In this document: piece by piece, positions 1 to 64,000 of the stretch | Layout of the letters: every line of letters starts with the position of its first letter | Numbering within the stretch: position 1 is the stretch's first letter | Source: an uncultured Roseburia sp. | GTDB lineage: Bacteria > Bacillota > Clostridia > Lachnospirales > Lachnospiraceae | Length of the DNA stretch: 64,000 nucleotides | Assembly: GCA_947564465.1 (NCBI GenBank) | Contig: CANOCV010000010.1 | Location: 6,027-70,026 of the forward strand | Direction of reading: 5' to 3' | Notes under the pieces: generated by a model | Databases searched by the model: none | What the model was told of the DNA's origin: nothing | The model's input: only the letters and a program-made list of their open reading frames with translations | Translations under genes and position numbers: made by a program

Positions 1-477
1 AAATTTTCCGTTCTCCATACCAATCTGCGTCATTGCACACGGCCCGTCAAACGGTATGTCCGAGATACAGGTGGAAATAGCGGCTCCAAGCATTGCTACC
101 ACTTCCGGGCGGCACTCCGGGTCAACGCTCATAACCATGTTATTTAAGGTCACATCGTTCCGGTAATCTTTCGGAAACAGAGGACGCATCGGGCGGTCAA
201 TTACACGCGAGGTAAGAATTGCATTCTCGGATGCCTTGCCTTCTCTTTTATTAAAACCTCCCGGAATTTTTCCCACTGCATACAGTTTTTCTTCGTACTC
301 TACACTTAACGGAAAGAAATCAATTCCCTCTCTCGGCTTTTCGGAAGCTGTCGCCGTCGATAATACTGTCGTGTCGCCATAGTGCATAAATGCACAGCCG
401 TTTGCCTGCTTCCCGACTCTTCCCACATCTACGGTGAGCGTTCTTCCCGCAAGCTCCATTGAATAACTTTGATACAT
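1..477 (-). CDS. pnp: polynucleotide phosphorylase, N-terminal part (gene runs off the window start)
   Basis: My own minus-strand translation from the ATG at 477 gives [27 protein letters not shown]...[27 protein letters not shown], a PNPase RNase-PH-type N-terminus. AAGGAG RBS upstream. Sits directly downstream of rpsO. Confidence 0.9.
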
Positions 478-504
478 ATTTCATTCTCCTTTATTTTGTC
501 CCAT

Positions 505-537
505 TACACAAAATAGAGCGGATAACTCCGCTCTATT
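505..537 (-). terminator. rpsO-pnp intergenic hairpin (terminator/attenuator or processing site)
   Basis: 11-bp stem AATAGAGCGGA/TCCGCTCTATT (512-522 / 527-537) with a 4-nt loop. On the minus strand it is followed by only a weak U tract (TTGTGT). Confidence 0.5.
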
Positions 538-560
538 CCTATACGGTTTTCTACCGAAAA

Positions 561-827
561 CTACTTTCTTAAACCTAAGCGCTCAATCAAAGTACGATAA
601 CGCTCAATATCAGACTTCTTTAAGTAAGCCAGCAATCCGCGTCTCTGTCCAACCATCTTTAAAAGTCCTCTTCTGGAATGATGATCCTTCTGATTTACTT
701 TTAAATGCTCGGTCAGCTCATTGATTCTTGCCGTTAAAAGAGCAATCTGAACCTCCGGTGAACCTGTGTCTCCCGGTGTTCTTCCATACTCAGTGATAAT
801 TGCCTGCTTCTTTTCCTTTGCTAACAT
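561..827 (-). CDS. rpsO: 30S ribosomal protein S15
   Basis: 88 aa [54 protein letters not shown], a typical S15. GGAGGAAG RBS. Confidence 0.97.
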
Positions 828-926
828 GGTACTTCCTCCTTCTTATTATAAACGCCCTAAATGTATGATATCCAGCAAAGGTCGGAGTGTCCGTCTACCG
901 AACATGGGCTTATTTCATACTTGCAA

Positions 927-955
927 AGTATAACATAGATATTACGCTTTGTAAA
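927..955 (-). promoter_or_regulatory. sigma-A type promoter of rpsO
   Basis: Minus strand reads TTTACA (950-955), a 17-nt spacer, then TATACT (927-932), about 100 nt upstream of the rpsO ATG. Confidence 0.55.
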
Positions 956-972
956 CTGTTTTCTAAAATTGC

Positions 973-2016
973 TTAATTGCTCAGCACGCGTACAACCTTC
1001 ACCGGGCTGCGGTAAAAGGCATTGGATATCTTGATTCCGGTAGTCGGCGAGCTTGCATGGACAATCTGACCGTTGCCGATATAAATTGCCACGTGATTGA
1101 TCCCTCTTCCGCTGCCGTAGAAGAATAAATCTCCCGGCTGTGCCTCAGAAGCATTTACGGAAGTACCGCATCCTGCCTGCGCTCTTGAAGAGTGCGGCAG
1201 ATATACCCCGTAATTTGCAAATACGGATAAGACAAACCCCGAACAATCCGCTCCTCTTGTCAGACTTGTGCCGCCCCATACATACGGGTTGCCGACAAAC
1301 TGCGTCGCATACGAAACCAGCGATACCCGCACATCAGATACACCCTGCCCGTACTTTAACTCCGTCATAGTCTGCGCCTTCGGAAGCTGTGTCGATAACT
1401 CGACATAATCTTTGCTCACATAACCTTCGTTGCCGTCAAGATCAATTTTGACCCATCCGTCATATTCCTCTAATACATGAAGCTCCTCCCCCTGCGGCAT
1501 CAGCGCGAGTATGGAGCATTCCGTGTTCATCTCCTCACGTACATTCAAAGTCTCCGTTGTTACGGTCGCCACGGTGGTCATAATCTCTGAAGCTTTCTCT
1601 CTTGCCGCGCTGCCTGTGAAGAGATATTCACCCTTTACATATCCGGTTACTTTTCCTGACTGAATCTTGTACCAGTCCCCGTTCTCCTCTAATATCTCAC
1701 AGCCCGCATCCTTTTGCAGCTTGCCGACAAGCTCTGCCGCCTCGTCTGCTTCCTCTCTTACATTCAAATTACTCTCGACATTGGCAATTCCAAGATTGCT
1801 GTAACCACATATTGTGGTATCTTCTGTCTGTCCCGTCTGTGTCATTGCCGCATCCACTCCGCTGACCTGTATCGCTTGGGACATATCCATGTAGGAATGT
1901 ATTACAGAAAAAACACCTGAACTTACCTCCTGAGCATATACCGGTACCTTAGGACTATTTAGTATCACACTGCAGGCAAATAGAAAGCCCGCTGCTTTTG
2001 CTAATTTCATTTTCAT
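973..2016 (-). CDS. secreted NlpC/P60 cell-wall hydrolase with SH3 repeats
   Basis: N-terminal signal peptide. Two SH3b-like repeats (LNVREE....GDWYKI / DGWVKI). C-terminal NlpC/P60 core GADCSGFV...HVAIYIG. Confidence 0.85.
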   Translation of the reverse strand: MKMKLAKAAGFLFACSVILNSPKVPVYAQEVSSGVFSVIHSYMDMSQAIQVSGVDAAMTQTGQTEDTTICGYSNLGIANVESNLNVREEADEAAELVGKLQKDAGCEILEENGDWYKIQSGKVTGYVKGEYLFTGSAAREKASEIMTTVATVTTETLNVREEMNTECSILALMPQGEELHVLEEYDGWVKIDLDGNEGYVSKDYVELSTQLPKAQTMTELKYGQGVSDVRVSLVSYATQFVGNPYVWGGTSLTRGADCSGFVLSVFANYGVYLPHSSRAQAGCGTSVNASEAQPGDLFFYGSGRGINHVAIYIGNGQIVHASSPTTGIKISNAFYRSPVKVVRVLSN

Positions 2017-2079
2017 GGGAAAACCTCCTGCATCTTCACCCTGATTACGAACTTTTTCCTTTTTGTTTACATATTAGCA

Positions 2080-2108
2080 ATTATAATCATATCTTTTTAC
2101 GTTGTCAA
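2080..2108 (-). promoter_or_regulatory. consensus sigma-A promoter for the NlpC/P60 gene
   Basis: Minus strand reads TTGACA (2103-2108), exactly 17 nt, then TATAAT (2080-2085). Both hexamers are perfect. Confidence 0.75.
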
Positions 2109-2146
2109 CACATTTGTGTAATAATTATGTAACATTTCGATTTATT

Positions 2147-3778
2147 TTATTCATCCGTCTCCTCCGGATCGTTTTGCAGGATGGAAAATGCAATATTGGT
2201 CGCATGATCGGCGACACGCTCTAACCCTGTGACGATATCGGTAAATATCACCCCTGCCTCCGGCGAACATTTCCCCTTGGCCATACGGCGGATATGAGAT
2301 TTTTGAAGCTCGCGCTCCATATCGTCGATTTCGTTTTCCAGCATTAGAATTGATTCCTGATAAGTTTCATCCATGGTCTCAAACATTTTCAACGCTTCCC
2401 CGATAATTTTCGATACCTTATCATACATTTCCTGCAGCTCTTTATTCCCCTTTTTTGTAAAGGACAGGGAATCTTCCTGCTTCTGAACCGCAGCGTCCGC
2501 AATATTCTCCGCATGATCTCCGATTCTTTCGATATCGTTTACTACATGAAACAGACCGCCGATCCTCGAGGCATCCGATACCGGAAGCTCAAGCTGATTG
2601 ATTTTCACAAGATAATCCGTAATCTCCTTACACAAAAAATCAATCTCTTTCTCACGCTCATAGACCATGGCGATCTTCTCCTCGTTTCCCGTAAAAAACG
2701 CTTCCATCGCCCTGCACAAATTTTCCCGCGCAATTCTTCCCATGCGCTCAATTTCCTGAATCGTCTCAAGGACAACCGTGGCCGGTGTAAACACCTTTTT
2801 CATTCCGATATATTTTAAAGAAAAGCCTTTCACTGCCTCGTCCTCACCCGGAACCAGCCTGTATGTGAGTGCGACAAACTGTTTCGTAAACGGAAGAAAT
2901 ACAACTGTCTGGAATACTTTAAAGAATGTATCCGCATTTGCGACGCATCTTCCGACATTCCCACCCGATACGGTTGTAATTGCCTCTAAGAAGGCATCCA
3001 TTCCAAATATGAGAAGCACTCCTATGATAATCATACCGAACACGTTGAACATTACATGAATCAACGCGGCCCGCTTCGCCTCTTTTTTGCCGCTTAAGCT
3101 GGCAAGCACTGCCGGCGTACAGGAGCCGATGTTACACCCTAACACAAAATAGAAACAGACATCCAGCCCTATAAGCCCCTGATTTGCCATCAAAAGGAGA
3201 ATGCTGACCGTTACGGAGGAGCTTTGTACAATCACTGTAATAAGAAGACCTGTTAAGATTGCAATAAACGGATTTGTCAGGCCCGCCAGCGCACGGATCA
3301 CCGTGTCGTACTCCCTTAAATCGGCCATCGCTTCAGACATCATGCTGATTCCCATAAACAAGGCTCCGAATCCCAGCACCGCTTCTCCGATTTTCTTTAT
3401 CATCGGTTTTTTGCCAAACATAACAAACAAAGCGCCAATAAAGAGGATTACAGGTGCGATTGCCGTAAGGTCGAATGCGACGAGCTGTGAAGTGATCGTT
3501 GTACCGATATTCGCGCCAAAAATAATGCCGACCGACTGTGACAGAGACATAAGTCCTGAATTTACAAAGCTTACAACCATTACGGTAGTTGCCCCCGAGG
3601 ACTGTATCACTGCTGTGAACAGCGCACCAAAAACGACTGCTATCAGCTTGTTTTTGGTCATGGCATCCAAAATGCCCCGCAGCTTTGCCCCGGCCGCCTT
3701 CTGAAGCCCCTGGCTCATAAAATTCATCCCAAAAAGAAACAGTCCCAATCCACCCATCAATGTAAATAATAATTTCAT
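2147..3778 (-). CDS. Na+/phosphate cotransporter (NptA family) with C-terminal PhoU-like repeats
   Basis: Polytopic N-terminal half with duplicated QSSSATT/QSSSVT motifs. C-terminal DIERIGDHAENIA and LERVADHATNIA PhoU-type repeats. Start placed at MKLLFTL (AAAGGAG RBS), not at the upstream ORF start 3802. Confidence 0.85.
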   Translation of the reverse strand: MKLLFTLMGGLGLFLFGMNFMSQGLQKAAGAKLRGILDAMTKNKLIAVVFGALFTAVIQSSGATTVMVVSFVNSGLMSLSQSVGIIFGANIGTTITSQLVAFDLTAIAPVILFIGALFVMFGKKPMIKKIGEAVLGFGALFMGISMMSEAMADLREYDTVIRALAGLTNPFIAILTGLLITVIVQSSSVTVSILLLMANQGLIGLDVCFYFVLGCNIGSCTPAVLASLSGKKEAKRAALIHVMFNVFGMIIIGVLLIFGMDAFLEAITTVSGGNVGRCVANADTFFKVFQTVVFLPFTKQFVALTYRLVPGEDEAVKGFSLKYIGMKKVFTPATVVLETIQEIERMGRIARENLCRAMEAFFTGNEEKIAMVYEREKEIDFLCKEITDYLVKINQLELPVSDASRIGGLFHVVNDIERIGDHAENIADAAVQKQEDSLSFTKKGNKELQEMYDKVSKIIGEALKMFETMDETYQESILMLENEIDDMERELQKSHIRRMAKGKCSPEAGVIFTDIVTGLERVADHATNIAFSILQNDPEETDE

Positions 3779-3788
3779 GTTTTCTCCT

Positions 3789-4712
3789 TTAGTGAAGTTC
3801 AAAGAATTTTCTTGCGAATACGATATCTTCCTGCATCTGCGTCGTTAACTCCTCCAAAGAGGCAAATTTATATTCCGGACGCACTCGTTTTAAAAATTCT
3901 ATTTTAACCTGACTGCCGTATATATTTCTGTTAAAATCAAAAATATGGGTCTCCACCCCGATCGGATTTACACCTTCTATCGTAGGCTTACACCCTACAT
4001 TCGAAATACCCTGATAGGTATTTTGCCCCACTGTGGTCTCTGTGATATACACCCCGTTTGGCGGCAGAAGCTTGTCCGGCGGTGGCAAAAGATTTATGGT
4101 CGGAAATCCGAGAATGGGGCCTCCCATATGCTTTCCGTGCTCCACAATTCCCTGTACAAAAAAAGCATAACCAAGCAGGCCGTTCGCCTTCTCAATATTC
4201 CCTGCCGATATCATTTCCCGAATATAGGTACTGCTGATATCCCTTCCGCCATCCCGCATTTTCTCCATAATGGCAGCCTCATAGCCAAGCTCCTTGGCAT
4301 ATTCTAAAAGCGTGCGATATGTACCTGCGCGTTTGTGTCCGAATTGAAAATCTCTGCCCGCAACCATACATTTTACGTTCAGCTCCTTTACGATTTTTTG
4401 GAGAAAATCCTGGGGACTCATGTGCATAATATCGGTTGTAAACGGACATTCAATCAGATAATCCACTCCAATATGCTCAAACACATGCATTTTCTCCTCA
4501 TTCGTCGTAATCAGCTTATATGTCTTCTGCCCCGTCAAGCTCTTAGGCGGGATATCAAAAGTAAAGACTACGGTCGCAAGTCCCGTCTTTTTCTTCCCGA
4601 ACATGTAATTCATTAAAAGCTCATGTCCCCGGTGCAGGCCGTCAAATTTCCCGAATGAAATCACCGTAGGTTCTTCGATATGAAATTCTGTCATCCCTCT
4701 TATATATTTCAT
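3789..4712 (-). CDS. ribF: bifunctional riboflavin kinase / FMN adenylyltransferase
   Basis: GKFDGLHRGH nucleotidyltransferase motif. C-terminal riboflavin kinase PTINL...GVY..., E.HIFDF. Conserved position after truB. Exact start uncertain (M1 or M7). Confidence 0.9.
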   Translation of the reverse strand: MKYIRGMTEFHIEEPTVISFGKFDGLHRGHELLMNYMFGKKKTGLATVVFTFDIPPKSLTGQKTYKLITTNEEKMHVFEHIGVDYLIECPFTTDIMHMSPQDFLQKIVKELNVKCMVAGRDFQFGHKRAGTYRTLLEYAKELGYEAAIMEKMRDGGRDISSTYIREMISAGNIEKANGLLGYAFFVQGIVEHGKHMGGPILGFPTINLLPPPDKLLPPNGVYITETTVGQNTYQGISNVGCKPTIEGVNPIGVETHIFDFNRNIYGSQVKIEFLKRVRPEYKFASLEELTTQMQEDIVFARKFFELH

Positions 4713-4736
4713 GATATGTGATACGTTTTCCTCGTT

Positions 4737-5633
4737 TTACATAAATATTTTTATCGGCTTTAGTGCAGCTTCCGTTTCAAGATACTCATAAATTCCGACA
4801 AACCGCTCCGCCTCGTCATACACCCGAACCTTCCCTTTTTCGCACTCTTTTGGAAAACGGCTGCAAAAACCGACCGAAAGCCTGTTGCCGTTATATAACT
4901 GCTTTTCAAATTGTTTTTTGACTGTAACGCGCGGATATTGCATAAAAACGGAATCAATCGGCATAAGATATTCCCCTATGCGTCCCTCCCTTGCGGCAAG
5001 CTCAATTTCCGCAAGCTTATGGGCCTTAGACAAAGGAAAATCCGCAACTTTTGTCCGCAGCAGCGACTCCATGCATCCGCCGCATGAGAGCTTTTCCCCG
5101 ATATCCTGGCATAATGTGCGGATATACGTCCCTTTGGAGCATTTCACACGAAGCTTTATGCGCGGCAAATCCATCTCTAATATCTCAATTCCATAAATAA
5201 AAACTTCCCTGGGCTTTCGTTCTATCTCGGTTCCCGCTCTCGCAAGATCGCAAAGCTTTTTTCCGTTCACCTTCAGCGCAGAATACATAGGCGGAATCTG
5301 GCTGTATGGACCGACAAAGCTTTCAATTGCCCCTCTCGCCTCTTCCTCCGAAACGGATACCGGCAGCTCCCTCAAAATTTCCCCCGTCATATCTTGCGTA
5401 TCCGTTGTGATACCAAGCAGCAATACCGCCTCATACTCTTTGTCCTTATCGGTAAGCAGGGAACATACCTTTGTAGCTCTCCCGACGCAGACAGGAAGCA
5501 CACCCTGCGCTTTGGGATCAAGTGTTCCGGTGTGCCCAATCTTTTTCTGTTTTAAGATCCCCCGCAGTTTTGCGACTACATCAAAGGAGGTATAGTCTTC
5601 TTCTTTGTATATATTCAGTATTCCATTCATCAT
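4737..5633 (-). CDS. truB: tRNA pseudouridine(55) synthase
   Basis: GILNIYKEEDYTSFDVV....GHTGTLDP catalytic Asp motif. Synteny rbfA-nrnA-truB-ribF. Confidence 0.93.
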   Translation of the reverse strand: MMNGILNIYKEEDYTSFDVVAKLRGILKQKKIGHTGTLDPKAQGVLPVCVGRATKVCSLLTDKDKEYEAVLLLGITTDTQDMTGEILRELPVSVSEEEARGAIESFVGPYSQIPPMYSALKVNGKKLCDLARAGTEIERKPREVFIYGIEILEMDLPRIKLRVKCSKGTYIRTLCQDIGEKLSCGGCMESLLRTKVADFPLSKAHKLAEIELAAREGRIGEYLMPIDSVFMQYPRVTVKKQFEKQLYNGNRLSVGFCSRFPKECEKGKVRVYDEAERFVGIYEYLETEAALKPIKIFM

Positions 5634-5636
5634 CTT

Positions 5637-6581
5637 CTATAATTGTTTGGCCACTTCTATGAGTACCATCTGTATAATCTCTTCCGGCGTTCCCTTCATG
5701 GTGGCTCCCGCCGCCCGCACATGTCCGCCGCCGCCGAATCCCACAAGAATTTTGGCGACATCTACAATTCCGTTGGAGCGCATGCTCACCTTATAATCGC
5801 CCTCCGGCGTCTCATAGAGGAAAATTGCAGCCTCCACATCTTTTGTCACCCGCAGCTGCTGTACAATCCCCTCTAAATGTTTTGGTTCCACCTCAAACGC
5901 CTGCATCTCTTTTCCTGTAACTACCGTCGCAATACATTTTCCATCCAGATACAGCTTTGCGTCCACAAGCGCCTGCCCTAAAATTCGGTTCTGCGGAAAT
6001 GTCTTTTTATAAAATGTGTCATCCACAATCCTCGTAAAATCAATTCCAAGCTCCATCAATTTTCCCGCGATATTCATCGTCTTTGCAGATGTGCAGGAAT
6101 ACTGGAAAACCCCTGTGTCATGGACAATTCCGACGTAAATACATTCTGCAATATCCTTTGTCAGCTTTTCTTCCTCTAATACCTGAAATACCAGCTCGCT
6201 TGTAGAGCTTGCCTCCGGAAAAATATAGTTTATATCCGCAAAGCTTTGGTTACTGATATGGTGGTCTATGCATATTGTCTTTTCTGCCGTCTCAAAATAT
6301 TTAGAAGCAAAGCCAAGACGCCCTATATCACCACAGTCCATCACTAAAAACAAATCGTATTTTTTATCTTCCTCACAAGAATTTATAATCTCATCGGAGC
6401 TTTTCAAGAATTTAAAAATATTCGGTATCGGCTCTAAATACAATGCCGCCTCTGTCTGCGGAAAATACGTCTTGATATAATTATACACTGCCAATGTAGA
6501 GCCTACGCAGTCTCCGTCAGGCTTCACATGGCCCGCAATTCCTATTGATTTTACGTTTTGAAGATATGTCTCTAATTTCAT
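5637..6581 (-). CDS. nrnA: DHH/DHHA1 phosphoesterase (NrnA-type oligoribonuclease/pAp phosphatase)
   Basis: HVKPDGDCVGS, DHH (CIDHHISN) and C-terminal GGGGH motifs. Usual position between rbfA and truB in Firmicutes. Confidence 0.8.
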   Translation of the reverse strand: MKLETYLQNVKSIGIAGHVKPDGDCVGSTLAVYNYIKTYFPQTEAALYLEPIPNIFKFLKSSDEIINSCEEDKKYDLFLVMDCGDIGRLGFASKYFETAEKTICIDHHISNQSFADINYIFPEASSTSELVFQVLEEEKLTKDIAECIYVGIVHDTGVFQYSCTSAKTMNIAGKLMELGIDFTRIVDDTFYKKTFPQNRILGQALVDAKLYLDGKCIATVVTGKEMQAFEVEPKHLEGIVQQLRVTKDVEAAIFLYETPEGDYKVSMRSNGIVDVAKILVGFGGGGHVRAAGATMKGTPEEIIQMVLIEVAKQL

Positions 6582-6946
6582 GCTTCATCTCCGTCTTTGT
6601 TTGTTACCGCATCTATCATTTTTGACATATTGACGCCATATTCGATGGACTGATCCAATATAAAGCGGATCTGCGGTGTGTTGCGGAGATTGATGTTTCT
6701 GGCCAGTTCTCTTCTGATATATCCCTCCGCACTCCGCAAGCCCTCAATCGTATCCTTTCTGGATTGTTCGTCTCCCAATACGCTGATAAACGCCTTGCAT
6801 GTTTTCAAATCCGGCGCCACCTCTACCGCAACGACGCTTGTCATCGGATTGATGCGCGGGTCCTTGATATCACCGCGGATAATGTTGGAAAGCTCCCGCA
6901 GGACCTCTCCGTTTACCCGCATATTTTTTGTACTGTTTTTTCGCAT
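6578..6946 (-). CDS. rbfA: ribosome-binding factor A
   Basis: 122 aa ORF, R..RVNGEVLRELSNIIR.DIKDPR...VTSVEVAPDLKTCKAFIS. Downstream of infB. Confidence 0.93.
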   Translation of the reverse strand: MRKNSTKNMRVNGEVLRELSNIIRGDIKDPRINPMTSVVAVEVAPDLKTCKAFISVLGDEQSRKDTIEGLRSAEGYIRRELARNINLRNTPQIRFILDQSIEYGVNMSKMIDAVTNKDGDEA

Positions 6947-6997
6947 AGCTTTGTCTCCTTCACTCCGTTGGACAAAGTATTCGCTTCTGACAACCGC

Positions 6998-9916
6998 TTA
7001 TCTTGCGACTTCGACCATCTTGTAAGCTTCTACCTGATCCAATTCTGCAATATCATTAAATCCCTCGAAAACAAGACCGCATTCATAACCGGCTTTTACT
7101 TCCTTCACATCATCCTTAAATCTCTTTAAGGATGCAAGATCACCTTCAAATATCTGGTTCCCTTCCCTTGAAATACGTATCTTGCAGCCACGTTCAAATG
7201 TACCGTCAAGGACATAGGAACCTGCTATATTACCGACACCGGACGCTTTAAAGATCTGGCGCACTTCCGCATGACCAAGTACTTTCTCCTCAAATACAGG
7301 ATCAAGCATTCCCTTCATGGCTGCCTCCACATCCTCGATTGCGTTGTAAATCACCTTATACAGACGAATATCAACGCCCTCATTATCCGCCGTATTCTTA
7401 GCCGTCGGATCCGGACGGACATTAAAACCAATAATAATTGCATTGGAAGCGGATGCCAAAATAACATCGGATTCGTTGATTGCACCAACGCCGCCATGAA
7501 TAATCTTTACGACAACCTCTTCGTTGGAGAGCTTTATCAAACTCTGTTTGACGGCCTCCACGGAGCCCTGTACATCCGCCTTTACAATAATATCCAATTC
7601 CTTTACATTGCCGGACTGAATCTGTGAAAACAGATCGTCCAATGACATGCGTGATCTCGTTTCCTCTAACAGTTTTTCCTTTCCTTCGGAAATATATGTC
7701 TCCGCAAAATTTCTCGCGTCTTTTTCTGTCTCACAGGCAACAAATGTCTCTCCCGCATCCGGCACGCTGGAAAGTCCAAGAATCTCTACCGGCGTAGACG
7801 GACCCGCCTCCTTCAGCCGACGTCCCTTATCGTCGATCATCGCGCGCACCTTACCATAGGCGCTGCCGCAGGCGATCGGTTCGCCTACCTTAAGCGTTCC
7901 CTTCTGTACAAGCACCGTCGCAACGGCTCCACGCCCTTTGTCGAGCTGCGCCTCGATAATCACGCCTCGCGCCTGACGGTTCGGATTTGCCTTTAACTCA
8001 CTTACTTCTGCCGTCAAAAGAATCATTTCCAACAGGCTGTCAATTCCTTCCTGCGTATGTGCGGACACCGGAACAAAAATCGTACTTCCACCCCAGTCCT
8101 CCGGAATCAGTTCATACTCTGACAGCTCCTGCTTCACACGGTCAATATTGGCGTTCGGTTTATCAATTTTGTTAATCGCAACAATAATTTCAATCCCCGC
8201 CGCCTTCGCATGATTGATTGCCTCCACGGTCTGCGGCATCACTCCGTCGTCTGCAGCTACCACAAGGATTGCGATATCGGTGGATTTCGCACCGCGCATT
8301 CGCATTGCCGTAAATGCTTCATGGCCTGGTGTATCTAAAAATGTAATCTTCTGTCCGTTAATGCTTACTACATATGCACCGATATGCTGCGTGATTCCGC
8401 CCGCTTCGCGGTCTGTCACATTTGTATTGCGGATCGCATCAAGAAGCGATGTCTTACCATGATCGACATGACCCATAACGCAGACTACCGGCGGTCTTGA
8501 AAGCAGCGTGCTCTCATCCTCCTCTTCCTCCTTTAACAGCTCTGCGATTACGTCAATTTTCTCCTCAGGCTCTGCAATACAATTAAATTCCAATGCAATT
8601 TCCTCGGCATTCTCGTAATCAATCTCCTGATTCACTGTCACCATCTGCCCTTTCAAAAAGAGCTTTTTCACAATTACGGAGGCCTGAACCTTCATCTTAT
8701 CCGCAAGCTCTTTGATTGTCATATACTCCGGCAGCGTAATGGTACGAATCGTATCTTCCTCTTTTGCCTGCTGCGGCTGTGGCTGCGGTTTCTTTTTCTT
8801 TCCGCCGTTTTTCTCAAGATTCATGTATCGCTCCTGCTTTTTGCTTCCAAGCTTATCATAATCCTGATTTTTGTTTTTACGGTTGTCTCTGTCTCTGTTC
8901 TCCCTGCTCTCCTTTGTGCGCAGCTCCTCCGGTGACGCTTTGATCGCATCTTTATTAAAACGGTTGATCTCCTGGTCTAGCTTTCTTCCATGTTCCTTCG
9001 GGCGATTCGAACTGCCGTCACGGCCGCCTTGACCGCCCTGTCCATAAGGCGCACCCTGCCTGGAATTTTGGCGATTTTTTTGATTATTCCTATCATAATT
9101 TCCAAAACGCGCTCCTCTCTCTCCCTGTGTACGGCCTCCGTAAGAACGGCCGCCCTGGGAACGGCTGCCGTTTCCGCCCCCCTGCTCCGCACGTCTTGCT
9201 TCCGCCGCTCTTGCCTGTGCTGCCACACGTTCGGCCACAGTCTTGGCACTGATTACCTGACGCTCCGGAACAACCTGCTTGATATGTGTAATCGGCTGCT
9301 TTTTTGGTTCCGGCTTCGGCTCCTGTACTTCCTTTGCCTGCAGAGACTGCGCCTGTACCTTCGGCTGCTGTACCTCCTGCCGAACCTGCTCCGTCTCCTG
9401 ATTAACCTGCTTTGCTTCCTGTCTGATCTGCTGTTCCTGCGGTGATTTTACGGACTGCTGCGGACGCTTCTCGGCCGGCGCCCCCTGACGCTGCGGCTGT
9501 TTTGCCTGCTGTATGCGATGCCCCTGATTTCTTCCGCCGCTTGGGCGCTCACCTGCATTTGTGTGATATCCCTGTCTCTTTCCGCCCATCTGCTTACTAT
9601 TCTGCGGATTGAAAACAGCCGAGATACTTGCTTTCTTTTTCGGTCTTTCCGGTTCCGTCTTTGCGGGATGTGCCGCCTCCTTTTTCTCAGGCTGCTTTAC
9701 CGGCTTTTTTTCCGGCGCCTTCGGCTGCTTTGTTTCTTTTTTTGCCGGTTTATCCGCCTCCTTATTCAGCTTTTCCCTCACCAGATTCTGTGCATCCTCC
9801 TCAATTCCGTTTGACGATGTTTTTACTTCATATTCTGTCCCTTTTAGTATATTTAATACCTCTTTGGAATCTATACCCAATTCCTTTGCGAGCTCATGTA
9901 CTCTCATTTTTCCCAT
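6998..9916 (-). CDS. infB: translation initiation factor IF-2 (long form with low-complexity N-terminal region)
   Basis: [12 protein letters not shown]-terminus. GTPase G1 [12 protein letters not shown] and DTPGHEAF. Conserved C-terminal domains. 972 aa. Confidence 0.97.
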
Positions 9917-9932
9917 ATATCTATTCCCTCCG

Positions 9933-10250
9933 TTATTCAGTTGTTATCAATTCAAAATGCTTTATCAATGATTTTGCTAATCCTTCGTTTGTCACCGCAA
10001 GCGAGGCCCGCAATTCTTTGCCAATGCTATGTCCAAGTGAACTCTTATCGGCATATATAAAATGCGGTACTTTATAATACACGCACATATCAGAAAAATT
10101 CTTTTTTGTATTTTCGGAAGCATCCCCTGCTACAATTACAAGATATGCCTTTCCCTCTTTTACCGATTTTTCCGTCTGAAATTCTCCGCTCAAAACGTTC
10201 CCCGCTTTTGCGCAAATTCCCAAAAGCGATAATACTTTATCTTGTCTCAA
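9933..10250 (-). CDS. ylxQ: L7Ae-family RNA-binding protein (YlxQ-like)
   Basis: 105 aa [19 protein letters not shown]..., between ylxR and infB as in Bacillus. Confidence 0.8.
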
Positions 10251-10515
10251 GCTTTTCCATCTCCTTTTTTAACTCCTCGTAAATCTCCTTTTGAATCTCT
10301 ATTTTAAAGGAACGCGACAAGCCTTTCGATTTTTCCGCTTTTGCAAGGCACTCGCTGCTCGCGCAGATATAAGCGCCCCGCCCGTTTTTTCTGCCGGTAT
10401 CATCTAAAAGAATCTCATTTTCGGCTGTCTTAACGATACGAATCAATTCCTTCTTTGGCTTCATTTCCCCGCACCCCACACACTGACGCATGGGTACTTT
10501 CCTACTCGTCGCCAT
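10237..10515 (-). CDS. ylxR: YlxR/RnpM family (DUF448) RNA-binding protein
   Basis: PMRQCVGCGEMKPKKELIRIV....GRGAYIC motif. Immediately after nusA. Confidence 0.88.
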   Translation of the reverse strand: MATSRKVPMRQCVGCGEMKPKKELIRIVKTAENEILLDDTGRKNGRGAYICASSECLAKAEKSKGLSRSFKIEIQKEIYEELKKEMEKLETR

Positions 10516-11761
10516 CTATATTCTCACCAGCCTCCGCATCATTTTCTATATATTCCCCGGAAGCTTCCGATTCACCCTCTAAGTATTCCTCCTCCCCGTA
10601 CTCTGCTTCCTCGTATTCTGCTTCCTCGTATTCTGCTTCCTCGTATTCTTCGTCGAAATATTCGCCGTCCTCGTCATACTCATCGTAATCCTCGTAATCA
10701 TTTTCATAATCCATAAACTCACCGGATTCTCTCGCCTGTGTCTCGCTCTTAATATCAATCTTAAATCCTGTCAGGCGGGCCGCAAGACGTGCATTCTGCC
10801 CTTCCTTGCCGATTGCCAGCGACAGCTGATAATCCGGCACGACAACTTTTGCCGTCTTTTCTTCCCCGTCTGCAATAACCGAAATTACTTTTGCAGGACT
10901 TAATGCATTTTCAATCAACATTGCAGGGTTTTCATTCCAATTGATGATATCAATCTTCTCTCCTCGGAGCTCATTGACAATCGCGTTTACCCTTGCACCG
11001 TTCATGCCGACGCACGCCCCCACCGGATCTACATCCGGATCATTCGACCAGACGGCAATCTTCGTTCTGCTCCCTGCCTCTCTTGCAATGCTCTTAATTT
11101 CTACAATTCCCTCTTTCACCTCGGCCACCTCTGACTCAAACAGTCGCTTTACAAGCTCCGGATGTGTACGGGAAACTAATATCTTTGGACCTTTCGGCGT
11201 AGATTTCACCTCCAGTATATACAGCTTAATTCGCTCCGTCGGTTGGAACACCTCGCCCTTAACCTGCTCGTTTTCTGTCAGCATTGCATCTACCTTGCCG
11301 AGATTTATCGATACATTTCTGCCGACATAGCGTTGCACGATACCTGTGACAATATCCTTTTCCATACTGTAATACTGGCTGAAAAGAACCTTGCGCTCCT
11401 CCTCGCGAATTTTCTGAAGGATCACATTCTTTGCATTCTGGGTTGCAATACGTCCGAATTCTTTTGACTTCACTTCAATATTTACAATATCCCCCAGTTT
11501 GTATGTGGAATCTATCATCTGCGCATTTGCAAGTGATATCTCCATGCAGTCGTCCTCTACCTGCTCTACAACCGTCTTCTCCGCAAACACATGGAACTCA
11601 CACGTTGTCGGATCAATATTCACTTTTATATTGTCGGATTTGCCGAAGTGGTTTTTACATGCCGTAATCAATGAATTTTCAATCGCCTCAAGCAATGTAT
11701 CCTTGCTGATGTTCTTTTCCTGCTCCAAAATTGTCAACGCCTCTAACAATTCGTTATTCAT
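10502..11761 (-). CDS. nusA: transcription termination/antitermination factor NusA with acidic repeat tail
   Basis: NELLEALTILEQEKNISKDTLLEAIE N-terminus, S1 and KH domains (GACVGMNGARV, AIGKEGQNARLA). C-terminal D/E/Y-rich tail. Confidence 0.96.
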   Translation of the reverse strand: MNNELLEALTILEQEKNISKDTLLEAIENSLITACKNHFGKSDNIKVNIDPTTCEFHVFAEKTVVEQVEDDCMEISLANAQMIDSTYKLGDIVNIEVKSKEFGRIATQNAKNVILQKIREEERKVLFSQYYSMEKDIVTGIVQRYVGRNVSINLGKVDAMLTENEQVKGEVFQPTERIKLYILEVKSTPKGPKILVSRTHPELVKRLFESEVAEVKEGIVEIKSIAREAGSRTKIAVWSNDPDVDPVGACVGMNGARVNAIVNELRGEKIDIINWNENPAMLIENALSPAKVISVIADGEEKTAKVVVPDYQLSLAIGKEGQNARLAARLTGFKIDIKSETQARESGEFMDYENDYEDYDEYDEDGEYFDEEYEEAEYEEAEYEEAEYGEEEYLEGESEASGEYIENDAEAGENIDGDE

Positions 11762-11778
11762 TTCTTTTTCCTCCTGAT

Positions 11779-12246
11779 TTAAAAGTCAAATGCAAGACGG
11801 ATCAATGCGATATCTTTTTTTTCAAATACAATATCTTCTCCGTCCTCGTCTTCTATCGTCACGGTTGTATCGTCATATGCTTTTAAGATTCCATAAAACT
11901 CTTTTTCCCGGTTAATAGCGCGGTACGTGCGAATCTCTAATTTTTTCCCCATAGAACGAACATAATCTTTTTCCTTCTTCAAGGGCCTTCCCAATCCCGG
12001 CGAACTGACTTCAAATATATACGAGCCGTCAATATAATCTTCTATGTCCAGAATCTCATTCATCTCTCTGGCCACCAGCTCACAGTCATTGACGGTTATT
12101 CCCCCCTCTTTGTCAATGTAAGCGCGCAGATACCACTCTGTTCCTTCCTTTACATATTCTACATCCACAAGCTCAAACCGGTTTTTTTCCAATATTGGCA
12201 TAAGCAATTCCTCAGTCCGCTGCTCATAGGACTCTCTTCTTGACAT
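11779..12246 (-). CDS. rimP: ribosome maturation factor RimP
   Basis: 155 aa ORF, ...FELVDVEYVKEGTEWYLRAYIDKEGGI...EVSSPGLGRPLK. First gene of the nusA-infB operon. Confidence 0.93.
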   Translation of the reverse strand: MSRRESYEQRTEELLMPILEKNRFELVDVEYVKEGTEWYLRAYIDKEGGITVNDCELVAREMNEILDIEDYIDGSYIFEVSSPGLGRPLKKEKDYVRSMGKKLEIRTYRAINREKEFYGILKAYDDTTVTIEDEDGEDIVFEKKDIALIRLAFDF

Positions 12247-12537
12247 ACAACCACCTTTCTTTTTCTCTCCCGCCTTTACGTATGCGGTAAATTTTCTTCT
12301 CCTGAACGTGAATTGAGAGCGGACATATGCCCACTCTCAGTCTAATTAATTATGTTATCTTAATTAGATTACCACTTTATATCATTGATTGCAAGCGGTT
12401 TTTTCCTTTTTTTCATATTTTTAGCAATTACCCGCAACAGTTCAGACAAGCCGCCCTGTTACGAATAATTACAAAAATTTTCATTTTTTTCAAAAAAGGG
12501 CTTGCTTTTTTTTATACTTTATGGTAATCTTATAAAC

Positions 12538-12609
12538 GGTTCGTTGGTCAAGCGGTCAAGACGCCGCCCTCTCACGGCGGAAACACGGGTTCGATTCCCG
12601 TACGGACTG
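12538..12609 (+). tRNA. tRNA-Glu (anticodon CUC)
   Basis: GGTTCGTTGGTCAAGCGGTCAAGACGCCGCCCTCTCACGGCGGAAACACGGGTTCGATTCCCGTACGGACTG folds as a cloverleaf. Anticodon stem CCGCC/GGCGG with loop CT-CTC-AC, T arm GGGTTCGATTCCC. No encoded CCA. Confidence 0.9.
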
Positions 12610-12637
12610 TTCAGTATTTTAATAATATACTGACTAT

Positions 12638-12709
12638 GGTTCATTGGTCAAGCGGTTAAGACGCCGCCCTCTCACGGCGGAAACAGGGGTTCGATTCCCC
12701 TATGAACTG
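12638..12709 (+). tRNA. tRNA-Glu (anticodon CUC), second copy
   Basis: Near-identical cloverleaf exactly 100 bp downstream of the first. Differences are paired changes in the acceptor and T stems. Confidence 0.9.
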
Positions 12710-12740
12710 TTCGTTATAATTTTATAACAGCCCAACCCGA

Positions 12741-12770
12741 AAGCACCGTAATATTACGGTGCTTTTTATT
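12741..12770. terminator. intrinsic terminator after the tRNA pair (possibly bidirectional)
   Basis: AGCACCGTAATATTACGGTGCT hairpin followed by TTTTTATT. An A-rich stretch on the other side faces the convergent gene ending at 12805. Confidence 0.8.
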
Positions 12771-12804
12771 AATCTCCTATTCATTTTATATCAAGTCCTA
12801 AATT

Positions 12805-14673
12805 TTATTGCTGATATTCAAATGCGCCAACATCAATAATATTTACAACCCTATCGTGATTGGCAATATCATAGAGCTTCCCCATATACGGAATTACATC
12901 AGAATTTCCAATATCAATGCCGTAAGAGCCTGTATTCAGACTATAATCTTCTCGAAACTTTGGTTTCCCAAAAGTATCTGTTCCTCCGGTCTGTGCAATA
13001 AACGCACTCATTCCCCGTTTACTTTCCCCTGCAAATTCAAAATTAATTTTATTCTCTCCCAAAGGACTGTAAAATATATTGTTTGCAAAGGTTACATTCC
13101 TCACATAACTGCCCGGCAAATCCCCGGCAATCATCGGATACTGAGCGCTCTCTTTATACACAATATTATTCCTCACATCTATGCCATCACACTTTACAAA
13201 ACAAAGCTCTCCATTGTATCCACCGTCGCCCGAACCGTTATTAACAATGGTATTATTGTATATTTTGGTATTCTTTACATATCCTGTTTTTTGTGCATCG
13301 TATCCCCCTACCCGTATCCCACCGGAAGAATTATTATAAACAAGGTTATTTCTAACAATTATATTTGTAACGGGATAATCTTCCTGCAATTCTTCTGCAC
13401 CCACTTCTATGCCATACATATTATCATGTACTTTGTTGTTTTCAAGAACGATGTCTCTTGCGCCATCTACATATAAACCTGCGCACTCTGCATAGCTGCA
13501 AATAGAACCGTAAATTTCATTTCCGGCTGCCACACTGTATCTCGGCTGATCTAATGCTTTCACAGAACAGTATCCGTCATTTCCGTAAAAATCAATGCCG
13601 ATATTTGTATTATTGTACACAGTGTTATTTATGATATTTATATATTCCGCGTTCCCCGCGACGGATACCGCCTCACACCATCCTGTTATATTTCCATATA
13701 CTTTGTTTCCTTCTATGCAAATATTGCTAATGGCCTGTTCCTCTGTATTACCTGAGCCGTAGCATAAAATAGCATTCGCTTCACCGCCTTCATTCTCTCC
13801 GGGCTCTGTGGTGCAAATGTTATGTATCTTGTTATTTCTTATAATAATATGATTTTCATTGGCGTCTAAAAGTATGCCGTATGCCTGTTTCGCAGTAAAT
13901 CCTCCAATTTCAAGCCCCTCTATTTTGATATAATTATTTCCGTCAAGGCTCAGAATTGCTCCGCTCTCCCCTTTACGCATAGTGAGATACGGATTTTCTC
14001 CCGGATAATTTCTAAGCGTAACATAACCGCCTTCTTTTCCGGATGAACGAAATGTATTGCAGGCCGTATAAGTTCCTTCTCTTACATAGATCGTTTGTCC
14101 CGCCTCCACTGTATTCAACGCCTTCTGAATTGTCCGAAATGGTGACCTGTCGCTTCCGGAATTGCTGTCACTTCCGTTGACGGAAACATAGATTGCATCC
14201 GGCACGATAGTATCATTGCCGTTTTTTAATATTTCCTGCTTAAAACCGTCGTCACCATAAAGCGATATCTTTTCTTTTTGCATTGCAGTTTCTGTGACTT
14301 CCGGTACGGGCTGTCGATTCTCTGTCTCTGTTTTTATAGCTTTTACCCGCTTTTTCACCGCCAAACGAATGATCTTACTCTGTGTTTTGTTTTTTCGCAC
14401 AGTAACCTTTATTTTACAGGTTCCCTTTTTCTTTGCCGTAATTTTCCCGTTGCGGCCGACCTTTGCGACCTTTTTATTGCTGGATGTAAATTTCAACTTT
14501 TTTGCAGAAATATTACTTTTTATGCGGAATGTATCCCCTGCATACATGGTCATCTTTCTGTTTTTTACGTTTTTCAAGCGAAATTTTGCCGCACCCTGAC
14601 TCTGCACCGGAAGCATCACAATTACCATCACTATTATCAGTGACAGCAGCATTAATTTTTTTCCTTTTCTCAA
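12805..14673 (-). CDS. secreted Big_2 (Ig-like) plus right-handed parallel beta-helix protein
   Basis: Signal peptide. Big_2-like segment (FTSSNKKVAKVGRNGKITAKKKGTCKIKV). Then SPFRTIQKALNTVEAGQTIYVREGTY and many N-rich beta-helix repeats (NN.VYNN...GI). Confidence 0.75.
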   Translation of the reverse strand: MRKGKKLMLLSLIIVMVIVMLPVQSQGAAKFRLKNVKNRKMTMYAGDTFRIKSNISAKKLKFTSSNKKVAKVGRNGKITAKKKGTCKIKVTVRKNKTQSKIIRLAVKKRVKAIKTETENRQPVPEVTETAMQKEKISLYGDDGFKQEILKNGNDTIVPDAIYVSVNGSDSNSGSDRSPFRTIQKALNTVEAGQTIYVREGTYTACNTFRSSGKEGGYVTLRNYPGENPYLTMRKGESGAILSLDGNNYIKIEGLEIGGFTAKQAYGILLDANENHIIIRNNKIHNICTTEPGENEGGEANAILCYGSGNTEEQAISNICIEGNKVYGNITGWCEAVSVAGNAEYINIINNTVYNNTNIGIDFYGNDGYCSVKALDQPRYSVAAGNEIYGSICSYAECAGLYVDGARDIVLENNKVHDNMYGIEVGAEELQEDYPVTNIIVRNNLVYNNSSGGIRVGGYDAQKTGYVKNTKIYNNTIVNNGSGDGGYNGELCFVKCDGIDVRNNIVYKESAQYPMIAGDLPGSYVRNVTFANNIFYSPLGENKINFEFAGESKRGMSAFIAQTGGTDTFGKPKFREDYSLNTGSYGIDIGNSDVIPYMGKLYDIANHDRVVNIIDVGAFEYQQ

Positions 14674-14769
14674 AATTATTCTCTCCTAAATCTATTTTTT
14701 CATAGATTTATTTTAACACAAGGTTTAACGAAACACCACCGCAACCTTTTTCTTTAAAGTATGGTTTGT

Positions 14770-16062
14770 TTAAAGATTTCCATTCGCCGGATTGTCCAGG
14801 CAAATACCGTTTTCATCAAATCGGGAGCCATGGCAGGGACAATCCCAGGAATGCTCCTCGCGATTCCATTTTAAGGCACAGCCAAGATGCGGACAGCGCT
14901 TTTTCGATATGGTAAGCAGATTCACGACCGCCTCCCACCCATTACACAAAAGCTGCGGCTTTATCATACTCCGTGACGGGAGAAATACTTTGGCGTAGGG
15001 ATTTTCCTTTTCCGTCACCAGATCCGTCAAAATCATCGCCGCCGCCATTGACGATGTCATTCCCCATTTATTGAACCCTGATGCCACGAAGCATCCCGGC
15101 ATATGCTTGGAATACACACCGATGTATGGAATTTTATCTAAACTCATACAATCCTGCGTCGCCCAACAATACCTCTCGTCAGAGGATGGGTAATACTTTT
15201 GGGCCGCATCACGAAGCTCGCCAAAGCCTCCCCCTGATTTTCCGGTTCTGTGTCCGCCTCCGCCAAGCAAAAGATATTTTCCATAATTGCGAAAGGACAT
15301 CCCTGTTTTCGCCTCATCCACATACATACCGTCAACTTGCGCGGCATTTTCAAGCGCAATCGCATAAGAACGATGCTGGTACATTTTCAGAAAATACATG
15401 CCATGCTTATTATCAATGGGAAAATGTGTCGTAAAGATAAGTTTTTGGAAGTGAATACTGCCGTTCTCCGTCACTGCGGTATTTTCAGACAGCTCTTTTA
15501 CAAATGTATTCTCGTAGATTTTTAAGCCCCGCGCAATGTTGGAAACAAATTTCAACGGATGGAACTGCGCCTGATTTTCGATTCCAATCGCCCCGGCAAT
15601 GGGAAACGGAAGATCTGCCGTCTCACGGAATTTGGCGTCAAGGCCGATTTGGCGCAGTGCGTCCGCCTCCTTTTCCAGCTTTCTTCTGTTATCTAAAGAA
15701 TAGACATAGGCTGTTTTTGTCTCAAAATCACAGTCTATGCCTTCACAAAGTCCGGCATACTCCTTTAGCGCATTCTGATTCGCCTCCAGATACATCCTTG
15801 CCGTTTCTCTCCCCATACTCTTTACAAGCTTATGGTAAATCAAACCATGCTGGAAAGTGATTTTTGCCGTAGTGTTCTTTGTCGTGTGGGCACAGATTTC
15901 TCTGCCCTCCGCAAGTATATAATCCACTCCTTGTTTCTGCAGAAAATAAGCGCATAAAATCCCGGCCATCCCTCCGCCGATAATTAATACATTCGTTTTC
16001 AAATTGCCCGCCAGCGTTTCAAACCGCGGCATTGTAATATCCTCTGTCCAGATAGAATTCAT
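14770..16062 (-). CDS. FAD-dependent oxidoreductase fused to a C-terminal Rieske [2Fe-2S] domain
   Basis: N-terminal VLIIGGGMAGILCAYFL dinucleotide fold. C-terminal CPHLGC...(17 aa)...CPCHGSRF Rieske motif. Confidence 0.8.
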   Translation of the reverse strand: MNSIWTEDITMPRFETLAGNLKTNVLIIGGGMAGILCAYFLQKQGVDYILAEGREICAHTTKNTTAKITFQHGLIYHKLVKSMGRETARMYLEANQNALKEYAGLCEGIDCDFETKTAYVYSLDNRRKLEKEADALRQIGLDAKFRETADLPFPIAGAIGIENQAQFHPLKFVSNIARGLKIYENTFVKELSENTAVTENGSIHFQKLIFTTHFPIDNKHGMYFLKMYQHRSYAIALENAAQVDGMYVDEAKTGMSFRNYGKYLLLGGGGHRTGKSGGGFGELRDAAQKYYPSSDERYCWATQDCMSLDKIPYIGVYSKHMPGCFVASGFNKWGMTSSMAAAMILTDLVTEKENPYAKVFLPSRSMIKPQLLCNGWEAVVNLLTISKKRCPHLGCALKWNREEHSWDCPCHGSRFDENGICLDNPANGNL

Positions 16063-16133
16063 AAGCTGCCCCCTTGGACCCTATAAAATATGATATTCTA
16101 TATTCTGTACGGTCCAAGGAATTTTATTCTCTT

Positions 16134-17117
16134 TTAATTTCCCGTCGAGGAACGCTTTCGCACCGGTCTTACATATTTCCAAAACCGTTTGGGATCGTGA
16201 TAAAAGTAAAATACTCTGCCGGGCGTAGTATCAAGACAATAACCGGCAGCGGTATAGTCAAATGTCTTCATAGCCTCTTCTATCTTTTCCTCTACACTGC
16301 GATTTTCCTTCTCAATGTCGAATGGCCCGTGCTCAAAAACTATATATTCGGCTTCGGGAACATCCGCCAAAAGCATTTGCGGCGGTACGGCACCGTTATA
16401 ATCAAGCGGGAGGCGCACACCGTAACATTCTGCAAGAGGAATTCCCCAGTTACAGATTCTGCCCGCCGGCTCATTTATAAACGCCATAACCTGCCCGCTC
16501 CCACTATTCAATTCGCCGCTTCCCATATCGTCCAGCTTTCCCTTAATACTATCAAGCAAACCACAGATTGTTTCACAATCCTGTCCCGGAATCAGACTTT
16601 GTCTTTGCCAAAAATCCCAATATCCGATACTCTCATAATTCTTAACATGTAAAAACTTATGTGCCGGAATCGTTACAAAATAAATTTTAATATCCTTTGC
16701 AGACTTCTCCATACCGCATCCTCCAATGCCTAATAAGTAACAGTCGAAAGGTTTTATGACCGTACGGAGCACGACAGGTCCCGGATTTTGACGATACTCG
16801 CCGGGAGGAATACCATAAGCTTCCTTGAACGCACGCGTGAAAGCCTCGTGTGAAGAAAACCCATACCTCAAGGCGATATCTAATATTGGGTTTTCAGTAT
16901 CTCTAAGTTCTTTTAATGCAAAGGCTAATCTTCGATACCGCAGATAATCCCTATATTGCATACCTGAAATTTCCTTGAATTTTCTCGAAAAATAAAATTC
17001 GGAATATCCCAATTCCCCCGAAAGACAACGCAGCGATAATGTTTCATCATCATTCTTTTTAATACATCTGTCTATCTTATCAATCATTAGCTGTATTTTT
17101 CTCTGCCATTCACACAT
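16134..17117 (-). CDS. AraC-family transcriptional regulator with GyrI-like effector domain
   Basis: N-terminal dual HTH (LSGELGYSEFYFSRKFKE...IALRYGFSSHEAFTRAFKEAYGIPPGEYR). About 200 aa C-terminal GyrI/SOUL-like domain. Confidence 0.85.
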   Translation of the reverse strand: MCEWQRKIQLMIDKIDRCIKKNDDETLSLRCLSGELGYSEFYFSRKFKEISGMQYRDYLRYRRLAFALKELRDTENPILDIALRYGFSSHEAFTRAFKEAYGIPPGEYRQNPGPVVLRTVIKPFDCYLLGIGGCGMEKSAKDIKIYFVTIPAHKFLHVKNYESIGYWDFWQRQSLIPGQDCETICGLLDSIKGKLDDMGSGELNSGSGQVMAFINEPAGRICNWGIPLAECYGVRLPLDYNGAVPPQMLLADVPEAEYIVFEHGPFDIEKENRSVEEKIEEAMKTFDYTAAGYCLDTTPGRVFYFYHDPKRFWKYVRPVRKRSSTGN

Positions 17118-17213
17118 TGATCCGTCAACCTCATTTCAACTGTTCTGTATTTATTATACAACATCCCAAACAACGCTTCTTGATTTTACTTGCGCAAAAA
17201 ACTCCTTTCGATG

Positions 17214-17255
17214 ACAAACCGGCAGAAAGAATTAATATCCCTCCTGCCGGTTTGT
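17214..17255 (-). terminator. hairpin downstream of the LtaS-like gene
   Basis: 12-bp stem ACAAACCGGCAG/CTGCCGGTTTGT directly after the stop at 17261. The U tract on the minus strand is displaced, so function is uncertain. Confidence 0.45.
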
Positions 17256-17260
17256 CTGTT

Positions 17261-18836
17261 CTATTTATTCTTATACAGAATATTCTGATTGTAATAGTTT
17301 GAATTTTTCTTCAACTCCTGATTCAACTCCTCAATGTCCATCAGCTCTACCAGCGTAGGCTCCTTGGAATACAGATTTGTGCCAAGCGCCAGACGATCGC
17401 CCTCTATCTTGCAGCCAAGACTGGCAAGCGTTGTCGGATACATATCAAACGTAGTAAAACACCTGTCATAATCCAATTCGTAAGAATTGCGCGGGTTAAT
17501 AACCGCCGTATATACTTTTCGCACTCCCTCCGCAGGTATTTCCCCCAACGTCTCCATAATGTAATCACTGTCCATTGTCGGGTGATCCCCGCATATCACA
17601 ATTGTCGTGTCCTCAGCAAACGGCTGTTTTTCCACCCACTTGACAAATTCCGCCACTTGTCTGCTTGCGCATGCATAAGTATCCGCATAAACGTCCTCAC
17701 CAAATTCATCACGGCATAAGTCACAGTAATATCCGCCAATAAAATGTGTATCTACCGTCAGCATTGTCAAGTTAAACGGATCGCCCGTCTCATATAATTC
17801 CATAAGCTCTCTCTTTGCAAACTCATAAAGCTTTTTGTCCTCATATCCCCACCATACATAATATTGTTCCGGAATCCACTTTCTCCTAAGCGCATACCCA
17901 TAATCCCTGATCGCATAATTTCCATGCGTTGTCAAATAATATTTGCGTCCGCCAAACTCTGCGTCAGAACCGACGAGAAATACCTGCCGGTATCCTTCCT
18001 GCGCCAAAATATCACCCACAGAGACCGCCCCCTGCAACACTTCGTATCCCTCTTCCATCGCATTGCCGCCGATTGGAATATTCAGCGGAATTCCCGCCGT
18101 CTGCGCTACAATTCCTCCCATCGTCCATGTGGTCCCATATGCCGATATCGCTCCGTTCACACCAGAATCCGCAGTAAAATTTATATTTTCAAGCTGTAAA
18201 GTACGCATCTGAGGAATCATCTCTGCATACTCCAGTCCCCCGTCCTCTACCGACATGAAGGTATTTTCCATGGATTCCATAAATATATAGATCAAATTTT
18301 GTTTCTTTTCCGGAAATGTAACCTTTACACTCTGAGGTTCCACGTAGTATTCTTCATACAGCGTACTGGAATGCAGCTGCGAAAAAGCATATGCCGGCGC
18401 TCCAAGATAAACCAATCCAACGGCTACGGCTATCACCAACATAAAAAGTGCATAAAGAACATATCTCCGATAGAGAAAATCAAGCGAAAATGTAAATCTC
18501 ATTTTATAAATCCGCCATTTAAGACATCGATCTGTATCACAATTTCTGGCAAGCAAAAAACCCAAAAACGCAAACACCAAAGAAGCCGTCGCAACCTGCG
18601 GAACGGCTTCAAAAAAAAGGATCCATATTTGTTCCCTCTAAAGGCGCCTTAAGATGAAATATAATTGTCGCAAAATCAACTTCTCCAAATACACCAAAGG
18701 CCCAATAAGAAAGTGCAAAGCATACGCCGGCAAGCCATAAAATCAAGGTTCCGATCCCCCAGGTTATACCGCTGTTTTTTGTGCACCCCATCCGCCTGTC
18801 ATCTCTCTTTTTCATCTGCTCGCTCTTCCTCTTCAT
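17261..18836 (-). pseudogene. LtaS-family (sulfatase-domain) phosphoglycerol transferase, reading frame broken at an A8/T8 tract
   Basis: ORF 18609-18854 (TM segment plus FHLKAPLEGT) stops inside the T8 run (plus-strand A8 at 18611-18618). Removing one T joins it in frame to ORF 17261-18580 (...DPFF|EAVPQVATASLVFAFLGFLL..., then the sulfatase domain). Confidence 0.6.
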
Positions 18837-19146
18837 TTGTATCCCGTCTCTCAACCCTTACATGAATATGCGGGTTTATTGCAAGCTTTAACACCGGCAA
18901 AACCGCAGCAAAAAAGATATTCAGAATCATATAATGAATCAAAAATGAATTGTCTGCAAAGTTAGTCAAAAACGACGTCGGCGTTTTCAGCACATACTGA
19001 TAAATCACCATGGAAATAAAATTCGAAAATAACGCATACACTCCGGCAAATTTTACAAACTCAGCTCCCGTATACTTCTTCCCCTCCATCATTTCAGACA
19101 AAGCAACTGACATAAATGACGGAAACACCATGGCAATCCACTGCAT
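18799..19146 (-). CDS. small polytopic membrane protein, unknown function
   Basis: About 115 aa with 3 hydrophobic segments. Start placed at MQWIAMVF, preceded by GGAGGG. May belong functionally with the downstream LtaS-like gene (56-nt overlap of ORFs). Confidence 0.5.
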   Translation of the reverse strand: MQWIAMVFPSFMSVALSEMMEGKKYTGAEFVKFAGVYALFSNFISMVIYQYVLKTPTSFLTNFADNSFLIHYMILNIFFAAVLPVLKLAINPHIHVRVERRDTNEEEERADEKER

Positions 19147-19191
19147 TTTATCCCTCCGTAAAATCATACAAAATTTTGTAACCTACGCGCA

Positions 19192-19380
19192 CATCAGGTC
19201 TCCTCCCAGCAAGCTGGGTCCCTCCTCATGCCATACTACACCATCTCCCCGATACAGGGCATCAGGTCTCCTCCCAGCAAGCTGGGCCCCTCCTCATGCC
19301 ATACTACACCATCTCCCCGATACAGGGCATCAGGTCTCCTCCCAGCAAGCTGGGTCCCTCCTCATGCCATATTATACCAT
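19192..19380. repeat. 68-bp tandem repeat, about 2.8 copies, each unit carrying a bipartite hairpin (family A)
   Basis: Units at 19192-19259, 19260-19327 and 19328-19380 (truncated). Units 1 and 2 differ at one base (19219 T vs 19287 C). Confidence 0.95.
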
Positions 19381-19482
19381 GACTTCTGACTTTTTCAAAG
19401 TTTTTCTTTAATTTTTATTAATAATTTCTTAATTTTATGTGACAATCCAGACAAGACGACCTACTATAATTTTATTTTACGC

Positions 19483-19521
19483 AAAAAAGTACCGCATTCA
19501 TGACAAAATCATAAATGCGGC
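19483..19521 (-). terminator. intrinsic terminator of the FN3 protein gene
   Basis: Minus strand reads GCCGCATTTATGA-TTTTG-TCATGAATGCGGT followed by ACTTTTTTGC. Confidence 0.8.
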
Positions 19522-19532
19522 ATTTTTACTTT

Positions 19533-20816
19533 TTAATAATATGTATACTTAACAGTAATGCGGAATGATCTTGAATAGAAACTCGAATTCGGACGCGTTC
19601 CACTAAACGTTCCCAGCTTTTTCACCTTCCTGTTAGGAACCACTCTGATATAATAATTCGTATAATTTTTGAGTTTTTTCTTAATGGTAAGCGATGTCTT
19701 CTTTGTTGTTCCGACCTTCTTATATCCGCTGCTGCTCTTCGTTGACAGATATACGGTATAACCCGTTGCACCGGTAACCTTTTTCCATGATACCTTTACT
19801 TTGTCATTCACCAGCTTCGTCTTTACATCCTTATAATTGCACTGGCTGAAATAAATCTCATTGGACCATGCTCCGTATTTTGCCCCGCCGTTTGACTTAA
19901 GAATGTACGCACGTACACGAATCTTATAAAACTGACGCGCTTTAATTTTGGAATTCTTTACCGTAAATTCATTGTAAGCAGATGTTCCTGTTACAATCGG
20001 TTTCTTTCCGTTATACTTATATACTTCATACTGATAGCCATCTGCAGAAGCAGAAGCATTTACCGAAAAGTCAGCCTCTCCTATTGTCGTCCGCGGATCT
20101 ACATATGTACATTTTAATTTTGTTGTCTTTGTCGGAAGCGTAGGCAAAGCGCTGAATCCTCTGGCCGACGCAACAGCCTCAAGATAACTTCCGTCCAATC
20201 TCTGTGAAGCTATATATACTGCATAATTCGTATTAGCACTCAGTCCCGTCAAAGATACGGACGTTGTCTTTACCGTTGTTACCTTTGCCAGCTTCGGATC
20301 GGAGCCGTATGGATAATACATTACCTGATACTGTGTTGCTCCCGCAACGGCATCCCAGGAAACCGTAATAGATGTCTCTGTTGCATCCGTAAACGCCGCC
20401 TTTGAAACAGGATCCGGTACAGTTACCATTTTCACTGCCTGAGCCCATTCTATATCCTCATTTTCATCCATAGCGCCAACCTGCACATAATAGGTCTTTC
20501 CCGACTTCAGTCCCGGAATGCTTCCCCCGGTCTTCGCAGTGCCGTATTCCTCTACGCCGGTTGCAAAATTCGGATCCTCACTGATTACAATCGGATAATA
20601 CACAGCATTAGATACTTCGTTCCATTTCATGCTGATATAGGATGTCCCATAATACGTTCCCGACTCCGTAATCGTTCCCGCGTCTGTCTGCGCCACTCCT
20701 GTCGGAGCCGTTACGTTTGCAGCGCTGACATTCATATTCCATGCAAAAGCCAGACCCAAAGTCAAAAACAGCGCAGCAAACAAATGTGTTGCTTTTTCTC
20801 TTAAAAAGCTCTTCAT
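19533..20816 (-). CDS. secreted protein with multiple fibronectin type III-like domains
   Basis: Signal peptide (LGLAFAWNMNVSA). Repeated W..V.GA..Y.V motifs typical of FN3 modules (VSWDAVAGATQYQVMYY, VSWKKVTGATGYTVYL). Confidence 0.7.
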   Translation of the reverse strand: MKSFLREKATHLFAALFLTLGLAFAWNMNVSAANVTAPTGVAQTDAGTITESGTYYGTSYISMKWNEVSNAVYYPIVISEDPNFATGVEEYGTAKTGGSIPGLKSGKTYYVQVGAMDENEDIEWAQAVKMVTVPDPVSKAAFTDATETSITVSWDAVAGATQYQVMYYPYGSDPKLAKVTTVKTTSVSLTGLSANTNYAVYIASQRLDGSYLEAVASARGFSALPTLPTKTTKLKCTYVDPRTTIGEADFSVNASASADGYQYEVYKYNGKKPIVTGTSAYNEFTVKNSKIKARQFYKIRVRAYILKSNGGAKYGAWSNEIYFSQCNYKDVKTKLVNDKVKVSWKKVTGATGYTVYLSTKSSSGYKKVGTTKKTSLTIKKKLKNYTNYYIRVVPNRKVKKLGTFSGTRPNSSFYSRSFRITVKYTYY

Positions 20817-20912
20817 TTTTGAATCTCCCTTCTCTTTTTACTTTTGAATACAAATATCACAGGATATGTGATACATGAGATAATTATACTTTTATTTATT
20901 TCAAAGTGCAAT

Positions 20913-20967
20913 AAAAAAACAGATAAAATTTTTACCATTTTATAAAAAATTTCATCTGTTTTTTTGA
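20913..20967 (-). terminator. intrinsic terminator after pheT (A/T runs on both sides)
   Basis: Imperfect long hairpin ACAGATAAAATTTTTA...AAAAATTTCATCTGT flanked by A7 and T7. Confidence 0.65.
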
Positions 20968-20992
20968 CTTATTTAACAATCTTTATTTTTTA

Positions 20993-23413
20993 TTAAGATC
21001 TTAACTCGATTCCCATCTCCTCCAGCGCCTTTAAACTCTTATTCATCGCCTGCGTAATATCCGCTTCCTCCAGGTTGCGGTCTTTCGCACGAAAGCTTAA
21101 GGAATACGCCATTGATTTGTAGCCAGCCTTAATCTGAACTCCCTCATAAATATCAAACAGTTCATAGCTCTCCAGATTTTTACCGCCCTTCGTATCAAAT
21201 ATTCGTTCAATGTCACCTGCCAAAATCTCTTTCGGAACCACCATACTGATATCTCTGGTCGCCGCCGGGAACTTCGCAACTCCTTCATACTTCCGGTCGA
21301 AGGTTGCAAACTCCATGATATATGCCATATCAATAACCGCAATATATACGCGATCCTTAATGTTATAATTTGCAGCTACCGCAGGATGAATTTCGCCAAG
21401 ATATCCTACTGTCTTGTTTTTATAAACAATATTTGCCTTGCGCCCCGGATGCAGAAAACAAAGCTCCGTATTCGGATCATAAAGAATCTTTTCATCCATG
21501 CCTGCCTTGTAGAAGAATTCCTCCACAACGCCCTTCATGGTATAGAAATCTCCTTCCCCATACATACCAAGCGTAAACTGCATACGCTCTTGGGGCAGCT
21601 CTGTAAGCGGAAGCTGTTTCGGAAGGTAGATATTCCCCAGCTCATAAAGACGTACATCCTTATTTCTTCTGTTATAATTTGTGGAAAGAGAGGTCAGTAT
21701 TCCATGTAACGGCGTTGTACGCATAATACTGAAATCCTCTCCGAGCGGATTCGAAATCACTACGGCCTTTCTAAGCTCACTGTCTTTTGGAACCATCAAT
21801 TTATCAAACACCTTCGGGCTTTCAAAAGAATATGTCATCGCCTGCGAAAAGCCGCAGAACTCCGCAATATCCCTTGCAACCTGTTCCACACGCAGCTTAA
21901 AGCTTAACATGCCGGTTGTCGCTTCACCGCTAGGGAGTGTTGTCGGAATATTATCATACCCAAAGAATCGCGCTACCTCCTCCGCAAGATCCGCGTCACA
22001 GAGCAGATCCTGCCTCCACGAAGGAATCAAAACCTCATTCTTTTCTTCATCGTATCTAAGCTCAAGCCTTCCGAAATATGCAAGCATCTCTTCCGGAGCT
22101 ATATGCGTTCCAAGCAAACGATTATACTTATCAGGCTCGAACGGAATTCGTCTGCCCTCTCTCTTCTCTTCGTAAACGTCAATTGCTCCGCCTACCACTT
22201 CTCCGGCGCCCAGCTCCTCAATTAACTGGCAGGCACGGTTCATGGCGAGCATGGCAAGGTTCGGATCCAGTCCCTTTTCAAATTTCGCGGAAGCGTCAGT
22301 GCGAAGCCCCACCTTTTTACTGGAAATACGAATATTGGTTCCGTCAAAACAAGCCGCCTCAAACAGCATTGTCTTTACATCGTCCGTAATCATGGAATTT
22401 TCACCGCCCATGATTCCGGCCATACCTACCGCCTTTTCCCCATCGCAGATCATCAGAACAGAGTCGTCTAAAGTCCTCTCCTGTCCATCCAGGGTCACAA
22501 ATTTTTCACCGCTTCTCGCACGTCGGACAACAATTTCATGCCCCGCAATCGTATCCCAGTCATATGCATGCATCGGCTGTCCGTATTCCTCCATTACATA
22601 ATTTGTAATATCCACAAGATTATTAATCGGACGGATCCCCTGCGCGCGCAGTCTGCGCTGCATCCATTCCGGCGACGGAGCGATTTTGATATTCTTTACA
22701 ACTCTGGCCGTATAACGAGGACAGAGTTCTTTGTCCTCAACAGTTACCTTAATAAAATCATGAACACTTTCATAATTTCCGGTCTCCGTCACAACGGGCG
22801 GTTTAAATTCCTGCCGAAACGTTGCGGCAGCTTCTCTGGCAATTCCAAGGATAGAAAAGCAATCTACGCGGTTGTTGGTAATCTCGTACTCCACGACGGT
22901 GTCGTGCAGGCCAAGAGCCTCAATCGCGCTTCCGCCTACCCTTGCATCCTCCCCGAAAATGTAAATTCCGTCTTCCGGCGCTTCCGGAAACATATCGCAG
23001 GTAGAGCCAAGCTCCTCGATGGAACACATCATGCCGTTTGACTCAATCCCCCTCAATTTTCCTTTCTTAATCTTCACACCGCCCGGCGTCAGCTTGCCGT
23101 CATGGCCGCCTGCCACCCGGCCGCCGTCCAATACCACCGGAACCTTATCACCCACGCTTACGTTCTTCGCGCCTGTCACAATCTGGGTCGTCTCTTCATT
23201 CCCGATATCCACCTGACAAACAATTAACTTGTCTGCATCCGGATGCTTTTCTATTGTCTTTATCTGACCGATGACGATTCTCTCCAAATCCTCATCCATA
23301 TTTTTATATCCCTCAACCTTGGACCCTGACAATATCATGGCATCCGCATACTCCTGCGGCGCCACATCAAGTCCCGGCACAAGATCCTTTATCCAATTTA
23401 ATGATGTATTCAT
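20993..23413 (-). CDS. pheT: phenylalanine--tRNA ligase beta subunit
   Basis: MNTSLNWIKDLVPG start (GGAAGGGA RBS; the upstream 17 codons of the ORF are discarded). tRNA-binding, B3/4, B5 and FDX-ACB regions recognisable. Confidence 0.95.
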   Translation of the reverse strand: MNTSLNWIKDLVPGLDVAPQEYADAMILSGSKVEGYKNMDEDLERIVIGQIKTIEKHPDADKLIVCQVDIGNEETTQIVTGAKNVSVGDKVPVVLDGGRVAGGHDGKLTPGGVKIKKGKLRGIESNGMMCSIEELGSTCDMFPEAPEDGIYIFGEDARVGGSAIEALGLHDTVVEYEITNNRVDCFSILGIAREAAATFRQEFKPPVVTETGNYESVHDFIKVTVEDKELCPRYTARVVKNIKIAPSPEWMQRRLRAQGIRPINNLVDITNYVMEEYGQPMHAYDWDTIAGHEIVVRRARSGEKFVTLDGQERTLDDSVLMICDGEKAVGMAGIMGGENSMITDDVKTMLFEAACFDGTNIRISSKKVGLRTDASAKFEKGLDPNLAMLAMNRACQLIEELGAGEVVGGAIDVYEEKREGRRIPFEPDKYNRLLGTHIAPEEMLAYFGRLELRYDEEKNEVLIPSWRQDLLCDADLAEEVARFFGYDNIPTTLPSGEATTGMLSFKLRVEQVARDIAEFCGFSQAMTYSFESPKVFDKLMVPKDSELRKAVVISNPLGEDFSIMRTTPLHGILTSLSTNYNRRNKDVRLYELGNIYLPKQLPLTELPQERMQFTLGMYGEGDFYTMKGVVEEFFYKAGMDEKILYDPNTELCFLHPGRKANIVYKNKTVGYLGEIHPAVAANYNIKDRVYIAVIDMAYIMEFATFDRKYEGVAKFPAATRDISMVVPKEILAGDIERIFDTKGGKNLESYELFDIYEGVQIKAGYKSMAYSLSFRAKDRNLEEADITQAMNKSLKALEEMGIELRS

Positions 23414-23473
23414 AGTCCCTTCCTTTCTGTCACCTCCAGGGTGATGAGTTATATACAAAAACAAGCATTTTCG

Positions 23474-24493
23474 TTAAAACTGTCCCAAGAATCTGCTGTC
23501 ATTCTCGTAGAGAAGACGCATATCGTCGATTTCGTATTTTAAAAGCGTAATCCTCTCTAAGCCCACGCCAAATGCAAAACCGGAATACTCCTCCGGGTCA
23601 ATGCCGCTCATACGCAGCACATTCGGGTGAACCATTCCACAGCCCAAAATCTCGATCCATCCCTCTCCCTTACAGAACCGACAGCCCTTCCCTTTGCATT
23701 TAAAGCAGGAAACATCCACCTCCGCACTCGGCTCCGTAAACGGAAAATGATGCGGCCGGAACTTCACCTTTGTATCCGGTCCAAATAATCTTGACGCAAA
23801 TTCCTGCAAGGTTCCTTTCAAATCGGCAAACGTAATGTTCTTGTCAATCACCATTCCCTCTATCTGATGAAACGACGGAGAGTGCGTCGCATCCACCTCA
23901 TCCGCACGGAAAACCCTGCCCGGAGCTATCATACGGATCGGCAGCCTTCCCTCTTCCATTACACGCACCTGTACCGGGGAAGTCTGGGTGCGCAGCAAAA
24001 TTTTGTCATTGATATAGAAGGTATCCTGCTCGTCCTTAGCCGGGTGGTTCGCCGGTATATTCAGCGCCTCAAAATTGTAATAGTCATACTCTACTTCCGG
24101 TCCCTCGACCACCTCATATCCCATTCCGGTAAAGATCCTCTCTACCTCCTCAAGCACAATGGTATTCGGATGACGGTGCCCGACTTTATTCTTTTTCGCC
24201 GGAAGCGTCACATCAATCACTTCACTTTTCAGCCTGGCCTCAAGCTCAGCCGCTTCAAGCTTTTGTTTTGTCTCTTCAATCTTTTTCTCAATTGCTTCCC
24301 TCGTATCATTTACAAGCTGCCCAAACGCCGGACGCTCCTCCGGAAGCACATCCTTCATTCCTTTTAGGATTGCCGTCAACTCTCCCTTTTTTCCAAGAAA
24401 AGCAACTCTGACATCATTTAATTTTGTCAGCTCGTCAGAACTCTCAATCTGACGGACCGCTTCTTCTCTCAACTTCTGCAGTTTCTCTCTCAT
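23474..24493 (-). CDS. pheS: phenylalanine--tRNA ligase alpha subunit
   Basis: [12 protein letters not shown] start with GGAAAGGAG RBS. Class II motifs ([30 protein letters not shown]). Confidence 0.95.
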
Positions 24494-24568
24494 ACTAAAT
24501 CTCCTTTCCAATCATAGAAAAGTCATAGGCTTTCACACTTCACAGTGGCAAAACCTTTCCTATGATAT

Positions 24569-24822
24569 AAAAAAGCTCCGTCCCCAATTAAAAGGGACGA
24601 AGCAAAATCTCCGCGATACCACCCTGATTCCCGAAAACAGTCTCGGACTCTCATTATCATGCGTAACGTGCATAAAACGTCACAGGCTACTTTATTCACC
24701 CATGCTGCTCCGGTGCGAAATTCAACTCTTACCTTACTTCAGGAAAGCTCTCAGCCGCCTACTCTCCCTCTCTGTGAAATGTATAAGAATCTACTGAACA
24801 CTTTCAACGCATTTCTCTGCTG
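24569..24822 (-). promoter_or_regulatory. T-box riboswitch leader (Phe specifier) with its promoter, controlling pheST
   Basis: Minus strand, in order: promoter TTGATG-N17-TGgTATGAT (24829-24857); stem I AGAGAGGGAGAGTA; candidate specifier UUC within GAATTTCGCA (about 24717-24719); T-box GGGTGGTATCGCG (24612-24624); terminator CGTCCC-TTTTAATT-GGGGACG plus GAGCTTTTTT (24569-24603). Confidence 0.88.
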
Positions 24823-24866
24823 GCAATTATCATACCACAGTACTTTTTAAACATCAACCTTTTTCT

Positions 24867-25718
24867 TTATTTTTTTAATTTTTCTATTTTCCGTTTCCTG
24901 TTCCAGCTTTCTATTTTTCCCTCAAACACTACATTAATTTCCGCGCAAAGCATCATAATATACATACAAAAATAAAGCCAGAGCATAATCAGTACGATTG
25001 TAGTGAGGCTTCCGTACATTGAAAATCCGTTAAAGTAATTCACATAGACCGACAGTCCAAACGAAAATGCGTACCACGCAAACGTACAGAGGATGGCGCC
25101 CGGAAGCTGGGAACGCAGCGACGCCTTCCGGTTCGGCAGCGTTTTAAAAACGACTGCAAAAAACAAGCTTAAAATTCCTATCATAATCAGGCTTCGAAGC
25201 CTGATAACAATATCCGCCACATGCTGCACAATGGGGATATAATTTATAATCAGCTCCTGCAGCGATTTTCCGAAGACAAGAAGCACTAATGTAATGACAA
25301 TCGCCAAAATAAATATCACAGTGTAAATAATCGCCCAAAAACGCAGAACAAACCAGTTGCGCGTCTCTTTGATATCATTTACTACATTTAACCCGTTCGC
25401 CATATACTGAACTCCCTTTGCCGCGGACCAGACTGCAAGAATTGCCGCAACGGAAATAATCCCAAAGGACTTGTTGTATACTTCATTAATAATTGAAACG
25501 CAAAACGGCGCAATATAATCCGGCATCGTATGTTTTATAAGAGACATAATGACGCTTTCCGTCACCGGCGTATACTGCAGCAGGGAGCTAAACATCATCA
25601 GAAAGGGAATTGCAGAGAGTATGATAAAAAATGCAGACTGCGCCGCAAATGCATTAATGTTATCATCTTTACACTTTTTTATAAAAACCTTTATATTCCC
25701 GGCTATTTTCCAAATCAT
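24867..25718 (-). CDS. YihY/BrkB-family membrane protein
   Basis: MIWKIAGNIKVFIKKCKDDNINAFAAQSAFF... typical YihY N-terminus and 6 TM segments. Start at the internal ATG with AAAGGAG RBS (the ORF extension overlaps the upstream gene). Confidence 0.85.
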   Translation of the reverse strand: MIWKIAGNIKVFIKKCKDDNINAFAAQSAFFIILSAIPFLMMFSSLLQYTPVTESVIMSLIKHTMPDYIAPFCVSIINEVYNKSFGIISVAAILAVWSAAKGVQYMANGLNVVNDIKETRNWFVLRFWAIIYTVIFILAIVITLVLLVFGKSLQELIINYIPIVQHVADIVIRLRSLIMIGILSLFFAVVFKTLPNRKASLRSQLPGAILCTFAWYAFSFGLSVYVNYFNGFSMYGSLTTIVLIMLWLYFCMYIMMLCAEINVVFEGKIESWNRKRKIEKLKK

Positions 25719-25746
25719 ATGATCTTCTCCTTTAACTTCATGGATC

Positions 25747-28005
25747 TTATTTCTGGTTTGCGCTATATACATCAAGAAGCTCGGTCTGCACATAGAATTT
25801 ACCAAGAATTTCCTCGCAGGAATATCCCTTTTCCGCCATCCCCTTTGCCCCGTTCTGGCTCATTCCGATTCCATGCCCGTATCCGCCTCCATACAACACA
25901 TATTTTCCCTCTTCCCCCGCTTCCAATGTGAAATAGGAGCTTGGAAGCACAGAAATTTCACTTCCCTCACTGCCGTCAAGCCAGACAATTCGTTTCACCG
26001 CCGGTCCCAAAACAATCCGCATACTGTATTCATCCATAATCTCCACGCTTCCTCTTTTAAAGGTAAGCGTCAGTTTTTTCACGCCTCCGCAGCTGTTTCT
26101 TTCGCCAATCGCAATAGAAGAAAGATTCCCAATCGAAGCCGTGCTTTTTGCATCGCCATTCTTCTTCTTTTTGCCGGAAGAAACGGTAATCTTTATGCTC
26201 CCCGGCTGTGCACTTTTTCTTGCATTTATTTTTTCTTTTACCACATCAGACAAGTCTGTCAGATCAAGCTCCGCCCTCCAACGGAAAAACTTTGCAAAGC
26301 TGTCGTAACAGTTTTCATCGGTATTCTTTATGTATTCGGAAAATACGGATTCATCGGACAAATCAAGGTCTGCCTCCTCATCTTTCAGCCAGGTTCCCGT
26401 CAAATAATCGTATTCCCCGTTGTTTTCAAGATTCCAGGACTCATAGCTTCCCGAATGCCCAAACGACGTCGAATAATAGTACGCCTCCAGCACCTCTCCC
26501 TCTTTTGACAGAACAAGCCCGCAGGTATCGTCCACTGCCTTTGTCGTATTCTCATCCCTCTCCTGCTTGTTATACACCTGAAAATTCACACTGTCATCCA
26601 TATGCGCTCCGTATTTTGCATAGGCCCCTTTCATCATTTGGATGCTCGCGTAGCTTCTCGCGCAGACCGCCTGCGCCTTCAACGCCTCCTGCGGATAATT
26701 AGACGGCATTTCGCTTGGCACGACACCATAGAGATACTGTTCCAGCGAAAGCACGCTTACCACCGCATATCCCTCATCATATTTACGGATTTCTAAGCTC
26801 CCTGCATAAGGCAGCGAGACACTCTCTCCGTTCTCCGTGCACAAATACAGTGTCCCGTTCTCATCCACCGGCTCAATTTTCATACTTTTCTCCGGTTTTT
26901 CCTCCAAAAACTCCGAAGCTTTTAACACAGTCTGCGCCGCGAAAGACTGTTCTTTCTTCTGGCAGGTCACTTTATAATCTCCCTGAGAGCTTACACATAC
27001 ATCGTCCCTTGTAATTCCCTGATTATCATTTAATAGAAGTACGCGCACATTTTTTATCTCGGGAGGCTCCCTGAGCAAAATCGCACTGACACATTTATCC
27101 GCCACAATATAGGAAATATTCATATTTCCGATTACGATATCAGATAAATCCTTCTGCATACAATCTCCGTATATCTGATACACCGGCAGTTTCATAGCCC
27201 GTTCAATCCTTCCGTAGCCGTCAATCTCGATCTGTTCGTCATCCAGTGTCAGAAGTCTTCCCTCAATCATATCCTCCTTTTTCTCAATTCTTGTGATTTC
27301 TCCCTCTTCAAACCAGACATCGCACACGGTATCTTTTATTTCCCCTTCCGCCTCCAGGGGAACTTCATAGGCTTCATGCTCAAACAGGAAGTTTAACGTA
27401 TCTGACATAGAAGTAACATAAACATTCTCTACCGAAAGCTCACCCTCAAGCTTTGCGGCAATTCCAAGAAGCTTATCCTCCATAATATAAGCCTCATAGC
27501 TCTGATAAACCTTTAGCCCCTCGCCGGCGTACGAGAAGGTTCCCGCCTGTGTATAGAGCAAATCCTCCTGCCCCCTTAATACCAGCAGCTTTTGCTTTTC
27601 TACCCTGCCGCCAAAATCTAAAAGCTCCGCAATCTGCTCATATACCTCGTTCCATATATCGCGTTTCACCTGCTTGTTGGGCTTCTCGGCCTCATATGTA
27701 ACATATTCCTCTATATCCAAAAGCTCTAAGAGCTTTTCTAATTTCTGATAGGTCAGTCTCCCCGTAAATTCTGCTCCAAGCCGCTCCTGCCATTCCTCCT
27801 TATCATAATAGGCAAACTGCAGAAACTGTGGTATTTCTTCCGCGTTCACATATGACATAGAAAATTCATCCGCACTTCCCCTCTTGTCTGTGAGACAGAG
27901 TGTCACCGCCGACAGAACCGTAATTGCCGCCAAAAAAATAAACAATTTCTTTATATTACGCTGTTTTCTTCTTTTTCGCCTTACCAGATTCCTTCTTTTA
28001 TCCAT
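25747..28005 (-). CDS. large SpoIID/LytB-domain protein (amidase-enhancer family) with long N-terminal extension
   Basis: N-terminal TM anchor. C-terminal SpoIID features EMPSNYPQEALKAQAVCARSYA, YYSTSFGHSG, GHGIGMSQNGAKGMA. Confidence 0.85.
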   Translation of the reverse strand: MDKRRNLVRRKRRKQRNIKKLFIFLAAITVLSAVTLCLTDKRGSADEFSMSYVNAEEIPQFLQFAYYDKEEWQERLGAEFTGRLTYQKLEKLLELLDIEEYVTYEAEKPNKQVKRDIWNEVYEQIAELLDFGGRVEKQKLLVLRGQEDLLYTQAGTFSYAGEGLKVYQSYEAYIMEDKLLGIAAKLEGELSVENVYVTSMSDTLNFLFEHEAYEVPLEAEGEIKDTVCDVWFEEGEITRIEKKEDMIEGRLLTLDDEQIEIDGYGRIERAMKLPVYQIYGDCMQKDLSDIVIGNMNISYIVADKCVSAILLREPPEIKNVRVLLLNDNQGITRDDVCVSSQGDYKVTCQKKEQSFAAQTVLKASEFLEEKPEKSMKIEPVDENGTLYLCTENGESVSLPYAGSLEIRKYDEGYAVVSVLSLEQYLYGVVPSEMPSNYPQEALKAQAVCARSYASIQMMKGAYAKYGAHMDDSVNFQVYNKQERDENTTKAVDDTCGLVLSKEGEVLEAYYYSTSFGHSGSYESWNLENNGEYDYLTGTWLKDEEADLDLSDESVFSEYIKNTDENCYDSFAKFFRWRAELDLTDLSDVVKEKINARKSAQPGSIKITVSSGKKKKNGDAKSTASIGNLSSIAIGERNSCGGVKKLTLTFKRGSVEIMDEYSMRIVLGPAVKRIVWLDGSEGSEISVLPSSYFTLEAGEEGKYVLYGGGYGHGIGMSQNGAKGMAEKGYSCEEILGKFYVQTELLDVYSANQK

Positions 28006-28051
28006 TCGTCTGTCTCCTGCTGTCTTAGTATTGGTTATTCACAAATTCCTA

Positions 28052-28090
28052 TGATATAAAAGAAGCCGCTTATAAAAGCAGCTTCTTTCA
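28052..28090 (-). terminator. intrinsic-terminator-like hairpin 45 nt upstream of the SpoIID-like start codon
   Basis: Minus strand reads GAAGCTGC-TTTTATAA-GCGGCTTC (8 bp including one G-U) followed by TTTTATATCAT. Confidence 0.6.
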
Positions 28091-28099
28091 TCTTTGGTA

Positions 28100-28335
28100 T
28101 TGTATCGCTTATCTTAGGCAAATTCATTTATTTCTTTCGTACATTTTAAAATTCTAATCTTTCGTCTAAATAAATCTTAACCTTGGTACACTTATCTTAT
28201 GCTTGTCTTTCGAATCTTATGCCTTTCTTTGGTATCCTGCGTATGCTTACATCTTACTGTCTTTTGTCATTTGTATAATATCTTTTGTATTGTAATTCTT
28301 CTCTCTTTTGTATACAAATATAGTTCTTTTGTAAA
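28100..28335. repeat. degenerate periodic repeats with a 20-23 bp period (plus strand ATCTTATGC..TCTTTCG / TCTTTTGTA)
   Basis: CTTTTGT starts at 28261, 28282, 28305 and 28326. ATCTTAT/ATCCTGC/ATCTTAC start at 28194, 28214, 28234 and 28251. Similar units occur at 28105-28140. Confidence 0.7.
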
Positions 28336-28602
28336 TCCCAAAATGCCGTTTCCTGCAATTTTGACTCCTAGCAAAGCTAGGTGGGTAACCGCAACCAACA
28401 TTCTGCCTTCCGCTGCAAACGACGGCCTGACATCCTGCTGACAATGTAGGAATCCCATGAACGTAAATGTAGGTTCAAAATAGCAGGGTATCGAACACCC
28501 CAGGTAATTTACTAATTAGATTATACTCTATTATTCCACATATTTCAACGTAAAATTCACGTTACTATTTTATAATTTTTGCCGAGTTGGGCATTTTTTT
28601 CC

Positions 28603-28641
28603 ACTCACGTAACCTGCCATCGGCAGCTTCCTCCAGATGCA
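28603..28641. repeat. family B conserved element, copy 1 (small hairpin plus CTTCCTCCAGAT)
   Basis: ACTCACGTAACCTGCCATCGGCAGCTTCCTCCAGATGCA is about 85 percent identical to 35085-35128. Confidence 0.8.
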
Positions 28642-28651
28642 CGGCAACAAT

Positions 28652-28692
28652 AAAACAGCGCAAAACCTTATCAAAGCCTTACGCTGTTTTAT
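28652..28692 (-). terminator. intrinsic terminator of pckA (U/A runs on both sides)
   Basis: AACAGCG...CGCTGTT stem with T runs: TTTTATTG on the minus side and TTTTATATATTTT on the plus side. Confidence 0.75.
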
Positions 28693-28724
28693 ATATTTTA
28701 ATCTGTTATTCCGCTTTGTTACCC

Positions 28725-30437
28725 TTACAGCGATGCAGCCTCATCTACAATCTTCTTAAGTGCATTTAACGCTTCTTCCGGAAGCTTATCGTAACCGTCT
28801 TTCTTTACCGCGAAATCTTCTACCGCTTTCACACGGTTCTCCATCGCATTTTTCAATGCAGCGACATACTCCTTGTCATTCAGATCCGGTGCAAAATCAC
28901 CTGTCTTTCCTGACCAGTCGTACATAATTTCGATATCCTCAAACGGTCCCCATGCCTCGAAGTTAGCCTTTCCTTCCACGATTGTTTCAAGAATGCCCAA
29001 CGTATCGGCAGGCTTTACCTTCGTTCCCATGAAGTCGCCGGTGTTTACAATATAGCAGTCTACGTTCTTCTCTTCCACCAGCTTCTTAAACTTCTCATAG
29101 TCATTTACAAGCGGATACGTTCTGAACGGATTTGCATAAGGCACGATGCGGAGTGCATTCAAATCCGTACCTGCCGCAACACGCTCTGCTGTCGATGTCT
29201 TAGTCGCAAGAGTCGCGCCCATAACCGATGCCAGTGCAGAACCTTTTAATTTTACTACCGGCGGAATTGTCGGGTCCTTCATAATCCAGAAAATTGCATT
29301 TACCGGCGCGTCAATCTTGTCCACACGGTTCGGGGACCAGAGCTTAGACTTAATGGCACGTCCGTTTCCGTTTCTGATATCCTCTGTTACCAGCTGCACC
29401 TTGCCCTCACTGTCTAACGTTGCGGAACAGTTCTGAGCGGACAACAGGTATTTATTATCCGCACAGCCAGTCGGATAATCCGCCGTCTTATCAAAATATG
29501 TCGGCTCCAATGCGACGGAAGAACACGTATCTGTATTGATGATAAACGCGTCATCATGCAGTACGGTAATCGGATATTTTCCGTTATGCTTTGCATGTGT
29601 CAGTGTTGATTTTCCTGAACCTGACAGACCAAATACCGATGCCACATATTTCGAACCGTCAGCCAGCGTGTACTCCTTCTGTCCGCCATGGCAGGAAGCA
29701 TATCCGTTCCTGTTCGCAATCGCCCACGCCATCGTAAGCGTTCCCTTTTTATGCTCGCCAAAGTATCTCATACCAAGGATACATGCACAGTTCTGATCCG
29801 TGTCAAAATAGCACAGTGTCAGCGGATCGCTCAGGCAGCTGAAATCAACGTCCGGTCTCTCCTGCGGGAACCACTGAGGATCGGAAAAGATATAGATATC
29901 CGGTTCCTTACCGTCACCAACCATTTTGGAGTTCTTGTACATTTTTACATACTCGTCCGACATATACTGGAAGTTCAGCATCCAATTATACATGATGTTT
30001 TCTTCACCTTCCGGAATCAGAAGATGCGCCTTTACCATAAATTCAGGATCAAGGCCTACAAAAACTTCCGCATGGTACATCGTCTTCCAACGTGACTCAT
30101 AGATCGCATCCATCGCCACCTTATCAAGCTTTGCAGCGTCTACGCCCGGCTCGCCTTTTATACGGCGTGCAGCCGCATAACGTCCTGTAACCGCACCGTC
30201 ATTGAACAAAAGAACCTTTGCATCTTTATCAAGGCCAAACTCTTCGCCTCTGTATACCGGCATATCCGTCACAATTGTTCCTGGTGAATTTTTTGCCAGT
30301 TCATAAGCCTCTCTTAATGTGTTTACCTTTACTACATTGTTGCCATAGAAAGCGCCCTCGATAATGGAACGTGTCTTGGAAAATCCAACCTTTCCCGCAC
30401 CGATTTCTTCAATTGGGTAATACGCCTTTGTTGCCAT
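28725..30437 (-). CDS. pckA: phosphoenolpyruvate carboxykinase (ATP)
   Basis: MATKAYYPIEE start with AAGGAGGAA RBS. Kinase-1a GLSGSGKSTL. ATP-PEPCK-like length (about 570 aa). Confidence 0.88.
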   Translation of the reverse strand: MATKAYYPIEEIGAGKVGFSKTRSIIEGAFYGNNVVKVNTLREAYELAKNSPGTIVTDMPVYRGEEFGLDKDAKVLLFNDGAVTGRYAAARRIKGEPGVDAAKLDKVAMDAIYESRWKTMYHAEVFVGLDPEFMVKAHLLIPEGEENIMYNWMLNFQYMSDEYVKMYKNSKMVGDGKEPDIYIFSDPQWFPQERPDVDFSCLSDPLTLCYFDTDQNCACILGMRYFGEHKKGTLTMAWAIANRNGYASCHGGQKEYTLADGSKYVASVFGLSGSGKSTLTHAKHNGKYPITVLHDDAFIINTDTCSSVALEPTYFDKTADYPTGCADNKYLLSAQNCSATLDSEGKVQLVTEDIRNGNGRAIKSKLWSPNRVDKIDAPVNAIFWIMKDPTIPPVVKLKGSALASVMGATLATKTSTAERVAAGTDLNALRIVPYANPFRTYPLVNDYEKFKKLVEEKNVDCYIVNTGDFMGTKVKPADTLGILETIVEGKANFEAWGPFEDIEIMYDWSGKTGDFAPDLNDKEYVAALKNAMENRVKAVEDFAVKKDGYDKLPEEALNALKKIVDEAASL

Positions 30438-30525
30438 TTTATATTCCTCCTTAAATTTTATGTGAAATATTACTTTGTACACCAAAAAATACACTACTAA
30501 CAATATACACTATGTTATTTTTTTG

Positions 30526-30936
30526 TCAATCTTTTTCCAGAAAATTTTTCGAAAAGGATGCCGGAAACAGCTCCAAAAGCGTCGCCTTTTGGTAATCGTA
30601 ATCTTTTCCGACCATAATCACAAAAAAATTCTCCGGCTGCACAAATTCAGCCAAAACCTGTCGGCAGACGCCGCAGGGGGACAAATAATCGTCGCCGTCC
30701 CCAACGATTGCGATTGCCTCAAACTCCGTCTCTCCCTCCGAAACTGCCTTAAATACGGCCGTTCGTTCCGCACAGTTTGTCGGACTGTACGCCGCGTTTT
30801 CAATATTGCATCCCCTGTATACCTTTCCGCTTTTCCCAAGCAGCGCCGCACCGACACGAAATCCGGAATACGGAGCATACGCCATTTTCCTGGCCTCATA
30901 CGCTTCTTTTATCAGCTCTTCTTCGCTCATATGCAT
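30526..30936 (-). CDS. cdd: cytidine deaminase
   Basis: YAPYSGFRVGAALL....CAERTAVFKAVSEGE....PCGVCRQVLAEF zinc-binding motifs. 136 aa. Confidence 0.93.
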   Translation of the reverse strand: MHMSEEELIKEAYEARKMAYAPYSGFRVGAALLGKSGKVYRGCNIENAAYSPTNCAERTAVFKAVSEGETEFEAIAIVGDGDDYLSPCGVCRQVLAEFVQPENFFVIMVGKDYDYQKATLLELFPASFSKNFLEKD

Positions 30937-30962
30937 TGCTCTACTCTCCCATCACTTCTTTG

Positions 30963-31607
30963 TCAGCCCAAAATTGAAACTGCCGAACTTGTCCCAAGCC
31001 TCTCGCATCCCGCCTGAATATAATTTTCCATATCCTCTCTTGTCCGAATCCCTCCCGCCGCTTTGATTTTCACATTTTCTCCTATATGCCGCTTCATTAA
31101 CAGAACATCCTCCATGGTAGCGCCCGCTGTTCCAAAACCGGTGGATGTCTTAATATATTCTGCCCCGGCATTCGTTACCGCATGGCACATGGCAATTTTT
31201 TCATCATCTGTCAAATAACATGTTTCTATTATTACTTTTAAAAGCTTATCTCCCGCCGCCCGTTTTATCTCTATTATTTCCTCTTCCACTTTTTTGTAAT
31301 CGCCGTTTTTTACATCACAGATATTAATCACCATATCAATTTCATCTGCGCCGTCATGAACTGCCGCTTTTGTCTCTGCAATCTTGGACGCCGTATTGGC
31401 ATATCCGAGCGGAAATCCGATCACTGTACAAATTCGAATACACGCGCCATACGCCTCCTTCACCCTGCCCACATAACAGCTCGGTATACATACCGAAGCC
31501 GTTTTATAATGAAGCGCTTCTTTACAAAGCTTTTCGATTTCCTCCCAGGACGTAACGGCTTTTAACGCCGTATGGTCTACATAGCTGTATAACTTCGCAT
31601 TATCCAT
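30963..31607 (-). CDS. deoC: deoxyribose-phosphate aldolase
   Basis: MDNAKLYSYVDHTALK start. ...VCIPS..., LKVIIET, IKTSTGF (Schiff-base Lys), KAAGGIRT. Confidence 0.92.
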   Translation of the reverse strand: MDNAKLYSYVDHTALKAVTSWEEIEKLCKEALHYKTASVCIPSCYVGRVKEAYGACIRICTVIGFPLGYANTASKIAETKAAVHDGADEIDMVINICDVKNGDYKKVEEEIIEIKRAAGDKLLKVIIETCYLTDDEKIAMCHAVTNAGAEYIKTSTGFGTAGATMEDVLLMKRHIGENVKIKAAGGIRTREDMENYIQAGCERLGTSSAVSILG

Positions 31608-31710
31608 TTTGCCCCTCCGTTTTCCCACTTTTTACCGCACCATTGTACCATACCAAATGTGAAAAAAACATAAATTTTTTTAAACTTTCTTTAAATTCGA
31701 CGAATTTTTC

Positions 31711-31740
31711 TTGTACTTTTTTTCGAACATATGGTAGTAT
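31711..31740 (+). promoter_or_regulatory. candidate extended -10 promoter for citrate synthase
   Basis: TTGTAC (31711-31716), an 18-nt spacer, then TGgTAGTAT (-10 at 31735-31740). Confidence 0.45.
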
Positions 31741-31838
31741 AGTTTCATGAGTGCTTTAAATTATGCAAGTATTTCTGCCTGAAAGGCCTTTATATATTTT
31801 ATTTAAAGCAAATTATAACGACTTGAAGGAGGAATTCT

Positions 31839-33209
31839 ATGACTACAAATAAGTTTTGCGAAATAACGCCTGAGATTTTGGAATTATCCGAACTCAGCAA
31901 AAATGCTTCCTATATTCCGCCGGAGCTTTACTCAAAATATGATGTCAAGCGCGGCCTGCGTGACATAAACGGAAAAGGAGTTCTTGTCGGATTGACCGAG
32001 ATCTCAGATGTTTGTTCTACCGAGGTTATAAACGGCGAAACCGTTCCGGCACAGGGAAAACTATTTTACCGCGGCTATAATGTGCAGGATCTTGTACGTG
32101 GAATTGAACCGGACAGCCATTTTGGTTTCGAGGAGTGTACGTATCTGCTGTTGTTTGGCAGGCTTCCTTCCAGAAAGGAACTCTCTAATTTCTGCAAAAT
32201 CCTTTCGGAATACCGAACGCTTCCTACCAGTTTTGTCCGTGACATCATTATGAAGGCTCCGAGTAAAGATATGATGAATACACTGGCAAGGAGTGTCCTC
32301 ACCCTATACTCTTATGACGATAAAGCCGACGACATTTCGCTGCCGAACGTTTTAAGACAGTGTCTTCAGCTAATCAGCCTGTTTCCGCTTTTATCTGTAT
32401 ATGGTTATCAGGCCTACCGCCACTATCATGACGGAGCCAGCCTGTTTATTCATTCACCTAAGCCTGAACTTTCCACTGCCGAGACAATTCTGCATATCTT
32501 AAGACCTGACAGCAGCTACACCCCGTTAGAAGCGAGATTACTTGATATTGCTCTGATTCTGCATATGGAACACGGCGGAGGAAATAACTCTACCTTTACC
32601 ACGCACCTTGTCTCCTCATCCGGAACCGATACATATTCGGTAATCGCCGCGTCGCTCGGCTCCCTGAAAGGGCCAAAACACGGCGGCGCCAATATCAAGG
32701 TCGTACAAATGTTTGAGGATATGAAACAGGTCGTGCACGACTGGACCGATGAAGAGGAGGTCGGCAATTATCTGCGCAGATTGCTTCACAAAGAAGCCTT
32801 TGACCACGCCGGGCTGATATACGGTATGGGTCACGCCGTATACTCTCTCTCCGATCCCCGGGCTGTTATCTTCCGCTCTTTCGTAGAAAAGCTTTCCAAA
32901 GAAAAGGGCTACGACAAGGAATTTGCGCTTTACAGTATGGTCGAACGCCTTGCTCCGCAGATTATTGCCGACGAACGCAAAATATATAAAGGCGTCAGTC
33001 CAAATGTAGACTTCTTCAGCGGTTTTGTCTATCATATGCTTGATCTTCCGCTGGAGTTATATACACCGATTTTTGCAATTGCACGTATCTCCGGCTGGAG
33101 CGCACACCGGATGGAGGAAATTGCACACAACGGCAAAATTATGCGCCCTGCATATAAAAATATCAGTGATCACAAGGAATATATTCCGCTTGACAAGAGA
33201 GAATCGTAA
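31839..33209 (+). CDS. citrate (Si)-synthase family enzyme (citrate or 2-methylcitrate synthase)
   Basis: 456 aa ORF. ILHMEHGGGNNSTF, GPKHGGAN, GMGHAVYSLSDPRA and NVDFFSG citrate synthase signatures. GAAGGAGGA RBS. Confidence 0.88.
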   Translation: MTTNKFCEITPEILELSELSKNASYIPPELYSKYDVKRGLRDINGKGVLVGLTEISDVCSTEVINGETVPAQGKLFYRGYNVQDLVRGIEPDSHFGFEECTYLLLFGRLPSRKELSNFCKILSEYRTLPTSFVRDIIMKAPSKDMMNTLARSVLTLYSYDDKADDISLPNVLRQCLQLISLFPLLSVYGYQAYRHYHDGASLFIHSPKPELSTAETILHILRPDSSYTPLEARLLDIALILHMEHGGGNNSTFTTHLVSSSGTDTYSVIAASLGSLKGPKHGGANIKVVQMFEDMKQVVHDWTDEEEVGNYLRRLLHKEAFDHAGLIYGMGHAVYSLSDPRAVIFRSFVEKLSKEKGYDKEFALYSMVERLAPQIIADERKIYKGVSPNVDFFSGFVYHMLDLPLELYTPIFAIARISGWSAHRMEEIAHNGKIMRPAYKNISDHKEYIPLDKRES

Positions 33210-33303
33210 TTTAATGTGCCGACCATAATTCACAAGTGGCCGGCACACTGTTTAAGGGTCTGCCGCACTGCTTTATGCGACAGACCCTTTTGGTTCATTT
33301 AGA

Positions 33304-33651
33304 CTAAGTCAGATATGTTTCTTTTGCCTTTCTCAAACAAATCACAAACAGCCCGCATACGAGCAAAAATACGCCCAGCGCTGCCACTTTGAACATAACA
33401 AATTTCCACCAAAGCTCATTTGCAATGCTTAACGCGCCAAAACAAAATACAACTAGTCCGAATCCCATCATTTTAAGGCTTACCGCTTCTACAAATCCCG
33501 ATTCGTCCTTACAGCGGCGCAATTCCTCCAAAGACGCCACAAAGGCGCTGACCTTGCCTGTAATCTTCATCTTTACGGCAACCGCAAACACATAGATGCC
33601 AAACAGTCCTGCGGCGGCGTATATCACATATTGCCAATTAATTTTTTGCAT
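33304..33651 (-). CDS. small membrane protein, unknown function
   Basis: About 115 aa with four hydrophobic segments. Start at MQKINWQ with AAGGAG RBS (the upstream ORF part begins at TTG). Confidence 0.5.
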   Translation of the reverse strand: MQKINWQYVIYAAAGLFGIYVFAVAVKMKITGKVSAFVASLEELRRCKDESGFVEAVSLKMMGFGLVVFCFGALSIANELWWKFVMFKVAALGVFLLVCGLFVICLRKAKETYLT

Positions 33652-33807
33652 TTTTACTGTCTCCTTTTCCTCTTTCAACTATCATAATGCATTCTTTTTA
33701 TTACTGCAATCTCGTTTTTGCTCTTTTTTCAGATAATTTGTCATTGAAACTTACTCCCAACTATTGTAATATAGTACTATATTAAAAATGTTTGGGAGGA
33801 TATTTTT

Positions 33808-34185
33808 ATGACATTGGATAATGCAAAAATATTAATCGGAGATGATTCCATTTTCGCCAGGAGGCAGCTCAAGGATATGATTGGCTCTTGGGGCAATTTT
33901 ACTTTTATAGAAGCGGCGGACGGACAAGAGGTTATTGATCTGTTTCTGGCCGAGAAACCGGATCTAGTTCTCTTAGATATTGTCATGCCAATTAAGGACG
34001 GCATTGCCGCTGTCGAAGAAATCATTGATACCGACCCGGACGCATACATCATCATGGTTTCCTCTATGGGTACACAGACGCAGCTGCGGCGCGCGATCGA
34101 AGCCGGTGCTCGTGACTTTATCCAGAAACCTATTAATTCCGACCATTTAAAGACTATCATTACAAAACGTTTCGAAGGGAGATAA
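33808..34185 (+). CDS. single-domain CheY-like response regulator receiver
   Basis: 125 aa ORF. DDS....DLVLLDIVMP (phospho-acceptor Asp), MVSSMG, FIQKP. GGGAGGA RBS. Confidence 0.88.
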   Translation: MTLDNAKILIGDDSIFARRQLKDMIGSWGNFTFIEAADGQEVIDLFLAEKPDLVLLDIVMPIKDGIAAVEEIIDTDPDAYIIMVSSMGTQTQLRRAIEAGARDFIQKPINSDHLKTIITKRFEGR

Positions 34186-34187
34186 TT

Positions 34188-35075
34188 ATGTATACACAGT
34201 TTTTCGGCAATTTTTTACTCAACAAGGATGTCATTTCTCCCGAAGAATTGATAAAAGCTATGGAGAAACAGGCCGCTATCCACATAAAATTCGGAACTCT
34301 TGCAATCCATGAGGGACTCCTGACAGCTTCCGAGGTGGATCATATTGTAATTATACAGACACATAAGAACAAGCGCTTCGGTGAGATTGCGATCGAAGAG
34401 GGATATCTGACAAAAGAGCAGGTTGATTTTGTCCTGGAAAAGCAAAAGCCAAGCTATCTTCTGCTTGGACAGATCCTGATCGAAGACGGAAAGCTTTCCA
34501 ACTCCGATTTTGAAAATTTAATCTCCGATTATCAGTCTCAATATGAGATTTTTGATCTTGAATCCGACGAAGAGCAGAATAATCTTGTCACCGGGCTTTT
34601 CAGCAGCTTCGGAGAACCTGGAAACGAACCGATCAGTCAGACTGCCATTGATTATCTGACGCTTCTTTTTAATAACCTGATTCGCTTTATTGGCGATGAT
34701 TTTACACCGTTGGATCTTGTTGCCTATCAGGAGGATTATCCGACCAATTATTGCATTTCACAGCATATTTCCGGAAATATATCTATCCACTCCGCCATGG
34801 ATATGGATACGGATACGGCAATCAATTTTGCCTCCCGATATGCCAATGAAGATTTTTCTTCCTTTGACGAATATGCAAGGGCGTCATTAGAAGACTTTTT
34901 GAATCTTCACAACGGATTATACAATGTAAATATGTCGAATGAGCGCTCTGTCGAACTCTCTTTGACGCCTCCGGAGGTACACTCAGACGACGTGCTTGAA
35001 TTTGAGCCCCCATCATATCTGATGCCGATCATGTTCCCGTTTGGAATCCTTCACTTTATATTGGGATTTCATTAA
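34188..35075 (+). CDS. protein with four tandem MshEN-type 24-aa motifs and a C-terminal domain of uncertain (CheC/CheX-like?) type
   Basis: Motifs at aa 5-28, 34-57, 63-86 and 92-116, each separated by 5 residues. The best copies, KFGTLAIHEGLLTASEVDHIVIIQ and RFGEIAIEEGYLTKEQVDFVLEKQ, fit RLGxx(LVI)(LVI)xxG(LVI)(LVI)xxxx(LVI)xxx(LVI)xxQ. The start follows the receiver gene's stop codon with no intervening bases. Confidence 0.6.
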   Translation: MYTQFFGNFLLNKDVISPEELIKAMEKQAAIHIKFGTLAIHEGLLTASEVDHIVIIQTHKNKRFGEIAIEEGYLTKEQVDFVLEKQKPSYLLLGQILIEDGKLSNSDFENLISDYQSQYEIFDLESDEEQNNLVTGLFSSFGEPGNEPISQTAIDYLTLLFNNLIRFIGDDFTPLDLVAYQEDYPTNYCISQHISGNISIHSAMDMDTDTAINFASRYANEDFSSFDEYARASLEDFLNLHNGLYNVNMSNERSVELSLTPPEVHSDDVLEFEPPSYLMPIMFPFGILHFILGFH

Positions 35076-35084
35076 AATCTGTCG

Positions 35085-35128
35085 GGTAACTTACGGAACC
35101 TGCCGCCGGCAGCTTCCTCCAGATACAT
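35085..35128. repeat. family B conserved element, copy 2
   Basis: GGGTAACTTACGGAACCTGCCGCCGGCAGCTTCCTCCAGATACAT. Same context as copy 1: it lies next to a bidirectional terminator downstream of a minus-strand gene. Confidence 0.8.
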
Positions 35129-35138
35129 AGCAACTTAT

Positions 35139-35192
35139 AAAAGACGGACACCGAGAAAACCTTTACAGCTCTTCTCAGTATCCGTCTTTTTT
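35139..35192. terminator. bidirectional intrinsic terminator (thrC / MshEN-repeat gene)
   Basis: AAAAGACGGA....TCCGTCTTTTTT long hairpin flanked by A4 and T6. Confidence 0.8.
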
Positions 35193-35218
35193 ATTACTGT
35201 GCAGCCCAAAACGGCTTT

Positions 35219-36715
35219 TTACTTCTCAATTGCAAGAAAACGCTTTACAACTGCCTCCATCTCCTCTACTTCACAGACCGTATCATGAAGCACAGGCGCG
35301 CTTCTGATCTCCTCAATTGCCTGCGGCACCGCTACATTTGCAATCTTACTCAGTTCATCTACCAGCTCAAAATCCGTCATGCGGTCATAACCGCTGTCTA
35401 TCGCATTCATGACGCTGCGCGTAAACTTAAACGGGCTTGCAGTTGACGCAATCACGGTCTTGGTGTCAATGTCGCCTGTCTCGGCCTTATATTCGGCGTA
35501 TACGCCTGCCGCCACGGCCGTATGGGTATCAATAACATACCCCGTACTCTCATAAAGACTCTTTATTACCTCTGCCGTTTTACTTTCACCGGTGAAATTA
35601 CCATAGAAATCCGTAAGCTGCTCTCTCATCTCCTGCGTAATCTCATATCTGCCATCCGAAATGAGCGCCTTCATCAATTCTGCATTCTTACCGGCATCAT
35701 TCCCCGCAATCCGATGTATCAAACGCTCCAGATTGCTTGAGATTAAAATATCCATAGAAGGCGAGCTTGTCAATATAAACTCACGGTTCTTGTCGTAAAT
35801 TCCGGTCCTGAAAAAGTCATACAAAACTTTATTTTCATTGGAAGCACAGATTAACTTTGCAATCGGCACACCCATGTTTTTCGCATAAAACGCCGCCAGA
35901 ATGTTCCCGAAATTCCCGGTCGGAACAACTACATTAATCTTCTCGCCCTTCCCGATCTCACCGTTTTCGTACATTTTAGCATATGCATATACATAATATA
36001 CAATCTGCGGCACAAGACGCCCGATATTGATAGAATTGGCGGAAGAAAACTGATATCCCGCGTCATCCATTACCTTTGCAAGCCCTGTATCGGAAAACAT
36101 CTGCTTTACTCCTGTCTGTGCCTGATCAAAATTACCGTTAATTCCGACAACAAACGTATTGTCTCCCTTTTGAGTCACCATCTGCTTTTCCTGTATCGGG
36201 CTGACGCCGTTCTTTGGATAAAACACGATGATTTTCGTTCCCGGAACATCCGCGAATCCTGCCAGGGCTGCTTTTCCGGTGTCACCGGAGGTCGCCGTGA
36301 GAATCACGATTTCATTTTTCACATGATTTTTCTTTGCAGATGTCGTTAAAAGATACGGCAGTATCGACAGCGCCATATCTTTAAACGCAATCGTAGAACC
36401 ATGGAAAAGCTCCAGATAATACGCGCCGTCCGCTTTGACAAGCGGCGCAATCTGCTCCGTATCAAACTTGCTGTCATAAGCGCTGTTGATACAATACTTT
36501 AACTCTTCTTCCGTAAAATCCGTAAGAAAAAGCTTCATCACCTCATATGCCGTCTCCTGATAGGACATTTTTGCCAGCTCATCCATGCTTACGTCTAACG
36601 CGGGAATATTTGTCGGCACAAACAAACCGCCCTCTCCCGCAAGCCCCTTTAAAATTGCCTGGGACGCCGTCACCTTTTCGTCCGCATTCCTTGTACTTAC
36701 ATATACCAAGTCCAT
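35219..36715 (-). CDS. thrC: threonine synthase (long form)
   Basis: 498 aa ORF. MDLVYVSTRN..., HGSTIAFKDMAL (PLP Lys), TSGDTG. Confidence 0.93.
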   Translation of the reverse strand: MDLVYVSTRNADEKVTASQAILKGLAGEGGLFVPTNIPALDVSMDELAKMSYQETAYEVMKLFLTDFTEEELKYCINSAYDSKFDTEQIAPLVKADGAYYLELFHGSTIAFKDMALSILPYLLTTSAKKNHVKNEIVILTATSGDTGKAALAGFADVPGTKIIVFYPKNGVSPIQEKQMVTQKGDNTFVVGINGNFDQAQTGVKQMFSDTGLAKVMDDAGYQFSSANSINIGRLVPQIVYYVYAYAKMYENGEIGKGEKINVVVPTGNFGNILAAFYAKNMGVPIAKLICASNENKVLYDFFRTGIYDKNREFILTSSPSMDILISSNLERLIHRIAGNDAGKNAELMKALISDGRYEITQEMREQLTDFYGNFTGESKTAEVIKSLYESTGYVIDTHTAVAAGVYAEYKAETGDIDTKTVIASTASPFKFTRSVMNAIDSGYDRMTDFELVDELSKIANVAVPQAIEEIRSAPVLHDTVCEVEEMEAVVKRFLAIEK

Positions 36716-36878
36716 TTTTCAACCTCTTATCTGTGTTTTTTCTCTTCCGATTTACGTACATTATATAGGAAATCATCTTATACTGTCAATGCCCCGGGCA
36801 CAACAATTGTCAAACCGGTTTCTTTTTTCCTTCTGTAATGATACAATAAATAAAATCTAAAACACGCAGGAGGATTTT

Positions 36879-37556
36879 ATGAGCCATATTCTTTTGGTAG
36901 ATGACGATAAAAGTATTGTAGCAAACTTAAGCGACTTTCTAAGGCAGGAGGGTTTTCTTGTAACCGCATGTTACGGGCAGTCCGAGGCCATACAGCATAT
37001 CGAACAACAATCCGGCATTTTCGATCTGGCGCTTCTTGACGTCTCACTGCCGGACGGCAACGGATTTGCGCTTTGTCAGGCAATAAAATCCATCTGCCCG
37101 CTCCCGATTATCTTTCTCACCGCCTCCGGTGATGAGTACAGCGTGGTTGCCGGACTAGACCTTGGCGCCGACGATTATATTGCCAAACCGTTCCGTCCGA
37201 GAGAATTGATTTCCCGCATCCACAGTGTGCTGCGTCGTTACGGCAAGGGCAGCGCACCGCTTGAATACCGCGGCTTAAAGGCCGACCTGTCACGCGGAAT
37301 CGTCACCAAAAACGGCCGCGAGTTAGTTCTGTCTGCACTAGAATACCGCCTGCTTTTGCTTTTCTTGAGCAATAAGGGAGTTATCCTCTCAAGAAACCGT
37401 CTCTTAGACGAGCTTTGGGATATGGCGGGCGAATTTGTCAACGACAATACTCTTACCGTTTATATCAAACGGCTTCGTGAGAAGCTGGAGGACGACCCCG
37501 CGCAGCCGGAATACATTAAGACTATGCGGGGACTTGGCTACAAATTCGGCGAGTAA
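36879..37556 (+). CDS. OmpR/PhoB-family response regulator (BceR-like)
   Basis: MSHILLVDDD...LALLDVSLPDGNG receiver. Winged-helix C-terminus LSALEYRLLLLF....TLTVYIKRLREKLE....IKTMRGLGYKF. Confidence 0.92.
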   Translation: MSHILLVDDDKSIVANLSDFLRQEGFLVTACYGQSEAIQHIEQQSGIFDLALLDVSLPDGNGFALCQAIKSICPLPIIFLTASGDEYSVVAGLDLGADDYIAKPFRPRELISRIHSVLRRYGKGSAPLEYRGLKADLSRGIVTKNGRELVLSALEYRLLLLFLSNKGVILSRNRLLDELWDMAGEFVNDNTLTVYIKRLREKLEDDPAQPEYIKTMRGLGYKFGE

Positions 37557-37585
37557 CCGCTCAATTTTTTTGGAAAGGACATCTT

Positions 37586-38602
37586 ATGAAATTATTTCAC
37601 AATCCCGAAATCATAAAAGCGCTGCTGGCCCAGGGCGTCTTACTCTTCTGCGCCGCGGGGGCAGGATTTTATCATGATACGTTTACCGGCATACTGATCC
37701 TTGCTCTGGGACTTGCATTAATTCTGTTTTTCCTGCTGTTTACGGCGGCAAGATACAAAAAACTGGAAGCTTTAAGCCTCAAGCTGAATGAAATGCTGCA
37801 CAGCGAAACTTCCGTTCCGCTCCACAGCTACACGGAGGGCGAGCTTTCCATTCTTCAAAATGAACTTTCGAAACTGATGTTAAGGCTCAATGAGCAGACA
37901 GCCGTTTTAGAGCACGACAAAAAATATTTAGCGGACGCGATGGCCGACATTTCCCATCAGCTTCGCTCTCCCCTTACCTCCATCCAGCTGATTCTCACAA
38001 TGTTACGAGATCCGAACCTTCCTGCCTCCAAAAGAAAAACGCTTTTGCGGGACCTCTCCCATCTTCTTTCGAAGGTGGACTGGTTGGTGGAATCTCTGCT
38101 GAAAATGTCCAGCATGGATGCCGGAACCGTTAACTTTACTCCCGTCCGCATCTCTGTAAAAGAGCTTCTTGCCAACGCTTCTTCTCCGCTTTTAATCCCG
38201 ATGGAATTAAGGGAACAAAATTTTCTGATTCATCAGGAAGAAAGCAGCGGCACGCTTTTTGTTGACCCTTCCTGGACAGCCGAGGCGCTCTCCAATGTGC
38301 TCAAAAACTGTATGGAGCACACTCCGGCCGGCGGGACAATTGAAATATCCTGCAGGCAAACCATATTATATACGGAAATAGTTGTTGAGGACAATGGTCC
38401 GGGATTTGTCGCCGAGGATATTCCACACCTTTTTGAACGCTTCTACAAAGGAAAAAACGCCACCGACAACAGCATCGGCATCGGACTTGCTCTTTCCAGA
38501 ATGATCGTCACAAGAGAAGACGGAACTTTAAAGGCGGAAAACAAAACTTCCGGCGGAGCCAGATTTATCTTCAAATTTTATGGTTCAGGAACATCCCAGT
38601 AG
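37586..38602 (+). CDS. intramembrane-sensing histidine kinase (BceS-like)
   Basis: Two N-terminal TM helices with almost no extracytoplasmic loop. H-box ADISHQLRSPLTSI. N box NVLKNCMEHT. G boxes DNGPGF, GIGLAL. Confidence 0.9.
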   Translation: MKLFHNPEIIKALLAQGVLLFCAAGAGFYHDTFTGILILALGLALILFFLLFTAARYKKLEALSLKLNEMLHSETSVPLHSYTEGELSILQNELSKLMLRLNEQTAVLEHDKKYLADAMADISHQLRSPLTSIQLILTMLRDPNLPASKRKTLLRDLSHLLSKVDWLVESLLKMSSMDAGTVNFTPVRISVKELLANASSPLLIPMELREQNFLIHQEESSGTLFVDPSWTAEALSNVLKNCMEHTPAGGTIEISCRQTILYTEIVVEDNGPGFVAEDIPHLFERFYKGKNATDNSIGIGLALSRMIVTREDGTLKAENKTSGGARFIFKFYGSGTSQ

Positions 38603-38640
38603 GCCCCCGATGCTTCAAATAACATCCTTAATTTCGTTTT

Positions 38641-38694
38641 GTGACAATTTTGTCACTTTAATGTCACCGTCATGTCATTTCCCCCGGGTACAAT
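38641..38694 (+). promoter_or_regulatory. response-regulator operator plus promoter of the ABC genes
   Basis: GTGACA-ATTT-TGTCAC inverted repeat (38641-38656). Further half-sites TGTCAC (38662) and TGTCAT (38673), so three half-sites phased at 11 bp. TACAAT -10 at 38689-38694 with a poor -35. Confidence 0.65.
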
Positions 38695-38771
38695 AAAAAC
38701 CGAAAAACAACGAAACAAACTGTATGCCCAACTCTGGACAGAACAGTCAATAAAAAGGAGATTATCTGAAA

Positions 38772-39455
38772 ATGGAAATTTTAAGAGCAGAAAATTTAAC
38801 GAAAATCTACGGAAATGGTGATAACCGTGTGGTGGCTTTAGACCATGTATCTTTTTCCGTCAACAAAGGTGAATTTCTTGCCATCATTGGCCCTTCCGGT
38901 TCCGGCAAATCTACATTGCTGCACATTTTAGGCGGCGTGGATACGCCAAGCTCAGGAAATGTCTATGTAGAGGGCTGCGATGTTTATTCCCAGAAAGAAA
39001 ACGCGCTTGCGATCTTTCGCAGACGCCAGGTGGGATTAATTTATCAGTTTTACAATCTAATACCTGTCTTGAATGTAATTGAAAATATCACGCTTCCGGT
39101 ACTGATGGACGGACGCAAGGTCAACGAAGAGCGTTTGGCGGAGCTTCTTGAAATCTTATCTCTTAAAGGCCGGGAAAACCATCTGCCAAACCAATTGTCG
39201 GGCGGACAGCAGCAGCGTGTTTCCATCGGGCGTGCTTTAATGAACGCTCCGTCTGTCGTTCTCGCGGACGAACCGACAGGAAATCTGGATTCCAAAAACA
39301 GCCAGGAAATTGTAGAACTGCTAAAATATTCCAACAAAAAATACAAGCAGACTCTGATTGTAATCACACATGATGAAAATATTGCGCTCCAAGCCGATCG
39401 CATTATCGCGATAGAGGACGGAAAAATCACAAGAGACGAGGTGGTTCGCTCATGA
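38772..39455 (+). CDS. ABC transporter ATP-binding protein (MacB/BceA type)
   Basis: Walker A GPSGSGKST, Q-loop, signature LSGGQQQRVSIGRAL, Walker B VVLADEPTGNLD. Confidence 0.95.
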   Translation: MEILRAENLTKIYGNGDNRVVALDHVSFSVNKGEFLAIIGPSGSGKSTLLHILGGVDTPSSGNVYVEGCDVYSQKENALAIFRRRQVGLIYQFYNLIPVLNVIENITLPVLMDGRKVNEERLAELLEILSLKGRENHLPNQLSGGQQQRVSIGRALMNAPSVVLADEPTGNLDSKNSQEIVELLKYSNKKYKQTLIVITHDENIALQADRIIAIEDGKITRDEVVRS

Positions 39456-42130
39456 GTATTTTTCAAAAAATTACACTGGCAAATTTAAAAAAGAACCGGA
39501 CACGTACTCTGGTAACAATTATCGGCATCATTCTCTCTGCCGCCATGTTCACAGCAGTTACTACCAGCATTTCCTCTCTGCAGCGATATCTGAAAGACTA
39601 TTATATCGATAAGGACGGAAGCTGGTATGGCGCCCTCTTGCATCTCACTGCCGAAAAAACGAACGATTTGTTGGATGAAAAAGAAATCTCGGATTCCGTA
39701 ATCTTAGATCAGATCGGCTATGCTTTGCTAAACGACTGCGCAAACAGCTATAAGCCTTACCTGTATATCTGCGGAACGCCAAAAAACGTAACCGATCTGC
39801 TGCCGATTCATATAACAAGCGGACGGATGCCCAAGAATGATTCCGAGCTTTTATTGCCGGAGCATTTGGCCGACAACGGAGGCGTTACCTATGAGCTCGG
39901 TGACACTCTGGATCTGGAACTTGGGATACGCCTTGACGAAGAAAAAAACGATTTGGGCAACGTCACCTCACTTATGGTCGAGGGTGGAGAAGAACAAAAT
40001 TACAACGAAAACGCTTCTGTTACTTTAACTGAGACTTTTCAAAAAACCTTTGAACAATCATATACCGTCGTGGGTTTTTATGAACGTCCTTCTTTTGAGA
40101 ATTATTCCGCACCCGGCTACACTGCACTGACCGCATCAGCCGGAGGCATGGATACTTACCACGACGTCTATTTCCGTCTGAAAAACGGAAAAATGCTTTC
40201 CGCATTTTTAGACAGCCACGCGGACGAATACAGCACTCTAAATTACAGCCTGATGCGGATGTACGGATACTCCGGCGAAAGCAGCTTTAATAATGTTCTT
40301 CTTTCTCTCGGCGCAATCCTAATCGCAATCATTGTTTTCGGGTCCATTTCGCTGATCTACAATGCATTTTCCATTTCCATCAGCGAACGCACAAAGCAGT
40401 TTGGACTGCTTTCTTCTATCGGAGCAACCCGCAGACAGCTTATCACAAGCGTGCTCTTTGAAGCCGCTTACCTTTGCCTGATTGCAATTCCGCTTGGAAT
40501 CTTATCCGGGCTTGTCGGAATCGGCGTCACATTTTATTTTACCGGTGATATGATCGCGGGCTTCTATGCCTCCGACAGCAACGTCACCTTAAGGCTGCAC
40601 CCTTCCGTCTCTGCCCTGGTCATTTCCGCCGCCATCGCGTTTTTAACGGTTTTGATTTCGGCATATCTGCCGGCCAGACGCGCGCTTAAAATCTCCGCAA
40701 TTGACGCAATCCGTCAGACCGGAGATATTGCAATTCGGCCGGGGAAGGTAAAAACATGGAAAATTACGGAAAGGCTCTTCAAATTTGAAGGTATGCTTGC
40801 CTCCAAGAATTATAAGCGCAGTCGGAAAAAATACCGCGCAACCGTAATTTCGCTGTTTTTAAGCATTGTACTATTTATTTCCGCGAGCAGCTTTTGCGCT
40901 TACCTCACAACCTCTGTCGGCAGTATCTACAACGACCATGAGTATGACCTTCGATACTATTTAACTCCCACAGAGGATTATTCTCCGGATGACTTTATAG
41001 AAGACATTTCTTCTGTGAAAGGGTTGAAAAACATTGCTTACTCGGCAAGCTTTTTTACAACAATGACTGCCGACGACGAGTTCTTAAGCAAGGAATATCT
41101 TTCTTACCGGCAGTCAATTGCCGAACACTACGAGCAGAACTATCCCGGGGAAGAAGTCCCGCAAATGCAGCTTTCCGTCGCCTTTGTACAAGATTCCGCA
41201 TTCAAAGAGCTTTTGGAACAAAACGGGCTTTCGGAGGAAGATTATTTTGACACACAAAGACCGCTTGGCCTGCTTATGGATTCTTTGCATATTTATAATT
41301 CGACAGACCAGAAATACCGTGATTTTGCAATGTTTTCCGATAAAACCATACCGGAACTTTCCGTCATGCCATGGCCTCTCACTGACAGCGGGGATTATGA
41401 CGAAACCTTCCTGTTTCCTATGGAAGTCGGGGCTAAAACCGAAACGATTCCAGCCGGCGTTTCAAGCTATGGGGATGATCCTCAGCTCTTCTATCCTTAT
41501 ACCATGCTGTCTGCAGTGTTTTCTTCACTGGACGATACGAAAGAATATGGAAATATTCCGAATCTTCCCCTGGAGAGTAACATAACCGTAGCGATTGGCA
41601 TACGCTGCGAGGATCACCAACAGGCATACACCGATATCACGGAAATCCTGGAAAAAAATTCAAGGTCCGCGGATTCGCTGTACGATCTTTCCGCGTCCGC
41701 AGAGGAAGAGCGCGCTATGATCACTGTCATCAATATTTTTTCTTATGGATTTATTATTTTGATTTCGCTGATTGCCGCCGCCAATGTATTTAACACAATT
41801 TCAACGAATATCATGCTTCGGAAACGTGAATTTGCCATGTTAAGGTCCGTAGGGCTTACGCCTTTGGGATTCGGAAAAATGATGCGGTTTGAATGCCTGT
41901 TGTACGGCTGCAAGGGGCTCCTGTATGGACTTCCGGCCTCTTTCCTTGTCACCTGGCTGATCTACCGCTCAATCGCAAACGGGCTTGAAATGGGATTTTT
42001 TATTCCGTGGTACAGTATCGCAATCGCCGTCGGCAGCGTATTTGCAGTTGTGGGAGCGACTATGATTTACTCCATGCGCCGGCTTGCAAAAGAAAATACG
42101 ATTGATGCATTGAAAAATGAGAACCTGTAA
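39452..42130 (+). CDS. large FtsX-family ABC permease with duplicated (MacB-like) halves
   Basis: 892 aa ORF. TM1, a large extracytoplasmic region (about aa 45-285) and an FtsX TM bundle; then a second TM, extracytoplasmic region (about aa 490-750) and FtsX bundle. 4-nt overlap with the ATPase gene. Confidence 0.88.
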   Translation: MSIFQKITLANLKKNRTRTLVTIIGIILSAAMFTAVTTSISSLQRYLKDYYIDKDGSWYGALLHLTAEKTNDLLDEKEISDSVILDQIGYALLNDCANSYKPYLYICGTPKNVTDLLPIHITSGRMPKNDSELLLPEHLADNGGVTYELGDTLDLELGIRLDEEKNDLGNVTSLMVEGGEEQNYNENASVTLTETFQKTFEQSYTVVGFYERPSFENYSAPGYTALTASAGGMDTYHDVYFRLKNGKMLSAFLDSHADEYSTLNYSLMRMYGYSGESSFNNVLLSLGAILIAIIVFGSISLIYNAFSISISERTKQFGLLSSIGATRRQLITSVLFEAAYLCLIAIPLGILSGLVGIGVTFYFTGDMIAGFYASDSNVTLRLHPSVSALVISAAIAFLTVLISAYLPARRALKISAIDAIRQTGDIAIRPGKVKTWKITERLFKFEGMLASKNYKRSRKKYRATVISLFLSIVLFISASSFCAYLTTSVGSIYNDHEYDLRYYLTPTEDYSPDDFIEDISSVKGLKNIAYSASFFTTMTADDEFLSKEYLSYRQSIAEHYEQNYPGEEVPQMQLSVAFVQDSAFKELLEQNGLSEEDYFDTQRPLGLLMDSLHIYNSTDQKYRDFAMFSDKTIPELSVMPWPLTDSGDYDETFLFPMEVGAKTETIPAGVSSYGDDPQLFYPYTMLSAVFSSLDDTKEYGNIPNLPLESNITVAIGIRCEDHQQAYTDITEILEKNSRSADSLYDLSASAEEERAMITVINIFSYGFIILISLIAAANVFNTISTNIMLRKREFAMLRSVGLTPLGFGKMMRFECLLYGCKGLLYGLPASFLVTWLIYRSIANGLEMGFFIPWYSIAIAVGSVFAVVGATMIYSMRRLAKENTIDALKNENL

Positions 42131-42170
42131 TGGTATACTGAGGTTAACGATTATTTGGAAAGGACCTGCC

Positions 42171-42974
42171 ATGCTTGCCGGAGTTTACCTTGCGAAAAAA
42201 AAGGACGGTAGCGTTTACTACCGCTCGAATATCACTTACAACAATAAACATATCAGCCTTGGAAGCTTTGACACGGAACAAAAGGCTCACGAAGCCTACA
42301 AAGAAGCCGGCGACATTCTTACCGCAAAGAATGTCGCTCCGGCTGACTGTTTCCGCGAATATAAGATTCTTGGCTTTGATAAAATCGTCTCACTCGCCAA
42401 CTTTCGGGACAACAAGATTTACATCAAAAACCCCATTTATCTTCGGACAAAATATTTTCTCTATTATCTGTCTGCCCTCGAGGAACTGAAATTTGATACA
42501 GACGACCTTTTTTTCTATTCGAGCCACAAAATTTTAAAAAGGCAGGGTCATTTGTACGTCAACGACTACGGAATGCAGCTCTCAATACTCTCCCGCTACG
42601 GCATCAAAAATTACGCCGTAGCGGGCAAGGATTATAAATTTGCCAACGGCGATCCTCTTGACTACCGCTATTCCAATATTGTTGTCATCAACAAGTACAC
42701 CGGTGTCACTGCCGTAGAGAAAAACGGAACGACACGTTACCGTGTCCAGATTCACCTAAACGGAAACCACAAGATTGGCACATATTCCACGGAGACGAAA
42801 GCCGCCGTCGCTTACAACAAAGCCGCAGACCTGGCAGCCGCGCATGGCATTGCGAAGAACCATACACAAAACTATGTATTAGAGCTTACCGCAAGAGAAT
42901 ACGCCGATGTCTACACAAACATCAAAATTTCCTCTAAATATATCGAATATCTGAAAAATGCCGCTCTGGCCTGA
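42171..42974 (+). CDS. protein with two AP2/integrase-type DNA-binding domains
   Basis: N-terminal AGVYLAKKKDGSVYYRSNITYNNKHISLGSFDTEQKAHEAYKEA and C-terminal TGVTAVEKNGTTRYRVQIHLNGNHKIGTYSTETKAAVAYNKAA both fit the three-strand-plus-helix AP2 pattern. Start set at the internal ATG 42171. Confidence 0.6.
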   Translation: MLAGVYLAKKKDGSVYYRSNITYNNKHISLGSFDTEQKAHEAYKEAGDILTAKNVAPADCFREYKILGFDKIVSLANFRDNKIYIKNPIYLRTKYFLYYLSALEELKFDTDDLFFYSSHKILKRQGHLYVNDYGMQLSILSRYGIKNYAVAGKDYKFANGDPLDYRYSNIVVINKYTGVTAVEKNGTTRYRVQIHLNGNHKIGTYSTETKAAVAYNKAADLAAAHGIAKNHTQNYVLELTAREYADVYTNIKISSKYIEYLKNAALA

Positions 42975-42993
42975 TAATTCCTCTGTATATTAC

Positions 42994-43030
42994 AAAAGAA
43001 TCCGGCTCTGCCGGATTCTTTTGTTGTTTT
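42994..43030. terminator. bidirectional intrinsic terminator (AP2 gene / leuD)
   Basis: AGAATCCGG-CTCTG-CCGGATTCT flanked by AAAA and TTTTGTTGTTTT. Confidence 0.85.
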
Positions 43031-43517
43031 ACTTTTGGTTAATATAATTTACAAGTCCTTCACAGTCTATAATTTTCTGCATAAAAGGCGGAAACGCCTG
43101 TCCCCGGAATGTGGTTCCCTTCGTCTTATTCGTGATAACTCCGGTATCAAAATCCACTTCTACCTCATCTCCCGCTTCGATTCCTCTCGACGCCTCGGGA
43201 CACTCTATAATCGGCAGCCCGATATTGATTGCGTTGCGGTAAAAGATTCTTGCAAAGGTCTCTGCAATTACGCAGCTCACCCCGGCCGCTTTAATTGCAA
43301 TCGGCGCATGTTCTCTGGAAGAACCGCACCCAAAGTTTTTATCCGCCACAATGATATCGCCTGCCTGTACTTTATTTACAAATTCTTTATCGATATCCTC
43401 CATACAATGCGCTGCAAGCTCTTTCGGGTCCGAGGAATTCAGGTATCTTGCAGGAATGATTACATCGGTATCTACATTATCACCATATTTAAATACTACG
43501 CCGCATGCTGCTTTCAT
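43029..43517 (-). CDS. leuD: 3-isopropylmalate dehydratase small subunit (LeuD family)
   Basis: 162 aa short form. ...[15 protein letters not shown]..., [12 protein letters not shown]. Confidence 0.88.
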
Positions 43518-43528
43518 CTTCTTCCCTC

Positions 43529-44788
43529 CTATATTTCATCCGGACTTGATATTTTTCCGGTAATGGCGCTTGCTGCCGCAACTGCCGGGCTTGCAAGATA
43601 AATTTCGGAATCCACATGACCCATGCGCCCCACAAAATTACGGTTCGTTGTGGATATACAGCGCTCGTTTTCCGCAAGGATTCCCATATACCCTCCGAGA
43701 CACGGTCCGCAGGTCGGTGTGCTGACAATCGCTCCGGCTTCAATAAAGGTGCGGATATATCCGGCCTCCATGGCATCCAGATAGATCTGCTGTGTCGCCG
43801 GTATCACAATCACACGCACTCCCTTTTTCACTTTCTTTCCCGCCAAAACAGATGCCGCAATCCTCAAATCCTCAAGCCTTCCGTTGGTGCACGAGCCGAT
43901 AACAACCTGATCAATGGCTATGTCCCCGACCTTGTCAATCGTCTTTGTATTTTCCGGCAAGTGCGGGAATGCCACGGTCGGTTTTAAGGTACTTAAATCA
44001 ATCGTATACTCCTCTTCATATTCCGCGTCTTCGTCCGCCTCATACACGGTATACGGACGCTTTGAATGCTCTTGCATGTATGCCTTCGCCACGTCATCCA
44101 CCGGGAAGATTCCGTTTTTGCCTCCCGCTTCAATTGCCATATTCGCAATTGTAAAACGGTCATCCATACTTAAATACTGTATCCCCTCTCCGGTGAACTC
44201 CATAGACTTATAAAGCGCGCCGTCCACGCCGATCATCCCGATAATGTGCAAAATCACATCCTTGCCGCTAACCCATTTTGCAGGCTTGCCGACAATGTTA
44301 AATTTAATCGCGGAAGGCACCTTAAACCACGCCTTTCCCGTCGCCATTCCGGCAGCCATATCCGTGCTTCCCACTCCTGTCGAAAAAGCGCCCAGCGCAC
44401 CGTAGGTGCATGTGTGGGAATCGGCTCCGATAATAACGTCTCCCGCTACCGTCAAACCTTTTTCCGGAAGCAGCGCATGCTCAATGCCCATCTCTCCCAC
44501 ATCAAAATAATTTGTAATGTCGTGCTTACAGGCAAATTCCCGTACGCATTTGCAATGCTGCGCCGATTTTATGTCTTTGTTCGGGACAAAATGATCCAGC
44601 ACAAGCGCAATCTTATCCTTATGGAACACTCCGTCCACCTTCATTTTATCCATCTCATGTATGGCGACCGGTGACGTAATATCATTTCCAAGCACCAGAT
44701 CAAGATCGGCTTCGATCAGCTGGCCTGCGGTTACGGTTTCCAGTCCCGCATGTGCCGCAAGAATTTTCTGCGTCATTGTCATTCCCAT
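43529..44788 (-). CDS. leuC: 3-isopropylmalate dehydratase large subunit (LeuC family)
   Basis: [15 protein letters not shown] start with AGGAGG RBS. Aconitase-family Cys ligands ([24 protein letters not shown]). Confidence 0.88.
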
Positions 44789-44978
44789 ATGAATGTCCTC
44801 CTTCATTTCTTAATTTTATGTGAGTGTATGATATCTATGTTGCCATTCTAGCATAGATAATGATATAATGGAAATACATAATAAATATGTTTGCTATGAT
44901 TTGAAGTTATGGTATCAGGGCAGCTTGTCTGAACTGTTACAAGTTATGAAAGAATAACGTCATTGAAAGGAGACAATT

Positions 44979-45881
44979 ATGGTACAAAGTCTTTCCTGCT
45001 ACCGGATTTTTTACACCGTAGCCAAAACCAAAAATATTTCTAAAGCCGCGAAGGAGCTTTATATCAGCCAGCCGGCCATCAGCAAGTCTATCCAGAAGCT
45101 GGAGGACAATTTAGGCTGCGAACTGTTTCGGCGCAGCTCCAGAGGGGTTCTTTTGACAGAGGAAGGAGCGCTTCTCTATACGCATGTCAGCGCTGCCTTT
45201 GAAACGCTCGCGCTCGGCGAGGATAAATTAAAAAATTCTTTAGAGCTTGGCATGGGACATTTAAAAATCGGCGTCAGCTCCACCCTTTGCAGATATATCC
45301 TTCTCCCCTATTTAAAAGAATTTACAAAGCATTATCCGCATATCAATATTTCAATTGCCTGCCAGTCCTCCAACGAAACGCTTCGCCTGCTGGAGGAGAA
45401 CAAAATTGATGTTGGATTAATCGGCAAACCGTCAGGCTTAAAGACCACCGATTTTTTTCGCCTTGCAGAGATTGAGGATATCTTCGTGGCGACTAAAACA
45501 TATCTCGACAATTTGAAAAAGCGCGGCATGGAATCGGACTCCATTCTCTCCAACTCCACACTCATGCTGCTCGATAAAAATAATATGACCAGACAGTATA
45601 TTGACGATTACTTACAGGAGCATCAAATTGCCGTCCGCGATTCCATCGAAATCTCTTCCATGGATCTGCTGATAGAATTTGCCAAAATCAATCTCGGCGT
45701 CGCCTGCGTCATCCGCGAGTTTGTTAAACAGGAGCTTGCCGACGGAACCTTCGTCGAAATCCCTCCGGGATTTCCGATGCATAAACGCGAGGTCGGATTC
45801 GCCTACAAAAAAACGTTAAAGCCTTCAAAATCATTAGAATTGTTTATTCATTTTTATCATACTTACAAGCCGGAAGGGTAA
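44979..45881 (+). CDS. LysR-family transcriptional regulator, divergent from leuCD
   Basis: N-terminal HTH FYTVAKTKNISKAAKELYISQPAISKSIQKLE. About 200 aa LysR substrate-binding domain. Confidence 0.9.
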   Translation: MVQSLSCYRIFYTVAKTKNISKAAKELYISQPAISKSIQKLEDNLGCELFRRSSRGVLLTEEGALLYTHVSAAFETLALGEDKLKNSLELGMGHLKIGVSSTLCRYILLPYLKEFTKHYPHINISIACQSSNETLRLLEENKIDVGLIGKPSGLKTTDFFRLAEIEDIFVATKTYLDNLKKRGMESDSILSNSTLMLLDKNNMTRQYIDDYLQEHQIAVRDSIEISSMDLLIEFAKINLGVACVIREFVKQELADGTFVEIPPGFPMHKREVGFAYKKTLKPSKSLELFIHFYHTYKPEG

Positions 45882-45908
45882 CTTGTCCCTTCCGGCTTCT
45901 CATAAATT

Positions 45909-47147
45909 CTAATCTCGTCCAAACAAATCCCGTGTATAAACTTTATCCATCACATCATCCAGACTTTTATCGTACCTGTTTGCAACTATACTGTCACTTA
46001 TCGCTTTGAACCGTTTTAAATCATTCACAATTCTGCTCCCGAAAAATGTTTCTCCGTCCTTCAACGTCGGTTCATAAATAATCACAGCAGCGCCCTTAGC
46101 CTTAATTCGTTTCATAATTCCCTGTATAGATGACTGCCGAAAGTTGTCCGAATTCGATTTCATTGTCAGTCTGTATACGCCGACAATAATTTCTTTTTCC
46201 GAATCCACGCTCCATTCATTGTTGTTGGAATAACTGTAATATCCTGCTCTCTCTAACACCCGATCCGCTATAAAATCCTTACGCGTTCTATTACTCTCTA
46301 CAATAGCAGACATCATATTTTGTGGCACATCTTCATAATTCGCCAATAACTGTTTCGTATCTTTTGGCAGGCAGTAACCCCCATAACCAAACGACGGATT
46401 ATTGTAATGCTCTCCGATTCTGGGATCCAGGCATACACCGGTAATAATTTGCCGGCTGTCCAATCCTTTCAGCTCCGCATAAGTGTCTAACTCGTTAAAA
46501 TAGGAGACTCTCAGCGCCAAATATGTATTTGCAAACAGCTTCACGGCTTCTGCCTCTGTGAACCCCATAATTAACGTATCAATATTTTCCTTAATTGCCC
46601 CCTCCTGTAAAAGGGCGGCAAAGGTTTTCGCTTCTTTCACCAGCCGTTTATCATTTAAGTCGGTACCTACAATAATCCTGGAGGGATACAGATTATCATA
46701 TAAAGCTCTTGATTCACGTAAAAATTCCGGACTAAAAATAATATTCCTGCTTCCCGTTTTCTTACGAATACGCTCTGTATATCCGACTGGAATTGTCGAC
46801 TTAATTATCATAATCGCGCTTGAATTGCACTTCATTACCGAATCAATCACAGCCTCTACCGCAGAAGTATCAAAAAAATTCTTTTTGCTGTCATAATTTG
46901 TCGGAACAGAAATAATAACATAATCTGCCGCTTTATAAGCGGCTTCCTCATCCAAAGTAGCGACCAAACTCAAATCCTTTTCTTCCAGATACTCTTTTAT
47001 GTAGTCGTCCTGAATCGGCGATTTCCTATTATTAATTAATTCTACTTTTTCCGGAACAATATCTACCGCGGACACTTCATTATTCTGCGCTAATAATACA
47101 GCGATTGAAAGTCCGACATATCCTGTTCCCGCTACTACGATTTTCAT
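45909..47147 (-). CDS. ugd: UDP-glucose 6-dehydrogenase
   Basis: [14 protein letters not shown] Rossmann fold. Catalytic-Cys motif [14 protein letters not shown]. Last gene of the polysaccharide operon. Confidence 0.88.
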
Positions 47148-47191
47148 TCAATCCCTTCTTCCTCAAATCAAATTCAAGCGGCTCATATCAA

Positions 47192-48757
47192 CTACTTAAT
47201 TTGTCTTTTATAGATTAAAAATTTTTTCAGTTTTTCCATCTTTATTACGTCCAAAAACCAATTGATCGAATCATTATATTCCTTTGAAAAACAAAAAAGC
47301 ATAATCCAGATCATATTAGGTAAGATGCAGCATATTACTGTCAAAATAAAAAATCCCATTATCCCATCCATTTGAATTATAGATGTCACCTTATAGGTAA
47401 TGCATGCGCTGAAAATAGTTGCCGCTAAATATTTAAAATTTTGAATATAAAAACTCTTTGATGAAATACCTTTAAAATAATATTTATAAACGATCTGTGT
47501 ACTCAAAACATAATTAAAAATAAGCAGCGAAATGATCGTAGCCGCTATAATTCCCATAACTCCAAAATATCTCGCAAGGATCCAATTAAGCGCTACATTT
47601 GCAACCGTCTCTCCGATCGCCCGATATCTTTGCTGCCAATATAGGCCGGCTCCCTGCAAATATATGATTCTTATATCACCCAGCTTCAGAACATAATAGT
47701 ATAGACAAAATAAAACAACTGTTTTTATATCAAAAAGATAGTCCTTCCCAACCCATAAAACCATAAACGGCTGTATCAAACAAAACAAACATGTAGTTGT
47801 CCAACTGCTCATCCACATGTACAAAAAATTGATTCTATTCATTTCTTTATGATTTTTTTCCACCGTCTCTGTCGCAATACTATTACCGATAATAGACGCA
47901 ATGGAACTAGGCATAATTGTCAGTATGGACGTCACCGCACTTATTATCATATAATAATTGCCGTACATCGCGGTCGCGACAAGACCAATATATGCGGATG
48001 TAAATACGCTATCCAGGGAATTTCTAGTAGTCTGGCATATTTTACTAACCGATAACCCAACAACATTATGGACGATCGCATTCCTCGTCTCTTTATCCAA
48101 CGAGCCCTTGCAGCAATAATCCGGATATCTTTTATCCACAACATATGACGTATAGAGGTTATTAATAAGTGTACAGACAGGTAAAACAATTAAATATAAA
48201 TAATAATTTTGTACTAAAACCAAAATAAGGATCTGGCTCACATTCAAAATAATTTTTACAGAAACATCTATTTTACTTATAATATCATTTCTCTGTAATG
48301 CCACTAGAATACTGTTTTTATACGCAAACAACCAATAGCTTATGGATGTATTTATTAGATATATAAAAAACAAAATGTGTATATTTATACCCTCCGGATA
48401 CGAATCCTTGATAAAATATTTTAAAAAGGGCATCAGAATAATTCCCACAACAAAAATCACACACCCTATGACTGCGTATATCTTTCGGAACGTATTTAAA
48501 ATTTCACATATTTTTTTCCTGTCGTTATCTGCTATCGGCTTATACATACTGTAAACAATCGCTTCACTGAACCCCAGTTCCGCTAAATTCAGCACTTGCA
48601 GAATTGCGCTAAACAGACTGTTTAAACCCAAATACCCTGCGCCTAACATCTGTATCATTACCGTACGCAAAACAAACGGAAACAGAATAGAAACAAATCT
48701 GTTTATCACTCCAAATGTTAAATTCCTTTTTGCATTTAAACTTCTTTCAAATTTCAT
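47192..48757 (-). CDS. Wzx-type polysaccharide/oligosaccharide flippase (MOP superfamily)
   Basis: About 520 aa with about 14 TM segments. N-terminus K.N..FG.IN...S.LFPF..R...I..LG..YLGLNSLF typical of Wzx. Start taken at the first ATG. Confidence 0.75.
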   Translation of the reverse strand: MKFERSLNAKRNLTFGVINRFVSILFPFVLRTVMIQMLGAGYLGLNSLFSAILQVLNLAELGFSEAIVYSMYKPIADNDRKKICEILNTFRKIYAVIGCVIFVVGIILMPFLKYFIKDSYPEGINIHILFFIYLINTSISYWLFAYKNSILVALQRNDIISKIDVSVKIILNVSQILILVLVQNYYLYLIVLPVCTLINNLYTSYVVDKRYPDYCCKGSLDKETRNAIVHNVVGLSVSKICQTTRNSLDSVFTSAYIGLVATAMYGNYYMIISAVTSILTIMPSSIASIIGNSIATETVEKNHKEMNRINFLYMWMSSWTTTCLFCLIQPFMVLWVGKDYLFDIKTVVLFCLYYYVLKLGDIRIIYLQGAGLYWQQRYRAIGETVANVALNWILARYFGVMGIIAATIISLLIFNYVLSTQIVYKYYFKGISSKSFYIQNFKYLAATIFSACITYKVTSIIQMDGIMGFFILTVICCILPNMIWIMLFCFSKEYNDSINWFLDVIKMEKLKKFLIYKRQIK

Positions 48758-48781
48758 GATCCCATTCACCAGATGCCATAT

Positions 48782-49963
48782 CTATTTTTCCAATTCTGTA
48801 CTATTCTTCATACTTCTAAACGAAAAACCCACCAAACACAAAAATATGATGTTAATCGGCTTCCCAAAAAAAGTAAATACATTTTCAAATAATTCAATGC
48901 CAACATAAATAATGGTCGTTACCAAAATAAAATAATTATTTACATTCGGATATTGCCGATAATTTTTGATGGAATGTATCAATATATAAATCATAAAAAT
49001 GATAAACATGATAAAAGGCAATATTCCGTACCGCAATAACCAATTAAAAAATTCACCGTTAGAGTTTAAAGAACTATCAGCATTTCCAATCCATGTCGCA
49101 TTCTGAAGTATATTTTTCCAAATATCGTCTCTTCCTGATAAGATATTAAACACACCCCATTTATGAAGGAAAAAATTCAATAGCATCTCATAATTGCTGA
49201 AAATCATATATAAAATAGCAACTAAAATTACAGACAATATTAAAAAATGCTTTTTTTTAAGTTTCCTGTTTTTAAATATAAAAATACCAAACTCATTGTG
49301 CAGATAAAAAATTAAAAACAATAAAATTGCAAGAACACAAAGCAGCGCTATTGTCCGTGACGAAGAAAGAGCCACAAATACCAAAGATATTCCCAGCAAA
49401 AGCAGGCTAATCCATTTCCAAAGTTTATTTTTACTAATCAGAAACAGATAACACGCGCCCAATATTCCCCCCATTAATGTCATTGCAAACTGATTGGAAT
49501 TAATATTTGTTCCCTGATAATACACAAATGTATTTATTCCAACCTGAAAAAAACATCGGTAAGCAAGATATGCATTGATTAGCACTGCTGCAATTGCTAA
49601 TTCAACAATTGACATGCTTCCGTTTTCTACGATAATAAAATAGAAAATAAACATCAATAAATGCCTTAAGATAATGTCGTAACTGATATTTCCTCCAATA
49701 ATTGCCGGTATAAAGCTAAGCAGCAAAAATAAATATATTACCGCGAATTGTAAGATTTCCCTCCTCAGTATTAACTTTTTTTGTGAGAGAAGAAATCCTG
49801 TCGCAAGCGAACAAATAATAATCACTCCCACTCCCAACGGATGTAAATATGAACTATACGATTTTCTTGCATCGCAGGGAATAATAAAAACGGCAAACAA
49901 TGCAATAATGTATATATACCTTACAAATTTTACTTTTAACTGTTTCACATTTATAGTGTTCAT
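48782..49963 (-). CDS. Wzy/O-antigen-ligase-like polysaccharide polymerase
   Basis: 393 aa, at least 10 TM segments, with a mid-protein loop (SSSRTIAL). Located between the glycosyltransferases and Wzx. Confidence 0.6.
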   Translation of the reverse strand: MNTINVKQLKVKFVRYIYIIALFAVFIIPCDARKSYSSYLHPLGVGVIIICSLATGFLLSQKKLILRREILQFAVIYLFLLLSFIPAIIGGNISYDIILRHLLMFIFYFIIVENGSMSIVELAIAAVLINAYLAYRCFFQVGINTFVYYQGTNINSNQFAMTLMGGILGACYLFLISKNKLWKWISLLLLGISLVFVALSSSRTIALLCVLAILLFLIFYLHNEFGIFIFKNRKLKKKHFLILSVILVAILYMIFSNYEMLLNFFLHKWGVFNILSGRDDIWKNILQNATWIGNADSSLNSNGEFFNWLLRYGILPFIMFIIFMIYILIHSIKNYRQYPNVNNYFILVTTIIYVGIELFENVFTFFGKPINIIFLCLVGFSFRSMKNSTELEK

Positions 49964-49964
49964 T

Positions 49965-51014
49965 TCACTTCCTCTTTTTACGATTTTTTTTCTGACGATA
50001 TTTTATAAATACCTCTAACAGATAAAAACATCTAAATTTTATCAGGACAAATTTTGTCCTCTCAATAATTCCGGTAAAATCATTCACATTTAAGACATGT
50101 ACGGCCTTTTTTATATTCAACTTTATATAATCCTCTTTTGCTTCTTTCCTGTTGATTTTTCTTTTATTCGGATTTTGAAAGTTAAAATAATCAAGATAAA
50201 GAATCTCAAAATACTGCAGATACCTTAACATGTACTTTATATGTTTACTGTCCAATCCCTCCCTGGAATTCTCCTTCAAAAATGTATCTACCGCGTTTAT
50301 AAACGCATATGCCCGAGATCTGGCCGTTGTACTGTATTTGTTACAAATTGATTCGAAATTTTGATAGTAAACATACGAATTCAGTTTTTTATATTTCACA
50401 GACTGTGTTCTGCAAAAAGCATAAACCATAAATGCTCTATCCTGGGACTTTCGCAAATTAGAATCAAATTTCAAATTATTATCGAATAAAAATTTTCTCC
50501 TGAATGCCTTTGCCCAGACCGCACCGGCAAAATAATCCGGATATTTTTTCCCGCAAAACAATGAATTTCTAATCAGTTCATTTACATCTGGCGGCTCTTC
50601 TTTATCACTGATTTGTACTCGTATCTTGTTCTCACGCGCATCCATCCTCGTATAATCAAATAAAATAATATCCTCATTTGAATCTTGCAGTTCTTCTATA
50701 CAAGTCCAAAAATCATCGTTTATAAAATCATCCGGATCTACAAACACAAGGTATTGTCCCTTACTTTTAACAATTCCGTAATTCCTCGCCACCGAGACGC
50801 CCTGATTGTCCTGATGATAAACGCTTATTCTGGGATCCATTTCAGAGAGCGCATCGCACTCTCCGCGAACTTCACGAGCAGAACCGTCGTCCACTAATAT
50901 AATTTCAATGTCTTTCCTCTTACATTTCAAAATACAATCCACACATCGTCTTAATAAATTAGTCGGTGTATTATATACCGGAATGATAAACGAGATAAGC
51001 ATTTCATATTCCAT
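49965..51014 (-). CDS. family 2 glycosyltransferase
   Basis: ISFIIPVYNTPTNLLRRCVDCIL....ILVDDGS....VFVDPDD (DxD). Start at MEYEM with GGAGGA RBS. Confidence 0.85.
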   Translation of the reverse strand: MEYEMLISFIIPVYNTPTNLLRRCVDCILKCKRKDIEIILVDDGSAREVRGECDALSEMDPRISVYHQDNQGVSVARNYGIVKSKGQYLVFVDPDDFINDDFWTCIEELQDSNEDIILFDYTRMDARENKIRVQISDKEEPPDVNELIRNSLFCGKKYPDYFAGAVWAKAFRRKFLFDNNLKFDSNLRKSQDRAFMVYAFCRTQSVKYKKLNSYVYYQNFESICNKYSTTARSRAYAFINAVDTFLKENSREGLDSKHIKYMLRYLQYFEILYLDYFNFQNPNKRKINRKEAKEDYIKLNIKKAVHVLNVNDFTGIIERTKFVLIKFRCFYLLEVFIKYRQKKNRKKRK

Positions 51015-51045
51015 CAAATTATCCTCCATACTATATTGTCCCAGG

Positions 51046-51972
51046 CTATATACGCTTAAAAAAACGGACGGCCGTCTTCTTCAAAAATTTTCCAAAATAT
51101 GACCTATATTCCGGACTCTTTATAGAAAAACGCACATAGTTCAATATTCGTATCAAGCTAAGCCATATCAAAAAAATTCTGGGCGATTTAAGATATTTTC
51201 TGCAATAATATATCTCAGATTCTACAAAAGCCGCATACGCCGCCGGCCTGTTGGCAGCCGTAGAGTATCCATGATGATGAATCACTGTATATTCCGGGAT
51301 AATATATGTATCATAGCCTTTCATTTCCATTTTGCAGGAAATAATATTTTCTTCTTCATACAAGAAGGTATTTTCATCAAAGCAGCCGATTTTTTTTACA
51401 CATTCACTGCGAAACATAAAACAGCATCCGGATACGCCAAACACTCGAAGCGGAAAAGTGTATTTATCAATATCTATATGAAAATTGTCGCAAAAACGCT
51501 TAGATGCGAAACCCAACGGTGTATTTCTTAAAATCCATAAATATTTCCCTGGCAAAGTCATCTTACAGCCAAGGTTCGTCTCCTGCGTCTTACCGCCCGG
51601 CAAAACAATTTTAGGCGCGGCGATACCGGCCTTATCGTTGTTTTCAAGAAACTCCGACAGCCCCGTAAGAACGTCACCGGTAAAGATAATGTCGTTATTG
51701 GCTATCAAAATATAATCACAATGATCCTTTAACGCTTCTTTTATTCCAATGTTATTTCCCGCGGAATATCCTCTGTTTTCTTTCGCTCTGAAATATGTTA
51801 TGTTCCCGTTTTCTTTTACTACTTTTTTTATTCCCTCAGTAGGCAGCGTTTCGGAATGATTGTCCACTAAATATATTTTGTATGACGTTTCGATAGGAGA
51901 AGATAAAATACTATTTACACACTTCTCCGTCACATCCCATGTATTGTATGTTAAAATTACGATACCTGTCAT
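51046..51972 (-). CDS. family 2 glycosyltransferase
   Basis: GIVILTYNTWDVTEKCVNSIL...YLVDNHS...GYSAGNNIG...IANNDI. Confidence 0.85.
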   Translation of the reverse strand: MTGIVILTYNTWDVTEKCVNSILSSPIETSYKIYLVDNHSETLPTEGIKKVVKENGNITYFRAKENRGYSAGNNIGIKEALKDHCDYILIANNDIIFTGDVLTGLSEFLENNDKAGIAAPKIVLPGGKTQETNLGCKMTLPGKYLWILRNTPLGFASKRFCDNFHIDIDKYTFPLRVFGVSGCCFMFRSECVKKIGCFDENTFLYEEENIISCKMEMKGYDTYIIPEYTVIHHHGYSTAANRPAAYAAFVESEIYYCRKYLKSPRIFLIWLSLIRILNYVRFSIKSPEYRSYFGKFLKKTAVRFFKRI

Positions 51973-51973
51973 A

Positions 51974-53149
51974 TCAGTTTTCCTTATCCATATACAAAGC
52001 CTTACTCCACGCTTCTATAATTTGTTTATTTGCAAATGTTGTTTCGGATAAACGAATTGAATTTCTCTGATACTCTATCAATGCTTTCTTATTTTCTAAT
52101 AAAAAACTGATTTTTTCAGACAGAAATTTTACAACACTGCCTTCAACATAATTGTTATATAAATGATTCTTTCTTTTTCGTTTTAACCTTGCATTTAAGG
52201 TATTATCCGCATTCCAATAACGCACTGGCGGCTCCAGCAAAAAACCATTGTAATCATTTTTTACAATTTCATTAATTGCATAGACGTCTGTGGCTAGAAA
52301 AGAACATCCATATTTCAATGCTTCCAGTAATGTTAATGGGAAGCTGTCCATTCTTGTCATATGAATCAAAATATTTGCTTTTTCATAAAAAGCATTCAAT
52401 TCATTCTTCGTAAATGTAAAATCATAAAGAGAAACATTCGATAATCCCCTTAATTTATCCAGAGTTTGCCTCTCCAAGGAGTCGAGTTTTGTAATAATAT
52501 CAAAATGGAGCTTCTTATTTTTATCCCACTCATTTTTCTCGATTGCATCGAGAAGCTCCCCTCCGCCTTTCAAATAAAACTGTGAAGATATATACAAGCA
52601 ATGAATAACAGAAGAATTTATTTTTTTTTCAAATTCTGTATTTGTAATCTCATCCTTCACATATGGATAGATCTGTTTTATTTCCAGTGATTTCGGAATA
52701 TTATAATATTTTGGAATGGTCTCAAAACAAGCCTTATTTAAGCACACAATAGATTTCAGGTTTGTATCTATAAACGAGCGTTTCAAATTCCTCTTACCTA
52801 ATATAGAACAGGCTCTCTTCGGCTGATAATGAACTAATGCAATCGGACTTTCCAACACCAGCACATACGGTCTGTTCGTTTTTAAAAATCTGTTATAGCT
52901 CAAAAATCCATCTGCAAAATCACTTTCTGTCCGCACACTCTGATAAACTCCTAAAACGTTCCAGATTTTCCATTGGCTTAAGTTCCACATTATACTTTTT
53001 GAATTTTGAGAGATGTTATCGTTTTGCCTCTTCTCTGAAATAATAAATTCAATATTTTTCACATCTGCATGAAACAAGCTATTCCAAAAACCTCTGTTTG
53101 CATGTACCGGAATGATTTTAACCGTTTTCTTTTTGGTGTCGTCTACCAT
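51974..53149 (-). CDS. family 4 (GT-B, Glycos_transf_1) glycosyltransferase
   Basis: C-terminal MDSFPLTLLEALKYGCSFLATDV resembles the E(x7)E GT4 motif. Confidence 0.7.
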   Translation of the reverse strand: MVDDTKKKTVKIIPVHANRGFWNSLFHADVKNIEFIISEKRQNDNISQNSKSIMWNLSQWKIWNVLGVYQSVRTESDFADGFLSYNRFLKTNRPYVLVLESPIALVHYQPKRACSILGKRNLKRSFIDTNLKSIVCLNKACFETIPKYYNIPKSLEIKQIYPYVKDEITNTEFEKKINSSVIHCLYISSQFYLKGGGELLDAIEKNEWDKNKKLHFDIITKLDSLERQTLDKLRGLSNVSLYDFTFTKNELNAFYEKANILIHMTRMDSFPLTLLEALKYGCSFLATDVYAINEIVKNDYNGFLLEPPVRYWNADNTLNARLKRKRKNHLYNNYVEGSVVKFLSEKISFLLENKKALIEYQRNSIRLSETTFANKQIIEAWSKALYMDKEN

Positions 53150-53150
53150 C

Positions 53151-54359
53151 CTAACGCTCCCCTTCTATCATTTCGAAAATTGTTTGATATGAAGTTTTTC
53201 TGTCAAACATTTCTTCTCCCATTCTTCTGTTGTTTTTTCCCATTTCCAGTCTCTTCTCCCTGTCAGTCACTAAATCCATGATTTGTTTCGCAAGCTCCCC
53301 CGCATTTCCATTTTCACAATTGATACCTGCATGATATCTACTCAGTAATTCTCTGTATTCCGGGCACTCCTGTGTACTGATTACCGGAAGGCCCGCCGCT
53401 GCATAATCGCCAACTTTATTTATAATGCTCTGCGCCGCCCCGTGCATAATCGGATTCACCGCTATATCACATTCCGTGAGACGTGTTATCATCTCTGTAT
53501 ACTCTAATCTTCCGGTATATTCCACATCCACGCCCAAGTATCTGCTGTACGCTTCAAATTTTTTGCGAAGCGGTCCGTCGCCTATCACACGGAAGCGTAT
53601 ATTATTTATTTTCTTTTCCTTCAGCGCTTTCAGCGCGTCAAATACAATCGTCAAATCGTAACTATGTCCAAGCGCCCCCACATATACCAGACGTACCACC
53701 GCGTCATTTTTACTTAACTTTTCTTTTGCCGCGTATTGGTCAAACACTGCCAATTCCGTACCTAAGTAAACAGCCAGTCCCTTTTCACATTTTTTACTTA
53801 CACTTAGCGCCCGATTCATGTAGGTTTCGGATACGGCCACAATCTTATCCGCGTTACGATATATATAATCAGCCCTTCTTTTCATAGGCGCAAACAACAG
53901 ATTGCTTAAAAGCGGAATATCAATTACCATCTGAAAAGCTTCCGGCCATAAATCCTGTATGTCAATGATAAGTTTTATCCCCTCTGTCCCTGCATACTTT
54001 GTTACTACACCTGCCACGTCTAACGACGGAACCGAACAATAGATGACATCAGGATGTTTCCTTATTTTTAGATACTGCCTCACGCGTTTGGCAAACCCCG
54101 CATGACTTATCAAACGCCCGACAGATACGTTTTTCCTGTAACCGGGTTCCTCAAGCATTGTCAATCTATATGGCAATTCCTCTATCTGCTCCTGCGATAT
54201 AATCCTTCGCTGTTTACGGCTATGCGAAAACGTACTTGTCACCACCTCAACTTTATTATTGTTATCCTGTGCCAGTCTACCGGCAAGGTAATGAAATCTT
54301 CCGTTTCCCTTCTCAAAAGGTGTCTGTGTAAAATGCGCCACCATCAATATATCTCTCAT
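53151..54359 (-). CDS. family 4 (GT-B) glycosyltransferase
   Basis: ILMVAHFTQTPFEKGNGRFHYLA N-terminus. RLVYVGALGHSYD..., NPIMHGAAQSIINKVGDYAAAGLPVIS C-terminal half. Confidence 0.7.
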   Translation of the reverse strand: MRDILMVAHFTQTPFEKGNGRFHYLAGRLAQDNNNKVEVVTSTFSHSRKQRRIISQEQIEELPYRLTMLEEPGYRKNVSVGRLISHAGFAKRVRQYLKIRKHPDVIYCSVPSLDVAGVVTKYAGTEGIKLIIDIQDLWPEAFQMVIDIPLLSNLLFAPMKRRADYIYRNADKIVAVSETYMNRALSVSKKCEKGLAVYLGTELAVFDQYAAKEKLSKNDAVVRLVYVGALGHSYDLTIVFDALKALKEKKINNIRFRVIGDGPLRKKFEAYSRYLGVDVEYTGRLEYTEMITRLTECDIAVNPIMHGAAQSIINKVGDYAAAGLPVISTQECPEYRELLSRYHAGINCENGNAGELAKQIMDLVTDREKRLEMGKNNRRMGEEMFDRKTSYQTIFEMIEGER

Positions 54360-54381
54360 GAAACTGTATACTCCTTACATA

Positions 54382-55362
54382 TTACTGCCTGTACGCCGGA
54401 AAATATCCCTTGCTGTCCGGCTCGACGCCTCCCTTAATGCAAAGCTTTTCATAAATATCCCGATTCCACACCTTACGCCCTATGTAAAAATCAAATTCTG
54501 TATTTTGTCCGAACTGCTTTTTAAATGTATACAGACTATCCTCTAAATCACCGGAACGTCCCCCTCCATGATGAATCAGGCTATATCCTTTTTCCTTCCC
54601 CCACAGAGTCACCGCATATCTCAAAACATACGCCGGGGATAAATGCAGATATTCGCTGAGCGTGCCCGAAAGATGTATATGAATTACATTTTCCCATGCA
54701 AAGTAAAAGCCGGCAGCAATCACCTTCCCCTCATACAACGCTTCCACTAATATGATGTTGTCCCTAAAATACTTCAGACACCGTTCAAAATAATCATCCG
54801 AAAAATAATAATACTCACCTGCCCCGTTTCTTCTCATAGTGGAATAATATACTTCTTTGAAACCTGATATATCATCCGGCCTCTCTGTGATGCGATAAGT
54901 GATGCCATCTCTGATTGCCCGACGGATTCTCTTTCTGCAGCTTTTGGAAAATTCTTCCGAAACCGGATCCTCATAAGCATCAAGATTCGTCCCTACCGTT
55001 TTTCTGTCAAGTTTCGCATCATAAACCTTCTGAAAATCTACGCCGTTCCCAACAATCGGATGAAAACGAATAAACTCACTGACAATATTATGTTCTCTAC
55101 AATACTCTGCAAACTCTCTCTCATAAGCGTCTAACAACGCGTCTTTTTTTCCCGGCTCACACTCTGCAATCACCGGTCCTCCATATCCATATGGGGAAAC
55201 AATGTCATAATATTGTTCGCCATTGATTTTTGTATGGATTGCACGCAATATAAACATATGATTCACAATTCCATAAGCTGTGCCGATTTTCTTGCAAATC
55301 GCTTTTCCATCCTCTATCGGTTCATTGACAATCCCATACTCTTTCTGAAAATATATATCCAT
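54382..55362 (-). CDS. FemAB/GNAT-fold acyl- or aminoacyl-transferase-like protein
   Basis: About 325 aa. MDIYFQKEYG...YDIVSPYGYGGP...EF.KS.RK.I..A resembles FemX-like 'peptidoglycan bridge formation' proteins seen in polysaccharide loci. Assignment by pattern only. Start at the internal ATG with GGAGA RBS. Confidence 0.45.
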   Translation of the reverse strand: MDIYFQKEYGIVNEPIEDGKAICKKIGTAYGIVNHMFILRAIHTKINGEQYYDIVSPYGYGGPVIAECEPGKKDALLDAYEREFAEYCREHNIVSEFIRFHPIVGNGVDFQKVYDAKLDRKTVGTNLDAYEDPVSEEFSKSCRKRIRRAIRDGITYRITERPDDISGFKEVYYSTMRRNGAGEYYYFSDDYFERCLKYFRDNIILVEALYEGKVIAAGFYFAWENVIHIHLSGTLSEYLHLSPAYVLRYAVTLWGKEKGYSLIHHGGGRSGDLEDSLYTFKKQFGQNTEFDFYIGRKVWNRDIYEKLCIKGGVEPDSKGYFPAYRQ

Positions 55363-55399
55363 CAAACCGTCTCCATACATACGATAAATGACTGCTGTC

Positions 55400-56155
55400 T
55401 CATTCTTCGGAAATAATATGCTTCACAACATCCTGCATCAGATAAGCGCCTTTTTTGTTTTCAATGTATTCAGCCGCAAGAAGCGCCCCATTCGCAAATG
55501 CCATCCTTGAAAACGATTCATGCTCAATTGTTATCTTTTCGTAACCATTAGACGCAGTTACCTCATGTACTCCAACGTAACCATTCAATCGAACCGAATG
55601 TATAGGTACATCCTCCTTATCAATCGCCTGTGAAATCATACGGGCAGTAGTCGTAACCGGAGCCTTATCCTTTGGATGACGCTCTATAATTTCAAAATCA
55701 AAGTCGGGAAAAACCTTTGATAAGCGTTTCACAAAATCCATCAAAAGATTAATTCCGACTGTCAGGTTCGGTGCGTATACAACTCCTATATTTAACTTTT
55801 CCGAAAGATCCTGAAATTTGCTAATTTCCTCAATGGAATGATTTGTGGTACAGATCACCAGATTAGCTTTCAGATTTCCACACAATTCAATCAAAGGAAA
55901 CGCCATATCGCGATGGGAAAAATCAATGACGACATCTATGTCGTAAGCATTTTGGCTGTCCAAAATTTTTTCAGGCGACGTAATTACAATTCCGACCGTT
56001 CTTCCTTTCCCATACAAAATTTCCCCAATATCCATTCCCTGTTTTGTACTGGTGCTTCTGCATATGACTGTCTGTAATGTGTGCGCATTATGATCCAAAA
56101 TATTTTTTGCCAATGCCTGTGCCGCTCTTCCAAATCCACAAATTGCAAGCTTCAT
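55400..56155 (-). CDS. DapB-like NAD(P)-dependent oxidoreductase
   Basis: MKLAICGFGRAAQ Rossmann start. ERHPKDKAPVTTTAR resembles the DapB E.HH..K.DAPSGTA motif. AGGAGGAAA RBS. Confidence 0.5.
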   Translation of the reverse strand: MKLAICGFGRAAQALAKNILDHNAHTLQTVICRSTSTKQGMDIGEILYGKGRTVGIVITSPEKILDSQNAYDIDVVIDFSHRDMAFPLIELCGNLKANLVICTTNHSIEEISKFQDLSEKLNIGVVYAPNLTVGINLLMDFVKRLSKVFPDFDFEIIERHPKDKAPVTTTARMISQAIDKEDVPIHSVRLNGYVGVHEVTASNGYEKITIEHESFSRMAFANGALLAAEYIENKKGAYLMQDVVKHIISEE

Positions 56156-56187
56156 TTCTTTCCTCCTAATTTCATAAATTCATCTCT

Positions 56188-57441
56188 TTAAAATATGAGA
56201 CTATTTACTGACATCAACATTTCTTTGCCATCACAATCTACAACACTCAGCTCTTTATAAATCTCTTCAATGGCCGCCTTCAGTTCCGCATCTCTTCTCT
56301 CTTTCAGGTAGATTCTTGCTAAATCCTTTCCCTTATTTACAGTGTCTCCTACCCATGACGTTTGAATAATATTCACAACATCTGCTCTGGACTCTATCTT
56401 CTCCAGTCCCTTTATAGACGTTATCACTCCACCATTCAGCAATATAGACAGTACCCCTCCGACGCCGTCAAACTTCGGATTGCATACTTCTTTTATTGCC
56501 CGATCTCCCATATGTCCTGTCAGTTGAAAATCAATCAAGTATTCCAATGGGCTATATCCACAAAAAGCCTCTGTAATCTCCGCAAAAGTCCCTCCCATTC
56601 TATAACCCATTTCGCAAATATAAAATTGATTATCCTGATAAAATGCCTGAACAAATATTACTCCATTATTAAATTTTTCGGATTCGAACATTCCGCATAA
56701 TTGTTCTGCAACCTTCTTGGCACAAGCCAGGTGCTCCGATGGGTATTTGAGAAGATTAGCATGATTGATGGGCGTATTTTTTCGATCTTCCGTTACTATT
56801 TTATCTGCCATAGCCGAGAGCATTACCGTTCCGTCTTGTGCAATAAAGTCAAACAAAACATCTGCTCCCGTCATATATTTTTCGATTACAATTTTTTTCT
56901 GTTTCGAATACTTTAACGCCTCTGAAAACGCATTTTTCATCTCCTCCTCATTAAAGCAGATGGTCACTCCCCTTGAGCCACTGCCGTCCACAGGTTTTAT
57001 GACTGCCGGGTACTCGATATTCCTCAAAGCATCCTCATCCGGCATGTTTCCATAGTAATACTCCGGTATTACCTGTATAGAATGCTTTTCGCACATCTGC
57101 TTAAATAATCTTTTATCGGTAGATATTTTTATCTGCTCTTCGGTTCCATAAAAAGGAATGCATGCTTTTTTGCATATTTTTTGCGCCAAAACGGCATTAT
57201 CATCATTAAAACCCGAAATCAGACCATCCGCTCCCGTCCGATATATCAATGCCACCATTTCATCAATATCTGTAACGCTTGTCATAAATGACTCGTCTGC
57301 CAATTTTTTAGCGGGAGAATCACTATAATAATCCGCAACCATTGTATAGACATGATTCTTTTTTGCTACTCTGACTATGTTTGAACTATGCGCGTCTCCC
57401 CTCATAACAAGTAATTTTTTCCCCTTTATTTCATCGATCAT
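56188..57441 (-). CDS. ATP-grasp domain ligase
   Basis: KKLLVMRG...(pre-ATP-grasp), YPAVIKPVDGSGSRGV, IVIEKYM, ICEMGYRMGG. Start at MIDEIKG with AAAGGTGGGG RBS. Confidence 0.75.
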   Translation of the reverse strand: MIDEIKGKKLLVMRGDAHSSNIVRVAKKNHVYTMVADYYSDSPAKKLADESFMTSVTDIDEMVALIYRTGADGLISGFNDDNAVLAQKICKKACIPFYGTEEQIKISTDKRLFKQMCEKHSIQVIPEYYYGNMPDEDALRNIEYPAVIKPVDGSGSRGVTICFNEEEMKNAFSEALKYSKQKKIVIEKYMTGADVLFDFIAQDGTVMLSAMADKIVTEDRKNTPINHANLLKYPSEHLACAKKVAEQLCGMFESEKFNNGVIFVQAFYQDNQFYICEMGYRMGGTFAEITEAFCGYSPLEYLIDFQLTGHMGDRAIKEVCNPKFDGVGGVLSILLNGGVITSIKGLEKIESRADVVNIIQTSWVGDTVNKGKDLARIYLKERRDAELKAAIEEIYKELSVVDCDGKEMLMSVNSLIF

Positions 57442-57485
57442 ATCATTTACCCCACCCTTTACCGTCATATTTTTCTCTGCCTGTA

Positions 57486-58565
57486 CTATGAGATACAATT
57501 TAGAACTTCACAGATATATCGCATTTCTTCCCGCCCATAGCGTTGATCGCATGGAATACACAATATATGACCGTATATGTACCTGCCCGCATCGCTAATA
57601 TTCTGAATGTGTTCATATTTCGGCCAAACTACCGGACAATAAATCTTCTTTTCCGCCAACCTCTCCTGTATGCTTTTCCTTTGGTTCTCCTGTATGATAT
57701 AAATTGGAAAATAAAGCGGTGTTTCATCGTCATTTAATTCTCCCATAACGGGCTTGAAGAAATTGCTCTTTTTTAAATGTCCATACAGATATACATAATT
57801 CCTTTTTCTTGCATTTGTAACAAAATCATAATCTACATGACGCAAAATGCGCTCTGTCGCATCATTGATCCGATAAACATCATCATATTTTATGAACTTG
57901 CTTTTCAGCTTTGAAAAGCTATCCGTAAATTCTTTTTTAGAGACTGTAATTTCACTGTTGATGTAAGCCTTTTTTAATTGAAATGCCCTGTCTGCCAATT
58001 CAATCATTTCCGCAACCGGCGGTCTGCCTGGAACTGTAATTGGAACGCGCGTGGAAAGCAAAACCCCCCCTTCCGGAACGGCAAAAAATTTTCTGAGACT
58101 TGCAACATAAAAGTCTGCGCCTGTCTTTTTAAAGCTCGAAAGAATGCACTGTGTCAAATCCTCAATGACAATAATCTTATTCTGACGGCAATACTCAATG
58201 ATGCTCTCCTTATCACGTAGAGTATTAAATCCAAAATAACTCTGAATATAAAATACTTCCGGCAACGTTTCTGATATTTTTTTCAATATAGCAGAGCTGT
58301 CAATTTCCAGATTTTTTTCTACCGGATAATAAAAAATCTGCCAACCTTCCTTTTCAAACGGAATGACAACCGTCTCACATGTAAATTCCGGGAGCAGCGC
58401 GCGCTTTACTCTCCCATGATTCATTTTTAAAAAAGAGCGAATTGCACTTCTGCCGGAAATATAAAATTTACTGTCAACCGGTTCCATAAGACCGGCAATT
58501 TCAAATTTCCGCTCCTCCCCGGACATAGGATAATCCCAAAAATCACTCCCTATTTCCCGCAGCAT
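57486..58565 (-). CDS. DegT/DnrJ/EryC1-like PLP-dependent enzyme
   Basis: YVASLRKFFAVPEGGVL fits the S..K....GEGG Schiff-base region. About 360 aa. AAGGAG RBS. Confidence 0.55.
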   Translation of the reverse strand: MLREIGSDFWDYPMSGEERKFEIAGLMEPVDSKFYISGRSAIRSFLKMNHGRVKRALLPEFTCETVVIPFEKEGWQIFYYPVEKNLEIDSSAILKKISETLPEVFYIQSYFGFNTLRDKESIIEYCRQNKIIVIEDLTQCILSSFKKTGADFYVASLRKFFAVPEGGVLLSTRVPITVPGRPPVAEMIELADRAFQLKKAYINSEITVSKKEFTDSFSKLKSKFIKYDDVYRINDATERILRHVDYDFVTNARKRNYVYLYGHLKKSNFFKPVMGELNDDETPLYFPIYIIQENQRKSIQERLAEKKIYCPVVWPKYEHIQNISDAGRYIYGHILCIPCDQRYGREEMRYICEVLNCIS

Positions 58566-59211
58566 TCAGTTCATTCTCCTTTAACTGGCAAATTCGATAT
58601 GTATGAAAATCCCCCTGACTTCCCGGTTCCACAATATCCGTCTTTGCAAATACCTTTTTTATCGTCAGACAAATAATTTTAATATCCAGCTTCAACGAAA
58701 TATGTTTTATATATTCAATATCATATTCCAGCCTCTTATCCCAATTTAGAGCCGTTCTTCCATTTACCTGCGCTAACCCTGTTAACCCCGGCAACACATC
58801 ATGTCTGTGTTTTTCCGCATCGCTGTAATATGGCAGATATGCAATTGCAAGCGGCCTGGGTCCCACGATAGACATATCGCCCCTGATAATGTTTATCAAT
58901 TCCGGCAATTCATCCAAGCTTGTCGCTCTAAGCTTTCTGCCAAATGATGTAAGACGTTTTTCATCGGGCAGCATTTTTCCATTTTCATCCTTTGCATTAC
59001 TCATAGACCTGAACTTATACATATCAAATATTTTTTCATCTTTTCCCGGCCTTTGCTGCCTAAAAAGCACCGGGCTGCCAAGCTTAATCCGAACCAAAAT
59101 GGCTGTTATCAGCATGACCGGGCTAAGAACAACAAGCGCTGTCAGAGCAAGCACAAAATCAAGACACCGCTTTATGTATTTTTTATAGATTTCCTTTTTG
59201 TGTTTCTGCAT
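58543..59211 (-). CDS. small monotopic polyprenyl-phosphate sugar-phosphate transferase (PglC/WbaP C-terminal type), initiating enzyme
   Basis: SPVLFRQQRPGKDEKIFDMYKFRSM....DELPELINIIRGDMSIVGPRP. First ATG used. Confidence 0.88.
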   Translation of the reverse strand: MQKHKKEIYKKYIKRCLDFVLALTALVVLSPVMLITAILVRIKLGSPVLFRQQRPGKDEKIFDMYKFRSMSNAKDENGKMLPDEKRLTSFGRKLRATSLDELPELINIIRGDMSIVGPRPLAIAYLPYYSDAEKHRHDVLPGLTGLAQVNGRTALNWDKRLEYDIEYIKHISLKLDIKIICLTIKKVFAKTDIVEPGSQGDFHTYRICQLKENELNAAGNRE

Positions 59212-59213
59212 TC

Positions 59214-60386
59214 TCAAATCACCAACCCAAAGCAACTCTTTATCATCTCAATCACAACATCCTGTGTGTCCTCTGTCATTTTAATATCGCTCGGCAGACA
59301 TAAGCCTCTTGCAAACAGATCCGCCCCCACATCTTCGCCTTCTTCCGCCGTGACAAATTTTCTGTCCTCATACACAGGCTGCATATGCATCGGCTTCCAG
59401 ATCGGCCTGGACTCCACATTATACTCCTCAAGCTTCTCCCGAATCATATCCGGGGTCACTCTTTTCCATTCGACACTCTTTCCCTCTGACACTTCCCTAT
59501 CAATAAGTAAACAGCTCAGCCAGAAATTTGGCTCTGTGTCTATAAGATATGGGTTCATGCTGATTGGAAGATTTTTCAATCCTTCTTTATAACGCATATA
59601 AATATCTTTTTTGCGCTTTTTATGTTCATCAAGATGAATAAGCTGTCCCCTTCCAATTCCCGCCACTATATTGCTCATTCGATAGTTATAGCCAATCTCT
59701 TTATGCTGATACCACGGAAAACTTTCTTTCGCCTGTGTCGCCCAAAAACGCGCTTTATCAGCGCCCTCTTTGTCATCCGTCAGAAGCGCTCCTCCGCCGC
59801 TGCATGTAATAATTTTGTTCCCATTAAAACTAATGATATTGTATTTTCCAAATGTCCCGGTCTGTTTTCCCCGAAACGTCGCTCCCAGTGATTCGGCGGC
59901 ATCTTCAATCAGCACTGCATGATACTTCTCACAAATTTCTTTAATTTCATCCAATTTTGCCGGTGTTCCATAAAGATTTGCCACAATCACTGCCTTTGTG
60001 TCAGGATACATAGAAAATGCCTTCTCTAAAGCAACCGGATCCATATTCCATGTATCACGTTCACTGTCAATAAATATTTGTTCTCCATTTTCATAAGAAA
60101 CAGGATTTACTGTGGCCGCAAATGTCACATCCGAGCACATGACTTTATCGCCCCGTCCGACTCCCGCCAGCTTTACCGCCAAATGAATCGCCTCTGTTCC
60201 TGCCCCAAGCGCCACAACTTCTTTGCACCCTACATACTCTCCGATTCCTTTTTCTAGCTGATCTAAGTTTTCTCCGATTGTAGATACCCAGTTTGTATCA
60301 AAAGCATTCTTCACAAAAAACTGCTCATCTTCATGCATTGTCGGCGATGAAAGCCAAACTCTGCTTTCAAACCTTTCAAATTCCAT
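59214..60386 (-). CDS. DegT/PglE-type sugar aminotransferase
   Basis: WLSSPTMHEDEQFFVKNAFDTNWVS, ...ISFNGNKIITCSGGGALL (PLP Lys), RGLCLPS. Start at MEFERF (the upstream ORF extension runs past the stop of the preceding zinc-ribbon gene at 60488 and has no RBS). Confidence 0.85.
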   Translation of the reverse strand: MEFERFESRVWLSSPTMHEDEQFFVKNAFDTNWVSTIGENLDQLEKGIGEYVGCKEVVALGAGTEAIHLAVKLAGVGRGDKVMCSDVTFAATVNPVSYENGEQIFIDSERDTWNMDPVALEKAFSMYPDTKAVIVANLYGTPAKLDEIKEICEKYHAVLIEDAAESLGATFRGKQTGTFGKYNIISFNGNKIITCSGGGALLTDDKEGADKARFWATQAKESFPWYQHKEIGYNYRMSNIVAGIGRGQLIHLDEHKKRKKDIYMRYKEGLKNLPISMNPYLIDTEPNFWLSCLLIDREVSEGKSVEWKRVTPDMIREKLEEYNVESRPIWKPMHMQPVYEDRKFVTAEEGEDVGADLFARGLCLPSDIKMTEDTQDVVIEMIKSCFGLVI

Positions 60387-60487
60387 GCCTCTTATCCTTT
60401 CCATTATCCGCACCGTTAACGGCAGTGTGAATTTAAATGTAGTATTACAGTTTATATCAAACTCTTTTGTAAAAATATGAATTTTAT

Positions 60488-61153
60488 CTATACACCGTTT
60501 TTTACCCTTTTCACATTCCCGGCACAAACGGGGCACCCCGAACGCTTCTTGGATGTTCTTGAAAATACCGCCGCCTGCCAAACGTGCCCTTCCTCACACT
60601 GCCACCAGATACGTTTTCCGCTTCCCGGCCGTATATGCCTGGGAGACAACTCATTGTTCAGTCCCGGATGCCACTGCTTCGCCACCTCCGGATACATCGT
60701 TTCAAGATCATTAAAACCCGGCCATGCCTTTTTTCCGCTGCAATACGGACATGCCTGCCCCCGCAGCGAACGATTTTCCACTGTGGCCTGCCACTCATGT
60801 CCCAAAGCACATTGCCACCAAATTTTTCTGTCACTCCCCGCCGTAACATCAGAGGGCTGTAATTCTCCGTTTTTAGCCGGATGCCACTCTTTTGCCACCC
60901 TCGGATTGACTGTTTTTAAATCGTTAAACCCACTCAGCGCTTTTTTGTTCGCACAATAAGGACAGCCGCGCCCCCGCAGCATACGATCCTTCACCGTACT
61001 TTGCCATATATGTCCTTTTTGGCACATCCACCAAACTTTTTTGTGGGACGCATAGCTGATGTCCTCTATTTTTTCGCTTCGGTTTCTCTCCAAGTCCCAT
61101 TCGGCGATTAAATATTCCATATGATTTGTCTCACAATACTCAACGGCGTTCAT
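60488..61153 (-). CDS. protein made of three tandem treble-clef zinc-ribbon repeats (DUF4379-like)
   Basis: Three repeats of about 58 aa: EW...N.....P..(S)..K.WW.C..GH.W...V..R.....CP.C.....(GFNDL). Start probably at MNAVEY (GAGGGA RBS). Confidence 0.65.
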   Translation of the reverse strand: MNAVEYCETNHMEYLIAEWDLERNRSEKIEDISYASHKKVWWMCQKGHIWQSTVKDRMLRGRGCPYCANKKALSGFNDLKTVNPRVAKEWHPAKNGELQPSDVTAGSDRKIWWQCALGHEWQATVENRSLRGQACPYCSGKKAWPGFNDLETMYPEVAKQWHPGLNNELSPRHIRPGSGKRIWWQCEEGHVWQAAVFSRTSKKRSGCPVCAGNVKRVKNGV

Positions 61154-61173
61154 AACTATTCCCTCATCATACA

Positions 61174-61195
61174 CAATAGTTTTTCTATTGCGAAC
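61174..61195. repeat. left inverted repeat / candidate recombinase core site
   Basis: CAATAG-TTTTT-CTATTGCGAAC is the exact reverse complement of 62793-62814 (22/22). Confidence 0.9.
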
Positions 61196-61232
61196 TTTTT
61201 GTCTGTAAATATTCTTATTTTAAACAACTGTA

Positions 61233-61261
61233 ATGGTATCACTACTTCAATTAAAAGTCAA
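61233..61261 (-). promoter_or_regulatory. candidate promoter inside the cassette reading into the polysaccharide operon
   Basis: Minus strand reads TTGACT (61256-61261), a 17-nt spacer, then TACCAT (61233-61238). Confidence 0.35.
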
Positions 61262-61343
61262 CTTTTCAGAATAATTTTCAACAATTTCCCAAAATCTTTG
61301 TTGCTATTCGGTCACTTATATAGTATTGAGTGATTTGACGGAC

Positions 61344-61524
61344 GCCATTTTGCATCCAAACTTCATTTTATAGACGAGGATAACGCGCCGCCGGACTAAC
61401 CGCTAACATTGACTAAAGGTCTCTCAGGAAAGCCTTCGAGACCAAGTCAAAGTAGGCGGTGGATTCCGCCTCTGCTAAGAACATCCTCTCATTGTCTTTA
61501 AAATGAAGTTGGATGCGGGATGGC
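61344..61524 (+). ncRNA. 181-nt highly structured element (6S-RNA-like architecture, or a recombinase-associated RNA); identity unproven
   Basis: Closing helix of about 35 bp (61344-61381 with 61483-61524, small bulges). Apical hairpin TTGACT-AAA-GGTCTC..AGG-AAAG-CCT..GAGACC-A-AGTCAA (61409-61450). 3'-side hairpin AGGCGG-TGGATT-CCGCCT (61454-61471). Plus-strand promoter TTGTTG-N17-TAGTAT ends at 61328. Confidence 0.4.
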
Positions 61525-61625
61525 TGTATCTCAAAACATGCCATTTAAAGCACGGTATTCGTGGTCAAAAAAATGGTAGATAATTGATTAGAAGTTATAC
61601 CAAAAATGAAGAGGAGGAAACAGAA

Positions 61626-62729
61626 ATGCCAAGAAAGGGCGAAAATATCAGAAAGCGAAAAGACGGAAGATGGGAGGCACGCTATTTTAAAGGACGGGAT
61701 GAACATGGACGCATTCGTTACGGATATGTTTATGCAAAGACATATCGACAAGTACGCGAAAAGAAAACACATATGATTCAGCAGATGGTCAAAAAAGATG
61801 TTTGCATCCCTATTGAATCGGAGATCAATACGATTGAATGTTTAAGCCAGATATGGATGAGGGATAAGAAAGAACGGGTTAAGCCAAGTACATACGCAAA
61901 TTATGAATCAATTATCATGAAGCATATTGAGGGTGTATTCGAGAAGAATCTGAAACAAATTACGAAAAAGGATATCTATTCGTTTGTCGAATCTCTGGCA
62001 AAGAAGGAGCTGCAGGCATCGACAATACGCTCAATCACAGATGTTCTCCGCTATATTTTAAGAAAAGGCAGCCAGATGGGAATAATCGAAAATGAGATTG
62101 CGGAGTGCTGCATCTACCGTAGCGGTAGAAATACTGTCCGCGTTTGCAGCGGGGACGACAGAGAAAAAATTGAGCAGATTCTCTTTTCAATTGATAATCT
62201 GTTTGCTACGGGGATTTTGTTGATGCTTTCCACAGGGATCCGTGTCGGGGAGTTATGCGGTATTCGCTGGGAAGATATCAATTTTGAAGAAAAAACCTTT
62301 CGTATCATTAGAACAATCCAGCGCATAAAAAATGATGGAAATGAGAGGGAAAAGGGAAAAACTTATATTCATATCGGAATACCCAAAACAGAAACATCTT
62401 TACGTGCTATTCCGATACCAACAAAGCTGTATTCTTTATTGCAAAAGTATAAGAGCCTTCCTTCACATTATCTTCTGACAGGGAGTTCTTCCTGCATGGA
62501 GCCGCGAAATGTGCAAAAGCGTTTTGAGACAATTCTTCGTCGAAATCAAATAACACATTATAACCTGCATTCGCTCCGTCACGGATTTGCTTCGACAGCC
62601 ATTGAAAAAGGCATTGACTGTAAAACGGTATCGTCTATTTTAGGGCATTCATCCACAAAGATTACACTGGATTTGTATGTGCACAGCAGTCGAAAAATGA
62701 TGCAGGATTGTGTCGATGCTATACTTTAA
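61626..62729 (+). CDS. tyrosine site-specific recombinase/integrase with N-terminal AP2-like arm-binding domain
   Basis: MPRKGENIRKRKDGRWEARYFKGRDEHGRIRYGYVYAKTYRQV N-terminus. Catalytic region TGIRVGELCGIRWEDI (Arg), HSLRHGFAS (H-x-x-R), LGHSSTKITLDLYVH (His, Tyr). GAGGAGGAAA RBS. Confidence 0.9.
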   Translation: MPRKGENIRKRKDGRWEARYFKGRDEHGRIRYGYVYAKTYRQVREKKTHMIQQMVKKDVCIPIESEINTIECLSQIWMRDKKERVKPSTYANYESIIMKHIEGVFEKNLKQITKKDIYSFVESLAKKELQASTIRSITDVLRYILRKGSQMGIIENEIAECCIYRSGRNTVRVCSGDDREKIEQILFSIDNLFATGILLMLSTGIRVGELCGIRWEDINFEEKTFRIIRTIQRIKNDGNEREKGKTYIHIGIPKTETSLRAIPIPTKLYSLLQKYKSLPSHYLLTGSSSCMEPRNVQKRFETILRRNQITHYNLHSLRHGFASTAIEKGIDCKTVSSILGHSSTKITLDLYVHSSRKMMQDCVDAIL

Positions 62730-62792
62730 TAAATAGTCAGAAGAAGTGGTCATTTGCCAAAACATACTTGCGTTTGTATTTATTTTTCCATT

Positions 62793-62819
62793 GTTCGCAA
62801 TAGAAAAACTATTGCGAAC
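62793..62819. repeat. right inverted repeat: full palindromic core-type site, also a terminator hairpin for the integrase gene
   Basis: GTTCGCAATAG-AAAAA-CTATTGCGAAC followed by TTTCTTTT. Confidence 0.9.
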
Positions 62820-62861
62820 TTTCTTTTATAAAATATATATGCGTCAAGCATTCTCAAACAC

Positions 62862-62906
62862 GAAAAATCCCGAAGAATTCCTGTTGAAACAGAATCCTTC
62901 GGGACT
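62862..62906 (-). terminator. intrinsic terminator of ilvC
   Basis: Minus strand reads TCCCGAAGGATTC-TGTTTCAACAG-GAATTCTTCGGGA followed by TTTTTCG. Confidence 0.85.
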
Positions 62907-62931
62907 GTTTAACTACTATTATTTTGAATCA

Positions 62932-62988
62932 GGCATCAGGGCTCCCCCCGCTTCGCGGGTCCCTCCTCATGCCAATTCTCCTCATGCC
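62932..62988. repeat. family A structured element, diverged single copy plus a partial duplication
   Basis: GGCATCAGGGCTCC-CCCCGCTTCGCGGG-TCCCTCCTCATGCC shares its flanks with the 19192-19380 units but has a different inner stem. An extra AATTCTCCTCATGCC half-copy follows. Confidence 0.8.
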
Positions 62989-62994
62989 ATTAGA

Positions 62995-64000
<1,006 letters not shown>

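Follow-up and report, generated by a model that had tools for sequence, protein, structure and literature searches.

The window, i.e., the whole stretch of 64,000 nucleotides that was analysed, comes from an uncultured Roseburia sp. and contains, between an operon for surface glycan synthesis and the gene ilvC, a 1.6-kb segment that is bounded by an inverted repeat and that carries a tyrosine recombinase gene. The features at the locus are as follows.

45909-61153, minus strand: target operon of about 15.2 kb for surface glycan synthesis (ORF lists and Pfam), with DUF4379, DegT aminotransferase, Bac_transf initiating transferase, aminotransferase-like, ATP-grasp, DapB-like and FemAB-like genes, two GT1, two GT2, two genes for proteins without Pfam match, and UDP-glucose dehydrogenase
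60488-61153, minus strand: DUF4379, gene 1 of the operon, with three treble-clef zinc-finger repeats (Pfam E = 1.6e-61)
61169-61195, no strand assigned: left core site, with outer arm ATACACAATAG, spacer TTTTT and inner arm CTATTGCGAAC
61233-61261, minus strand: predicted outward promoter (Pout), with -35 TTGACT (61261-61256), 17-nt spacer, extended TG and -10 TACCAT (61238-61233)
61344-61524, plus strand: hairpin element of 181 nt (fold -91.3 kcal/mol, z = -8.9)
61562-61567 and 61574-61579, plus strand: TGGTCA, 64 nt ahead of the recombinase start, and degenerate TGGTAG, 12 nt further on
61626-62729, plus strand: tyrosine recombinase gene, 367 aa, stop at 62727-62729, PF00589 and PF14659 (Pfam)
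62747-62752, plus strand: second TGGTCA, with the recombinase stop 20 nt upstream and the right site about 40 nt downstream
62793-62829, plus strand: right core site GTTCGCAATAG-AAAAA-CTATTGCGAAC (62793-62819) followed by the flank T-run TTTCTTTTAT (terminator scan)
62863-62909, minus strand: ilvC hairpin terminator, an inverted repeat followed by a minus-strand T-run, between ilvC and the cassette
62995-64000, minus strand: ilvC (ketol-acid reductoisomerase), the convergent gene of the non-target flank, truncated by the window end

Recombination sites and content of the cassette

The first-pass annotation had described a perfect 22-bp inverted repeat that bounds the segment, a right copy that forms a complete palindrome of arm-spacer-arm layout, and spacers that point in opposite directions, and all three descriptions hold. 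The repeat is exact, with 61174-61195 (CAATAGTTTTTCTATTGCGAAC) being the reverse complement of 62793-62814, and it is unique to this place in the window, giving just two matches in 64 kb even when up to three mismatches are allowed; in the shuffled window 0.01 matches are expected, and two matches were reached in 0 of 100 shuffles. The right site, 62793-62819, is a perfect 11-5-11 palindrome, the arm-spacer-arm layout being common to the sites of the family described below, and together with TTTCTTTTAT it is scored by the terminator scan as an intrinsic terminator on the plus strand. In the left site the inner arm is complete and the outer arm ATACACAATAG is degenerate, matching at 8 of 11 positions. 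The asymmetric spacers are opposed, being T5 in the left site and A5 in the right one. Because the sites consist of inverted arms, a 14-nt direct match, CTATTGCGAACTTT, is present at both of them. The left site had been placed about 20 bp from the likely ATG of DUF4379 at 61153; the ATG is confirmed (it is preceded by the ribosome-binding site GAGGGA, and the orthologue in contig L001 of the nearest relative begins at the equivalent ATG), and with the site extending to 61169 it lies 15 nt beyond. The search for other site copies that had been suggested as a check finds in the 64-kb window only the two copies that bracket the cassette. Among metagenome contigs the pattern CAATAG-N5-CTATTGCGAAC gives 27 matches, all of them single copies with neither a partner site nor a recombinase, as expected by chance, and among the viral contigs scanned it is absent.

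Between the sites, the 181-nt structured element and the tyrosine recombinase gene, which had been taken for the sole content, are both found, together with a predicted outward promoter. The latter had been pointed out as TTGACT-N17-TACCAT at 61233-61261 of the minus strand, facing the operon, and as sequence it is there, with an extended -10 TG besides. In the orientation of the window the predicted Pout faces the operon, with the left site in between. It is conserved in L001, and in L011, a 52% relative that has the same arms and another 5-nt spacer, the counterpart is TTGACT-17-TATGAT at an equal distance. Since the promoter is a consensus match and the region, with 9 promoter-like matches versus 5.7 +/- 2.6 in shuffles, is not enriched, the weight of the predicted Pout rests on its conservation across the family. 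Across the same family loci no convincing conserved promoter was found for the recombinase gene.

The recombinase gene is intact and every catalytic residue is present, with R206, K254, H315, R318, H341 and Y351 being invariant in 59 family members; the catalytic domain matches PF00589 (Phage_integrase) with E = 6.3e-25. In the AlphaFold2 model (pLDDT 83) the protein has three domains, namely an N-terminal three-strand sheet plus helix, a SAM-like core-binding domain and the catalytic domain, with the three strands and the helix lying at residues 8-58 and being followed by a low-confidence linker. For the N-terminal residues 1-71 neither Pfam nor a PDB sequence search gives a match, and structure prediction alone is informative. 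The best Foldseek matches of the model are full-length lambda Int and Tn1549 Int. Judged by the predicted structure, the recombinase would be of the three-domain lambda/Tn916-like integrase type. The identity of a serine invertase (Hin/Gin) was considered and rejected, with the only Pfam family match being PF00589 and the structural matches being tyrosine recombinases. That the encoded recombinase would be the catalyst of the inversion is suggested by one observation, i.e., each subfamily pairs consistently with its own site sequence.

Among the Lachnospiraceae loci that carry the TGGTCA motif, all 40 occurrences have the orientation of the recombinase gene and are situated about 40-65 nt ahead of the ATG and a little beyond the stop. 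In Ruminococcus these positions are occupied by CCGTCA, which is on the gene strand in 47 of 52 cases. The upstream TGGTCA and TGGTAG are candidate arm-type or accessory binding sites that may overlap the recombinase promoter, and the N-terminal domain probably uses the repeats on both sides of the gene as arm-type sites, which would aid in synapse assembly or in autoregulation of the recombinase gene.

The hairpin element was found by BLAST against all loci compared only in the lineages of the window and of its nearest relative, P0002. In L001 it folds with -115.6 kcal/mol (z = -15.5). Between the window and P0002 its core is 92.6% identical versus 81% for the surrounding region, and its outer stem has diverged yet is still paired, with both partners altered in nine pairs; three U.G pairs can form on the plus strand only. 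The core gave nothing in the metagenome and viral collections scanned, and neither the hairpin nor the sites matched an Rfam family, whether gathering thresholds or a cutoff of E = 10 were applied, apart from weak matches to eukaryotic snoRNAs that were discarded as chance. Several contigs break within the cassette at the long hairpin.

Orientation of the cassette in relatives and across the family

The nearest relative is another uncultured Roseburia (P0002), the recombinase of which is 80% identical and the cassette of which has the same site arms and the same DUF4379 and ilvC flanks, the latter flank being identified in both L001 and L002 by KARI_N and KARI_C. A comparison of related genomes for both orientations, which had been proposed as a check, finds them here and in two further pairs of loci. 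In P0002 the cassette is assembled in orientation A in L001, L003 and L005-L009 and in orientation B in L002, L004 and L010. Between L001 and L002 the identity is 100% throughout 5250 bp of the operon flank, 1617 bp of the cassette and 2453 bp of the ilvC flank. The crossover maps inside CGCAATAG-N5-CTATTGCG, and the junctions are those of a reciprocal half-site exchange, where the outer halves keep to the flank and the inner halves keep to the cassette. Similarly, L103 and L104 (Blautia) have flanks that are 100% identical and a cassette that is inverted at a 26-nt repeat, and L137 and L140 have flanks that are 100% identical and a cassette that is inverted at a 17-nt repeat. Because in the protein collection the window recombinase stands as a singleton, with the organism being represented by one contig in one orientation, the flipping in the window is deduced from a species that is about 81% identical in DNA.

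A perfect bracketing inverted repeat of at least 14 nt surrounds the recombinase gene in 53 of 81 related loci, and in all 53 the repeats read arm-spacer-arm. The predicted outward promoter is present in 52 of these 53 cassettes, often near consensus with an extended TG, and is set inward of the repeat nearest to the recombinase start, mostly by 36-63 nt and in a few cases by as much as about 180 nt. The targets vary by lineage, including polysaccharide operons, LytTR regulators, TnpB-like proteins (probably nuclease-dead), a sortase and surface proteins, and in P0094 the polysaccharide operons to which one cassette is attached are interchangeable. Of 19 Lachnospiraceae loci with a single target, a subset that was chosen post hoc, 17 have a flank on the non-target side that is richer in T than the one on the target side; over all 46 loci a T-run or terminator on the non-target flank does not emerge as a general rule (Wilcoxon p = 0.30). 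In P0062 both the bracketing repeat and the orientation variation are absent, and the cassette there is therefore probably degenerate. In the literature searched, no description of such a cassette family was found, and these loci apparently constitute a large, undescribed family of such switches in gut Clostridia.

Proposed switch and competing explanations

We propose, with a probability of about 0.85, that about 61185-62803 form a promoter cassette that can invert and that contains the gene of its own recombinase. The first-pass reading of a self-contained inversion switch for the polysaccharide operon is thus supported at the level of sequence, by the two orientations of the orthologue, the anatomy of the sites and the conservation of the predicted promoter. 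In the proposed mechanism, the recombinase would bind the four half-sites (consensus GTTCGCAATAG) of the two core sites with their opposed 5-nt spacers, and strand exchange in the spacer region would then invert the cassette, which we infer for the window and which is observed in the relatives. The window would represent the ON state, where transcription from Pout would cross the left site and enter DUF4379 and the rest of the 15-kb glycan operon and where the transcript of the recombinase gene would end at the right site, with the terminator being formed with the flank T-run. The flipped state would be OFF or low. A T-run is present in the ilvC-side flank and absent from the operon-side flank, and the earlier expectation that the inverted promoter would meet a hairpin and a T-run follows directly from the sequence of the site and the ilvC-side T-run; thus, Pout would in the flipped state face the ilvC-side flank and its transcripts would end there. 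In the same state the recombinase gene would become co-directional with the operon, lying 66 nt upstream with no intervening terminator, and only weak read-through from it into the operon would be expected. This read-through could make the OFF state leaky or even reverse the polarity.

The last point leads to one of the two explanations that survive best beside the proposed one, both of which we regard as unlikely. According to it, the polarity is reversed or graded, with the flipped state being ON via co-transcription with the recombinase gene and with Pout being weak or used for, e.g., antisense control. The distance of 66-104 nt from the flipped recombinase stop to the DUF4379 start, where no T-run terminator intervenes, would permit this, and in about 22 of 23 reference loci of Ruminococcus and Oscillospiraceae the recombinase gene is indeed co-directional with its LytTR target. 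However, no other non-coding feature of the family is as well conserved as the outward promoter, which often comes near consensus, no comparable promoter of the recombinase gene is conserved, and the promoter faces the target in about 12 of 15 P0002 contigs and in most P0022 and P0033 contigs.

The other explanation, to which we give an equally low weight, is that the cassette is a frozen relic, i.e., a once-active switch of which the outer-left arm has decayed, leaving the operon constitutively driven by the cassette promoter. The outer-left arm, matching at 8 of 11 positions, is indeed poorer than the weakest working arm in the relative, which matches at 9 of 11, and for the window organism there is a sole orientation on a sole contig. 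It is noted, however, that the active P0002 cassette copes with arms of 9/11 and 10/11, of which the weak one, ATACGCAATAG, is one base off the arm of the window, and that in the window both the open reading frame of the recombinase with all its catalytic residues and the 22-nt repeat are intact.

Far less probable is the alternative that the first-pass annotation had itself offered, namely that the locus is what remains of a minimal integrative element, CTATTGCGAACTTT being its attL/attR direct repeat, so that the rearrangement would be excision and integration rather than inversion. The direct match is present, the enzyme resembles the integrases of lambda and Tn1549, and related cassettes adjoin unrelated genes in other lineages. 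But the match arises automatically from palindromic arms, and the asymmetric spacers are inverted. Moreover, the flanks are identical with the cassette in either orientation and only inversion polymorphism is seen; no empty site occurs among the loci compared, and the cassette occupies the same locus in two species that are about 81% identical in DNA. This alternative is thus left without support.

Finally, that the repeats are merely terminator- or REP-like hairpins and the opposite orientations artefacts of assembly hardly deserves credence: although the right site scores as a terminator and contigs do break at the long hairpin, the site is unique in the window and its metagenome matches are chance singletons, the flipped contigs cross both junctions and come from different assemblies (NODE_, k141_ and Logan record names), and the repeats of 17-27 nt are far shorter than the k-mer length of 141 to which the k141 record names point.

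Returning to the invertible cassette with its own recombinase, a broader reading can be sketched, which we consider doubtful as a whole, though less so than the explanations just discussed. The cassette would be a portable, self-contained, integrase-derived module, consisting of core sites, outward promoter, arm-type sites and recombinase gene, that can be placed before any gene. Given P0094, some systems of the family may select one of several operons, and in the lineage of the window the conserved hairpin, located in the leader of the recombinase gene, could act in cis as an RNA to set the rate of switching.

Comparison with known systems

Phase variation of surface glycans has been studied in detail in Bacteroides and very little in gut Clostridia, an abundant group that includes Lachnospiraceae, Ruminococcus and relatives. 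The cassette provides a concrete switch in Clostridia that is recognisable by sequence, through an arm-spacer-arm repeat, an outward promoter and an internal gene for an integrase-type recombinase. PhaseFinder reportedly limits the inter-repeat distance to about 750 bp; if this is true, cassettes of 1.4-2.3 kb would have been systematically overlooked. The invertons listed in the surveys consulted measure about 200-650 bp. In addition, through the family, regulators (LytTR, TnpB-like) come under phase variation, so that phase-variable regulons are implied, and a compact one-gene switch may become a tool for the engineering of Firmicutes.

Hin of Salmonella is a serine recombinase that acts at hix sites with a Fis-bound enhancer. 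By contrast, the cassette has an integrase-type tyrosine recombinase (PF00589), arm-spacer-arm sites and a glycan operon as target. The two are alike in that the Salmonella H segment also holds the recombinase gene together with an outward promoter for the adjacent target operon, and Hin has been cited as an example of a recombinase inside the invertible segment (PMC5903667). By analogy, the cassette may be regarded as the tyrosine-recombinase counterpart, in logic, of the Hin segment.

FimB-type enzymes are small and have no arm-binding domain. As in the cassette, a surface structure, including a polysaccharide cluster, is toggled ON and OFF by promoter inversion in fimS (FimB/FimE) and in the switch of Salmonella T1 polysaccharide by the FimB-like STM0716, where a tyrosine recombinase inverts the promoter (PMC11294581). 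Those elements are about 270-314 bp long with 9-bp repeats and with the recombinase gene outside, whereas the cassette is 1.6 kb long with the gene of a three-domain enzyme inside. Like the cassette, the capsule promoters of Bacteroides (Mpi, Tsr) and the RecV switches of C. difficile are invertible promoters for surface structures in gut anaerobes. In Clostridia, "inverton group 139" has been linked to a tyrosine recombinase nearby, within 5 kb (PMC11892184); in its examples the repeats are about 230-260 bp apart and the recombinase gene is described only as nearby, whereas in the cassette the enzyme is encoded inside. Mpi and RecV have several target sites in other parts of the genome, whereas here there is one enzyme per cassette. 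At the type I restriction-modification hsdS locus of S. pneumoniae, the PsrA/CreX gene is located between the inverting segments. As in the cassette, programmed inversions at this dedicated locus are driven by a tyrosine recombinase (PMC4948785, PMC11709252). There, coding segments of specificity genes are shuffled, whereas the cassette moves a promoter.

With respect to the enzyme itself, the closest resemblance of the model is to lambda Int, aligned over 360-379 columns, and to Tn1549 Int, with TM-scores of 0.6-0.7, at an identity of only 17-22% (Foldseek). The integrases of lambda and Tn916/Tn1549, which are heterobivalent tyrosine recombinases, would share with the cassette enzyme the predicted layout of N-terminal sheet-plus-helix, core-binding and catalytic domains and possibly the directional short repeats near the core sites. 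They integrate and excise mobile DNA, whereas in the cassette family the sites are inverted and it is inversion that is observed.

Core sites and gene content of the cassette

The cassette and its surroundings contain the following features.

61169-61195: left core site, inner arm complete, outer arm degenerate (ATACACAATAG, 8/11)
61261-61233 (-): Pout, promoter-like TTGACT-N17-TACCAT with extended TG, by sequence match
61344-61524: 181-nt hairpin, -91 kcal/mol, z = -8.9
61562-61567 and 62747-62752 (recombinase gene's strand): TGGTCA copies, with a degenerate copy at 61574-61579
61626-62729: tyrosine recombinase gene, 367 aa, Phage_integrase catalytic domain and SAM-like core-binding domain
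62793-62819: right core site, perfect 11-5-11 palindrome
62863-62909: hairpin terminator, ilvC's own
Elsewhere in the window, 24590-24816 (-), 28331-28509 (-), 12538-12709 (+): T-box leader, 6S RNA and two tRNAs, ordinary RNA features

The first-pass annotation had claimed that CAATAGTTTTTCTATTGCGAAC at 61174-61195 is the exact reverse complement of 62793-62814, and the claim holds with no mismatch. With up to 3 mismatches allowed, the 22-nt repeat has just 2 matches in the 64-kb window (mean of 0.01 in shuffled sequence), i.e., the window holds no further copies beyond the bracketing pair, as a common dispersed repeat would have. The right copy is indeed a full palindrome, and since the outer arm of the left copy is present in degenerate form, the left site is taken as 61169-61195. 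The spacers read T5 on the left and A5 on the right on the + strand, as had been described, so that the two sites have an inverted relative orientation, and the content between them is likewise as claimed, the structured 181-nt element and one recombinase gene.

Leftward of the cassette lies a 15.2-kb operon on the minus strand (first ATG at 61153), encoding DUF4379, a DegT aminotransferase, a Bac_transf initiating sugar transferase, a UDP-glucose dehydrogenase, ATP-grasp, DapB-like and FemAB-like enzymes, 4 glycosyltransferases and 2 proteins without a Pfam match; this operon is a surface glycan locus. On the right flank ilvC is oriented towards the recombinase gene, with its 3' end next to the cassette. 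It is noted that the DUF4379 gene has internal DNA repeats (60664-61015; 213-nt spacing, ~70% identity), which match up with the three treble-clef zinc-finger repeats of its product, and that between the ilvC stop codon and terminator the perfect 12-nt direct repeat CTCCTCATGCCA is present in two copies 15 nt apart (62963-62989), with one related copy in L001, a contig of the sister lineage P0002.

All six catalytic residues of the recombinase are invariant among 59 family members. The AlphaFold2 model (mean pLDDT 83) has three domains. Residues 8-58 form the N-terminal one, a sheet of three strands plus a helix, and a linker of low confidence joins it to the core-binding and catalytic domains; the top structural matches are full-length lambda integrase (360-379 aligned columns) and Tn1549 integrase, and sequence searches with the N-terminal 71 residues gave no match. 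In the Lachnospiraceae carriers TGGTCA occurs ~40-65 nt before the start and again beyond the gene, either ~16-35 nt past the stop codon or ~50 nt short of the far repeat, frequently as a tandem pair with a period of 12-13 nt and on the gene's own strand in 40/40 occurrences. In the Ruminococcus subfamily CCGTCA takes positions -32 and +20, and 47 of its 52 copies are on the gene's strand. A short motif flanking the gene on its own strand fits an arm-binding domain, and the two motifs are candidate arm-type sites.

Inversion in relatives of the cassette

Within the protein collection searched, the window recombinase stands as a singleton, and its closest relative (80% identical) is P0002, from an uncultured Roseburia MAG. 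The P0002 lineage is represented by 22 contigs, with DUF4379 and ilvC flanks as in the window. In L001, L003 and L005-L009 the recombinase gene is opposed to both flanking genes, like in the window, while in L002, L004 and L010 it is co-directional with both; in the tally of orientations, ~12 contigs have state A and 3 have state B. L001 matches L002 with 100% identity across 5250 bp of the operon flank, 1617 bp of cassette and 2453 bp of the ilvC flank, and the sole difference between them is the orientation of the cassette. Both orientations, which the first-pass annotation had proposed to look for in relatives, are thus present between identical flanks.

Junctions of the P0002 cassette
State A, operon side: catgATTCGCAATAG-TTTTT-CTATTGCGAACC
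State A, ilvC side: tcATACGCAATAG-AAAAA-CTATTGCGAACCTTTTTcaatt
State B, ilvC side: aaaaagGTTCGCAATAG-TTTTT-CTATTGCGAACC
State B, operon side: tcATACGCAATAG-AAAAA-CTATTGCGAATcatgaagg

At their junctions the two states are related by a clean reciprocal exchange. Minor differences at the outer arm positions keep to their own side in both states, and thus the crossover lies within CGCAATAG-N5-CTATTGCG. Misassembly as the source of the flipped contigs is not credible, because the repeats of 17-27 nt are much shorter than k = 141 (k141 in the record names) and the flipped contigs run across both junctions. Note also that contigs L003, L006, L008, L010 and L012 of this lineage often start inside or just past the 181-nt hairpin, most likely because the assembly broke at a long palindrome and not for a biological reason. 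Inversion is therefore seen in relatives, and for the window's own cassette we infer it.

A scan of species-representative genomes gave 80 loci, and in 53 of 81 distinct loci the recombinase gene is bracketed by a perfect repeat that is 14 nt or longer and lies no more than 700 bp from the gene on each side. In L011, an uncultured Lachnospiraceae MAG, a recombinase 52% identical lies inside a perfect 22-nt repeat, with the site CAATAG-AAAGC-CTATTGCGAAC, where the arms are as in the window and the spacer is different; conserved arms with a changed spacer are the signature expected of a tyrosine-recombinase core site. The arm-spacer-arm layout is found in every subfamily, e.g., GTCGCTTAT-N7-ATAAGCGAC in Blautia, GGTTCGTCTTA-N7-TAAGACGAACC in Acetatifactor and GAATAAAGT-T6-ACTTTATTC in a clade labelled Bacilli. 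Both orientations between 100% identical flanks occur also for two further recombinase lineages, P0022 of Blautia (L103 vs L104, 26-nt repeat) and P0033 (L137 vs L140, 17-nt repeat), and orthologous loci of different species are opposed in orientation in L014/L017, L043/L046 and L051/L054.

Predicted promoter direction and switch polarity, and the 181-nt hairpin

The promoter that had been claimed to point from the cassette into the operon is recovered as a sequence match, and a predicted promoter at this position is family-wide. In 52/53 cassettes an outward promoter is predicted on the strand that does not encode the recombinase, mostly 36-63 nt (in a few up to ~180 nt) inside the recombinase-proximal repeat, and it is frequently near consensus (TTGACA-17-TATCAT with TG in Blautia, TTTAC(T/A)-16-TATAAT with TG in Ruminococcus). 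The local version, the window's TTGACT-17-TACCAT(TG), is kept in L001; at equal distance L011 carries TTGACT-17-TATGAT.

In the window state, transcription from Pout would run across the left site and then into DUF4379. Read from Pout, the hairpin formed by the left site is weak, and the GAUGAGGGAAUAG that comes next has the ribosome-binding site and no U-run. The recombinase transcript runs into the perfect palindrome plus TTTCTTTTAT, called a terminator by the scan, so that the terminator proposed to face Pout after inversion is borne out as a prediction. In the flipped state Pout would face the ilvC-side flank and terminate there. Based on the predicted read-through at the left site and the predicted terminator on the ilvC side, the window orientation can be read as ON and the flipped one as OFF or low. 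The flipped state would also put the recombinase gene upstream of DUF4379, 66 nt away and without an intervening terminator; the reversed polarity, with the flipped orientation ON and the window orientation OFF, we consider unlikely. A flank T-run rule, by which the non-target flank is richer in T than the target flank, is obeyed in 17/19 Lachnospiraceae single-target loci and is not significant over all 46 (p = 0.30), i.e., the rule is lineage-specific.

Among the loci compared, the 181-nt hairpin is present in the window and P0002 lineages only; scans of metagenome and viral collections did not find it outside them, and it has no Rfam match. Between the two lineages the hairpin core is 92.6% identical and the region as a whole 81%. 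The outer stem is strongly diverged with its pairing kept, 9 pairs having changed on both sides, and a further 3 pairs are U.G in the window, workable only on the + strand. The gap before the recombinase start is ~160-265 bp in most other cassettes, compared with 430 bp in the window, and none of them has the hairpin, which is therefore not needed for inversion. As to its role, our best guess, at low confidence, is a leader RNA for the recombinase.

Targets of the family and comparison with known systems

The target, defined as the gene that the promoter faces now or after flipping, varies by lineage.

Targets of related cassettes
LytTR response regulator: 23 Ruminococcus and Oscillospiraceae loci
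TnpB/Cas12f-like protein of ~400 aa: 18 Blautia-group loci, with polysaccharide genes next in the locus examined
CapD-like polysaccharide gene: P0033
Two divergent polysaccharide operons: L011 and the recombinase lineage P0094
Listeria-Bacteroides-repeat surface protein
Sortase

Since the targets differ by lineage, the cassette type is a general switch, and the window is among its polysaccharide-controlling members. At the LytTR loci (within L044-L090, e.g., L056:6302-7015(+)) the promoter faces away in ~22/23 reference assemblies, which suggests a phase-variable regulator with a default OFF state. The TnpB/Cas12f-like proteins (PF07282) are at L017:3454-4719(-), L020:3492-4691(-), L102:3481-4692(-) and 15 more Blautia, Coprococcus and Bariatricus loci. 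In L020 the RuvC-III Asp is changed to Phe and the RuvC-I motif is apparently lost too, so this protein is probably nuclease-dead; in L102 the gene is followed by a ~600-nt gap with just one 39-aa ORF and then by polysaccharide genes. Such a target could regulate capsule genes in an RNA-guided and phase-variable manner.

The L011 cassette (sites 5601-5622 and 7487-7508) lies between two divergent polysaccharide operons, each headed by an epimerase, and flipping could therefore toggle between the two; a second outward promoter-like TTGACT-17-TAATAT at the far end (~7437-7465) would complicate a simple toggle. The P0094 cassette (L143-L152; e.g., L144 2277-2297, 4531-4551) is 2.27 kb and 99.9-100% identical, with interchangeable polysaccharide flanks (LA+RB, LA+RA, LB+RA, LB+RC), each 100% identical between contigs; among contigs L143-L152 no flank changes sides. 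These combinations reflect either a multi-site system or strain-to-strain exchange with the cassette as an anchor.

Read-based inverton finders reportedly have a 750-bp default size, with which cassettes of this size would be missed. In the literature searched, coverage of which is incomplete, no description of a family of self-carried tyrosine-recombinase cassettes was found. The Salmonella H segment resembles the cassette in that its invertible DNA contains both an outward promoter and the gene for the recombinase, and differs from it in that the window enzyme is an integrase-type tyrosine recombinase. Hin is cited in PMC5903667 as the example of a recombinase inside the invertible segment. 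The known promoter switches of tyrosine recombinases are fimS, C. difficile RecV and Bacteroides Tsr, together with the T1 antigen switch of Salmonella (PMC11294581) and the 'group 139' invertons of Clostridia (PMC11892184). By contrast with the window cassette, the described tyrosine-recombinase switches have, in the published descriptions covered, an element of ~230-314 bp with the recombinase gene adjacent or nearby rather than inside.

Follow-up and report, generated by a model that had tools for sequence, protein, structure and literature searches.

Promoter invertons are known from fimS with FimB/FimE, from the Bacteroides capsule promoters and from the C. difficile RecV switches, and the Hin and Gin segments carry their own invertase. 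Hairpins in recombinase and transposase mRNAs are also known, among them lambda sib, through which RNase III retroregulates int, and the 5'-leader stem-loops of IS200, and RNase III processing stalks flank rRNAs. The locus described here, within a 64-kb stretch of DNA (the window), resembles the promoter invertons in having inverted core sites, an outward promoter, a polysaccharide operon as its target and two observed orientations, and differs from them in that its tyrosine recombinase sits inside its own 1.6-kb invertible segment. It also has an extra part, a hairpin in the non-coding leader of the recombinase gene, which to our knowledge is carried by no described inverton of this kind. A search of the literature on RNA-associated tyrosine recombinases and on self-inverting cassettes of Lachnospiraceae found nothing specific. 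The features of the locus, in window coordinates, are:

61174 to 62819, no strand: cassette, two palindromic core sites around the tyrosine recombinase gene and an outward promoter
61174 to 61200, no strand: left core site, (aca)CAATAG-TTTTT-CTATTGCGAAC, a perfect inverted repeat with the right site
61233 to 61261, minus strand: predicted outward promoter P_out, TTGACT-17-TGaTACCAT, which would read outward across the left core site and on into the polysaccharide operon
61298 to 61326, plus strand: weak promoter-like site TTGTTG-17-TAGTAT, a prediction read from the sequence
61344 to 61524, plus strand: the whole hairpin element, a rod of five helices with 65 predicted pairs
61344 to 61375, plus strand: outer 32-bp helix (the "stalk", variable in comparison with the relative), 5' arm
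61376 to 61493, plus strand: sequence-constrained core, with 9 differences from the relative (identity about 92%)
61494 to 61524, plus strand: 3' arm of the outer helix, with the same results as the 5' arm
61561 to 61584, plus strand: direct repeat GTGGTCAAAAAAATGGTAG and extended -10-like TGgTAGATAAT, family-conserved in the leaders of 10 cassettes
61626 to 62729, plus strand: tyrosine recombinase of 367 aa, the cassette invertase (Pfam Phage_integrase 6e-25, Phage_int_SAM_3)
62793 to 62819, no strand: right core site, GTTCGCAATAG-AAAAA-CTATTGCGAAC, a 27-nt palindrome with a T-run after it, terminator-like on the plus strand

Comparison of contigs identifies the cassette as a self-inverting promoter switch facing the polysaccharide operon. 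The inverted repeat that an earlier note on this DNA had described as bounding the cassette is present and perfect over 22 nt (61174-61195 and 62793-62814). Each core site is a palindrome made up of a half-site, a 5-nt asymmetric spacer and a second half-site, with the spacer inverted between the two copies. The recombinase is the sole integrase in the window; its nearest solved structures are XerC-like proteins and the Tn1549 Int, and it carries no domain beyond those of its relatives, which measure 361-371 aa. Both orientations of the cassette were seen in Roseburia metagenome contigs carrying an orthologue of 80% identity, orientation A, as in the window, in L026, L029, L031 and L033 and orientation B in L027, L034 and L100, and the A/B junctions place the crossover inside the core sites, with the outer half-sites remaining with the flanks. 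The core sites are identical between the window and this relative; the half-sites are identical in a 52% homologue as well, and the core sites of other relatives share the palindromic build.

The 181-nt element in the recombinase leader is a real structure that folds far beyond chance. Plus-strand RNA has a minimum free energy of -84.3 kcal/mol against -44.0 +/- 3.7 for shuffled sequences (z = -10.8; 0/200 as good), minus-strand RNA reaches -83.3 kcal/mol (z = -8.3) and folding with DNA parameters gives z = -7.8, so that the two strands fold about equally well. The building blocks of the earlier description were all found in place: GCCAT/ATGGC (61344/61520), the 24-nt arms and GAGGAT/ATCCTC, together with GCCGCC at 61387-61392, GGCGGT at 61455-61460 and the apical hairpin at 61409-61450. 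Their arrangement had been drawn as a closing stem that encloses an open 27-nt stretch on the 5' side and a 3'-side hairpin, whereas the fold favoured in both the minimum-energy and centroid predictions is a continuous stacked rod with internal loops. In this rod the core (about 117 nt, and itself a hairpin) comprises the helices GAGGAU/AUCCUC, CGGA/UCCG, ACCGCU..ACAUUGAC/GUCAAAGU..GGCGGU, GGUCUC/GAGACC and apical AGG-AAAG-CCU, along with asymmetric internal loops that are conserved in the relative. Pairing of GGCGG with CCGCU (61401-61404 region) has a predicted probability of >0.99, and forcing the alternative hairpin AGGCGG-UGGAUU-CCGCCU makes the fold 4.5 kcal/mol worse in the window and 6.8 kcal/mol worse in the relative. 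With that energy difference, the pseudoknot or switch proposed from the competing CCGCC segments was not upheld.

Like 6S RNA, the hairpin measures about 180 nt, is closed by a long helix, has internal loops and an apical stem and lies in a Firmicute genome, and 6S had been put forward as its conservative identification. The family model RF00013 gave no match to it even at E<=10 (1.85 kb and 221 nt searched), the open central bubble typical of 6S is the alternative that is 4.5-6.8 kcal/mol worse than the stacked rod, and the hairpin differs further in lying within a mobile-type invertible cassette. The suggested check for another 6S candidate turned up a genuine, canonical one at 28331-28509 on the minus strand of the window (70.7 bits, full length), and a global alignment of the hairpin with it scored within the shuffle range, showing no similarity. 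It is accordingly improbable that the hairpin is an independent trans-acting small RNA, such as a 6S-like decoy for RNA polymerase, that is merely carried in the cassette. Its size, its rod with internal loops, the promoter-like site just upstream and the conservation of the core while the closing stem varies, a pattern typical of stand-alone RNAs, would all suit such an RNA, but in addition to the 6S results the hairpin is followed by no terminator or U-tract and occurs in two lineages only.

That narrow range emerged from searches for further copies. The element recurs at the same place in the Roseburia MAG contigs, and a search with the core using nhmmer over the collected recombinase-homologue loci returned this orthologue only; a covariance model run over the window and 70 loci likewise returned the known copies only, and the element is absent by both methods from 68 other loci around recombinase homologues. 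The idea that homologues of the recombinase always carry the element upstream thus failed, as it is absent from all of the more distant homologues examined, among them 16 cassettes belonging to this family. Fifteen cassettes have recombinase leaders of 184-255 nt, too short to hold the element, compared with 430 nt in the window cassette. Removing the 181 nt leaves 249 nt, within the range of the relatives, and on this comparison of leaders the hairpin is a lineage-specific insertion. The 52% homologue has a leader of 378 nt that is unstructured (z = +0.24). Rfam searches of the window at the gathering score, and of 1.85 kb and 221 nt at E<=10, placed no family on the element, ARAGORN found nothing on it, and it holds no conserved start-to-stop frame; a 23-codon minus-strand ORF was discarded because its stop is lost in the relative and its ribosome-binding-site spacing is unusable.

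Miniature palindromic repeats such as MITEs, ERIC, RUP and Correia elements are also inserted sequences, and the hairpin is like them an imperfect palindrome of the 100-200-bp class, placed in a leader and foldable as RNA. It might then be a selfish or neutral insertion of the MITE, ERIC or RUP kind, acquired in a common ancestor and of no service to the switch, whose arms would be held complementary by replication template-switching. The clean insertion of about 181 nt relative to the rest of the family, the rod-like palindrome, the narrow distribution and the lack of an Rfam family agree with this, but we regard it as distinctly unlikely. The hairpin is single-copy in the sequence searched: its arm sequence does not occur a second time within the 64-kb window, neither the window nor 311 kb from related loci yielded another copy of the element, blastn against plasmid and phage collections gave no copy, pattern scans of IMG/VR gave 0, and a pattern scan of JGI metagenomes gave 8 matches, all of them unrelated high-GC chance matches. 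There is also no target-site duplication or flanking direct repeat visible around it, and its termini vary while its interior is conserved, the reverse of what a MITE shows.

The comparison with the orthologous copy bears on selection. The relative's copy folds likewise (z = -13.1 against shuffles). Taken in 30-nt bins, the core is 83-97% identical between the two, matching the conservation of the P_out promoter block (87-97%), whereas the flanking spacers and the stalk are 47-67% identical. A core that remains about 92% identical at the same site while its flanking spacers fall to about 50% indicates purifying selection in place, which also speaks against the selfish or neutral insertion. The arms of the outer 32-bp helix are only about 50-65% identical, yet 95% of cells are paired; 9/32 pairs have changed on both sides and 2 on one side, a degree of compensation reached by 0/500 shuffles, and slid controls show 0-2 double-sided changes. 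The base of the hairpin is GCCAT/ATGGC in the window and GCCGGC in the relative. The four inner helices are invariant between the two species and supply no covariation, so that the covariation, drawn from two independent sequences, amounts to one species pair and one helix. Uncompensated differences in the 3' arm of L100 were left out of account, because this contig has 5x coverage and they fall close to further probable errors in it.

Two observations favour the plus strand. The non-Watson-Crick positions on this strand are five G.U and no A.C, a bias of about 5:0 in which the events are not all independent (p roughly 0.03-0.06); U6-8 and G175-177 of the element form three G.U wobbles, which exist on the plus strand only. 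The covariance model scores the element at 203 bits on the plus strand and 54 bits on the minus strand. The element is a selected structure, probably an RNA, within the non-coding leader of the recombinase gene in a cassette bounded by inverted repeats, which preserves the general idea of the earlier note but none of the three identities it named.

A site that acts at the level of DNA would account for some of the same observations. The hairpin might hold arm-type sites for the N-terminal domain of the recombinase or for a host factor, or it might form a hairpin or cruciform between divergent promoters, and as a palindrome it would influence synapsis or promoter activity. It does lie between divergent promoter regions inside an invertible segment, both of its strands fold equally well, the evidence for a plus-strand promoter is weak, and the inverted AGTCAA and GGTCTC copies in its core resemble the family direct repeat GGTCA...TGGTCA beside the ribosome-binding site, although this resemblance rests on 5-6-mers. 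Against this, 16 relatives with the same palindromic core-site build invert, or are built to invert, without the element; with about 45 nt left unpaired on each strand and loops that are large and asymmetric, a cruciform would be energetically unlikely to extrude from duplex DNA; and a platform for protein binding leaves unexplained both the divergence of the arms with kept complementarity and the G.U-only bias. We consider a DNA-level site unlikely, but the most serious of the alternatives to an RNA.

Structured non-coding elements at the 5' non-coding end beside a recombinase gene are found in IS110 and IS1111, which encode bridge or seek RNAs (PMC11208160, PMC11208158). The hairpin is similarly placed, beside a recombinase in a mobile-type unit, while the enzyme here is a tyrosine recombinase and not a DEDD/RuvC-like one. 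The earlier suggestion of an IS110-like arrangement, in which a guide or bridge-type RNA cofactor would direct the recombinase to its sites, could draw on this position and on the conserved core with variable segments, and we now give it almost no credence. The partner protein has the Phage_integrase fold with no domain added to those of its relatives, and the hairpin has no guide loops matching the sites: it shares no word of at least 13 nt with the window, and shared 11-12-mers occur at chance level with none at the core sites. Moreover, what varies in the hairpin is a helix and not its loops, each core site is a palindrome of the classic type read by protein, its spacer being asymmetric, and the element is dispensable across the cassette family, given the 16 homologous cassettes that do without it.

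The third identity proposed was a nested inverton, with arms of about 30 bp as recombination sites and a 118-bp core that flips. In size, with arms of 24-32 bp and 117 bp between them, it is comparable to the C. difficile RecV switches, and several short-read contigs break inside the hairpin. Judged as consensus contigs and not as reads, the core nevertheless has a single orientation relative to the recombinase in seven full Roseburia contigs and one covering half, including 2 in which the cassette itself is flipped. We rejected the contig breaks as a sign of inversion and read them as assembly or coverage artefacts, since they are scattered and lie at 3-9x coverage, as expected of a hairpin in short-read assembly. 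The arms also differ between the species where the recombinase core sites are identical, and are unlike CTATTGCGAAC; the interior is itself a hairpin, and a promoter scan found no promoter inside the core, in agreement with the earlier note on this point. Inversion of the core is thus very improbable.

Integron attC sites and the CTX-phage attP(+) hairpin are folded single-strand sites of tyrosine recombinases, and the hairpin is like them an imperfect palindrome beside such a recombinase in which structure is in part conserved over sequence. It is longer than attC and differs in having neither R/L boxes (GTTRRRY) nor the extrahelical-base pattern, and the recombinase here uses duplex core sites at the cassette ends. 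An attC-like site was set aside because inspection found no RYYYAAC or GTTRRRY boxes at the stem base and no GTTRRRY on the 3' side.

The signals around the hairpin bear on how it might be transcribed. The TTGTTG-N17-TAGTAT site described earlier exists, at coordinates 1-2 nt from those first assigned to it, and would start a plus-strand transcript about 10 nt ahead of the hairpin, but it scores under the threshold of the promoter scan and its position is not conserved. In the relative, inspection by eye places TTCACA-17-(TG)TTGAAT within a few nt of this position, and in both species the promoter-like hexamers precede the base of the hairpin by 5-17 nt. As neither a terminator nor a U-tract follows the hairpin, a plus-strand transcript would run on into the recombinase gene. 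The TGgTAGATA motif is present at 61574-61582 as described, within a TGgTAGATAAT that stands just ahead of the recombinase ribosome-binding site; the conserved block at 61561-61584, which gives promoter-like scores, is possibly the recombinase promoter, an operator or a set of arm-type sites.

The reading we prefer, tentatively and with somewhat less than even confidence, is that the plus strand of the hairpin encodes a leader RNA, specific to this lineage, in which the stalk varies and the core is constrained, and which modulates expression of the recombinase. From the weak promoter at 61298-61326 a long recombinase mRNA would start, and its initial ~190 nt would fold into the rod. The 32-bp outer helix, free to vary while it stays paired, would be a double-stranded stalk of the kind cut by RNase III, and the core of ~117 nt would be the functional part, either freed as a small RNA or bound where it lies. 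Overall, the hairpin would set the level or stability of the recombinase mRNA and with it the rate of cassette switching. This leader-RNA reading draws on a fold far beyond shuffles in both species, compensatory changes in the outer helix together with a core under selection, asymmetric non-complementary conserved loops that a simple DNA palindrome would not need, the plus-strand bias with upstream promoter-like hexamers in both species and no terminator, and the position of the element exactly where relatives have nothing.

Several observations weigh against a leader RNA. The covariation comes from one helix in one species pair with invariant inner helices, and template-switch repair of a quasi-palindrome could be the source of "compensatory" changes without any selection on RNA. 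The plus-strand promoter is weak, below threshold and not conserved in position, and the conserved extended -10 downstream of the hairpin (61574-61584) means that the main recombinase mRNA may exclude it. Both strands fold equally well, the strand bias has p ~0.03-0.06, and Rfam offers no match.

A leader RNA of this kind would have parallels in lambda sib, the IS200 leader hairpins and the rRNA stalks, in that its long stem adjoins the recombinase gene, its sequence varies while pairing is kept and its proposed action is on mRNA processing or stability; as in the rRNA processing stems, a variable stalk encloses a conserved interior. It bears no sequence relationship to any of these and its processing is our proposal. 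It also lies upstream of its gene and not downstream as sib does, and it far exceeds the IS200 hairpins in size while leaving the ribosome-binding site uncovered. If the hairpin RNA does tune the recombinase, the surface-polysaccharide phase switch of a gut commensal gains an extra layer of rate control, and an unclassified RNA motif joins the few RNAs that are linked with site-specific recombinases. A bolder version, to which we assign a quite low probability, has the core cut from the stalk as a dedicated RNA partner of the switch that would, for example, bind the recombinase or its mRNA and control how often, or in which direction, the cassette inverts. In that case the cassette would be the first RNA-controlled tyrosine-recombinase inverton.

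The cassette context is a better-supported result than any role of the hairpin. This compact cassette family is widespread, and it is large in Lachnospiraceae; metagenome assemblies contain members in both orientations. A near-consensus outward promoter was predicted in 17/17 family cassettes, at 25-54 nt from the left core site, and the layout of core site, strong outward promoter, recombinase and core site offers a simple signature for phase-variable loci in gut Firmicutes. The neighbours of the family cassettes are capsule operons, two alternative glycan operons on either side, or TnpB-like genes downstream.

A perfect 22-nt inverted repeat (61174-61195 / 62793-62814) encloses both the 181-nt hairpin (61344-61524, plus strand) and a tyrosine recombinase gene (61626-62729) with Phage_integrase and SAM-like domains. 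Each repeat copy is a recombinase-type core site, consisting of the half-site CTATTGCGAAC, a 5-nt asymmetric spacer (TTTTT at the left site, AAAAA at the right) and the inverted half-site. To the left of this cassette (61174-62819), on the minus strand, lies a polysaccharide operon encoding a DUF4379 zinc-ribbon protein, a DegT aminotransferase and a Bac_transf sugar transferase, and to the right lies the 3' end of ilvC. Two elements of the cassette recur in its relatives:

61261..61233, minus strand: predicted outward promoter TTGACT-17-TGaTACCAT, facing the polysaccharide operon
61561-61584: direct repeat GGTCA-N7-TGGTCA, at the same position in the homologous loci L002, L004, L005, L008, L045, L046 and L050

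The closest recombinase homologue, P0002 (80% identity), belongs to an uncultured Roseburia MAG and is present on 22 metagenome contigs. The cassette is oriented as in the window in L026, L029, L031 and L033, and is flipped in its entirety against the same flanking genes in L027, L034 and L100. At the junctions the outer half-sites remain with the flanks, and the crossover therefore falls inside CAATAG-N5-CTATTG. Given both orientations and these junctions, the cassette is a genuine, naturally switching inverton carrying its own recombinase, as established in the Roseburia orthologue rather than in the window's organism.

The gene that opens the polysaccharide operon (60488-61174, minus strand) contains three tandem DUF4379 treble-clef zinc-finger repeats, with a 213-bp DNA periodicity and approximately 70% identity between repeats. 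The GTG annotated as its start overlaps the left core site; judging by the Roseburia orthologue, the true start is likely the ATG at 61153. On the other side, a strong minus-strand stem-loop with a T-run (62855-62905, CCCGAAG...CTTCGGG TTTTT) just after ilvC probably terminates ilvC transcription ahead of the cassette.

Recombinase homologues of 25-52% identity, from Blautia, other Lachnospiraceae, a Vagococcus MAG and IMG/VR contigs, sit in cassettes of the same build: a pair of palindromic core sites whose sequence is particular to each lineage, a 184-255-nt leader, the recombinase, and approximately 60-120 nt to the second site. Blautia loci L046 and L048 provide a second natural pair in opposite orientations. 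In all 17 scored cassettes the top promoter-like site is a predicted near-consensus TTGACA-17-(TG)TAnnAT on the strand opposite the recombinase, reading outward, with its -10 ending 25-54 nt from the left core site; plus-strand recombinase promoters are weak and inconsistent. Many members share the direct repeat and an extended -10 just 5' of the ribosome-binding site (in L008 the repeat takes the form CGCCGTCAG, present twice), and this repeat may serve the recombinase as arm-type sites or as an autoregulatory operator. This self-inverting promoter cassette family is a more solid finding than the hairpin, and represents a variation on the well-known biology of invertons; literature searches returned nothing specific to it or to RNA-associated tyrosine recombinases.

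In L045-L050 (Blautia-type, recombinase 44-46% identical), the first gene behind the outward promoter encodes a TnpB-like protein (Pfam Cas12f1-like_TNB and Aq_aa04), followed by UDP-glucose dehydrogenase; a phase-variable TnpB-like gene beside capsule genes may represent an RNA-guided regulator that arose by exaptation. In L036 (3400-5700, the 52% homologue), divergent glycosyltransferase operons flank the cassette on both sides; each starts with an epimerase paralogue, so that inverted similarity extends over 57-72 nt outside the core sites. Inversion there would switch the outward promoter between two glycan operons, and the cassette would work as a toggle, not as an ON/OFF switch.

The recombinase leader is 430 nt long in the window and approximately 430 nt in the Roseburia orthologue, and 184-255 nt in 15 other cassettes; without the hairpin the window leader would be 249 nt. 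These lengths mark the hairpin as a lineage-specific insertion. In the 52% homologue the leader is 378 nt, AT-rich and unstructured (z = +0.24). Searches with the hairpin core (nhmmer) and with the covariance model R1 found the element nowhere but in the window and the Roseburia contigs; neither the rest of the 64-kb window nor 311 kb from 68 further related loci contained another copy. It was not found in plasmid and phage collections or in IMG/VR pattern scans, and the hits of a JGI metagenome scan were all chance matches to unrelated high-GC sequence.

The sequence features listed for this region in the earlier note are all present where it placed them, except that its proposed promoter, TTGTTG-17-TAGTAT, lies 1-2 nt away, at 61298-61326. 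The plus-strand RNA has a minimum free energy of -84.3 kcal/mol, against -44.0 +/- 3.7 in 200 dinucleotide shuffles (z = -10.8), a stability far above chance. The preferred predicted fold stacks five helices (65 pairs) into one rod, with internal loops between them. The open 27-nt 5' strand and 3'-side hairpin drawn in the earlier note are 4.5 kcal/mol worse than the rod in the window and 6.8 worse in the relative, and GGCGG pairs within the predicted rod with probability >0.99.

Between the two copies (182 alignment columns, two sequences), the core of approximately 117 nt has 9 differences (approximately 92% identity; 83-97% in 30-nt bins), comparable to the outward-promoter block (87-97%) and above most of the recombinase gene (approximately 79%), and the outer arms and adjoining spacers are just 47-67% identical. 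Despite this divergence the arms form a 32-bp helix in both copies, with 95% of cells paired; in this two-sequence comparison 9 pairs have both sides changed and 2 have one side changed. None of 500 shuffles reached this covariation, and shifting the partner strand along by 1-3 columns left 0-2 such pairs. Template switching could mimic compensatory change in this helix. The four inner helices are invariant, and because they never vary their support is thermodynamic only. We hold with high confidence that the structure is under selection.

Fold energies are equal on the two strands (minus strand -83.3 kcal/mol, z = -8.3; z = -7.8 with DNA parameters), which is a weakness of the strand-specific RNA reading. 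Read on the plus strand, the non-Watson-Crick positions of the two copies are five G.U and zero A.C:

window, plus strand: U6-8.G175-177
relative, plus strand: G28.U155
both copies, plus strand: U61.G112

Because of this bias R1 scores 203 bits on the plus strand and 54 on the minus. It points to a single-stranded plus-strand molecule, modestly (roughly p = 0.03-0.06, the events not all being independent). A DNA-level accessory site would accord with the equal strand energies; however, the internal loops are large, asymmetric, non-complementary and conserved between the copies, features that a simple palindrome in DNA has no need of and that should make it costly for duplex DNA to extrude a cruciform. 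A selfish palindromic insertion, which the narrow distribution of the element might suggest, fits poorly with the conserved core and the absence of further copies in the loci searched. These two readings are live rivals, each of low probability. We lean towards a hairpin that acts as RNA on the plus strand.

The conservative identity in the earlier note, 6S RNA, is rejected: no Rfam family, RF00013 included, matched at E<=10 even with a 221-nt search span, the preferred fold lacks an open bubble, and a full-length canonical RF00013 of unrelated sequence lies at 28331-28509 (minus strand, 70.7 bits). A trans-acting 6S-like small RNA is not among the two live rivals. The suggested likeness to a bridge-type guide RNA is not supported either; the enzyme is a conventional tyrosine recombinase without an extra domain, acting at classical palindromic core sites, the hairpin shares nothing with these sites or the rest of the window above chance 11-12-mers, and the cassette family works without it. 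For a nested inverton, seven contigs spanning the core and one spanning half of it keep one orientation relative to the recombinase in either cassette orientation, the arms are neither conserved nor similar to the core sites, and no promoter was found inside the core; this idea is thus unsupported at contig level. Contigs ending within the hairpin do so at scattered positions, in 3-9x assemblies.

The plus-strand RNA would make up the 5' portion of a long transcript of the recombinase gene, and no terminator was found after the hairpin. Its 32-bp near-perfect duplex, with drifting sequence and kept pairing around a constrained interior, would be the processing stalk of a functional RNA, a pattern known from RNase III stems around rRNAs and from lambda sib control of int, and would control recombinase mRNA level and through it switching frequency. 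In both species predicted promoter-like hexamers precede the helix by 5-17 nt (TTGTTG-17-TAGTAT in the window, TTCACA-17-(TG)TTGAAT in the relative), but this upstream promoter evidence is weak and the extended -10 that the family conserves is downstream of the hairpin. Regulation of the recombinase in cis is put forward tentatively, as possible rather than probable. The hairpin is an unclassified structured motif of very narrow distribution and proposed function, mainly interesting because it may add an RNA layer to a tyrosine-recombinase switch.

Elsewhere the window carries a T-box leader (24590-24816, minus strand, 113.8 bits) and two plus-strand tRNA genes (12538-12609 and 12638-12709). 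A 20-nt inverted repeat (32760-32779 / 32953-32972, 90% complementary, arms 173 nt apart) within a 456-aa ORF (31839-33209, plus strand) could be chance or an intragenic inverton.
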